The position numbers and the translations under genes were made by a program. Below the pieces are notes generated by a model, which ran no database searches, had not been told where the DNA came from, and worked only from the letters and a program-made list of their open reading frames with translations. A stretch of 48,986 bases of DNA, counting the filler, from Catajapyx aquilonaris (Eukaryota), in NCBI GenBank assembly GCA_000934665.2. It is 2 parts of 2 records of this genome, joined end to end, with 100 filler letters (N's around TTAATTAATTAA, not from the genome) between each part and the next. Parts side by side here need not be neighbours in the genome. Positions count along the whole stretch, not along the records: positions 1 to 24,429 come from JYFJ02005509.1; 1 more part is not named here. One strand, written 5' to 3'. Numbering within the stretch: position 1 is the stretch's first letter; the number at the start of each line of letters is the position of its first letter. Of this stretch, positions 1 to 48,986 are shown piece after piece.

Positions 1-119
1 TCAAAAAATATAAGCTCTTTTTTTCCTCCCCTATCCCTGCGAACAATCAACTTTGCTTTGATGTATTAACCACTTTGTATCCTTTATCTGACAGCCTGCA
101 TGACACAGGCCAAACGTAC

Positions 120-2575
120 CGTGCATTCCGGAACTTCTATGCAAGTGCTATTTCCAGGATAGCACTGCATGGGACAGTCATTCCAGGGTAGATTAGACTG
201 AAAGCTCTGCAAGAAGTAGAAGAGGCACCAGGCAATGATGGTGTTGTAGTAGAGGGCCACGTTGAATGAGACCAGGGCACTGGCAAGTCCTATGCCTCCG
301 AGGTACGGAGACACCTGGTTCCATACACCAATGGCCCCCTTTCGTAGCCTCTGCCCAATGGCCAGCTCCAGGAAGAAAATCGGGATGCCCTCTATCGCCA
401 GCATTATGAAGTATGGAATCAGGAAGGCTCCTACATGTACAATAATATCAATTAATTATGTCCAACATTGTTAAGAGACCGATGCGTACCTCCGCCGTTC
501 TTTTGAGCGAGGTACGGAAACCGCCAGACATTTCCGAGTCCAACTGCATACCCGATAGTCGCTAGCAGGAATGTAAGTTTGCTGTCCCATGATTCCCTTT
601 CTTCTCCTCCTCCTTCAGGCTTGAATCTATCCCTGTCGTCGTCTGGAACCACCGCAGCTCCTCCGCCCCCACCTGCACTCACACCACGACCTCCGACCTG
701 CCAGGTCAAATCATGAATATCAGCAGTGTTGTTCAAGCCACATAAAATACCTACTGAAGCCTATAGCACACTTCGGAAAGAACTTAACGAGGTTGTCGAC
801 TGGAAAAAAAACACCCAATATTTCTTTCTAGATTGACGCTTACGGCCTGTTAGAACTGAGGATATCAACTCGGCTTCGTTCAGGAATAGCATGTTAGCAA
901 GCTCTCTAAGCCCACCAGGGATTTACTCTCCGGCTTGGTTCGCGTATAATACACGCACGCTGCAATTTACGACCCGTTTCTCCCCTGAAAGGAGATTGTT
1001 CACAAATCATTGCTAAGTTATGACCAACGGAAAAGGGTGCACCACCACGGAGCAGTAAATGACGCATTTGCAACACAGGAATTGCCCTAATAACGGGGCT
1101 GTTTCAATGGAGCTCCAAATGATGCAAAGCAATATTCTTCTCGCGTTACGTGACAGTCTGTCAAAACGCGTCTCAGGAAGCTGTTATGGAATTGTAAATT
1201 TTAATGAACTCTGAAGGAACGCCCTCTATTCAAGGGGATGTGATATATCATTCAACAGCTACAGCGGATGTCCTACATGTTCAACACGGTCGTATATACT
1301 GGAGGCCTAAAGCCTTCAAGCAGGTCTGTGGAACAAATCCCTGACCTATCATAGCATTGATTGTAACTTAGGTGCACTTTGGGAATAATACTTTTGTACA
1401 GTTAAATCATCGTCTATTGCACCCAGGTTAACAGGATCATAATTATAGGCGAAGCGGTTATCCTGACTCTGAAGGGCCACCTTTGCGCCTCACTTGCTCT
1501 ACGGGCAGCCTGACAGATAGGATATAAACGTTTGCAATGTTCATCAAAATGTACTGTCAAAATCCCGAAATCCTGAAATCTTCAAAATACGAAACTTTTG
1601 AGAGTGCTGACATGACTCGTAGCAAGTGGAAAATTCCATATCAGTACGTATACAAAATTGTTTAAAATTTTTTTATAACCATCTCCAGGGTTAATGCATA
1701 ACCTATAATAATAAAATGTAGAGAGTATATGAATATCGCGGTCAGGCACTTCTGTCCCATTTTATAAATGCTAATATACAGATATTCCCCTGGATATTCC
1801 AATACTCGAAGAAATCCGAAATCCGAAAAACCGGTCCCAAGCATTTCGGATAAAGGATTCTCATTATGTAGTGCCGCTATGCGTAGCTAACTAATGGGAA
1901 TCAGTAGATTTGTCGTACCGGTATCATTTTCTTTGGTCGTTCTTGCATGTAAGACCACGGAAAACCGTTTTCGATAATTAGCTTTTTAAAGGGCCACTTT
2001 AAGCGTAGAAGATTTTGGCTTGAAATACGTACTGAATTAACGTGTAGGCAAATAAAATATGTCACGAATTATGCTTTACAGTACACGCATTATAAGTACG
2101 CTATGCCTACTATGTCTAAACACTGATTCGTAAATTGGGAATAAAAGAGCTGAGAGAGAAATGGGAAGCAATAGAGGGAAAATGTTGAACCCGACAGCCC
2201 TAATCCAAGCCCATCAGTGGTAGAAACCTGTTCTTTTGTTCGCACATACAAAGAATCTGGACCTGAGAAAATATTTGTCAGATCGGAGCAAATAATGGAG
2301 TCGGAAAAGGGGAGAAGTGTTGACGCAACTCGAAAAGTCAAGCTGCTTCTGAAGTGAGTGCCAGCTGTTGTCCTTCAGTCACAACACACCTTTCCAGGGC
2401 TGAGGTCCTCGAAGGCGACGTTTGTGGTTCCATAGTTGCCACTTCCTCCCCCAGCCCCACCTCCGTTCTCCACAAGACGACTCCTCATCTCCCGTAGCTC
2501 CACTCGATCTATGGACATCTGCGGACGCATGTCCCTGGAGCTCTGCCTCCGAACCAAATGCGCCATGTTCGACAT
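120..2575 (-). CDS. SLC6 family Na+-dependent neurotransmitter/neutral amino-acid transporter (SLC6A15-19/B0AT-like), 5' part; continues beyond the window's left edge
   Basis: Coding exons 2575-2390 (ATG in CAAAATG context; AAG|GTGTGT donor), 697-490 and 430-120 join in phase (0, 1). Hallmark SNF motifs [64 protein letters not shown] and LPW..C. Confidence 0.93.
1554..1868 (+). mobile_element. pogo/Tigger-type MITE resembling Tigger4/MER46 (Zombi)
   Basis: TA-flanked; repeated AAATCCGAAA motifs; GAAACTTTTGAGAGTGCTGACATGAC...GGAAAATTCCA near the 5' end; 3' end GGTCCCAAGCATTTCGGATAAAGGATTCTCA. Family match is from memory of the consensus. Confidence 0.65.
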
Positions 2576-5320
2576 TTTGAAGCCTCTTCTTCGTGTCTTC
2601 TCCCCGTGCTAGTGACGATGTACTGTGTGGGAGGAGACTGACTTATTTGCCTTGAGGGAAAAGTCAGTGAAGATGCATCTTGTGTGCTTTCGTCCTGGGA
2701 TTGGACCACGGAGCTCCAAGGTCGCTTTCGGACATTACTCTTAGCTTGTTTGGTAAAGGGGTTCCCTGCAAAGAGAGCAAGGATCTACAGGTTTGGCTCA
2801 TAACGTTAGACACGAGAGTAAATATTGTCCGAGAGGTAATAACGAGGCGGATAAAATTTGGTAGTAAAATTGATCGGAATAGGCAACGTCGCTTCCGCGG
2901 GTTTTACAGGCGACGATTGATTTCTCAAGTGCTATATCATCCGGAACCCCCCACAAACATTTTTATCCGAGTCTGGACACTGATTTTTATGCAGGGCACG
3001 ACATTCCAGAGGATTCTGCGGCTTTTCATTAGATTTTGTGGGGGTTTTAAACCAATTTTTGCACCATCCTTTACCCTACCAGTACAGGTTGGTATATCAC
3101 TAAGGTATTCCCAGGACTGCTGTTAAATTCGCCAGACCAATGGAATTCTGAAAGATTTACTTAAACGAGCAGTTTAACGTGCGATATGACTTTAACGTTA
3201 CATTAACGGTCCAGTAGGTGAAACAGATCATGTTTAAAATTTTATAAAAATCTGCTTCATGATTGTGTAAACCATCAATGGGTAATGCTGTTTACTGCAC
3301 CATTAGGCTCTAGCCGCAGTTTGTTAGGGAGAGTGTTTAATTAACTGTAACATTACATAACTGCATATGATAGACCAAGGTTTAATTTGATAACGCCCCG
3401 TTTTAGACCGAATGAGCATGACGTAATGTGATAACCTTTCCGAAGCCTAACCCTGTAATTACTCACGACTGATTGGCAGACAGAGGCTTTCGTTTTGATT
3501 TGAACGCAAAGTTGGACGTTGCGGAATTGAGACCTGTAGGAAAAAAGTTGGGCGTTGGTAATGTTCTTCCTCCAAGATTTAAGTGACATATTAGCATTTT
3601 GTGCTCATAAAAGGTCTCGCATACGCCCAGATGTAACGCAACAGGCGACCAGAAACGAGGGGGTGGACTGGAAGGGCAAAAAAAAATACCAGAGTCCTCC
3701 GGATAAGGAACTCCGGATGCTGTTGGTTCTTGGCCAAAACGATTGCATTTGGAAAGTTTCCTCACAATGACACGAAGGCATTCTTTTCCAGTCGGTTAGG
3801 GTTAAGAAAAAAGCACACCGAACAAGAAGACGATTGAGAGGGAAGCACACTTTTTAGTAGATGGGGCGTGTCTTATGTTGTCACCTTGGCTTTAGGAAGA
3901 ACAGAAACGTGCCTTTGATTATTAATTAAACGTGACACAGTTCCTAGCGAAAAACTCATCCCACCAAGTCGTAATCCACCACAGGCTATTGATTAACGGC
4001 ACCAAACACCCGTCCCTATACTAAATGGATCAAATGGAGCCACTGAATACTATGTTGTAATCAGCGTGCACTTTTTAAGGCGTGGCCCACTTTCTAAATG
4101 TTGTCTTCTCTGTTCGTGTAATATCCAGCTCAAAAAATTAATATGACTGCATACTAATTGGAGTGGTTCTAATTAGAGNAGCCTTGCAGTTATATCAACA
4201 ACGTCATACTGTGGGAGTCGGACATATGTCGTAAAAATTGTCACAATGTGAAATACGTGTGCAATATTAAACGAAAGAATGCTTGAAATTTCCTCTACAA
4301 GAAAGGCAATCGAATGTTATTTCCAACAATAAAGTGATGGATGAAAGTGGAAAAAAAGGTGGCGTTACAGCCCCACATAAATATTGGAAGAGGCAGTAAA
4401 GTCCATCGCCATTTTAACTGTAGTGTCCTAGCACTGTAGTAGGGTTCATGGCTGCAAAAAACTGTGATTCCCAACTAATATTTACTTTCACCCAATAGAA
4501 TTGAAAGTGCCAAACATTAGTTCCGGAAATTTGGTTATTCCAAATTAATTAAGCTTTTCCTGATCATATATTATTAAGGGTTTTCATGAATATCATAGTC
4601 ATCTCTGAATTCAAGAGTTTAGTTTTAAAAATGCACAAGTGCATGTCCGTAACTTTATAGATCTGACATATAGCCCAATTTGTCGATTTGTTCGCAGGTG
4701 CGACACATTGTTTCGCGCAATTTAGGCACGCTTATAACTTGTTGCTGAAATATTGATTCAATAATCTCAAATGTACACTGATACGGTTAACAAAGATGTT
4801 TCGTGCCTGATGCAGATAACAATAAAAAAGGTTGCTTTATGGAAAACGATTTCCTTTTGTGCTGGAGAAAGCGAGAGAGAATGAGCAAATTAGATCGTGA
4901 TACCATTACTGCAACTTCGCCTCAGGTGGAGTGGCTGCAAATTTCATTACTAAATGAGGTCACTGACTGTGTCACGACATCAATAACACTTAAATAATTT
5001 AAACGATTCAAAACCAACCGCATTTTTTTATGACCACTGGACAAGATAGTGATGACATGACATGCAACAAAGAGTAACCCAGGACATTGTAACCTTTTAC
5101 CCAAAATTTGTTAGAAATCTGCCAAAAGTGAACCCGACCTTTGCTTCAAGCAACAATTGAAATGTGACGGGAGGTGACAATTGGACACAAGTCAACAGTG
5201 GTACGTACCTCTGGGTAGTGCGTGCGATGGAGCCGGGAGCCAGGGGTTGGCGTCCAGGTTCCTATAGTGGTTCTTCCGAGGGCAGAGGTGGGGGCGGAGG
5301 TGGGGCCAAGAATATCAGTT
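2576..5320 (-). other. Putative 5'UTR exons of the SLC6 gene (2765-2576, 3533-3467, first exon ending at 5209)
   Basis: Strong minus-strand splice signals: acceptor ctctctttgcag before 2765, acceptor ttttttcctacag before 3533, donor gtgagt after 3467, donor gag|gtacgt after 5209. There is no transcript evidence and the TSS is approximate. Confidence 0.45.
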
Positions 5321-5457
5321 GTGGGGGCGGGGAGGGGGGAGGTGTTGTGAGAGCAAGGCGGAGGTGGGATGTGTGGGAGGAAGGGGGGGCAGGAGGCAGG
5401 GAAGGGAGGCCATTGATCGTCGACGCCAGCGCAACCTACCCAGGTCTGCTGACGTCA
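5281..5457. promoter_or_regulatory. G-rich promoter-like region with a perfect CRE (TGACGTCA, 5450-5457)
   Basis: Dense G-runs and GGGGCGG boxes at 5285-5410 plus a palindromic CRE, located between the divergent SLC6 and adhesion GPCR genes. Confidence 0.45.
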
Positions 5458-6553
5458 GTGACCTGCGCCCATTAAACTCCTTTGACTTCAGCTTTTTTTT
5501 TCTGTCCATTTGACCAAAAGTTCGGCGTCTTTCCAGAAACTCATCTTAAGCCACTTTGATGATTGCAATGCGTCTCTGGAGCGATTATGTGGCTGAAACT
5601 GAGCTGTTGGGCTACGAAATATTGTTTCATGATATCTCTTGTAAGAATGTTTACGAGTGTGACAATTTACCAGCATTTTTACATGGACCATAATTGTTTA
5701 ACCATATGAAATTAGTAATAAGTACGCATTTTCAGTTGCTTCTATAACTAAAGATGGCGATGTCTACAACATATTGAAAATGCGGTAGTACGAAAATTGA
5801 TCCTACAAATTAAATATACAGTACACGGAAAAATTAAGATAATCCTGGATTGTATTAATATGTGAATGTTGTGACGTCCGGTATTTCATAATTGTTGATT
5901 TCTTATTAAACAGCGACTAAAAATACATGACTTTACAGTTATCTATTCGGCCTAAGTCATAATGTTTCACATATTTCCATGACTTGTGTTGCAATGTGGA
6001 ATATTAATTGCAGTGCTTGTATAATGTATGTGTCGGTATGTGTAAACTTCTGTTTTTGGATAGTTTCCATGACCGTATCGATCATTCATGTAACAAACGT
6101 GGCTGAGAATGTAGACTGATGGAGAAGCCAGTACAGTAATGAGGTTATCAGAGGCATGAGGTCTTAATAATTAATAAGAAATGTCGGGTCGGGCGACCCC
6201 AAAATCTAGTTGCTTAAAGCAATATGACGCTTCTGGCTGGCAATTCGCAGGAATAATGTGAACACGCGATCTTTACTCTAGGTGCCCAGACAACGAGCAA
6301 AACACATATGGCTTGTAGTCCAGGAGACCTAACAGAAACGTCCCGTTGGCGTTCAGTGTGTGCGTCAGTGCGGTTATGTGTGGTGTGCAAATGAGTGCGG
6401 TTATGGATGTGTGCGCGTATGACTATAAATGAATGTTTGTTTGAATGTGGACATGTGTGTGTGCTCATCCTTCCAACGCCCACCTTACCCATGCTATAAC
6501 AGTGCACAATGTATATCACGGTTTAATTTGGTACTGTGTGAAATTCTCCACAG

Positions 6554-9500
6554 CTACGACAACACAGCGGGCCACAACGACACCTGCTCCAATTCATGAG
6601 ACGACGACAGAGGCTGAGGAGTACTACTACAGCACTGAGAGCCCGGCTGCAACTACAACACCACCACCACCTCCCACAGTCGTTACTCCTGCACCTACGA
6701 CAACCACAGTTCCTACGACTACTCCTGCTCCAACGACTACCCCTACTCCTACAACCACTCCAGCTCCTGTAACAACTCCTACTCCTACTCCTGCTCCTAT
6801 AACTACTACTACGACCACCTCTGCACCTATGACTACTACCACCACTCCTGCTCCTGAGACAACCCCGAAAGCTATCACTCAGGCTCCAGTCGTAGTTGAT
6901 GATGATGACGATGATCCATGTGGTAAGTGAGCGTCCTGGTAAGTGGAGTCAATGATGAGCTCAACAGACAGAGAGACTTATATGCCGCGTAATTCAGTGT
7001 ATTGACAGGGAGTGTTGAGATGATGTCTCCGCCTATACTGTGACCGGTACACAAATACGATATCCGTCTCGATTTTTCTTTTGCAGATGATCCGGGTTAT
7101 GAATACAAAAAAACAGCAGACTACTTTTGGCAGTACATGCCATTAAATGGCACCAGCGACAACGGATACACTAACGAATCGGGACCTGCTCCGGTTAATA
7201 CTGCCATCAAGCTGAATTCGGCTCTGAAGCAGGTGAAGTAGACAAACATAGTGAACATTTTAAGACATTATTGAGGCTTTCACTAAGACATTCTGGCCTT
7301 CGAGATTCAGCAGTGTCCAAACACTTATGAATCATTTGAACTGCATAATATTCGCCAGCAATTGATAGGATTTTATATTTACCGGTATTGTACGATGTTG
7401 CTTTCAGTGTTTCGTTGACAACGATTGGGCAAAGGAAGATGACAAGTGCATGGAGAACATGGATTGTGGAGACGGACTTTCCTTCGCAATTTGGCAAAAG
7501 ACCACCTTCACACCGGACATGTTGCAAAATCCAGATAAGTATCCCCCGATGTACCTCATGAGCACAGGTGGAGACATGCTTCCTCCGGACGACTCTTCAG
7601 AAGGCAGACCCATAGGAGTCCCTGGTGTGTCCTTATACCACCAAGGAGCCAATGTAGTAGCCATATTATCTGTCGGAATAAAAACCTGGAAGCTGACAGT
7701 CACTGGGCAGGTCAAAAACAACACCTGGACCAATTACGCTCTCAGATGGAATTACGCCAGAAAAGACGGAAAAAGAGCAGGTTTGGAGGTAAAACGTTGT
7801 GATTTGAAAAACGTAAATTTTTGCTAATCCTTGATGCTTCAGATGTTTATGAACACCATAAGAGTGGGACAAAGAGTATTTCCCGATTTTACAACCCCGA
7901 GGGCATCTCCGTTCAAGACGCCAACGCTTCTGGTTGGGTGCCACCAGAGGTTAGGTTCCAGGGAACGGACAGGGTTCTCCGACTCTAGCCTGGATGAAAT
8001 AGTGATATGGGAACATCGAATCCCTAACCATTGTAAAAAAGTGTTTCTTGGAGGATATCGTAAGTTCTCATACACCTTGTCACTGACATGTCTTTCAAAA
8101 ATACAAAAATACGGTATGTTTTTCTTTCCAGTGGTTAGCAAGGAAAATGAAGTGAAGCCTTTACTATCAGCCAAGAATATCGATGCTGTGGATTTCAACA
8201 GTCCAGAAGCTGATGAGAAAACAGATGACCTGCTGCAAGACTTCGCTCAGCAGACCACACCTCCGCCTCATAAACATACTCCCCCACCAAACAATCATGC
8301 AACCCCACCTCCAGCAGGTGTCAAAGTGTCTACAAGTATGTCACTGTCTTGTGCATGATGTTCAGGTGGACTCTGCCATCCTACTGGATCTAAATCCACC
8401 AAATTCCTGCCATATTGTCAATTTCTCTCTAAATAATGTATTCTTGATCGCCAGCTCTTTCTCCAAGAGTAGAAGAGTCTGCGATGACCGTAGAAGCCTT
8501 CTCTAGACTTATGCGCCAATTGGCCAATGCCACTATAAAATCGAGTGATCGTGTGATTTCGGCCATGGATAATTTCCTCCGACTGGCGTGGTCTCCAGGT
8601 TGGAAGGTATTGCCAAAGAAAAATCTGCCCGGCATTACCAACACCCTTCTCGACTTTCAAAAGGCGTTGATGAATTATCTGAAAGCATGTAAATTAAATA
8701 ATTGCAACATGAACTCGAAGGACAACAGATTAATGGGTTAGTAACTTGGGTGAAGTTAGTGAAGTGTGAAGGCTAATCACCTGGCACAAAAATTACGACA
8801 TTTTCTGCCACTCAATATATCTTCTTTGCATGACACCTTGCATTCACAGAAGTGGATATGGTAAAGATGCCAGTGAAAGACTTTGAGGCACAAAAAGTAT
8901 GGAATTTAGCCGAGAATCAACCCCGCATAATAAAGAGGAGTGCTTCAAGCGAAAGCTGTCAAAATGCAACACTTGTGCAGAACTTCCAAGCACTCAGTAC
9001 GTACTGTATACACAATGTAACCGATCTAACAGAGGCATGCGGTGCTCATTAAAATTGTACTTGTTTTCAATGCAGTGGATACGAAGATATTCAAAAATGG
9101 ATGTGAAAATGAAAGTGTGTCTCTAGTCGTTGCTCAATACAAGACAGTGGATCAAATGGCTTCAACAGACGCGACTAAAGTGTAAGTTTGAAGTCAATGG
9201 GTGGAGGTCACAATGTAGTATACACGTGCACTATGTCGATAACAAACGTATTTAATTAATTTTCATTTACTGTATTTGTGATACCTTTCGGGAGGGCGGA
9301 GCTTTACTTCGATACCAATAAAATCCTTTTTCTTCCTCAGCTACATCGAGTCCCCATATAGGTCCTTGGACAGCATGATATTTTCTGTGAACTTACTGGT
9401 CGATACACCATGTACTCTCGATCCGAACACATTCTCTAGGAAAAATAACCCGGCAGTGATAAGGTTGTGCTTCCCACACCGAAACAAAGTCAAATCTATC

Positions 9501-11406
9501 CAAAATCCTACATTTCAAGGCAGTAAAGAAGAAACCAATGTAAGGGTGTTGCAACATAAAAAAGGAACCCGTAATACAACTGTGTTATCTCGATTTCAGA
9601 TAACTATGAGACATTGCACAGTTTGGAACCCAGCCTTTGAAAAATTCGGAGCATGGGACACTGTGGGATGCAAGAAAATTGATACTGGGCCAAATGGGAC
9701 CATATGCGAATGCAGCAAGTTCGGGATGTATGCAATCGTAGCGGAGAACATCGAACCCAGGGTAAATGAGGTTTATTTACGCATTCTTGGCAGCTGCCAA
9801 TCTCATCTTATTGTGATTGGATAGCCAGAACGCAAAGGTCCAAATGTGATCCTGACACGAATGCTTATTGCCATATGCCGCGTGTGCTTGTAATGAACCC
9901 GATAAGCCTTAGGGAGGCATTCTTGGACGCTATAGTTGATTTATTTTTATTTTTTTTTCAAACGAGAGATGATTTTGACTATGAACATGAGCAGTTACTG
10001 GGATTATGGACAACAATCAACAACTCGACTTTTCCATACGTATTTTAAGTGTTTCAATGCAGTTTTGTAAAACTGCAATCTTATTACATGGACTAGGCAG
10101 TCTCGTTTGCACCTTCCCTATATAATTGCAGATACCACCGCAGGAGTATGAATGGCACCGCCTTACCAAATACATCTTCACCGGAATATCCTGTTTCCTT
10201 CTTCTGGTGTTCCTGTCCACCATTATGTTCTGCGGGTACGTACTGTATATGTCAAAAAAGGGGGGTACCGAGTACTAATCAGATGCTTTGCAGTAAGGCA
10301 ATGTGGGAGCAGTTCTACCTGCTGAGGTTCAACTTCGGCCTCTGCGTCCTGGTTGGTCTCATTACGTTCTGCGTGACGGACATGGACACTGTCAGGGGTG
10401 ACCGTCAGACCTGTACTGCATTGGGAGCAGTCCTTCAGATGTTCTACATGGCTGCCCACTGGTCACTGGCAATGGACGGTCACTCCAGCTTCTCAGCCAC
10501 CACCAGCGGAATTTATGGAGGAAAACTGAAGGGCTATCTGGCCGTGTCTTGGGGTATAAATCCAAATGATTTGTGTCAATAAGTGGTTTAGATTAGCATG
10601 AATTGACATCTCATTTCGAACAGGCATGTCTTTCCTGTCCATGGGGATTAATTTCCTGAACTACAACACGGTCTTGGGGACTGAACCGACGTGCTTCATA
10701 GCTTGGGATGACGTACCCAAATGGATCTTCTTTGCTCCTGTGCTGGCAGCCATGATTGTAAGATCACCCGTCATACTCTATACACTTCACTCTAAAAGTC
10801 TAAACGTTGCACCCTTTTTTCCAGTTGGGTTTGTTCTTCAGTGGTGTTGCTGTGTTCAACCTGTCCGGAAAAAGAGGACTGGTCAACAGCGAGTCCCTCA
10901 CTCAGGAAGTGAATTCAGTGGCCATAGGCAGCTTCGGCACACAAGCATACTTCTTCATTACGTGGCTCTTTGCAAACGTGGCGTACATCAGAAAGGGAAC
11001 CTTGGGAGGAAAACCTCAGTTTTACAACCCGTTTCACTTTTTAAACTCATGCTCGGTACGTCGAGATGTCTTGCAGCTCTAACTTCAACTCAAATTCTGA
11101 TTCATTCTATAGGGAATTGTGATATTCGCGTTCATGGCTCTGGGGTCGTCACGGTGGAGGACAACAATCACTGGGCAGGCTAAGAAAAGGGTCAGTGTCG
11201 ATGCCGATTTAGAAAGTAAATAGGCATGTAACGTACCCATTGGCACGTTTCTATTTTAACAGAAGGAAATTATGATGAGAGAGGTATACCGTGATGGCAA
11301 GAAGAAGAAGACCAGGAACACGACTCCAAAAGGACCCCAGGAAGGCATCCACGAAACACCAGTCACCCCAGCTTTGAGTGACGACCCTCTTTTTGATCCT
11401 CGGTGA
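6554..11406 (+). CDS. Adhesion GPCR copy 1 (mucin-like Thr/Pro stalk, LamG/pentraxin-like domain, GAIN/GPS, class B2 7TM; ADGRD-like architecture); N-terminal exon not identified
   Basis: 16 phase-consistent GT-AG exons: 6554-6922, 7087-7232, 7408-7788, 7843-8059, 8132-8335, 8455-8736, 8850-8996, 9076-9181, 9341-9539, 9600-9761, 10132-10235, 10294-10553, 10624-10757, 10825-11055, 11113-11190, 11263-11406 (about 1050 aa). GPS-like CTVW...WDTVGC...CECS, seven hydrophobic segments, TGA at 11404-11406, AATAAA at 11592. Confidence 0.88.
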
Positions 11407-12111
11407 ATGATTTATTGCACCACTGGGATATAAGTAGTGAATGTAAAATTGTATCTGAGTCATGTGTCTTATAAGGTCGCACTTATTAAAGTTTAAACAC
11501 AAATACTGCAAGATGCACAATAATCTCATTTACAGGCAAATGCAAGTACCGGTACCGTATTGTAAAGGCACAATTTTTACACAAGTCATCCAATAAAAAA
11601 TATTCATCTTTCAGATTTGATTGTTTTAAAGTGACCACCATGTCGTCAAATTCCACTTACAGATAAACCACTTTACTCTGATCAGTTGCTTCATGGCAGT
11701 GCAAATATAGATCCGTAATTTTCAACACTATTCATAGAAGGGAAGACGTTGTCATGCACACAGGTATAATAATCCTCATAACAACTCGGGCAAGAAAGCT
11801 CGCTTAGGTGCGTGACACTGCAGCTAGATGTAATCAATAAGATTGAGGAAACCTATACACGCCATGGAACCATTCCGTGTTTTCAGGATAGTGCCATCAA
11901 CACACTCTGTAATGATTGTTCTACAGGTGGTTAGGAACACACTTTCCACGAAATGATTGTCTCGTAACTTACATAAACAAGCATTATTTTCGACACTTTA
12001 TGGGGTTACAAAATTTAACGACTATTGCTATAAACGTGTCAATTTAACATTCCAGGTTACAAATTTGTATAACCTTGAATCAAACCATTTGACATTAGGG
12101 ATGTTAAAATA

Positions 12112-13066
12112 TTTATTTATTTTATTTATTTATTTATTTATTTATTTATTACATACCCCATGATCTGGCCTTTAGGCCGATTTTTAGGGGGACACAACCG
12201 CTAGTTACACTCATACACACAACTGGATACGCTTATAAACATTTAGGAAGAACGAGTACAGTTGGAAAATTTGCTGTTTTGTTAGATTATGAAAAACAAA
12301 AGATATATGTTCTAAAGGGATGACAGATAAAGTACCAAGATAGATTTTTCGAGGCGTGGTGAATATGGGGCATTCAAATATAAGTGACCGTGATGTTAGG
12401 GGGATGTTCAAATTGCACCAATCACAATTTTCTTCACTAACCACTTGTATTGATGTTCCTGACTTTATGGGAAGATATTTCGAGCAATTTCTTAGATTTA
12501 TCATCATGCGCTGTAAGTAGAGGGGTAGGCCGTACGTAAGATATGCTTCCAAGCCATGGTCCAGCTTAATCAGTTTGTAATGATTATATCTGTGAGTTTG
12601 TTCCAGTCTTAATAGCAGTTGGGCTTTTAACTGGAGTTGTACTTTAGTATGTAGTAACGATAAATCAGTCTGTAGATCGTGCCACGTTAACCCAAGTTGA
12701 CCCAATAATGTGAGGCAGGAGTTGCGCCAATTTGGTTTATTGGGAGCAATAGAATAGTCATATGCCATTCGTAAGATTGAATTCTCCGGTAGTTTATCAA
12801 ACTTAATTATGAGTTTTGCAACCGATTTAATCAAATTTAGTGTTAAAGGGACTTGGCCAGTTTCCAAATAGACAAAGTATGAAGCTGTATTTCTAGGTAA
12901 TAATAGGAGCTTTTTCAGGAAAAAAAGTTGGACTTGATTCAGAACCTCATATTGAGCTAAGCCCCATATCTGAGCTCCGTATAGTATTATTGGGAGAATG
13001 TGGGCGTTGAATAGCTTAATAGCTACTTGAATATCGCGTAGTTTTAATTTAATAAGGCTTGTCCAG
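12112..13066 (-). mobile_element. 5'-truncated non-LTR retrotransposon (LINE), ORF2 C-terminus
   Basis: Open frame 13065-12211 (…LFNAHILPIILYGAQIWG…LETGQVPL…CDWC…LIFECP) typical of the post-RT and Cys-motif region. (TAAA)n tail at about 12112-12150; target-site duplication GGGATGTTAAAATA at 12098 and 13067. Confidence 0.88.
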
Positions 13067-13756
13067 GGGATGTTAAAATATAACTTTACAATGGTATTTA
13101 TTGTATGGGCAGTATTGCCTTTATTGGACAGAGACCCCCAAAAAATACGTAGTGATTCATGGAAGAGAATATATTCCGGGTTAATTTCTCAGTACCGTAC
13201 TGCATTGCACACGTAGTATTAATCTTGCTAAAAATGAGTGAAGTTGCACCCTTCTTAGAAAAAGAAACCCCTCTTGAATTGTGATTTTGAGTCAGTGCTC
13301 GTCCCTCACATGAAAAATGATAGCACTTTTGCTTCTCATCCTGGCCCTTACCATCGAGGTCATCAACAGCGTGGGTGTCAAGTTTGGAAAATGTCATGGG
13401 TCAATAATTGATTATTATCATAATCCAACTGCCTCAGTCACTCGCTTAATCATAAGTGCTCCTTCTTAGTAACAACTACACACGCAACCTCCTGTGTCCC
13501 AACGACTGGCAAAACAAATCGCGGTAGTCCAGGGTACCGCATGTAACACAAAGACATTTTGCAAGCAGTTGTGCGTTGTGTCTGAGTTGTGAATGGTGTA
13601 CAAATGATCTGTGTTTAATTGCGTGCCTGAGTGCGAATGTTCTATTGCGTGAGTGTGCGTGTGTTCCCTCTTCCCCTCTTTATAGGCCAGCGATAACCTC
13701 ATGAACCACATAGGATATTTCGCATTATTTGTGCGCACAATGCTTTTTTCCCGCAG

Positions 13757-16700
13757 CTACGACAACGGTACAACACACTACAGTGGCTGTCATTCACGAA
13801 ACAACCACTGTGTACGTGGCTCCAGTCGAGACAACTACACCACCTGCTGCAACCGAGGCTCCTACAACGACCACGCCAGTCGCCGGGACAACTCCTGCAC
13901 CTACGACAACTCCAGCTCCTGAGACTCCAAACCCAACAACAGCAGCTCCTGAAACGCTTCCACCAGAAACAGCACCTCCTGAGACTCCTGCACCATCCAC
14001 AGCAGCCACTGAGACTCTTCCGCCAACCACTGCTCCTCCTGAGACGCTTCCTCCAACCACAGCAGCTCCTGAAATACCTTCGACTACAACAACAACTGCT
14101 GCTCCAACTACAACTACCAACCCAATCCTAGATCAGGATTTTTGTGGTAAGTGCAAGTACACCTACTCTAGAGTGATAAAGGAGCGTTGTTGCAGGACCC
14201 CACAGAAGCAACGTTACATCTGTCATTTCAACAAGGTCTCATCAGTATTATTGCCAATTTCACTTTCAGGTAGGAAGAGTACTGACTATGACGACACGGC
14301 AAACTATTTTTGGCTGTACATGCCACAAAACGCTACCAGTCCCAATGGCTACAAGAATGTCACGGGACCATCCAAGTCCGACCCTGCCATCAAGTTAACT
14401 TCGACCTTACGACAGGTAACGTGGTTCTCTATACGTCTTGAAGAATAATGATCATCCAACAAACACTTGCTGCTTCTTTCAGTGTTTCATTGACGACGAT
14501 TGGGCACGGAAAGGCGACAAATGCGTTCAGAACATGGACTGCGTAAACGGATTTTCCTTCGCGATTTGGCAAAAGACCATCTTCACACCGGACATGCTGC
14601 AAAACCCAGGCAATTATTCGCCGATGTACCTCATGAGCACCGGAGGAGACTGGCTTCCTTCCGACGACTCTTCAGAAGGCAGACCCATCGGGGTGCCTGG
14701 TGTGTCTTTATACCACCAAGGAGCCAACATCATAGCTATTCTCTCTCTCGGAAGAAAGACGTGGAAGCTGACCGTCTCTGGGCAGGTTCAGAATGACACT
14801 TGGACCAATTACGCTCTGAGATGGAGCTTTGCCTCACAGCAAGGAATTACTGGAGGTTTGGAGGTAAATTGAACGTTTCAGGGTTCGTCTCTGCCCAAGC
14901 TGACTACCTGTAATCCATCAACTCTGATCCGACCACCTTGGGCAGAGAAACACCCCGTGTAATTTTTTTTGCTAATGATTGATATTGCAGCTGTTCATGA
15001 ACAACGTAAAAGTGGCGCAGAAAATATATCCCGAGTACACAACCCCGAGAGAGTCTCCGTTCAAGACACCAACGCTTCTGGTGGGGTGTCACCAGAAGTC
15101 AGGTTCCGGGGAACTCACAGGGTTCTCCGACTCTAGCCTGGATGAGATGGTGATATGGAAACATTACATCCCTGACGAATGTACAAAAGTGTTTCTAGGA
15201 GGATTCAGTGAGTATACTCAACCATTTACATTGTCGGTTGTGAAAACTAATGCACACTCTTTCCACGCTTCAGTTGTTAACGTAACTGCAGTCTCAGACA
15301 AAGTGTTTGAGAATTTGGACATGAATAATCCGAAAGCTCAGAAGGAAATGCAAAACATCCTTCAGGGCCTTTCTAAAGTGACTAATCCGCCGCCTCCGAC
15401 TGGTGGTACCCCACCTCCAGTTGCTCCAGGTCGAGCTCCTCCACCTGTAGGTCCAGGTGGTGTCCTGATAACAAGTATGTTGGCCATTTGAGAAATGTGT
15501 CTTGTGCCCAATTCTATATGCTTTTCAAATCTCGTTTATCACATGAACCCCAAAATGTATTGTTGGTTCTAATACTATATCTAATGTGCAGTGTGTTATG
15601 TCAAAAGACAGGTAATCTGACAAGTGAGTTCAAAATAACGTTTTTATTTCCTTAAATAATTTGCCTCTATTGTATTCCAACAGCTCTGTCACCTGAGGTA
15701 TCCAAGGAGTTAGACACGATAGAAACATACGTTAAAGCGATAGATGCAATGATCACCACTCCTGTAGCAGCAAGCCAGGATATAAAGCCTCTTGTGCAAC
15801 AGGTAGTGGATAGCACCAGCAACTTCTTCCAACCACAATGGGCACATGGTTGGAATGCCCTGAGCGTGAAGAATAAACCAGGGATTACCAATACACTAGT
15901 CAAGGTGGATAAGGTGTTGATGCACGAGCTGGTGTCATATAAAGGAAAGCTTCCCTATACGTTCTCACAAGCTACAGATCAGATGGGTATATGAGCTATA
16001 AGTTTCTTAGTTCTGATAAGAGCATGATGCGTGACATAAAATGTCGAGTGAATGCATTTTAATTCTTGGATGTAAATTAATGTCATTCAAAACTATTGCT
16101 ATGTCAATGAGACATTTTTATCCTACCAGAGCTAACGATGTGGCAGATGACTGTCAAAGACTTTGCAGCACTGAAAACTCTGACTTTAGCTGAAAACAAA
16201 CCAAGAAAGAAGCGAAGCGCTACAAATAATTTATGTGTTGAGGACTACTTTCAAGCATTCTGTAAGTAGTCTCTGGGCACATGACCAATATGCAGTCATC
16301 ATTTTAACATTGCTCCTGCCTTCAGTGGACACACAAATATTCAAGAAGGGATGCAACATGGAAAATGTTTCCCTAGTGACAGTCCAATACAAGACAGTGG
16401 ATCAAATGATCTCCACTGAGGCTACTAGGGCGTAAGTTTTAAATAACTGCATATAAATGCATCTGATACACAAATTATCACGCAAAACATGTTACCTCCT
16501 TCAGCTTCATCAACACACCATATAGGTCCCTGGACAGCCTGATATTTTCAGTGAACTTGAGGGTGGATCAGCCATGCACTGTTGATCCCACTTCTTTCAA
16601 ACGACTCTGGGAAAAACGCGAGCTGCGATTGTGCTTCCCCCATCGCAATCATGTCTTCTCCAAGCGAAGCCTTATGTTTCATTCCCCTAAAGACGACACA

Positions 16701-18631
16701 AATGTAAGCACACAGGTCAAGATAATTACCACATGACAGTTTTCAGAAGCCATAACTTTGATGGGTCATTGCAGATAACGGTCAGGCACTGTGCAGTTTG
16801 GAACCCTTCGCTTGAAAAATTTGGTGCTTGGGACACCCTGGGATGCAGCCTAAAGGAAACAAATGCTGACAGAACTGTGTGTGCTTGCTCACAGTTTGGG
16901 ACTTACACTCTCCTAGCAGAAAACACCGAACCAAAGGTATAACCATTTTCGGTAGCATACAATTTTACCACATGCCAATCTCCTCTTGTCTGCTAATGAG
17001 GTGCTCTTCACTGTCATAATTTGCATATGACAGCATACTCGTATGTGAAAAAAAAGTTTCGAAAAAGTATTGAACTGTTACATTTGTCCCATACTGAAAG
17101 CTATTATTGTGCATGAAAATCTCCTGCCTGGAATAATTTTTGTACAGCACAGCAGAAGACACTCCTGCATTTCCAGGATTTAGGTTAAATTCACATTTCT
17201 CAGACAAAATTCAGTTCAAGTTCCTGTTTCATGTTGTGGATTTTACATACAGAAAACACCTGAAGAAGAGTCATGGTACCATACCACAAAGTATGTGTTC
17301 ACAGGAATATCCTGTGTCCTACTTGCCATTTTCCTGGCTGTAATCCTGGCATGCGGGTAAGCAGATGGAGATTATTTTACTCTCAAAGCAAAAAAAAAAA
17401 AGTGATTGTCCCTCTCTTTCAGAGCAAAACTCTGGGAGCAATTCTACTTGCTAAGGTTCAATTTCGTCCTGTGCACTTTGGTGGGACTAATTGCATTATG
17501 CATAACTGACATGGACACAGTCAGAGATAACCGCCACACCTGCACAGCAATGGGTATCATAGTCCACTTGTCCTACATGGCAGCACACTGGCTCCTGGCC
17601 ATGGATGGACACTCGAGCTTCTCAGCTGCTACAAATGGAATTCTTGCAGGAAGACTGAAGGCCTATGTGGCATTGTCTTGGGGTGAGAATACTTGCCTGA
17701 ATAACATTGTGGTCCTAGTAAATCTAAACCAGTGATTTTGGTAATCCGGGTTGAAGTGAATTAATATTGGCAGGTCACAGCATCCAAAAATGATCTGTAC
17801 TACAAACTCAATAATTATTGTTTTCCCTAGGTATGGCTTTCTTCACTGTAGGTGTCAATTTCCTGAGATACCTTATGCTCTTGGGAACTGAACCAACCTG
17901 CTTCATTTCCTGGGATGATCAACCCAAATGGGTCTTCTTTGCACCAGTCCTGTTCATTATGTTGGTAAGCACATCAATTTACACCATCCTAACCACACTT
18001 GGTGTCATAAATATGATTGTCTCTTTCCAGATGGGTTTGCTCTTCAGCAGCGTTGCAGTGTGCAACATAGCTGGCAAGAGACGCAAACTGAAAAGTGAGG
18101 CCTTAACTCAGGAAGTCAATTCAGTAGCCATAGGAAGCTTCGGAACACAGGCGTACTTCTTCATAACATGGTTCATTGCAGTCTTTGCCTATGTCAGAAA
18201 GGGAGGCTTAGGAGGAAAACCAGAGTTGTACATTCCATTTCAATTACTCAACTCATGTTCGGTATGCAAGGACATTTTTGACCTGGCTTGATTAGGGGCT
18301 TCCACATGCATATCACAATTTATGTGCTCTTTCCAGGGAATTGTAATCTTCCTCTTTATGGGCCTAGGATCAACACGATGGAGGACAACAATAACTGGGG
18401 AGGCAAAGAAAAGGGTTAGTGTTACATGAATTGTCGGGTGCATTCATGTACAGTACTTAGTACTTACAGATTTTTATCCATTAGCAACAAGAATTCCATC
18501 ACAGAAAGAACATCCATAGCACAAGACCTGTGGTACCACCAGAGACCATACCAGAGACCACACCAGACACTATACCAGATGCTCCTGTCACTCCAACCTT
18601 AAGTGATGACCCGCTTATTGATCCACGATGA
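13757..18631 (+). CDS. Adhesion GPCR copy 2, tandem paralogue of copy 1; N-terminal exon not identified
   Basis: 16 exons: 13757-14146, 14270-14415, 14483-14863, 14991-15207, 15274-15474, 15684-15986, 16130-16261, 16326-16431, 16505-16703, 16775-16936, 17253-17356, 17423-17682, 17831-17964, 18031-18261, 18337-18414, 18485-18631 (about 1060 aa). Intron phases match copy 1 and 11 of 16 exons have identical length. Confidence 0.88.
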
Positions 18632-19211
18632 CTCTCTCATTAACACATCAGCACTTAAACTTTTAACAAGTGGAAAGAAATGTACAATGCATTCAAGACT
18701 TCTTTCCTGTACACCAACATTTATTAGCAAGTGTGAAGTACATTGTCCCATCCTGAACCACCACTCGATTCTCACAGCTGGAGCATCAGACTTTGTTAAG
18801 CATGTTATGATATTGGAAAGTGGAGAAAATAAGTGCTAGAGAACCAAAGCCAAGAATGAAATGCACTCTGTTTAAAGACAAGAAAAATGAAAAGTGCGGA
18901 ATGCAATCAAAAATACTAGGATGGTAGTCCAGCTTATTTAACAGTTTGCGGAAGACGTACAAAAAGAAAAATATGCACATCTCTCAAAATAAAAAATACT
19001 CTGTTAGGTGCAATAAGTAGTTATAATTTTTTTTACACATGTACATGTACATGCAACATGTTTACATATGCTCACCCTCACTAATCTTCACTCCACTGAG
19101 TGCAGTTATAAAACAAACGGGAAACACTCGCGTAGAAAACTCGGAAATAAAATATTAAGTCAAATGAATTTGCACAAGTGGAAGTTGAGAAATGTAGGAG
19201 GAAAATATATC

Positions 19212-20540
19212 TTATTTGTCTTTCTTGTGTGCTTCTTTCCTACGTGAATCCCTCTTTTCCTTCTGATCATCTTTGCTTTTTTCTGCTTCATCACCGGGAT
19301 GATCTTCGTACCTGCAGGATAATGAAAAAATATTTTTAGGTACAAGAAGACCACTCAGAAACAATTCCCTTAGACACATCTTGCAAGCATCTTCTTTGAC
19401 ACCAAAGTCACATATGAATCCTACTTCTTAATCAAGTACTTACTGAAATAGAACCTTGAGGTCTCCTTTCAGGAGAGCAAGCAACATTGGCGCCCCAAGA
19501 CAAGCCGGGACCAGATAGAGGAGGGCAGGCTGGGCATGGCGGAACGTGTGCATCACCATAATGGTGGTCAGGAGGCCCACCAAGTATGCCAAAAAGGACA
19601 CTGTGAAGTATAGTTTCGTATTGCGCTTCAGGCTGAAAAATGACAAGACATTGTTAATACCAGGACAATTAGATTGCTGAAAAATAACAGAAAAGAGCTC
19701 GTGTGGGAGTCCTTTTTTAACAAGGGCCATAATTATGTCACCTAGATCAACATACAGAGAGGCTGTAGCTGAGGGTATAGAAATTCATTCCCTTCTTTTC
19801 CATCATCTCTATTCCACTGGTTGGGCATTACTAGACTTTAAAAAATAAAAATCATGTCCTGCTAAGCAAACGTCAATCAAAATAATGTAAGAATTTGCAC
19901 AACATTTGTAATTGACAATTTTAACATGTATATTGGTCCGTTGTTGTCCCATTAAACCACAAGAAGACCCACATTACCTGTAGTCAAACCGAAGCAGCAA
20001 AGCAATGAAGATCCCTGGGATGACAATGTCCCCGAGTCCAAGCATGGCAAAATTATTGGCTTGCAAGCCATGGTCAAGAAGATCTTGTGGAAAGACCAGC
20101 TTAATGGGAGCTTCAAATGACTTGGCCACAGTCACCATCACGTTCGTTCCAAACACCCAGAAAATGTCATAGACAAAGAGGCCGCTGAGTAGGATGCATC
20201 CAGTAACCACATTGTTTAGATGCAACAGCTCCACCCCATTGATGGCAAAAGCGATCCCAAAGAGGTTGTTGGCCACCCAGTGCTTCTGCCACAAGTACCA
20301 AATGCCCAGAACGGAGCAGACAGCCACACAGACCAGGTCGTGGGAGTTGAATCGATAATCTATCAGCTCCTCTTTGTCATTCCCAGTTCCCTGTGTGAAT
20401 CGAAGGTGATAGGGAATGTTGGGCACTGAACCTGGGATCAGCCTTCCAACGGCGGGGCTCAGAAGGTGGCTCAAGGCCAGGATGCCCAGGAAAAAGAAGT
20501 AGCTTGTCAAAAGAAGGTTGATGTATTCCTTCGAAAACAC
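19212..20540 (-). CDS. HM13: Signal peptide peptidase (minor histocompatibility antigen H13), last three exons; 5' exons not found in the window
   Basis: Exons 20540-19978, 19632-19444 and 19311-19212 join in phase. Catalytic YD (VYDIFWVFGT), LGLGD and QPALLY motifs; C-terminal KKDK* ER-retrieval signal. Confidence 0.95.
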
Positions 20541-20853
20541 CTGCAAGAGAATATAGAAGTGTCACAAAAGTATATAAAATATATGGAAATTACGACAGGC
20601 AAGGATGACCTTGTTCCCCCAGGTATTGATTAATGGAAATACTCTACTTACATCCTAAGGTAAATCCACTCATTTGCTTTCCATAAAATATTTTTTTCAT
20701 TAACTTTCTAGCACATAACTGAATTCCCAGTTGTCCCAACTTTGAACACCACCGTAATAGAGCTACATTGGACATTTTAATCTACTGGCACACACAGTCA
20801 AACAATCACGGCTATAATGTAAAAATCGGTAGAATGCCTCAATTTTGCAAATA

Positions 20854-21030
20854 CAGTAAAACCGTAAAACCCTCGGTAAAACCTCAATATAATGCTCTTG
20901 GATATAATGCTTTCCCACTTTTAACGACCCTTTTTTCCGGTCCCTTGCTCATTTCCATGCAGGAAATTTCCCCGCATATAACGCTACTTTTGGGCGGTCC
21001 CTTGCCAAGTGTTATATCGAAGTTTTACTG
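20854..21030. mobile_element. Short pogo/Tigger-type MITE
   Basis: TA|CAGTAAAAC ... GTTTTACTG|TA termini; subterminal AAAACCTCAATATAA / GTTATATCGAAGTTTT. Confidence 0.7.
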
Positions 21031-21647
21031 TATTAGGCGAAAAAAGCAGACTGACATGTGCTTCTAAAATTACCTAAGTCATTCAGTCAAGATTAATACT
21101 TAGACCAGGGCTGTAATTGGCATCTTGCATACTTAAAACATGTGAAATGTTGACAGTTAGGGCTAAGTGACAAGTCATTTGGGTCACCAGGACAGGGTTT
21201 AATACAAGCCCAAGGAATCATTACAAAACTTAATCCTAGTCAGATATTGATAGATACACTCCCCCACAGCATGCAAGATGGCATGTGCCGGGCCCCTCCC
21301 TCATGCACAGAATGGCCTTAATTGTTGTGGCACATCACAGAGCGGGAGCCATCAATCTGTGATTCGCCCTAATATTTCCCAATATCAGTGAGGGATGTTC
21401 TTCTCTGGTACATTATTTTGTGCCAGAAAAATAGAACAGATGAGGTGCATGTTGAGTAATTTATTCAATGTGCATCATTTTAGCCGAAAAATTTGGGCAT
21501 TAGGATGACATGTCTTACTACCATCGAGATGCTTTGTCCACTCAACTTGATTGATTCGAAGTTTGAAGTTTCCCTTGGCTGCAGAGGAACAGTCTCCCTA
21601 ACTGACATCCGTGTAAACTACCTCTTAGGGTAGACCTACATGATGGT

Positions 21648-22248
21648 TAGAGAACCGATTTCTAGGTTTTTACCTACTTTTTATTCTGTAGGCATAACAC
21701 TGGAACCAAATATCTATCCATTTCATAACACAAGGACCTCAAAAATAGTAGTTTTATGGAACCTAAAAATGCTATTTCAGGCGTTGGAGCTTAAAGGGCA
21801 TATTAGCACCTATTTCCACCTTTTTGACGCCACTTTGTAAGAATCCCGAGTTTTTGAGAGTTTTCTGTTCAAAGCATCCCTCCTGCTTCAAACTGCAAAG
21901 GTCGAAGAAGCTGTAGACATGCTGGATGAACTGGCTGACAGTTCACTTTTCAAGTATGATCCACCTGCTCTGTGTGAAGTCAAAAGGTCATTTTCAGCGT
22001 ATGAAGATGTATTGTCAGACAGGCATTGCCTACTAACCAACGGAAATATCGAACAACTGCTAGTTCTAGCTTGTTACTGTGATACGAAATTCCAGGGCCA
22101 AAAGTAGGCTATAATATTGTATAGGAATGAAAACAAATTAGGACCTGTTTGATTTTTTACCGCCTATTTAAGACCCTATTTTGACTGTTTTCAGGGCCTA
22201 AATGCCTACCTTCTTCAGGGTTTTGATAACCTAAAAATCCGTTCTTTA
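21648..22248 (+). mobile_element. Internally deleted hAT transposon retaining a transposase C-terminal (dimerisation domain) remnant
   Basis: TIRs TAGAGAACCGATTTCTAGGTT / AACCTAAAAATCCGTTCTTTA; perfect 8-bp TSD ATGATGGT at 21640-21647 and 22249-22256. ORF 21919-22107 FKYDPPALCEVKRSFSAYEDVLSDR resembles the hAT 'ERSFS' motif. Confidence 0.82.
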
Positions 22249-22395
22249 ATGATGGTTTACGTGGCACATTGCCAAAATTTATTTCAAGCAAGCATCATGT
22301 TTCATTTACAATGTTTTCACTTCAATTTAGTATGCCCACTTTTGAAAAGCTGTGCATATATACAGTGTGTTCCAAGTATTCAGGTCCTCTTAGCT

Positions 22396-22642
22396 CAGTG
22401 GTTTCCAACCTTTTACCAACTGCGACCCCATAAACATGTTTCCATAAAGTCATAAACGTGCGACCCCCCTTCCTCCCCTCCCCCAGCCCTTCTACAACTG
22501 CCCCCTTTCCAGAAAACATACAATCTGTACGGCTGCAAAAATGGTTCAATTGACACAGAAATTGCAAAGAAAAAAGTTGAACCAAGGCTCGCAATTTCAC
22601 CCCCTGTGACCCAGGCCACGACCCCCTGGTTGGAAACCACTA
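22396..22642 (+). mobile_element. hAT-type MITE (CAGTGGTTTCCAAC termini)
   Basis: TIR CAGTGGTTTCCAACC / GGTTGGAAACCACTA; 8-bp TSD TCTTAGCT/CCTTAGCT; second copy at 38961-39163. Confidence 0.8.
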
Positions 22643-23273
22643 CCTTAGCTACTGCAAATTTCACCCAAAGTTGTTATCTCATATTTGACTAGCATTGTGC
22701 ATCCCAACTGCAGTGACCAATTACACAATATACCTGCTGCTATATTCCACAGCATGTTGGAATAATTAGGCCCCCTTTATCAGGAAGCAAAAAGCTAAAA
22801 ATAAAAAAACTTTAGGTAAAAGTGATAACTAAAAGGACTTTAACACTTTGAACATACTCCATGGTATATCTGCCTTTACTTTCACGTTGCTTGGAGGACG
22901 GAATTCCCTTGCAATCCTCGTTTATCTGCAAGTTTCAAAACCCTTCCAATATTCAACTAGACTAATGTCCAGACCAGACAAAGAGAAAATGATCTGAAGT
23001 CATCGTTCCTTCCATTGTTGCTTTTTGTTGACACTGTTTACTCATATTGTTCTGTGAGACTATTTCCAAGGAAACCTTGGTGACGTCGCATCATTCTCAC
23101 ATTTTCCGTACATTAGAATTGTATCCACTTATCACATCATTTTGAAAAACTGCTTCTTTCCACAGAATGCTGCTTCTGCAAAACAATACAATCACAGCCT
23201 CGTTTGGGTCCATGCCAGATGCCTGATATGAGATCCACCAACTATGCCTCACTATTTATCTGCACATGAATTA

Positions 23274-23430
23274 CAGTACAACTTCTGTGAGACTGGAAAA
23301 AAACTTTCAGTTGTATAAGATTCAAGTTAGAGAGGTTGGGAATTTTTTAAGCCCATAACTCTATAAAGGTAGCCTGCCTTTATATCCAGCAACGAAAGGT
23401 GTTCAAAACTTAAAAATAACCGTCACTATC
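23274..23430 (-). mobile_element. Partial copy of the MITE at 26308-26904
   Basis: Reverse complement of about 26735-26904 (shared TATATCCAGCAAC.AAAGGTGTTCAAAACTTAAAAATAAC.GTCACTATC). Confidence 0.7.
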
Positions 23431-23483
23431 CGCACCCAAACCAATGACACAACCATACCGGTTCATTTTAAGGCGGCCAATGA

Positions 23484-23666
23484 AGCAAGGGTTACACGTA
23501 GCGAGTTACTCTGCCCAATTGGTGATTACGCTTGCGCAGTAGCCTACTCTCCCGAGAACTCGCCCTGTGAATCTGTGGTCAGCCGATTCGGGAGGCGAGT
23601 GAGCATGCGCAGTAGGCTACTCTCATGCTTGCTTGGCTGAGTAACTCGCCCCGTGTAAACCCCGCG
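23484..23666. mobile_element. PIF/Harbinger-like MITE
   Basis: Inverted termini GCAAGGGTTACACGTAGCGAGTTACTC / GAGTAACTCGCCCCGTGTAAACCCCGC; imperfect 3-bp flanks. Confidence 0.6.
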
Positions 23667-24159
23667 TCAAATGGGAAAATTAAACGCAGATGGGAATGTC
23701 TGAATCCATGGGACCCGGTGCGGATGGCATGAGTCATTACTGGTAGATGGAGATCAGGAATGAGCCTTTCGGTACATGTGGCCTGCTGGGAAATAATAAA
23801 ATTTTCCATACTCGCCAATATGTAGGGACACTGTCGGCTCGAATTTTGCTGCCTCATTATTCGGTTTGTTTATGACATCATGGATATCCAGCAATGTAGA
23901 TCGCGATCTCTTATTTCAAACAGACCTGAGTGATGTCATTGCTGATGCCCTCCCTCCTATTCCCAATTGCTACTTTCGGCCCGAATCACTACTTACATCG
24001 CTCAGCGGTGCGCATCACTGATCAAATAGCTCACATGTAAACACGACATAATGGAAAGGGGGTAGTGGGGTGGAGGGGCAGGGGTAGAGGGGAGTTTAAG
24101 CATGGTTGTTTGATCCATGGACCATGGGCATCATAACTGGCTATGTCTGAAGCAATTAA

Positions 24160-24316
24160 AGCCACGTTTACATGTGAGCAATTTGAGAGATGTCATCGCT
24201 GAGAAATGAATACAATTGTTTGGGGCGAAAATCGATTGTTAACATGATTGTTACTTTCGCCCCAAACAATTGGATTCATCCCTGAGGGATGGCATTGCTC
24301 GCATGTAAAGGCGGCT
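24160..24316. mobile_element. PIF/Harbinger-like MITE
   Basis: TAA|AGCCACGTTTACATGTGAGCAA ... TTGCTCGCATGTAAAGGCGGCT|TAA; internal palindrome AATTGTTTGGGGCGAAA / TTTCGCCCCAAACAATT. Confidence 0.7.
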
Positions 24317-24429
24317 TAACAATACAACCTCTAGCACCACAGGCCGCAGGCCTAGAAACAAGTGAGCGAAGCGAGTGGCTTTCTAGGCCTGCACCATATA
24401 AAAATTCGAGCGAAGAAAGGGTTTTTCTA

Positions 24430-24529
24430 NNNNNNNNNNNNNNNNNNNNNNNNNNNNNNNNNNNNNNNNNNNNTTAATTAATTAANNNNNNNNNNNNNNN
24501 NNNNNNNNNNNNNNNNNNNNNNNNNNNNN
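24430..24529. other. Assembly gap / artificial six-frame-stop contig linker
   Basis: Exactly 44 N + TTAATTAATTAA (24474-24485) + 44 N = 100 bp. Confidence 0.95.
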
Positions 24530-25515
24530 TTATTATTATTATTATTATAGGTTTTGCACAGACTTTGATCAATCAGTACCTAACTGAAGCTGCCCTAAGT
24601 TCCGATATCACTTATATGCTCACTTTTTTATTTTCGAATGATTAAATCAACCTCGATAATCAGCCCCGAGTTGGTGAAATATGCAGAGGAAGATTGTCTG
24701 TACAACATATTAAAATTTGGAACATTTTAATGTGGTTGTTTGAGTGATGTAGTGACACAAACTGCACTTACGGCGAGAAACAATGACAAAGCGTAGGATT
24801 TTTTATGTCCTTCCCCGCTCAACCTCTCGGATGGAGATGACGGCATGAGACGGGGCATGAGTGGAGCTATCATTTGGTACCCATTGCATATTTTTAGTCC
24901 CAATAGGCGCCTGACAGTGACGGCGCAAAGATAGTCGGAATCCCCATATAAAGGCGCCATGTTAATTTCGTCTTCCCGCCTCCCTTTTGCCCTAAGTCAC
25001 GTGATCCCCCCCTCGGAGATGTTTGCATCACTTTTGAGAGGGAGAGGGAGCGTCTACTGGTATATATGGTCTAAGCCTCTAAGGGTATTACCAAAAAAAA
25101 AAAAAAAAAAGCAGCCATCTTTGATATAAATAGCAGCAATTATTAACTTAATGGTGTAATTTCTAAATTTTGCAATTTACTTCCTAAATTGTAATGAATG
25201 GTCAGGAATATTTTGACACTCATTGGACCGATAGTGAACGACTAGGAAACATTGATGTAACATTTCTGGACTTTAAATTTGACGCGTTACAGATGATTCT
25301 TTGGAGGAAGTCATGAAAAATGCAATAGATGTTTCCTATGACCATTTGTCAACACTTCCTGGGTTCCTGGGTCAAAGGTTGGCTTTGGTGAAGCTGGCTA
25401 TGAGGAAAAAAAGACGGCTGTCTCATCGACATGTGGCCGATGACAAGGCCAGGGTTGTAAATATAATTAAACCCCACCTGCGAAAAATTCCTTATGGCGG
25501 TCACAGAAGAGTTAA

Positions 25516-25637
25516 ACTTACTGCATGGCATCTTGGCCGTTTTCGTGTCAACTTCTTGACTCAGGAATAGGCTCATGCCTACAGAGTAGTGCCCAAGCCT
25601 GTGAACCAAGGTCATATCTATGACCCAGCACAAAGGA
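25516..25637. mobile_element. Short (about 120 bp) TTAA-flanked repeat (piggyBac-type target); second copy at 33583-33699
   Basis: Both copies share GCATG.CATCTTGGCC...TGACTCAG.AATAGGCTC...GTGCCCAAGCCTG.GAACCAAGGTCA...TGACCCAGCACAAA. Flanks are TTAA/TTAT here and TTAA/TTAA at the second copy. Confidence 0.62.
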
Positions 25638-25843
25638 TTATTGATTCATATATAATAATTAGGGTATCATTTATGGAAAACAGCTAATGTTGTTGCAGTA
25701 TTTTGATCTGGACCACGTTGAAAACTCACCATACTTGTTGTGACTATCACTTAAGCTTAGTTGAGTACATATCACCTGGAGAACGATCTACCCTACTGCT
25801 GTAGATCTTGACTGAGATTTTCATACCACCTTTGTCTTTTCAG

Positions 25844-28800
25844 TCGCGTCACAACATGGAAGAGTTTGAACTTTTCACCTTGGATGATGTTGATGCTGCT
25901 TTTGATAAGATTATTCAGCTAAAATACAACCAAAGTGTGTCCCTTAAAGGAAAAGGGTATGGGCTGACCATTACTCCTCTTCCTGCTGGTCACATGATTG
26001 GAGGCACAATATGGAAGATTGTGAAGGTTGGAGAAGAGGACATTGTGTATGCTGTGGATTTCAATCACAAGAAGGAGCGGCATCTGAATGGCTGTGAACT
26101 GGAGAAGATTCAAAGGCCATCACTACTTATTACAGATTGCTACAATGCCCTCTACCAACAGGCCAGGAGGAGAACCAGGGATGAGAAACTCATGAGTTAG
26201 TCACATTTCATTCTTGGGCTAGCTAGAGTGGAAATGTAGAACAATCATCTGCATGGTAGCAATCATGAACTCTCTGAGTACTGCATGCCGATAAAATGCA
26301 TTATATACAGTCAAACTTCTATAAGTCGAACTTCCCTAAGTCGAAGTTCTCTGTAAGTCGAAGAAAATAATGAGCTTGGTTGGTCAAAATGTAAAATAAT
26401 AGGAAATAAACTTCCCTAACTCGAATTTTTATAACTCGAAGTTCTCCATAACTCGAAGTGCATGCAGGGCCTTACGATGGGATATCAATGCATTTTCAGT
26501 CTCTAAGTCGAAGTTCATGTTGGCGAGTACAGAAAATGTACTCATTTCCTAGTCGAAGGGTCGAGAGTAGGCCAAATGCACAGAAATGCTCAATTTCCTG
26601 ATCTCCGTCTACCAGACGTACCGAAAGAAGTGTTTAACTCGATTGTGACAATTGAATCCTTGAATCTAAGTGTAGGCAAATGTTCATAACTGAGTTTTTT
26701 TTTACAACAAAACAACGAGGAACATTGTAAGTGTGATAGTGACAGTTATTTTTAAGTTTTGAACACCTTTTGTTGCTGGATATAAAGGTAGGCTTCCTTA
26801 TAGAGTTCTGTGCTTTAAAAAGCCAAACTTCTCTAACTCGAATCTTCTATAACTCAAAGTTTTTTCCTGGTCCCATGGAGATTCGACTTATAGAAGTTTT
26901 ACTGTATATTTTTTCACTGAGGGATTGGCACTGAAGTGCACACATGATTACAAGTGCTTCTGATATAAGGAATCATTCGGCTCTCCTGCGATTCCCATTT
27001 TATGCTTGTAGGCTCATGACATTCTCCAAATGAGAGATAAATGCAGCAATGAAAGTTACCATGTTCCATCTATTAATAAGAAAAATGTTGCAGTGATAAT
27101 TTTAGCTTATTTTCCTCAGTCCATGACACTATTGCTGGGTGGAAAATTGCCAGAGAGTCGTAGGTGAGGTGTTGGCTTGGGTGTTGGTCAGGGAGTCTTG
27201 ATAAGTGAAGCATGCAGATACTTGTGTTAATATAGCATGAAATGCCAGCCAATTGTTCAGTGCTTTATTTTCTTGCCCTATTGACACTGCAGATGTTAAA
27301 TATTTTCTATACAGATTAAGGCCTGTTTCCAAAGAAGCTTCAGCTTGAAAAAGTGTGTTCTGGCGCTGGCTCTAGCTCCAGCTGCAATGCATTTCTAGCG
27401 CTGGGTTGATATTCAAGCAGCTTGCTTCAACATCGTACTCCTGTTGATATTTCAAGCTAGTGATAGAGCTGGAGCTTCCTTCTGACCAATCCGCGCAGCT
27501 CCCTGTGGTCATGTGCAGCCGTCTCGGTCGAGAGGTGACTAGGGGTGGGGCGATGACGCGGGGTGGGGAGGCCGGGGCATAGTGAAGAAGGAGAGAGGAG
27601 AAAAAAAGATGACCAGTCGGAGGTCACGGAAGGAGCTCGGGCAGAGGGCCCTGCTGATGCAGGGGGAGGCAGCATTGAGGAGCGACAGACTGGTTAGCAA
27701 CCTCAAAAGAGTGACCTTTAGCCTGAAGAGCAATCTCCTCCCCTCCGTTCTGATCACCATCTTGGCTTTCACAAGCTGGCGTGAGCTGGAAAGCAAAAGC
27801 TTCTTTGGAAATCGGTCTGAGGGTGCTAGCTGTGAAGCACCACCTAAGGTGAGCTCCAGAGCTCACTTTTTCAAGCTGAAGCTTCTTTGGAAACGGGCCT
27901 TTATCCTTTATGTGATTGTGAAGTCCAGTAGCAGTTTCTTTTGCACTATGATCACATGGGAAGTGAGTTGATAACAAAGTAATAACCTCTGAGTTTGTGT
28001 AAAGTGGAAGATGTGCACCATCCCCCATCTGATTACTGCATTGGTAACGTTAGTCTTTGGTCAGTTTTAAAATAGTCAATTCAATTTGCAATTCATCTCA
28101 GAGGTAAGCAAGGGTTTGGCAGTGAGAATGATCATCTACAGTGCACAATCATCAGCAGTGTCCGTCAGTGCTACTGAGATCTGCACACTCGTCATGTGCA
28201 TTATTGCCTATCAAATGTGACTAAATCATGTTTTTAAATGTAGTTCTGCGTGTTTTGTGAGCATGCAAAGTAAAGGACCCTTATCTTAATCTTTAAAGAG
28301 GGCCTCAAAGTAAGTGCAAAAGTTGTTGCCTGATTTGTTAATGACCCGAAGAAGTCTCAGTTACAAACTTAGTGCATTGGTTCAGATAGTTTCAGCCACG
28401 GTAGGAATGTAAAACTTTTCTACAGGGTGTTTCCAGTAACTCTGTAAAGACTTGCAGGGGTAATAGAGGGGACCAAGACAAGTATTTTTGACATAGGAAC
28501 TCGTGTCTGGAAACGCCGTCTAGAGGGGGTTCATAGACAAGGAACGGGTGCGCTCAGACTCATCACGAGGGAGGCGCTAGGCGAGCGGACTGTTTTGTTG
28601 ATACATGGCGCTTGGATGGTAAACAAAGGTGCGATGTGTCATATTAAACCTGGCAACAACAGATCCATCTAGCAACTAAAGTCCGCCTTCTAGGAGATGC
28701 GTGGAGAGTAAAGAACAGTTCTTTTGTTGCCAGGTTATGGCTTATCGCATCGTTGTTTGCTTACGCCATAACCTGGCAACAACTGCATGCCATCTATCAA

Positions 28801-31800
28801 CAAAACAGTCGGCTTGCCTAACGCCTGCTGCATGAAGCGTCTGAGCGCACCCGTTCCTTGTCTATGAACCCCCTCTAGATGGCAGACACGGGTTCCTATG
28901 TGAAAAGTACTTGTCTTGGTCCCCTCTATTACCCCTGCAAGTCTTTACAGAGTTACAGGAAACACCCTGTAGATCACCAACCACAATTGATGTCCAAACA
29001 TTTTTAGGCATTCAACCTCATTTCAACTCACTATGGGGTGTTTGAATGCCTAGTTGGAAATGATTACTTTTGGCAATTTCGATCTCTATTGAGCACGAGA
29101 GTAAGGACTCTTACTGTTATAGAGCCAGCCCAATGCAACATTATTTTGTTCAAATCAATATAATTTTTCCAAACAAAAATTTGGTTTCACAAAATTTTGG
29201 GTCCTTCAACTCTTCTATGTCAGGGTGGTACATTGAAACCTCAATCTACTGTTCTGTGTTTTCCTGGATCCATCATCCAATTCGTAGGATCCTGGAACAA
29301 ATCCTGTTTAATATAGGCATTTATTGTTTTCCCATAGCCCTCATTTTATTTTTCAGGTGTTCCAACAAAAAAGACGTATTGAGGTTTCACTGCACCAGTT
29401 GCTGTTTTTTTTACGTATAGTGTAACATGGTGCAAAATTTTGCAAAGTTGTAGTGAAACGTTGTACGTACAGGGGATCCAAAATACTAGTCCAATTGCTA
29501 TGTCGATTTGTTGGCACTAAGCTGCTTGTTTTAGCAGGTACTTTGCAGTTACTTTTAATGATCATCAAAAGTATTAGCTGCTAATATTAGGCCAAAGAAA
29601 ATCATCCATTCAAGCTCTAAACTGCAGTGTGCCCAATTAGGAATGGTCCACTGCACTGGAACAATTGGCATCTCATGTCAATGACAGTCCCAGAACCCAC
29701 TTGGTGCATGCCACTTGCAGGCCCAATTGCAGGCTTTAAAAAGGAGGAAATGTATAACTGAACATTACTAGCTAGTACTTTGGTAACCATTAAAAGTAAC
29801 ATCATAAATAAGCACCATAGTGCCAAAAATAGCCAAAGCAATTGGACAAGTATTTTGGATCACCCTGTTATTACCGTGTTATGTTCAATTTAAGCAAGGG
29901 ATTAGTTCACCGCAAATAGGTCTGCAGTAAGAGAATTGGGCCAGTTCTAAATAAAAAATTTCTTTGCATAGCCAACATCCTCCAGACCCTTCGAAATGGT
30001 GGAAACGTGTTAGTAGCAGTAGACACTGCAGGGCGGGTGCTGGAATTGGCCCACATGCTGGACCAGTTGTGGCGCAACCGTGAATCAGGCCTACTGGCCT
30101 ACTCCTTAGCGCTGCTCAACAATGTCAGCTACAATGTAGTGGAGTTTGCGAAGTCCCAAATTGAGTGGATGAGTGACAAGCTCATGAGGACTTTTGAGGC
30201 GCAGCGCAACAACCCTTTTCAATTCAAGCACCTCCAACTGTGTCACAGCATGTCAGAGCTTGGAAAGGTGCCGTCTCCGAAAGTAGTGCTGGCCAGCATG
30301 CCAGACATGGAGTGCGGGTTTTCTAGAGATCTCTTTCTGCAATGGTGCCAAAATTCCAGAAACAGCATTATACTCACCTCCAGGTAGGAACCACATGTTC
30401 TACATAATTTTTATATGACTTAACCAAATTAATGTGTTAATGCAATAGTGTACAGTGTAACGAAGTGCATCTTATTTTATTTTATTTTTTGTAAATGTCA
30501 TTGCATGAAACCTTTCCATCCTGCCATACCTATTGTGCCATTGTGCAAAACAAATAGTGTGTTCCAACTCTGGGGGTCCTTTTTGTTATTGGAAGTTAAG
30601 CAAATTCTTTGAAATATTTCGACCTTTGTGTCTCAATTGATATGTCAGTGTTATGCAATCCAAGGTTTCACTTTTTCATTTACTCAGTATGCACCTTTTC
30701 CACCAACAATCTTCATATTCACAAAAAATTTGAGTTCACCCTGGCACCACCCATGTGATTGAGCCAGGCCTAATATTAGCGTATCCGGAAGATATGGATT
30801 TTATATTTTTATATGGTACCACAGGGTTCATTTTTGAAAATAGAAACATGTGCAGCAAGGGTAGAAGGGCCTATCAAGACAGGACGTAGCTTATTAAGAC
30901 ATTTTCGCCCCTTATGATGTCCTGTACAGGCGCATAGGCAGAAAAATTTCGGAGGGGGACCCATTTCATAAGCACAAGGTGAACAAGCCGTAAAGGGTGG
31001 GGACAGGCCCGCCAAAGTCGATTTTCTTTTTTTTGGGGAGGGGAGGGGGGGGGGGTTGAAGGTCACATGAGCTTAGGTAAAAGTGGGAGATTTGAATGGG
31101 TATCACTTTTTCCAAAAAAATAATGAATTAGTAATTTCTAATGCTATTTCAAACTGTCCTGTATATCGTCATGGTCCTGACAAAATTATGTCGCAGTCTG
31201 GATCCGGACCGCGGTCCGCCAGTTGAATAGCCCTGCTCTAGTGTAAAAGCATCTGATATTTCATCCTTCACATCACACAGTGGTTCAACTAGGGAGGTAA
31301 TGAACATGCATTACTCACAAGGGAAGGTCACGGGGTGATAGTGACGGATCTTGATGAAATTTAACATGCTAATACAGGACAATATATGATACCCAAAAAT
31401 GAAATATTTCGTCCGGAACCCCATATTTGCAAAAGTTATGACGTCTTAAAGTTCCAAAAATAATACATTTTCATACTCCATGGGATTGCATTAGCGACCA
31501 CATACAGTATAATGACATTGATGTGTGTAATCAGTTTCTAGACCTTTTCTCATCGGAAAAAAGTCATACAGAACGGCTCTGGCCGTCCGTCTGTCCGTCT
31601 GTGGACAGGTATCAAGGCCTAAACCGTAAGAGATAGCGACAAACGGTTTTCATATTCGGATTGAGGGTGACCAAAATAGGTTTCATGGTCAACTTCTGGT
31701 GACCCGCCACTTCCGGTCTTCCGGGTTCACTCTATCCGCACAAGTGTACTTTACGGGAGGGGTTATCGTTGGATTTCAAAGTTAGTTTCCGTGTATTCCT

Positions 31801-34800
31801 GACCGTGTTTTTCGGGGATTTACTCCGGGTTTTACCTGACTCTCTGGCACAGGGGCTGTGCAATTTATTCCTGACGTTGGACATGTTTGCAATGAGCGTC
31901 ATCGGCTGCCATGATGTTATCGCCCAAGCCGATACTGGAATCGATATGTTGCCTAGGTTACGATATATCGATTCACATGCTCCCTGAAAGAATGAGAAAA
32001 GGTCTAGAAACTGATTACATACTTCAATGTCATTATATGTGGTCGCTAATGTAATCCCATGGAGTATGAAAATGTATTATTTTTGGAACTTTAAGACGTC
32101 ATAACTTTTGCAAATATGGGGTTCCGCACGAAATATTTCATTTTTGGGTATCATATATTGTCCTGTATTAGCATGATCAATTTCATCAAGATCCGTCATT
32201 ATCACCCCGTGACCTTCCCTTGTCAGTATTCTCATTATATCACCAGCTGCTACACTACCAATCATAAGTCTGAGCACACCCCCAAAATGACAGTCCCGGT
32301 ACATCAGAAAATGAATTTATTAAACTCTTATTTATTTTTCTACAAACATTAACTTTTCTGTTCATCACAGTATTTATTTTTATTTTTATTTCATGAAGTG
32401 AGGAATGAGTTTGTTGAGCCATTGAATACACTGTTGAGTTGATAAATGTGCCCACAGTTGGTGACCATTTTTTTAAATGTGTGCGATTACTCAGCAGAGG
32501 AATATAATTGGCCTCCAACACATACTGTAACATTGAGACAGTTTGGTTTGTTGGGGGAGGCAAGAAACTAAGGCTGAGACTTGAAAGAGGGTCATGGGGG
32601 GGAGAGACTTTTGGGCAGTGGGAGAGAAGGGAAAACCCAGAGAAAAATTACCCTAACCAGGAGAAAACCTTTTGAAACTCCTATGGTCCATGAGAAAATC
32701 CTCTACCTGACCCAGAGATTAAACTGAGGACATCGAAAGTGGAAGACTGGCATTAACTGCTATACCAGTGTATCACACCCTTTTGGGCCTGTCACGAAAG
32801 GCGTAGCACACACCTACTTCTGCCTCATTCGATTACTTCTCTGCATCCTAACTTGACACATGGCAGCACAGGGGGTGAATGCACATCCAGAGGCTTTTAC
32901 CTGAGATCCCTACCTACCATACAGCCACCAAGACCCTGGGATATTTCTCCTGTTTCACCAGAGTGGAGGGGAGGGTAGTGAGGTGGACTAGAGAAAGCAG
33001 GGGAGACAGAGTTATGAAGTTGGTCACATGGGGAAGAGTCTGCCCTCTCAGTGGCCTGTATCTGACAAAACCTATGTGATCCACTTTGAAACGTGCAGGC
33101 CTAATCCCCCTATGCCACTTGTGGTGCAGCACTATGCCACCAGTGTGACAGGCTTGGCAAAGGGTTTGTTGCTTGCACTGCTCACAACACATATGGGGTA
33201 TGATTTGTGTGACAGGCCTATTGGTATAGTGAGTGGCATATAAGTTGTGCCTAACTGCATGAATGGTATTTGGAAATACAGTTGAATCAGGATATAACAG
33301 ACTTCAAGGGACCGCAGAAAAAAGTATGTTATAACCGAGGTCTGTTATAGCCAAATCACCACTTTTGCAAGGAATAAACAAAAGTTTTCTGCTTTCCATA
33401 TGCCTGTAATGTACACAATTGCATAGTGATTAATGAAACTATCCACATAAATACAAAATTAGCTCACCTGTAAATTATCAAAAGGAACAAAAAAAATGTA
33501 CAATATTCTTCTGCCATCTCCTTCTTGCCAAATATACCAGTAAAATAATTATTTTCAACAAATGTAAAGGAGCTCCTCTTAAACTTGTTGCATGACATCT
33601 TGGCCATCTTCGTCTGAACTACCTGACTCAGAAATAGGCTCCGGTATGGTGTGCCCAAGCCTGGGAACCAAGGTCAGCTCTGTGACCCAGCACAAATGAT
33701 TAAGACTTGAGGAAACATTGAACAGAGCACATGATTGTGTGCCTCAACCTGAAGATGCAAAACTTGCGGGTAGGAAGCTTACATTAGTGACAGGTAGGAA
33801 AATCACCCCCGCTCCAGCATGCAGGGCTTTTCTCACATAGGAAAGGAAGATGAGTAATCAAAAGCAACACACTTTCCCACCAAGGCAAGGGGTCAAGAAA
33901 TGGTCTGTTATAGCCAAGGTGAGAGTGTTATATCAGGATTAAAAATACACAGAGCCTTATGGAAGTATTCTGGGACCACCCTTTCAAGTCTGTTATAACC
34001 GAAAGGCTGTTATATCCGGATTCAACTCTATTCATTAGCAGCCTTTTCAAAATTATATTTTTCAACATTTTTCACTGATTATAGATAATGTTCGCTGTAT
34101 AATAATTAGGAGTAGTGAGATTCATTTTCAATTGTCACGTTCATGATTTTTTCCACTGCAGGCCATCACCTAGTACTCTTGGACGTAGTCTGATTGATCA
34201 AGCAAATCCTCGCACCTTGACCATGGAAGTGAAACAAAGGGTACGCTTAGAAGGACTGGAGCTGGAAGATTATATGTCCAGGGAAAGGGAGCTGCAGGCA
34301 CAGAAGAGGAAACAAGGGCAGGGGTTTGTATCCAAGATCAATGTAGAATATGGTTGTGAAGTTTGTCAATGGATAAGTTGCACCACCCAACATCTGATGG
34401 GGATGATGGGGTTTAAGTTATTTGTTGTTTGTTAACTGCATTTGGACAGTTATTTATTTATTTTTTGGAGAAGGGTTCAGTGAGAAAAAAATGTGCTGAT
34501 GTGTTGTTATTGACATGTAAGACATGAACTTGTATTGAAAGTCCACATCTCAGACTGATCTGAATGACTGGCAGTTTGGGTTGCAGCCAATAACATTAGC
34601 TCTGAGGTAGGGAGTCAATGCATTTCATGGGTGCATGTGGGAGAATAGTCATCTTTTGCAGTGCAGCTACATAGCTGACGCGTTTTGGTGTCGTCAGCCA
34701 TTTTCATTCCAATATGGCGGCACAATATGTGCACTTACCCCGGGTGTGCACTTCCCCCACTTCACCCTATATATGTTTTCCTTGAGAGCATCACCTTTGG

Positions 34801-37800
34801 GTATGTATGATATCAATTAGAAAATTCCAGAGGGTCTTCCAGTATCTAATCTTTTGCAGGGTGCACCCTTTCAGCTACCCTTTAAGGCTCAAAATTTGAA
34901 GTCATGAGATTGAGACATGCTGAAAAGCCATACAAGGGACCTAGACCTTAACTAATCTTAAGGTTAAGTGGTTTGGGACTGCCATGCATGAGATGCATTT
35001 AGGAAAAGTATTGTTTTCAGGTGAATGTATATTACCTATTGTCAAAGTTTAAAAAGCATTGCAATAGATGATACAGTTGAATCCCTCTATAACGAAATTG
35101 AAGGGAACCAAATTTTCTTTAGTTATATGCGAATTTTGATATATTTAAAAACGTGTTTAAACCTCACTTTTTTCGATATTTCAGGGTGACCACCGGTCAG
35201 GTAACACAGGGAAATTGGAAATTAGCTGGTAGACAGGGAAAATACAAGGAAATTCGTGTCAATCACTCACAATATGCTAAAATGACAATTACTGACTAAT
35301 TTTTGTGTTGATATGGAAGGATATTTTGATGTTGTGTCTTTATTAAGTTTGGTGTGGGAAATCAAATCCAACGGTGGTATTGGTTTTTTTTGGTATCGAG
35401 ATTTTTCTAGTTTTCTTAAATTTGGTGAAATTTGCACAGAGGTTCCGAAAAAATACAGCTGACTTTCCTCCTTGACGTGAAGACATACCAAAATGCCACC
35501 CAAATACGCACAACATTCCAATGAATCCATAGTACACTCTCGGCATCCTTCCAGACACATAATTATCATGACCCAAAATGTTAATTTTGTTTTCCTTATG
35601 TTCTCATCTTATATTCAGTGATGAGGAATCATACAAGTCAATCTAGGACTTAAGCCAGTCATGTATCTTTTCATTCAGACACTATAAAGGGAAAATTCCT
35701 AAGTGATTTGTGTGCATATTTCTGACGTGAATCACTCCCTATTTGCTTTAAAATACATTTTCAAATGAAAATAGTTGGAAAGAGAGGCAGGGAAAAAGTC
35801 AATGAAGACACAGGGAAAACAGGGAAAACACAGGGATATTTTGTTTTAGTCACTGGTGGTCACCCTGTATTTAGGTGTTCTATTAAAGTCTGATAGCGGG
35901 AAAAATAGTAAAAAAATTCTTCCGCATTAAATTAGATCGACTAGTCGAACACTGATGACCAAACACCAGAGGACTGCAACACCTTTTCTGCTCGCGCCCT
36001 CATCCCACCTTTTAGGCAGCATATGATAAGTCTGCGTCCGGGAATTCCGTTCCAGATGTGATTCGTTTTGCTGCTCAAATTTCCTATGAATTTTCCCAGG
36101 TTTTAACCACATGCCTCCTACCCTGGGGGGCCCACGTGCTAGCAATAAATCCAGTTGGACGCTCTGAGTCACTGCCCAATAGCCCTCCCCCCTCCAAGAG
36201 AATACTTTCCCTTCCATTAGGACCCCAAATTATCAACTTTGGACAGAATGTGTGAAAAGAGGTTGAATCCCGAACACAGAGATGGTGATTTATGGCCCGA
36301 TTTGCCAACTTCCGCCCTTTTTTGGCTGAGAGGTGGGACAGGAGGAACGAAATATTTTCGTAATATGCAAACCAAAACCAAAAATCCTTTCGTTAAAAGC
36401 AGATTTTTTAAACATGGGTTTATATGACGGTCACAAAAAAAAATTCTGATATAAGCGGATTTTCGTTATGTTCAGATTCGTTATAAAGGGATTCGAGTGT
36501 ACTGCCACCAGAGAGATGCAAGCTTTTCTGTGATAGTGGCACTATTACACTAGTAGACAATTGCATTTTGCTCTGGTATGATTGGGTATGATTATGCAGG
36601 GTTCTGAAATTTATTATACCTTTGCTTTGGGGGATGGTAGAAGGGTTCTAGATGATCATTTTAAGTATAGGTATCATGGGTCTCCGAAGCCTAGTTACCG
36701 AGATAATTGGCATTAAATAAAAAGTGCATTATACTGTCTTCTCTGTTTCGGATACAGCCTACGACACTGCCATTGCCTAGGCCACTGTCTGCTATGCCTA
36801 ATGGGATTGCGTTTTAAATTTATATTGCATGATAACATCTTATTTAAATGAAAAGGTAATGTCGCATGGAGGGACGCATACCTGCCAGGATATTTTATAC
36901 TTTGTGTTTGAAGCACATTACCTCAGTAACTATGCTTCGGAGATGCACGATACCTGTACTTAAAGTGATCGCCTAGAACCCTTCTACCATCCCCCAAAGC
37001 AGAGGTAGAATAAATTTATGAACCCTGTAGATGCACTCAAGGCACAGTATGTATCTTGGGTTCACCTGGTCAGGGTGGCCAGTTAGTACTGTACTTCCTC
37101 CTCAGAGAAGCATGATTTATGGCTGCTCTACATACTGCAGCTTGAAACCCTTCCAAATGTGCTTTGCAGTGTAGACAAAATGAGGACTGCGTCTGAGATC
37201 AGGTGTGCCTAGCAGTAGTGCCCTTGGCATCGTCATGAACACACCTCCCACCATCTCTAGCATGGATAGCCTTCCAGTGTATTGCAGCCATCAATATTAT
37301 GCATGTAAGAGCATGTGAATTTTGGAACAAGTAATAATTGAATGTGGTGACAGGATATTTGCCAGGATTCATTATGTCATTACATGTGATAATATTTAGT
37401 GGAATGGAAATATATCCTGCTAATGTGAGACAGGAGACTCAAGATTTTTATAGTTGCACTAGCAAGTAACCTGGCATTGCACGCAAGTGTTGTGGTTGTG
37501 ATGGTAGTGGTAGGGGTATGCAAGAATAAAATACACTTCATAATTATACAGTAGGGGGGACCGGTGGATGTTGGCTGCAGTCAGCCCCCGGACACTCCCC
37601 CTATAATCAGTTCTTATCACCTGACGGGGCGTTTTGCGTTAGGTGCTGTCTCTGATACAAATACATGTGGCGACCATACTGGTTACATTAGTGAAAGGCA
37701 CTCTCATCATTGGTCAAAATTAAGAATCTCATATGAGTATTATGCCACATGTATATGTATCAGAGACAGGCACTCTCAAGTGAGCACCTCCCGCAAAACG

Positions 37801-40800
37801 CCCCATCAGGTGACAAGAGGGAGTGACCAGACCTAAGTATTCTAAGGTCATGGCTGCAGGGGTAAGATGGAACAGTCAAATTTTTGAAGAGACTATTAGG
37901 TTCACAAACCTGATGCTTATGTGATAGGTGCAGATAGACATGCTCCACATGACATGCTATTTTCAAGACAAAATACTGTCGGCGGCAGTACCTATTTTTT
38001 TGGTTTTAGACCGTGTGAGTGAATTTATTTTCATTCGTGTTTCTTTTTTCATCCAATGAAAGTGGGATAGATCACCAAGCTCAATAATGCGTGTGCAAGG
38101 CTTAATATTTGCCTGCAAAATGACAGCATAAATGGGCATTTAATATTTGTCACTCATGAGTAGGAGGACTCGAAAGGTAAAAAAAAGTGCCTACGGGGCA
38201 GGTTGGCACATGTACCTGCTGTCCAACAAGAATTGTTGCAGCGGCAGCGCACGAACTACAGTCTCTCGTGTCCCTGTGCTCGTAGATTGTAGTTCGTGCG
38301 CTGCCGGTGCGACAATTCTTGTTGGACTGATAGTACAGTACCTACCAGCTTTGGTGGACCATGGTGATTTCTACTGCCTATTCCCTGTTACCCAGTTACT
38401 GGCACAAGAGCCCAGTGATGGTTGGCAGGTGGTGTAATATACACATACATATAAGGTTGCAAGGAATTTGGGCTACACTACAGTTTATCCACACCTTAGC
38501 AATGCGGGTGGGGTTCGGCGGATGGGGTGGGCTCCCGTCGGTTGGCAACAGTGGGTCGCCAACAATGGATTGCCAGGAAAAAATGAAAGGTGCGTAGCTA
38601 CCCCTGCCATGCGAACCGATCTGGTGCGTAAATGGGACTGTTATGTAGAAGGGGGCAAATTTTTTTGTTTGATTATCTCGATTATGCTTTAAAAAAGCAA
38701 TACTTGTGGAACGTCAGGCAAAAATAGACGAACTCACATCCTGCCTGGGGATTGGCTATTCCCGTTATTTAATCCTACCGAATTTGAACATGACCCTCAA
38801 CTCAAGCTCATTCTGATCTATTCCACACACCTTCTTATCAGATATGTTCCCTTTCCTCCCTTTTATACCACAAAAACCAGATTTTTAAAGTATGGAACCA
38901 TGTGCCCGTTTACCTACTGTCGAGACTGGTGTGAGGTTGATGCTACTGAATATTCTACAGCAGTGGTTTCCAACGGGGGGAGGGGGGGGGGGGTGTCTTG
39001 ACCCTTTGTTCAACTTTTTTTATTGCAATTTCTGTGTAAATTGAACCATTTTTGTGGCCGTGCAGGGTATATGTTTTATGGAAATGAGGTAGTTGTAGAA
39101 GNTGTCGCACATTTATGGAAACATGTTAGGGGGTCGCAGTTGGTGAAAGGTTGGAAACCACTGTTCTATAAGCCTGTTGGGTCTTTTCGGGATCTGCGTG
39201 GTCCGATTTGGAGGTGATTAAGTGACTGGAATAGCCATTATTTTGTCTTGGTGATGGTGACTTATGGCTTTTTGTTACCCCAACACTACTGTCCTTCGTT
39301 GTGGCCCTGCCAGGCATGGTTCATTGCCCGTGCATGATATTTTTAGTTAATGCAGAGCACAAGCGGCGCCGGGCGCTTATTGTGGGTTTGTATACGTCAA
39401 CAACGCGGTGCTCATTGTGCGTCATAGTCCAATGAACGTTATTGTGGCTTTTCCAAGCCTGAAGTTTACCCTCGCACAATCTGTTAAACCAACGAACGAC
39501 ATGACATCACGTTCTGCCCGCCTCCACTCAGTTCTCCCCTCCAATCATGCCCACGACTCACTCTGCAGGCATACCACTGCACATGCTCAGAAAACACAGC
39601 TGGTGTGACTTCATGTCGTTCTTTGGGTTAACGGACTGCAGCAACCCTCATGGATTTCCTATTTGCCACCTCCTTCATTAATACTGTGAACCTAGCACTC
39701 TTCTGATCGGTTCGCATGGCAGGGGTAAGAAGACGCCCTTTGTTGTGCTCTCCTGGCAACCGAATGTTTTCAACCCGTAGCCAACATGTTTGGAGCCCAC
39801 CCTGCCCTCCCAACCCCGTCGAGTCACGAAGGTGCGGATAAACGATAGACTTTCCGAGTTTTGCTGAATCAGCGCAAAAAGTTAAATGCTTTTCCAGAGA
39901 CTTACACACTTCGCGCAACTGCACACAATGAGATCTCCCCTGTACATTTGTCACAATTGCTATTCTAGTGACAAATAACTGCCTGACTAAATCAACTAAG
40001 ATAATATCACAATGAACCAATGTCCCAGAGGTAGTGTGCACATTTTAGGAAAGTTTCTGCTGCACATAGGGTTTGCTGCAGGAAAATTTCACTGTGATGA
40101 ACTGTGTGAGTTTGGTGGGCTGACTACACTTGAAAAACAGACAGCAAGTGGGGGTGTTGTTTCTTGGCATGTAGTAGGTCTCCTTGAATTTTTTTGGACA
40201 AATTATACATACTTCATCAAGAGGAACCACCAAGCATGGTTGGTGGTGTACGTAGGTCTCAAGGGTTGTTGGATTCTCAGAAATAGAATAAGAGAAATGC
40301 ATAGGACAAAACTTATTACAAAGCACTTTGAGCTTTGTACAACACAGCCCATGGTGAGTGAATCATTTTGCTGCAAGCTGAACTGGCTGAGCCTTCCAGG
40401 TCCATCTGAGGCAAACTTGAATTGTCCTTTGTCTTCTTAATTACAACACATCTAAAGGTTTATTTACCCCTCCGACACTAGGTAAAATCGAAAAGCACTT
40501 GTCTAATTAGTGTTAATTTGAACCACAAAGTGTTTTTGTGTCTATTACAAATAATATTCTAAATACTAAACGAAAATTTGTTTACTTCCCAACGTTTACT
40601 GGATCAGCTCAATAGGAGCACAGTAGTGTAAGGGCACATGAATAAATTTTAGCTACAATTTTTATTTTCAGGGATGCGGGAGACTCCAGTGATGAGTCAG
40701 GAGATGAGTTGGACATAAACTCAGTGAGCAAAGGCAAGCATGACCTTCTGGTGAAACCTGAGCTGAAATCACAGTCAGGTTTCTTCAAGAGCAGCAAGAA

Positions 40801-43800
40801 GCAATACCCAATGTTTCCTTTTTTTGAGGAGAAGATAAAGTTTGATGAGTATGGAGAAGTAATTCGACCAGAGGACTACATGATCCTTGATGGAACTGGT
40901 GATCCTTCTACAGGAGGGCAGGGTGGGGAGGAGAACAAAGAAAACTATGAGTCAAGGGATGAAGAGGCTGGGAATCAGGGTGTGACAGGGGATACAACAG
41001 AGGTCCCAACAAAGTGTGTAAAGTCAATACAGACATTGCATGTCCAAGCCCAAGTGCAGTTCATTGACTTTGAGGGACGATCTGATGGGGAATCACTCAA
41101 AAAACTATTGTCTCAGATGAAGCCAAGGAGACTCATTGTGGTGAGGGGTAGTCCAGAAAGTACCAAGAGTCTGGCTTCCTATTGTAAAAAGGGTGACACC
41201 AAGATCTTTACACCAGTGGTTGGGGAAGTTATTGATGCCACCACTGAGACACACATTTACCAGGTGAGTGGTATGTTCATCCTTTCATATTTGACTGCTC
41301 ATTTGAAAAGTTTTGATCATCCTAGGAGTAAAACATTCATGATATGCTTGTAATTACCACCTAGCTTCTGATTCCCATCATAGTTTTCTTAGATGGTTCA
41401 GACCTGGTCATTAATCTATACTGTCATATTGCTCTTGTCATTTGAGAACCATATGTTGTATAAGCTGAGCAGGTATTTCACCCACATTTAAAAAAATTTA
41501 CAGGTTCGCCTGAAAGATTCACTTGTGTCAACCCTGTTGTTCAGCAAAGGGAAAGATGCAGAGCTGTCCTGGGTTGACAGCCAGATTTTTATGCTGATGC
41601 CAGAAAAACCTAATGTGAAGCCTCCTGATGAGGATGACGAAGACGAAGAAAATGAGGAAGGAGAACTGACTGATTCCCAGGAAGGTAAGGCACTAATCTT
41701 ATTATGCTCTGTTTGGGGAAAGGTACAGGAAAGGGAGAATGGCTACACATATGTGCTGTGTCTAAAAAGTTCAGTGAATCTATACTGGGAGTTACTGAAT
41801 TCAGCCGACAAACTTGTAGGGGCAATAGAGGGGGCCAAGACAAATACACATAGGAACCCATGTCTGAAAACGCCATCTAGAAGGCGACAATAGATGCGGA
41901 ATGGGTGCGTTTACATGCGTCAGGCGGGAGGCGCTAGGCGAGCAGGTTGTTTCGTTTCTAAGTGGAGCGCGGATAGTAAACAACGGTGTGATGCACATAA
42001 CCTGGCAACAACAGAGCCACCTAGCAACTAAAGCCTGCTTGCTAGGTGGCGGACAGATAGTAAACAACCTCTCTGTTGTTGCCAGGTTATTGTGCATCAC
42101 ACTGTTGTTTACTATCCGCGCTCCACCTAGCAACTAAACAGTCCACTCGCCGAGCGCCTCCTGTCTGATGCGTCTGTTGCGCACCCGTTCTGCGTCTAGT
42201 GTCCCCCTCTAGATGGCGTCTCCAGACATGGGTTCCTATGTGAAATATGTTTGTCTTGGCCCCCCTTATTACCCCTACAAGTTTGTTGCCTGAATTCATT
42301 AACTCCCTGTATATCTTAATCTACGAGGGCTGTCCTAAATTGATTTACAATTTATTTATTTTGCCCCAAATGCAGGGCCCCTACAGGTCAGCAGATGGGC
42401 ACACATTATTGATAGAATCCTCCTGAAACCAAATGCACTAGCGCCACAGGTGTGTCAACCTCTCCAGCCCTCTAGGAACCACGTTTTGGAGGTGCAGCAC
42501 GCCAACTTCCGGACAATTGCTCACAGTCAACAATGTCCTTGAAATGGCGTCAGTTAAGGGATTTTTTCAAGGCTTTGAACAGGTGAAAGTCACTGGGGCC
42601 ATGTTGAGAGAGTATGGCAGGTGTGGAAGCATCCAAAGCTTGATCCATGAAAAATCTCTTTGCCGACACCATTTCAAGGACATTGTTGACTGCAAGCAAT
42701 TGTCTGGAAGTTGGTGTGCAAAATGTGGTTCCTGGAGGGCTGGAGAGGTTGACACACCCGTGGCATTCGGCTCAACGAGGATTCTGTCGATAAAGTGTGC
42801 CTATCTGCCGACTTGTAAGGGCCCTGCATGTGAGCAATAAAATAAACTGTAAATCGATTTAGTATGGCCCTTGTACATTTTAGGAAGTTTGTGTGTTTGT
42901 TCGCTATAGATAGGGAATGCCCCTACACCACCTTAAACTGGTGTACTGGGGGTTACCTGTACTTTTTACAAGGAAGTTAATGCCACATGTTTCAGCTTCT
43001 GAAAATGAGCGTAACTAGCACCCGAGACGAAGCCAGAGACAACCCAACTCTGCATGAGTAGAAGGGGGAAAGCTCGGGCTTGGGATCGCACCCGGGACCC
43101 CTTTATACATCTGTGGGTGCGAACATTACCGCAACGCCACTCATCCTCCCGACACACATTACCTGTATTAAAAACAAAATTTCCCACCAGGCATCTATAC
43201 ATTTTTTCAGGGAAAACAGGGGACGAGGCATGGGGGGTGAAGGAGTCAGAAATTTTGAAAAAAAAATAATTAAACTAATAATGATGAAAAAACGTGGCCA
43301 TGCAGTCTTTTCCTGGGCCAACTCGATCCCCGTTCATCATTTTACACATCCGATCAGCATACATGTATCGACTCTGCTAACTGAAGCGTGTTGGCCTCCT
43401 AAGATGATGCAATGAAAAAACCTTGGCTCACTGTTTTAACTATGTTACTATACAATGACCCATAGGGCCAGTTTTAAGAATATCAAGTATACAGTCATGT
43501 ATAGATAAAGTACTGGTACAGTATATGAAGTGTATTTCATTCTTGCACACCCCCTCCTCAACCACTATAACACACCACAACACTTCCGGGCAACACCAGG
43601 TTACTGGCTAGTGTTACCATAAAAGCCACGAAACAGAAGGTACATAGGGATTACCTTTATTGACCTTCAAAGTACTCTTCATCAACAACACACTTTTGAC
43701 AACGTTCGTAACGCTTCTGAAAACAGTCATTGGAAAAATTTATCTTGGGAATCCCCTCCAGATGTTTGTGTGGGTTTTCCAGGGTTCTCCCATTTCCTGC

Positions 43801-44354
43801 CACTATCAAAATCCATCAAAGCACAGTTAATGAATAACTTTGGGAATGAAGAGGCCACAGCCCTATCATGCTACCATTATTATGTTTATTACAACTAAAC
43901 ATTGAGAACAGTGCTGGTGCACACTGGATATCTCATTTGAGTGTTGGGTCCACAAACACAGCTTATCCCGGGAAGGACTTGTTTCTTTTATTAATAATGG
44001 CTTGTTGTTTTAGATGGCAGTGGAGGGTTGATACCAACATTGGAGCTCCTTCCCTCCAGTTTGATCCAAGGCCATCAAACAGCATTCATAAATGAACTTC
44101 GACTCTCTGACTTTAAGCAGGTGCTGCAGAGGAATGGGATTTCATCTGAATTTTCCGGTGGTGTGTTGTGGTGCTGCAATGGGACCATTTCTCTGCGGAG
44201 GGTGAGTCTCTAAAATTTAAATTTTACTGCTGCCTTTACATACTCTTATCAATTATTTCAGCATGCAGCTGGAAGAGTGACTGTCGAAGGCTGTATCTCC
44301 CACGACTATTATAAAATTAGGTCCCTCTTATATGAACAGTACGCTATTGTCTAA
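25844..44354 (+). CDS. CPSF2: Cleavage and polyadenylation specificity factor subunit 2 (CPSF100); 5' coding exons absent
   Basis: Exons 25844-26195, 29972-30383, 34162-34323, 40672-41263, 41504-41684, 44014-44201, 44262-44354 join in phase (660 codons including stop). Motifs [47 protein letters not shown] and C-terminal LYEQYAIV*. Confidence 0.96.
26308..26904. mobile_element. pogo/Tigger-type MITE
   Basis: TA|CAGTCAAACTTCTATAAGTCGAA ... TTCGACTTATAGAAGTTTTACTG|TA; many subterminal TAA(G/C)TCGAA repeats. Confidence 0.85.
28423..28969. mobile_element. Tc1/mariner-type fold-back MITE
   Basis: TA|CAGGGTGTTTCC ... GGAAACACCCTG|TA; inverted arms extend over most of the element; related to 41785-42309. 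Confidence 0.9.
29470..29867. mobile_element. Tc1/mariner-type MITE (decayed)
   Basis: CAGGGGATCCAAAATACTAGTCCAATTGCT / AGCAATTGGACAAGTATTTTGGATCACCCTG. Confidence 0.7.
31314..32226. mobile_element. TA-flanked element with about 240-bp near-perfect TIRs and a DINE-1/Helentron-like core
   Basis: 31314-31552 is the reverse complement of 31992-32226. The core starts GACCTTTTCTC..GGAAAAAAGTC followed by CCGTCCGTCTGTCCGTCTGT. Confidence 0.85.
32620..32770 (-). mobile_element. Degenerate tRNA-derived SINE
   Basis: Minus strand reads TGGTATAGCAGTTAA (A-box-like) ... AGTTTAATCTC (B-box-like) followed by a GGTTTTCTCC-type SINE body. Confidence 0.35.
33279..34028 (+). mobile_element. pogo/Tigger-type MITE with nested TTAA element; same family as 46387-46898
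   Basis: TA|CAGTTGAATCAGGATATAACAG ... CTGTTATATCCGGATTCAACTC|TA. Confidence 0.82.
35074..36499. mobile_element. pogo/Tigger-type non-autonomous element hosting a nested insertion
   Basis: TA|CAGTTGAATCCCTCTATAACGAA ... TTCGTTATAAAGGGATTCGAGTG|TA. Confidence 0.7.
35182..35867. mobile_element. Nested TIR element with 5-bp TATTT duplication (superfamily unassigned)
   Basis: TATTT|CAGGGTGACCACC ... GGTGGTCACCCTG|TATTT; repeated CAGGGAAA subterminal motifs. Confidence 0.7.
36597..37027. mobile_element. Tc1/mariner-type fold-back MITE
   Basis: CAGGGTTC..AAATTTATT.TACCT.TGCTTTGGGGGATGGTAGAAGGGTTCTAG and its reverse complement ending GAACCCTG|TA. Confidence 0.85.
37458..37548 (-). mobile_element. 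Helitron-like 3' terminus (inverted copy of about 43522-43612)
   Basis: Reverse complement of TATGAAGTGTATTT.ATTCTTGCA...CACAACACTT..G.GCAA..CCAGGTTACT.GCTAGT; decayed hairpin followed by CTAG|T. Confidence 0.5.
38212..38337. repeat. About 125-bp hairpin / mini-MITE
   Basis: GTCCAACAAGAATTGTTGCAGCGGCAGCGCACGAACTACA pairs with TGTAGTTCGTGCGCTGCCGGTGCGACAATTCTTGTTGGAC. Confidence 0.75.
38961..39163 (-). mobile_element. hAT-type MITE, same family as 22396-22642
   Basis: CAGTGGTTTCCAAC / GTTGGAAACCACTG; TSD TTCTACAG/TTCTATAA; internal sequence is the reverse complement of the 22396 copy. Confidence 0.8.
41785..42309. mobile_element. Tc1/mariner-type fold-back MITE related to 28423-28969
   Basis: TA|CTGGGAGTTA.TGAATTCAG ... 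CTGAATTCATTAACTCCCTG|TA; shares GAGGCGCTAGGCGAGC and CCTGGCAACAACAGA with the 28423 element. Confidence 0.85.
42324..42873 (-). mobile_element. Mariner-derived fold-back MITE with a transposase catalytic-motif remnant
   Basis: TA|CGAGGGC ... GCCCTTG|TA termini with long inverted arms. The centre on the minus strand reads [14 protein letters not shown] then, after a 1-bp frameshift, [13 protein letters not shown]. Confidence 0.85.
43522..43612 (+). mobile_element. Helitron-like 3' terminus
   Basis: CCGGGCAACACCAGG hairpin-like sequence followed by TTACTGGCTAG|T; inverted homologue at 37458-37548. Confidence 0.5.
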
Positions 44355-44402
44355 ATTAATTTATTTGCAATTTTATTTTTATGTTTGTATGTCACTCTTA
44401 TA

Positions 44403-45280
44403 CACGGTGTATGTGAATTCATCAGCCAAAATTATACTGGTGGTAGGGGATGCATATGGAAGGGGCATGGCATGGGTTCGAAAGGTAGGCGACGATCTGT
44501 TTTGGAGATGTCGACCTTTGACATAGACAATGTCTAGCCTTACAAGTGTGGATACCCCTGCATGCTTGCATTGCTCTTTACTGGTGCCATCCAGTGATGT
44601 GGCCACTTTGTGTGACCAAGTCACATTTTTTGTCATAACATGGGAAATATAGCATATTTGGACTCCACCTTTGAGACAGTCTTGGGTTGATTCCTTCCGT
44701 GATAAGTGACATTTAGTTTACATTTTTTTAAGCAAATAGTAGGATCGGAAAAATATTAATTACTCACCGATGCATGGTTGGGGGCAAATTGTGATGGATA
44801 CTTATTTTTTGTAGTCTTGGGAGGGTTGGCATCATTTTAGAATAACTTCATGCATTACTAAGGATAAGCTCAAGTCCCCTCCAGAAAGCAGGAAGTGAAC
44901 CATTCTTGGAATGCATTCTTAGCCCCGGCTATGCATTGGTGCCTAATTTATTTTTTCCTGATCATGCTATTGGCTCAAAAAATTTAAAATAAATGCCATT
45001 TATTGCTGAAGGATTCAATGAAGATATTCTTAAAGATGAATCCCAAAAGTTTTATATTGTCCATGTTATAGCAAAAAAAAGTGGCCACATCACCATCTGA
45101 GGCTTAACCAGCCTGGCCCAGCAATTAGTGATGAAGGCATGTAGGGAGGTATCCATACTTTACAGGATAGACATCGCGGACATCAACATCATCATTGCCT
45201 TTTGGACCCATGCCAAACTTCTTCCATCGGCATCCCGTACCACCCATATCATTTTGTCAGATGAATTCACATACACCGTG
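44403..45280. mobile_element. Tc1/mariner-type fold-back MITE 48 bp downstream of the CPSF2 stop codon
   Basis: TA|CACGGTGTATGTGAATTCATC ... GATGAATTCACATACACCGTG|TA; diverged inverted arms extend inward. Confidence 0.85.
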
Positions 45281-46010
45281 TACATAAACAGTATACTACT
45301 GTCTAAACCAAGTTTGCAATTTTATGTTTGTTATAATAAATATATATTATATAATTTTCAAATAACCGTTAGCAACAATAATTTCTTAGTGGAAATTTTC
45401 CTATAAATGCTAGACAGGGTGGAAATAGTGTTGCCTGAACAGAATGTGCAGCTTTCAGTCAACGTCACCTACTCATTGTCTCTCCTAGTGGTTGTGAAAT
45501 TTTTCCTTCCTTCCCAGTGATACCCAACCTGGCATCCCCCAGAGAGGAATCATACTTCAAGGCAGAGTAATCCGCAACTGATTCATACTGCCTGAGTATC
45601 CACTCTGGTTTTCCCATTTCGTTGGTAGTGCTTGGCCATTCTTTCCTATGTTTCTGATGCCACCAAGATTTAAGTTCCAGTAGCTATGGAGTCAGTAATG
45701 ATTAAGTGCTACCCATATTGGAACTTGAATGTAACAGTTGCTCTACACGTGCATCCTTTGCTGGTGCAGTTATTATTAAGTGTTTTTGCCCAATTATTAT
45801 TACGTGTCAGTTTCAGTGAACAAGTGTTTTGTGAATGCAAAACTTGGGGGCCATTGATCATTGACAGAATAATTAGAATAATAATAATTTGAGGCTTCTA
45901 TCACCTGTGGTTATGTTAATTAGGAAAAGCGCACATTTGTGAAGTTCAAACACAGATTTTGACAATGCTAGAATTGATAGGATAAAATTGAGTGTCACTT
46001 TTTCATCTAA

Positions 46011-46204
46011 GCCCGGCTGCAAACGGCAATTCGAGAGGGAAAAGTTGCCTTGCCCCTGCTTGAGCGTCCAGGCTCCCCCAAGTTTTAAGCATGTAAGAAA
46101 TCTGCACGTGCTGGTTACTCCCTCCTTGCGCATGCGCTGCATGCTTTCCCGGGTGGATGTGCGGGCAATAAGTTGCTCCTGAATTCCCCCCTTTGCGCCC
46201 GGCC
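46011..46204. mobile_element. PIF/Harbinger-like MITE
   Basis: TAA|GCCCGGCTGCAAACGG ... CCCTTTGCGCCCGGCC|TAA. Confidence 0.5.
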
Positions 46205-46296
46205 TAACATTATTAGGAATCACTGCATGACCAACATGTAGTGTCACCTGGAACAATTGTGCAACATCACATCAGATCTGTGTAGTGTCAGAGACC

Positions 46297-46338
46297 TGTT
46301 TGTTTGTTTCTTTGTTTGTTTGTTTGTTTGCTTGTTTG
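46297..46338. repeat. (TGTT)n microsatellite
   Basis: About 10 imperfect TGTT units. Confidence 0.8.
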
Positions 46339-46386
46339 ATTGGGAAGGAGCCAAAGCAATTATGGCTATTTTGCTACAAGAAAATA

Positions 46387-46898
46387 CAGTTGACTCCTGA
46401 TATAACAGACGTCAAGGGACCACGGAGAAAAGTCTGTTATAACCGGGGTCTCTTATAACCAAATGGTCACTTTGCAATGGATACACAAAGCTGTCTGCTT
46501 TCCATATGCTTAAAATGCACACTACTGCATTTATTAATGAAACTATCCACAAAAATGCAAAATTAGCTCACCTGTAATTTAGGTAGAACAAAAAAAAAAT
46601 GAGTAATTTTCTTCTGCTATCTCCTTGTTGCCAAATATACCAGAAAAATAATGATTTTGAGTAGCTTAGAAAAAATCACTCCACTCCAGTATTCCCTGCC
46701 TTCCTGTGTATGGGAAAGGTATTTGAATAATCAAAAAGAGCATATCTTCCCTCTGACGGGCCAAAAAATGGTCTGTTATAGCCGAGGTGAAGTGAAAATG
46801 AGTGTCAGGAGTAAAAATACACAGGGCCTTATGGAAGTTTGCCAGGACCGGCCTTTCGAGTCCGTTATAACCGAGGCTATTATATCTGGAGTCAACTG
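46387..46898 (+). mobile_element. pogo/Tigger-type MITE, same family as 33279-34028
   Basis: TA|CAGTTGACTCCTGATATAA ... TTATATCTGGAGTCAACTG|TA; internal homology (TTAATGAAACTATCCACA, AAAATTAGCTCACCTGTAA). Confidence 0.85.
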
Positions 46899-47721
46899 TA
46901 CAAACGGGGGTGGGACAGATGGAGACAGAAACAAAAAGAAAAAAGAAGAGAGTAAAGACTGGTATCTCTTTGTCTGTTCCCAGCCCCAAATATTTGTCCA
47001 GCTTGGAAGACCCTGCCAGTAGATGAAGCTATGCAAGCATAGCTTTCAGGGTCATGGGAGAAACACAACTCCCCTGCCACCATCATGACAAGGTGAAGAT
47101 ACCATCAAGGGGGTCTGAGTCCTGGCAACGGAACGTTTTACTGTTGTCTTGTGGAATTATTGTATGGTAACAGTTGCTATGGCTCAATGTTTGGAGTTGT
47201 AGAATGTTTGGAGATGTGAACCAACCCTGGAAGGGCCTGCTTATTTATGTCTGGAGAGATCCACTCTATCCCCCCCACCCCCACCCAGTATGGCTTTACA
47301 TACCAGTACTTCAATCCCCTCAATTTGTGGATCATCTGAGCCAAACGTCACTCCTAACTAAACATTAAACTGTGATACTTATGACAATGTAATTCCAGGT
47401 CAGTTTATCTTTCCTCCTTTAAAAAAGACAATAACACCATTGGCCTAAAAAAAATTTAACTGCAGGTGTGTGAAGGATGCAGAGGATCACAGTAATCAGT
47501 ATTCCAGAAACATGACACTTTGCAATTAATGATAGACGGCCGCTGGTTATCCTCAGAAGTAGGTTCCAACCNCCCCCCCCCCCCTCCCCAAAATGGATAC
47601 GTGAAACCCGCGGATAAACACGGAACCCTACGTAATGTACCCTTTTTAAGCATACATATGATAAGTTCAATTTATGAATTGTACACATTTACACATCAAC
47701 AAAAACAAGTAACAGTAGAAT

Positions 47722-48108
47722 TGGGGAGGCGGAGTGGTGCTGCGGTAACGTATGCGCCCACAGATGTTAAGGTCCCGGGTTCGATCCCAACCTAGGGACA
47801 CCCCCTTCATCTCGTGCAGAGTTCAGGGTCACCTCTGGCTTCGTCTCGGGTGGTATTTCCACAGGCTAAACCACCCAGGGGAGTTCATTAAAAATGACCA
47901 CGTATAAGACATTGCTGCACCTTGCACATCCCCTCCTGTCATCCTGCCCGTGGGCCTGGGCGCTACGTATAAAGGCTCAAAAATGTACTATATACGCCAA
48001 ATTGTTTCATACCCCGGGGGTATGAAACAATTTGGCGTATATAGTACTTGACATAATAAATAAAGGTCCGTGCTGCATTACCTCAGATGAGGTCAAGCAC
48101 TACCCCGG

Positions 48109-48144
<36 letters not shown>
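47722..48144 (+). mobile_element. tRNA-derived SINE, full length, with (ATT)n tail
   Basis: A-box-like TGGTGCTGCGG; B-box GGTTCGATCCC (about 47778); (ATT)n tail at about 48109-48144; perfect 15-bp TSD AAGTAACAGTAGAAT at 47707-47721 and 48145-48159. Confidence 0.9.
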
Positions 48145-48146
<2 letters not shown>

Positions 48147-48277
48147 GTAACAGTAGAATAAGATAGTTATAACAATACAGTAGTGTACCATAATAAAAAT
48201 GTGTTGGATTTAAAATATGTTTTTATTTAATACTAATTTAATAGAGTAGAACCCCAATTATCCGACTTGTGATTATA

Positions 48278-48810
48278 CGGGGTTTTGTACTAGCAAGCCA
48301 CGAGGGGCATATTCCTTGGCCCAAACCAAGTCTAAAATGTAGGGGGGAGAAATGTCAATGGACCAACCTGTAATGAGGTAGACAACCAGAAACATTGGCC
48401 TACCCCGAGACACAGGCGGCAACACACACGACGCCTCTTTGTAGGGAGATCTGGCAGATGGCCACACACACCTTACAGGGGATACCTAGGCCCCTAGGGA
48501 GCAAGATATGAGCTTGATAATCACTTCTGTGAAGGAGGTGATCTCTCAAAATCCCAACTGCCATGATTATCCACTTATATCCAGCTCTGTAGGCAGCCCC
48601 TGTAAGGTGCGCGGGTCCATCTTCCAGGAGATCTCCCTACAAAGAGGTGTAGTGTGTGTTGCCGCCTGTGTCTCGGGGTAGGCCAATGTTTCTGGTCGTC
48701 TACCTCGTCACTGGTTGGTCCCTCGACATTTCTCCCCCCTACATTTTAGACTTGGTTTGGGCCTAGGAATATGCCACTCACGGCTTGACTTACTAGTAAG
48801 AAACACCCTG
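48278..48810. mobile_element. Tc1/mariner-type fold-back MITE, followed by another CAGGGTG-starting element at 48815
   Basis: Long arms (CCCAAACCAAGTCTAAAATGTAGGGGG..CCTACCCCGAGACACAGGCGGCAACACACAC and its reverse complement); ends CACCCTG|TATA|CAGGGTG. Confidence 0.82.
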
Positions 48811-48986
48811 TATACAGGGTGATCAAACTTTTTTGTCGTTTTAGTTATTGACAAATTCGGCCTAAGCTGCTTATATTGTAGCCCGTTCCCTGGCAACCCC
48901 GTCCGGCGGGCCAATTCAAACATCGGCCCATGGAGAGCGCTTCCATTGTTGCCACTGTTTACAAATCGAGTGAGTGACGCGGACGA

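Follow-up and report, generated by a model that had tools for sequence, protein, structure and literature searches.

Tandem LamG/pentraxin-type adhesion GPCR genes of Catajapyx aquilonaris: members of a crustacean/myriapod subfamily with glycine at the GPS cleavage position

The two genes described here lie in a 48,986-nucleotide window of the Catajapyx aquilonaris genome (two parts of two records of assembly GCA_000934665.2 joined by filler). They are probably tandem paralogues of an old crustacean/myriapod subfamily of adhesion GPCRs, whose products would be functional, would not cleave themselves at the GPS and would signal in a CELSR1/CELSR3-like manner. The analysis directly shows how the genes are built, in which order their domains stand, that purifying selection acts on them, and which clade and motif pattern they have. 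To our knowledge, it is an open question to what extent adhesion GPCRs depend on self-cleavage, and the exceptions known to us are scattered single genes. Every sampled member of this subfamily carries glycine at the nucleophile position and keeps the toggle tryptophan, making it a comparative panel for cleavage-independent signalling; as all members lack the self-cutting site, they amount to a natural experiment on signalling in its absence. The panel includes aquaculture species, in which expression data and RNAi are feasible. Apparently the subfamily has been unstudied so far: its members are uncharacterised and a literature search found no paper describing it, which agrees with the term “little-characterised” used in an earlier note on this DNA.

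Gene structure and ectodomain

Splicing of both coding sequences by coordinates, as the earlier note had proposed, yields 16 exons per gene (Table 1) without any internal stop codon, and thus bears out its description of two intact genes with the same intron phases and no frame breaks. All 30 introns, 15 per gene, are bounded by GT and AG (54-370 nt, median 72.5), and their phases are identical at 15 of 15 positions. The motifs quoted earlier are likewise all present, one of them reading GFSFAIWQK in gene 2. The two proteins share 605 of 1024 aligned residues (59%); dN is 0.29 and dS 0.98, and the dN/dS of 0.30, falling to 0.21 within the 7TM domain, shows purifying selection. The pair is an ordinary tandem duplicate which probably arose by duplication within its own lineage. 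A pseudogene reading was rejected on account of the intact frames and the dN/dS value, and the assembly of one gene twice on account of the sequence identity and of introns which cannot be aligned.

Table 1. Positions, within the window, of the features of both genes
Feature	Gene 1	Gene 2	Strand	Basis
Coding model (1053 aa; 1062 aa)	6554-11407	13757-18631	+	Splicing by coordinates
Coding exons 1-8	6554-6922, 7087-7232, 7408-7788, 7843-8059, 8132-8335, 8455-8736, 8850-8996, 9076-9181	13757-14146, 14270-14415, 14483-14863, 14991-15207, 15274-15474, 15684-15986, 16130-16261, 16326-16431	+	Splicing
Coding exons 9-16	9341-9539, 9600-9761, 10132-10235, 10294-10553, 10624-10757, 10825-11055, 11113-11190, 11263-11407	16505-16703, 16775-16936, 17253-17356, 17423-17682, 17831-17964, 18031-18261, 18337-18414, 18485-18631	+	Splicing
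Candidate signal-peptide exon		13317-13370	+	Top hydrophobicity in ATG scan (3.52)
Upstream block kept between paralogues	6243-6530	13462-13731	+	Local score 88
Thr/Pro-rich mucin-like exon	6554-6922	13757-14146	+	Residue composition
LamG/pentraxin-fold domain, exons 2-4	7087-8059	14270-15207	+	Atlas, homologue Pfam, homologue fold
GAIN region, exons 5-10 (domain start approximate)	8132-9761	15274-16936	+	Pfam GPS, homologue models
Basic site within GAIN	8933-8944 (KR-S, dibasic only)	16210-16221 (fits R-X-K-R)	+	Sequence
GPS junction (canonical H-L↓T/S)	9720-9731 (K-F↓G)	16895-16906 (Q-F↓G)	+	Sequence
Class-B 7TM, exons 11-15	10132-11190	17253-18414	+	Alignment to homologues above Pfam 7tm_2 cut-off

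The 5' part is missing from both models. Since exon 1 opens at a phase-1 acceptor and contains neither a start codon nor a signal peptide, each model lacks at least one further exon upstream. For gene 2 we propose a candidate signal-peptide exon with a putative splice to the mucin exon. The upstream block, whose score compares with a mean of 27 and a maximum of 43 in 300 shuffles, may be a short 5' exon or a regulatory element; by comparison, 15 of 15 orthologous introns score at chance level. Within its own genome this block matches only itself. The open frame at 12214-13188 has no Pfam match, and Rfam at gathering score gives none across 5000-19500.

Ser/Thr and Pro account for 50 and 26 of the first 120 residues in gene 1 and for 46 and 27 in gene 2. 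The mucin-like segment announced in the earlier note is therefore present, yet it is situated N-terminal to LamG and does not link that domain to the membrane as a stalk. As no single exon piece of the pair matches Laminin_G_3 or 7tm_2 in Pfam, both assignments rest on Atlas and on full-length homologues. Atlas assigns the LamG region of the pair to Laminin_G_3 clusters at 0.94, and the homologues P0011, P0038 and P0051 match Pfam Laminin_G_3 above cut-off. The fold models are those of a Penaeus homologue and not of the pair's own spliced proteins, which we count against the preferred interpretation; the first model, in which large LamG stretches had a pLDDT below 50, was refolded with a deeper alignment. 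The modelled LamG domain resembles PTX3 (Z 15.6, rmsd 3.3, 172 aligned) and the PTX domain of ADGRG4 (Z 13.0, rmsd 3.0, 152 aligned). The Pfam and structure checks suggested earlier thus support a LamG/pentraxin fold, which provides the adhesion module in a large ectodomain typical of class B2. Clostridial neurotoxin binding domains, which top the LamG fold lists, share only the ConA-like fold (8-16% identity) and were dismissed as giving no functional hint. Searching the LamG exon against longer proteins produced 0 of 156 candidates.

GAIN and 7TM domains

In Pfam, the GPS of each gene exceeds the cut-off (E 4.3e-7 and 3.2e-9) and GAIN is a weak match to one exon only (E 0.032); homologue models match the GAIN domains of BAI2, BAI3 and CD97. 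The GAIN domain with its GPS directly precedes TM1, as in adhesion GPCRs generally. The 7TM domain is recognised as class-B 7tm_2 via aligned full-length homologues, and seven helices are seen in the homologue model. GPS, GAIN fold, LamG and 7tm_2 together support the identity as adhesion GPCRs.

According to PMC13062082, canonical GPS autoproteolysis requires H-X-S/T. This triad is found neither in the pair nor in the subfamily, where the catalytic Ser/Thr (GPS+1) is Gly in all 24 rows having that position. Given the established GPS mechanism, the replacement of the nucleophile predicts that GPS autoproteolysis does not take place in the subfamily. Within the Stachel, Met+7 occurs in 0 of 24 rows, although an aromatic residue at +3 (23 of 24) and an aliphatic one at +6 (24 of 24) are retained. 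Since, as PMC9046087 describes, autoproteolysis-deficient ADGRF1 still binds its own stalk, this retention means that tethered agonism may occur without cleavage, a point which we count against the preferred interpretation.

The 7TM domain is the best-conserved part across the subfamily (mean identity 0.41). Both disulfide cysteines, the toggle Trp6.53 and Asn5.50 are kept in 25 of 25 rows and Gly7.50 in 24, whereas several class-B switches are absent: Pro6.47 and Gln7.49 occur in none of the 25 rows and Gly6.50 in one. In addition, the pair has Tyr2.50 (His in 23 of 25 rows) and a TM3 Trp displaced by one position. The missing switches and the pair's TM2/TM3 changes could weaken or abolish G-protein coupling. 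Gly at GPS+1, the lack of Met+7 and the lost switches substantiate the non-canonical activation features which the earlier note had claimed.

The subfamily and its relation to ADGRD

Along their whole length, both proteins are homologous to proteins of crustaceans and a millipede, at 24-29% identity and with E values as low as 1e-111. Named relatives come from 16 species, all crustaceans except for one millipede, and the sampled range comprises decapods, an isopod, a barnacle, ostracods and a millipede. Uncharacterised predicted LamG-GAIN-7TM proteins of Penaeus vannamei (XP_027210871.2), Darwinula stevensoni (CAD7245337.1), Chamberlinius hualienensis (GAB6025808.1) and Amphibalanus amphitrite (XP_043240416.1) share with the pair the whole-length homology, the domain order, Gly at GPS+1 and one 7TM clade (support 100/100). 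The pair is distinguished by its own branch, Tyr2.50, Asp3.50, the shifted TM3 Trp and the basic site within GAIN, which is absent in 21 of 23 homologues. In two trees, built from sequences other than human, ADGRA-type and Mayo/Ketchup ones, the subfamily forms a single clade (100/100) to which Cirl-, Flamingo- and secretin-type receptors do not belong, with Flamingo-type rows in a separate 100/100 clade; from one of the trees, four partial or poorly predicted rows (P0046, P0020 and, from the same genome, C4364m and C1483) were left out. The subfamily is old, conserved and common to crustaceans and the millipede. “Highly divergent”, as the earlier note put it, applies mostly to the whole subfamily (stem of 2.3 changes per site) and, in some further changes, to the pair itself. 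Its term “lineage-expanded” finds no support here: the clade is old and wider, and only these two copies were found in the genome, so that a large local expansion was rejected. The large GPS arrays elsewhere in the genome belong to a different, cleavable clade.

Nesting within Cirl/latrophilin, which had been named as a finding that would speak against a separate clade, was examined by an AU test with the pair and the Cirl-type gene of the same genome, which we take to be such from its motifs. Orthology to Cirl was rejected (p 1.1e-46), and the receptors are neither Cirl nor Flamingo. Like the pair, Drosophila Cirl, Flamingo, Remoulade, Mayo and Ketchup are adhesion GPCRs of an arthropod that possess GAIN and a class-B 7TM domain, but the architecture of the pair occurs in none of these as PMC13197933 describes them. 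According to the same source, Cirl, Mayo and Ketchup self-cleave, and Mayo/Ketchup (ADGRX) consist of GAIN and 7TM only with a canonical self-cleaved GPS; unlike these two, the pair possesses LamG and lacks the GPS triad.

It is conceivable, although we consider it unlikely, that the two genes are arthropod orthologues of ADGRD1/GPR133 whose Stachel reaches the 7TM domain without cleavage and which signal like ADGRD1. In ADGRD1, as in the pair, GAIN and 7TM come after a Pentraxin/LamG domain (an order supported by the Atlas row of ADGRD1, Laminin_G_3 100%), and ADGRD1 is the best solved-structure match with both family profiles (120 bits versus 96 for ADGRL3; 106 versus 100.5 with the deeper profile). 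This lead of 24 and ~6 bits overall, or ~4-12 on 7TM-only chains, comes from a comparison in which several human subfamilies have no 7TM row, and it drops to ~4-6 bits with the deeper profile. A TM4-7 profile run against solved structures gave one chance match, and the full-length profile 3 matches in a word-indexed search. Four homologue records are automatically labelled D1-like, but others L2, L4, G2, B3, CELSR2 or latrophilin. The 7TM introns of the pair lie at recurrent sites of secretin-type genes of the same genome in four of four cases, compared with one of four shared with the Cirl-type gene. Splice sites of the 7TM region are reportedly common to secretin-type receptors and ADGRD, as Nordstrom et al. 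are said to have found in 2009. PMC8584163 places ADGRD2 beside secretin receptors, and the secretin-like intron layout informs where among adhesion GPCRs the latter arose. Against orthology, however, the hallmarks of ADGRD1 given in PMC9046087 are missing. These are the TxFAxLM stalk (F+3, L+6, M+7), the His2.50-Glu3.50 bridge and the Pro6.47-x-x-Gly6.50 (PxxG) kink of TM6, the last shared by ADGRB, D, F and secretin receptors; the pair has Y+3, V/L+6, A+7, Tyr2.50 and Asp3.50 and no such kink. Moreover, GPS and GAIN match BAI2/BAI3 best, and the trees contain no human sequence. The ADGRD resemblance pointed out in the earlier note therefore stands for domain order and best match, yet the margin is narrow and the hallmarks are absent; kinship with ADGRD is unproven. 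Members of the subfamily are already present in databases, where their automatic names are inconsistent.

Signalling without self-cleavage

CELSR3 and CELSR1 (ADGRC) also have Gly or Ala at GPS+1 and do not undergo autoproteolysis, as described in PMC10592476. According to this source, CELSR3, with Gly at GPS+1, is uncleaved, yet its coupling to Gs persists and withstands mutation of the tethered agonist, and G-protein coupling of CELSR1/CELSR3 needs no tethered agonist. By analogy, they appear to be the best functional model for the pair, and non-self-cleaving receptors signalling as CELSR1/3 do are most likely. The architecture of CELSR differs, comprising cadherin, EGF and LamG repeats; a cadherin-EGF ectodomain is found neither in the pair nor in the homologues scanned. 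ADGRB2/B3 (BAI2/3), cleavage-resistant according to PMC13062082, provide the best GPS sequence match and a GAIN fold match and carry Ala at Stachel +7 in the alignments obtained, but they keep Ser at +1 and possess HormR and TSP domains; this comparison covers GPS and GAIN only, with no BAI 7TM among the matches. In the CELSR-like mechanism which we favour, the LamG domain would bind a matrix, glycan or cell-surface partner, and tension or a conformational change would be relayed by the intact GAIN domain and so reach the 7TM domain, which would couple to G proteins by its retained Trp6.53 core. As in CELSR1 and CELSR3, no free tethered agonist would be released.

Less probable than ADGRD1 orthology is that a proprotein convertase replaces autoproteolysis by cutting at the basic GAIN site, leaving a nicked domain from which ligand or force exposes the agonist strand. 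Both paralogues and the homologues P0037 and P0041, which lie on separate branches, have the site at one and the same place in GAIN. In the homologue model this place falls near residue 407, in a stretch of low confidence that separates two strands. The site is found, however, in only 4 of 25 rows, so that such a cut would not be the mechanism of the subfamily; gene 1 has no Arg at P4, Met+7 is absent, and the beta-sandwich would probably stay interlocked after cleavage in a surface loop. Somewhat more speculative still is a combination in which the subfamily represents a missing arthropod ADGRD/secretin-adjacent branch that lost autoproteolysis before the crustacean-myriapod split and acquired a convertase cut within GAIN in some branches including the pair; if true, this cut would act as a priming switch that places an adhesion GPCR under external control. 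Least probable of all are adhesion or scaffold molecules with a 7TM domain uncoupled from G proteins, a reading to which the lost class-B switches, the pair's extra TM2/TM3 changes and the long stem branch would lend themselves, but against which the 7TM domain is the best-conserved part of the protein, under constraint between the paralogues as well, and Trp6.53 and Asn5.50 are invariant.

Gene structure and domain build

Within positions 1-19500 splice sites were set, and both genes were then spliced by coordinates. All 30 introns of the two genes are AG/GT bounded, the spliced coding sequences contain no frame disruption, and intron phases match at 15 of 15 positions, which agrees with the earlier description of a tandem, intact pair with common phases. 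The 16 exons ascribed to each gene were likewise found; since the first of them begins at a phase 1 acceptor in either gene, at least one further exon must exist per gene, and the models are 5'-incomplete. Gene 2 has a good signal peptide candidate, the candidates of gene 1 are weak, and a clean splice path from such a candidate to the found exons was looked for at the 5' ends and not found. Among homologues P0007-P0051 no signal peptide is evident in the N-termini inspected; the majority start just ahead of LamG, and several are Pro/Thr-rich at the start. The true N-terminus of the subfamily, judging from the sequences, seems to be generally unannotated. In homologue P0045 the N-terminus shows a Cys/Gly/Trp pattern, possibly where another domain ends. 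UG-rich blocks of ~290 nt located 5' of the mucin exon agree at 61% over 300 nt between the paralogues, while 15 of 15 introns are without remaining similarity; by eye, a short Thr-rich phase-1 exon with a weak donor is possible there.

Features of the tandem pair and its surroundings
Feature	Position	Strand	Remark
SLC6 transporter neighbour	87-760	-	Pfam SNF
Upstream block, gene 1	6243-6530	+	UG-rich
Possible Thr-rich exon, gene 1	6282-6314		phase 1
Gene 1	6554-11407	+	16 exons found, 1053 aa, no internal stop
LamG exons, gene 1	7087-8059
Tail end, gene 1	11395-11403		D-P-R
Open frame	12214-13188	-	325 codons
Candidate signal peptide, gene 2	13317-13370	+	good candidate
Upstream block, gene 2	13462-13731	+	UG-rich
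Possible Thr-rich exon, gene 2	13470-13523		phase 1
Gene 2	13757-18631	+	16 exons found, 1062 aa, no internal stop
LamG exons, gene 2	14270-15207
Tail end, gene 2	18620-18628		D-P-R
Signal peptide peptidase neighbour	19215-20561	-	Peptidase_A22B
Neighbour, presumably CPSF2-like	about 25800-41900	+	RMMBL match

On single exon frames Pfam detects the GPS above cut-off in both genes and GAIN weakly, on one exon; neither LamG nor 7tm_2 is matched in these frames. Exon 3 is placed by the Atlas with Laminin_G_3 clusters (0.94; 24/30 matches), three full-length homologues (P0011, P0038, P0051) pass the Laminin_G_3 cut-off, and 12/13 in one set and 8/10 in another pass that of 7tm_2. For the Penaeus homologue, a model of the N-terminal half has a mean pLDDT of 84. 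Residues 1-231 of this model are predicted to adopt a ConA/LamG/pentraxin fold (PTX3: Z 15.6, rmsd 3.3, 172 aligned; ADGRG4 PTX: Z 13.0, rmsd 3.0, 152 aligned) and residues 236-474 a GAIN fold (BAI3: Z 14.2, rmsd 3.9, 206 aligned), while a full-length homologue model matches the GAIN structures of CD97 and BAI2/3 and the ADGRD1 7TM. The proposed mucin/LamG-like/GAIN-GPS/7TM build is thus confirmed, the GPS directly by Pfam, LamG by the Atlas and homologues, and 7tm_2 via homologues. The modelled LamG fold is compatible with glycan binding and protein binding alike and does not separate them.

Relatives and the ADGRD question

Among 1.84 billion representatives, 26 proteins matched a TM4-7 profile; a 7TM profile picked out 17 of 8000 scored candidates, including 15 new ones. 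Homologues which align in one piece span LamG to 7TM with 24-29% identity to the pair. Named records cover 16 species (11 decapods, one isopod, one barnacle, two ostracods and the millipede Chamberlinius); no insect, chelicerate or non-arthropod occurs among the named matches, which does not imply absence, as many matches are unnamed and the searches non-exhaustive. Automatic names are inconsistent (D1-like, L2-like, L4, G2-like, B3, CELSR2-like, latrophilin, uncharacterised).

A 7TM tree of 40 rows comprised the pair, 23 homologues and Cirl-type, Flamingo-type, array, ADGRG-like, secretin-type and Methuselah-type genes. These outgroups are spliced predictions from the C. aquilonaris genome, labelled on our assumption from recognised motifs and, for Flamingo, also from the Pfam list of comparison protein P0036; neither this nor a second tree of 27 rows includes human, Remoulade, Mayo or Ketchup sequences. 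The pair groups with the 23 homologues in a single clade (100/100, stem 2.27), separate from the own-genome outgroups, and the second tree agrees. Nesting in the Cirl/latrophilin group, the outcome which the earlier note had set against its own reading, is rejected with respect to the own-genome Cirl-type gene (pair plus Cirl, 27 rows: p-AU 1.1e-46). Genes 1 and 2 are sisters (100/100), with no supported placement in the family, nor for the family's sister group. Decapods contain several paralogous branches and therefore modest expansions outside this genome.

The likeness to ADGRD receptors holds in part. The domain order matches, and ADGRD1 is the best solved-structure match with two family profiles (120.3 versus 95.8 and 106.2 versus 100.5 bits, first versus next). 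The 7TM part of the pair has four introns (ICL1 phase 2, TM4 phase 1, TM5 phase 0, TM7 phase 0), whose sites recur in 8/9, 7/9, 4/9 and 6/9 own-genome secretin-type predictions, respectively; three of four coincide exactly in the alignment, and the ICL1 site, two columns off, coincides if counted from the TM1 Ser. The Cirl-type gene shares one of the four, the Flamingo-type gene none. Nordstrom et al. (2009) reportedly linked ADGRD to the secretin receptors by splice sites; introns shared with secretin-type genes may be simply ancestral. ADGRD2 is placed adjacent to secretin receptors in PMC8584163. In contrast to ADGRD1, which requires a PxxG kink according to PMC9046087, the family lacks this kink (Pro in 0/25, Gly in 1/25 rows), and the pair has neither the cleavage triad nor Met+7; GPS and GAIN of the subfamily most closely resemble BAI. 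For these reasons the subfamily is, by its sequence, ADGRD-like in layout and not classed as ADGRD. Invertebrate adhesion GPCRs often fall outside every vertebrate subfamily (PMC6900090, in part), and none of the five Drosophila receptors reviewed in PMC13197933 is assigned to ADGRD in its accessible text, as had been stated.

Full-text searches, with subscription journals and supplements outside their scope, yielded no published account of the subfamily, and the accessible parts of PMC6900090, PMC8584163, PMC13197933, PMC12716839, PMC6341585, PMC6426647 and PMC6408891 hold no description. The land-crab survey PMC6341585, so far as accessible, names five putative latrophilin receptors and gives no details of their domains; a subfamily member may be catalogued among them. 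The subfamily is old, predicted to be non-self-cleaving, and apparently undescribed.

GPS and mode of activation

The motif alignment comprises 25 rows, the pair and 23 homologues of at least 750 aa (two rows near-identical, one without GPS). GPS+1 is Gly in 24/24 rows and -2 is His in 5. Since autoproteolysis requires a Ser/Thr nucleophile (PMC13062082, in part), the subfamily should be uncleaved. CELSR3, which bears the same Gly, is uncleaved and Gs-coupled and tolerates Stachel mutations, according to PMC10592476. Stachel +3 is Tyr/Phe in 23/24, +6 aliphatic in 24/24 and +7 Met in 0/24 rows. In the 7TM, no row departs from Trp6.53, Asn5.50 or the two disulfide cysteines, and Gly7.50 is nearly invariant; Gln7.49 is absent throughout the family, while Tyr2.50, Asp3.50 and a TM3 Trp displaced by one are confined to the pair. 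The non-canonical activation features proposed earlier are borne out by Gly at GPS+1 and the missing Met+7 and Gln7.49 in the family, and by Tyr2.50 and Asp3.50 in the pair. The most likely mode, which we hold somewhat better than even, would be that the LamG domain, on binding a ligand or coming under force, acts through an intact GAIN relay on a G-protein-coupled 7TM. Convertase priming at a basic site in the GAIN loop is a lead: both paralogues keep the site, of which the copy in gene 2 conforms to R-X-K/R-R and that in gene 1 does not, and with only two further rows carrying it the site is not a family trait. One subfamily branch of unnamed records (P0001, P0002, P0037) has also lost two of four GPS cysteines.

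Duplication, copy number and neighbourhood

Of 1024 aligned residues, 605 are the same in the two proteins. Over the stretch from LamG to 7TM, dN is 0.29 and dS 0.98 (ratio 0.30), with dN/dS of 0.21 in 7TM, 0.21 in GAIN-B and 0.51 in linker/GAIN-A. None of the 15 orthologous intron pairs aligns better than shuffled sequence; therefore the duplication is not recent. The predicted genes are an ordinary tandem duplicate, real and intact. By part, dS increases from 0.59 (LamG exons) over 1.02 (7TM) to 1.58 (GAIN-B); old gene conversion or additional constraint could explain the low LamG value.

Two own-genome searches, one with the LamG exon as query and the other with the TM2-4 exon, yielded no genes besides these two (lower bounds), which speaks against the previously suggested lineage expansion in this genome. 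The 22 GPS matches in the genome include 20 beside the pair, and all 18 of these inspected read H-L|T. Fifteen matches lie in tandem arrays on four contigs (C609, C771, C1063, C541; loci L006-L023) and form a clade of their own, marked by canonical H-L|T and a distinct intron layout. The genome's adhesion-GPCR expansion is thus of this different, cleavable clade.

The open frame between the two genes has no Pfam match; we take it to resemble the C-terminal part of a LINE retrotransposon protein. The C-terminal tails of the paralogues are otherwise divergent, but their final residues are nearly identical, which suggests a conserved binding motif.
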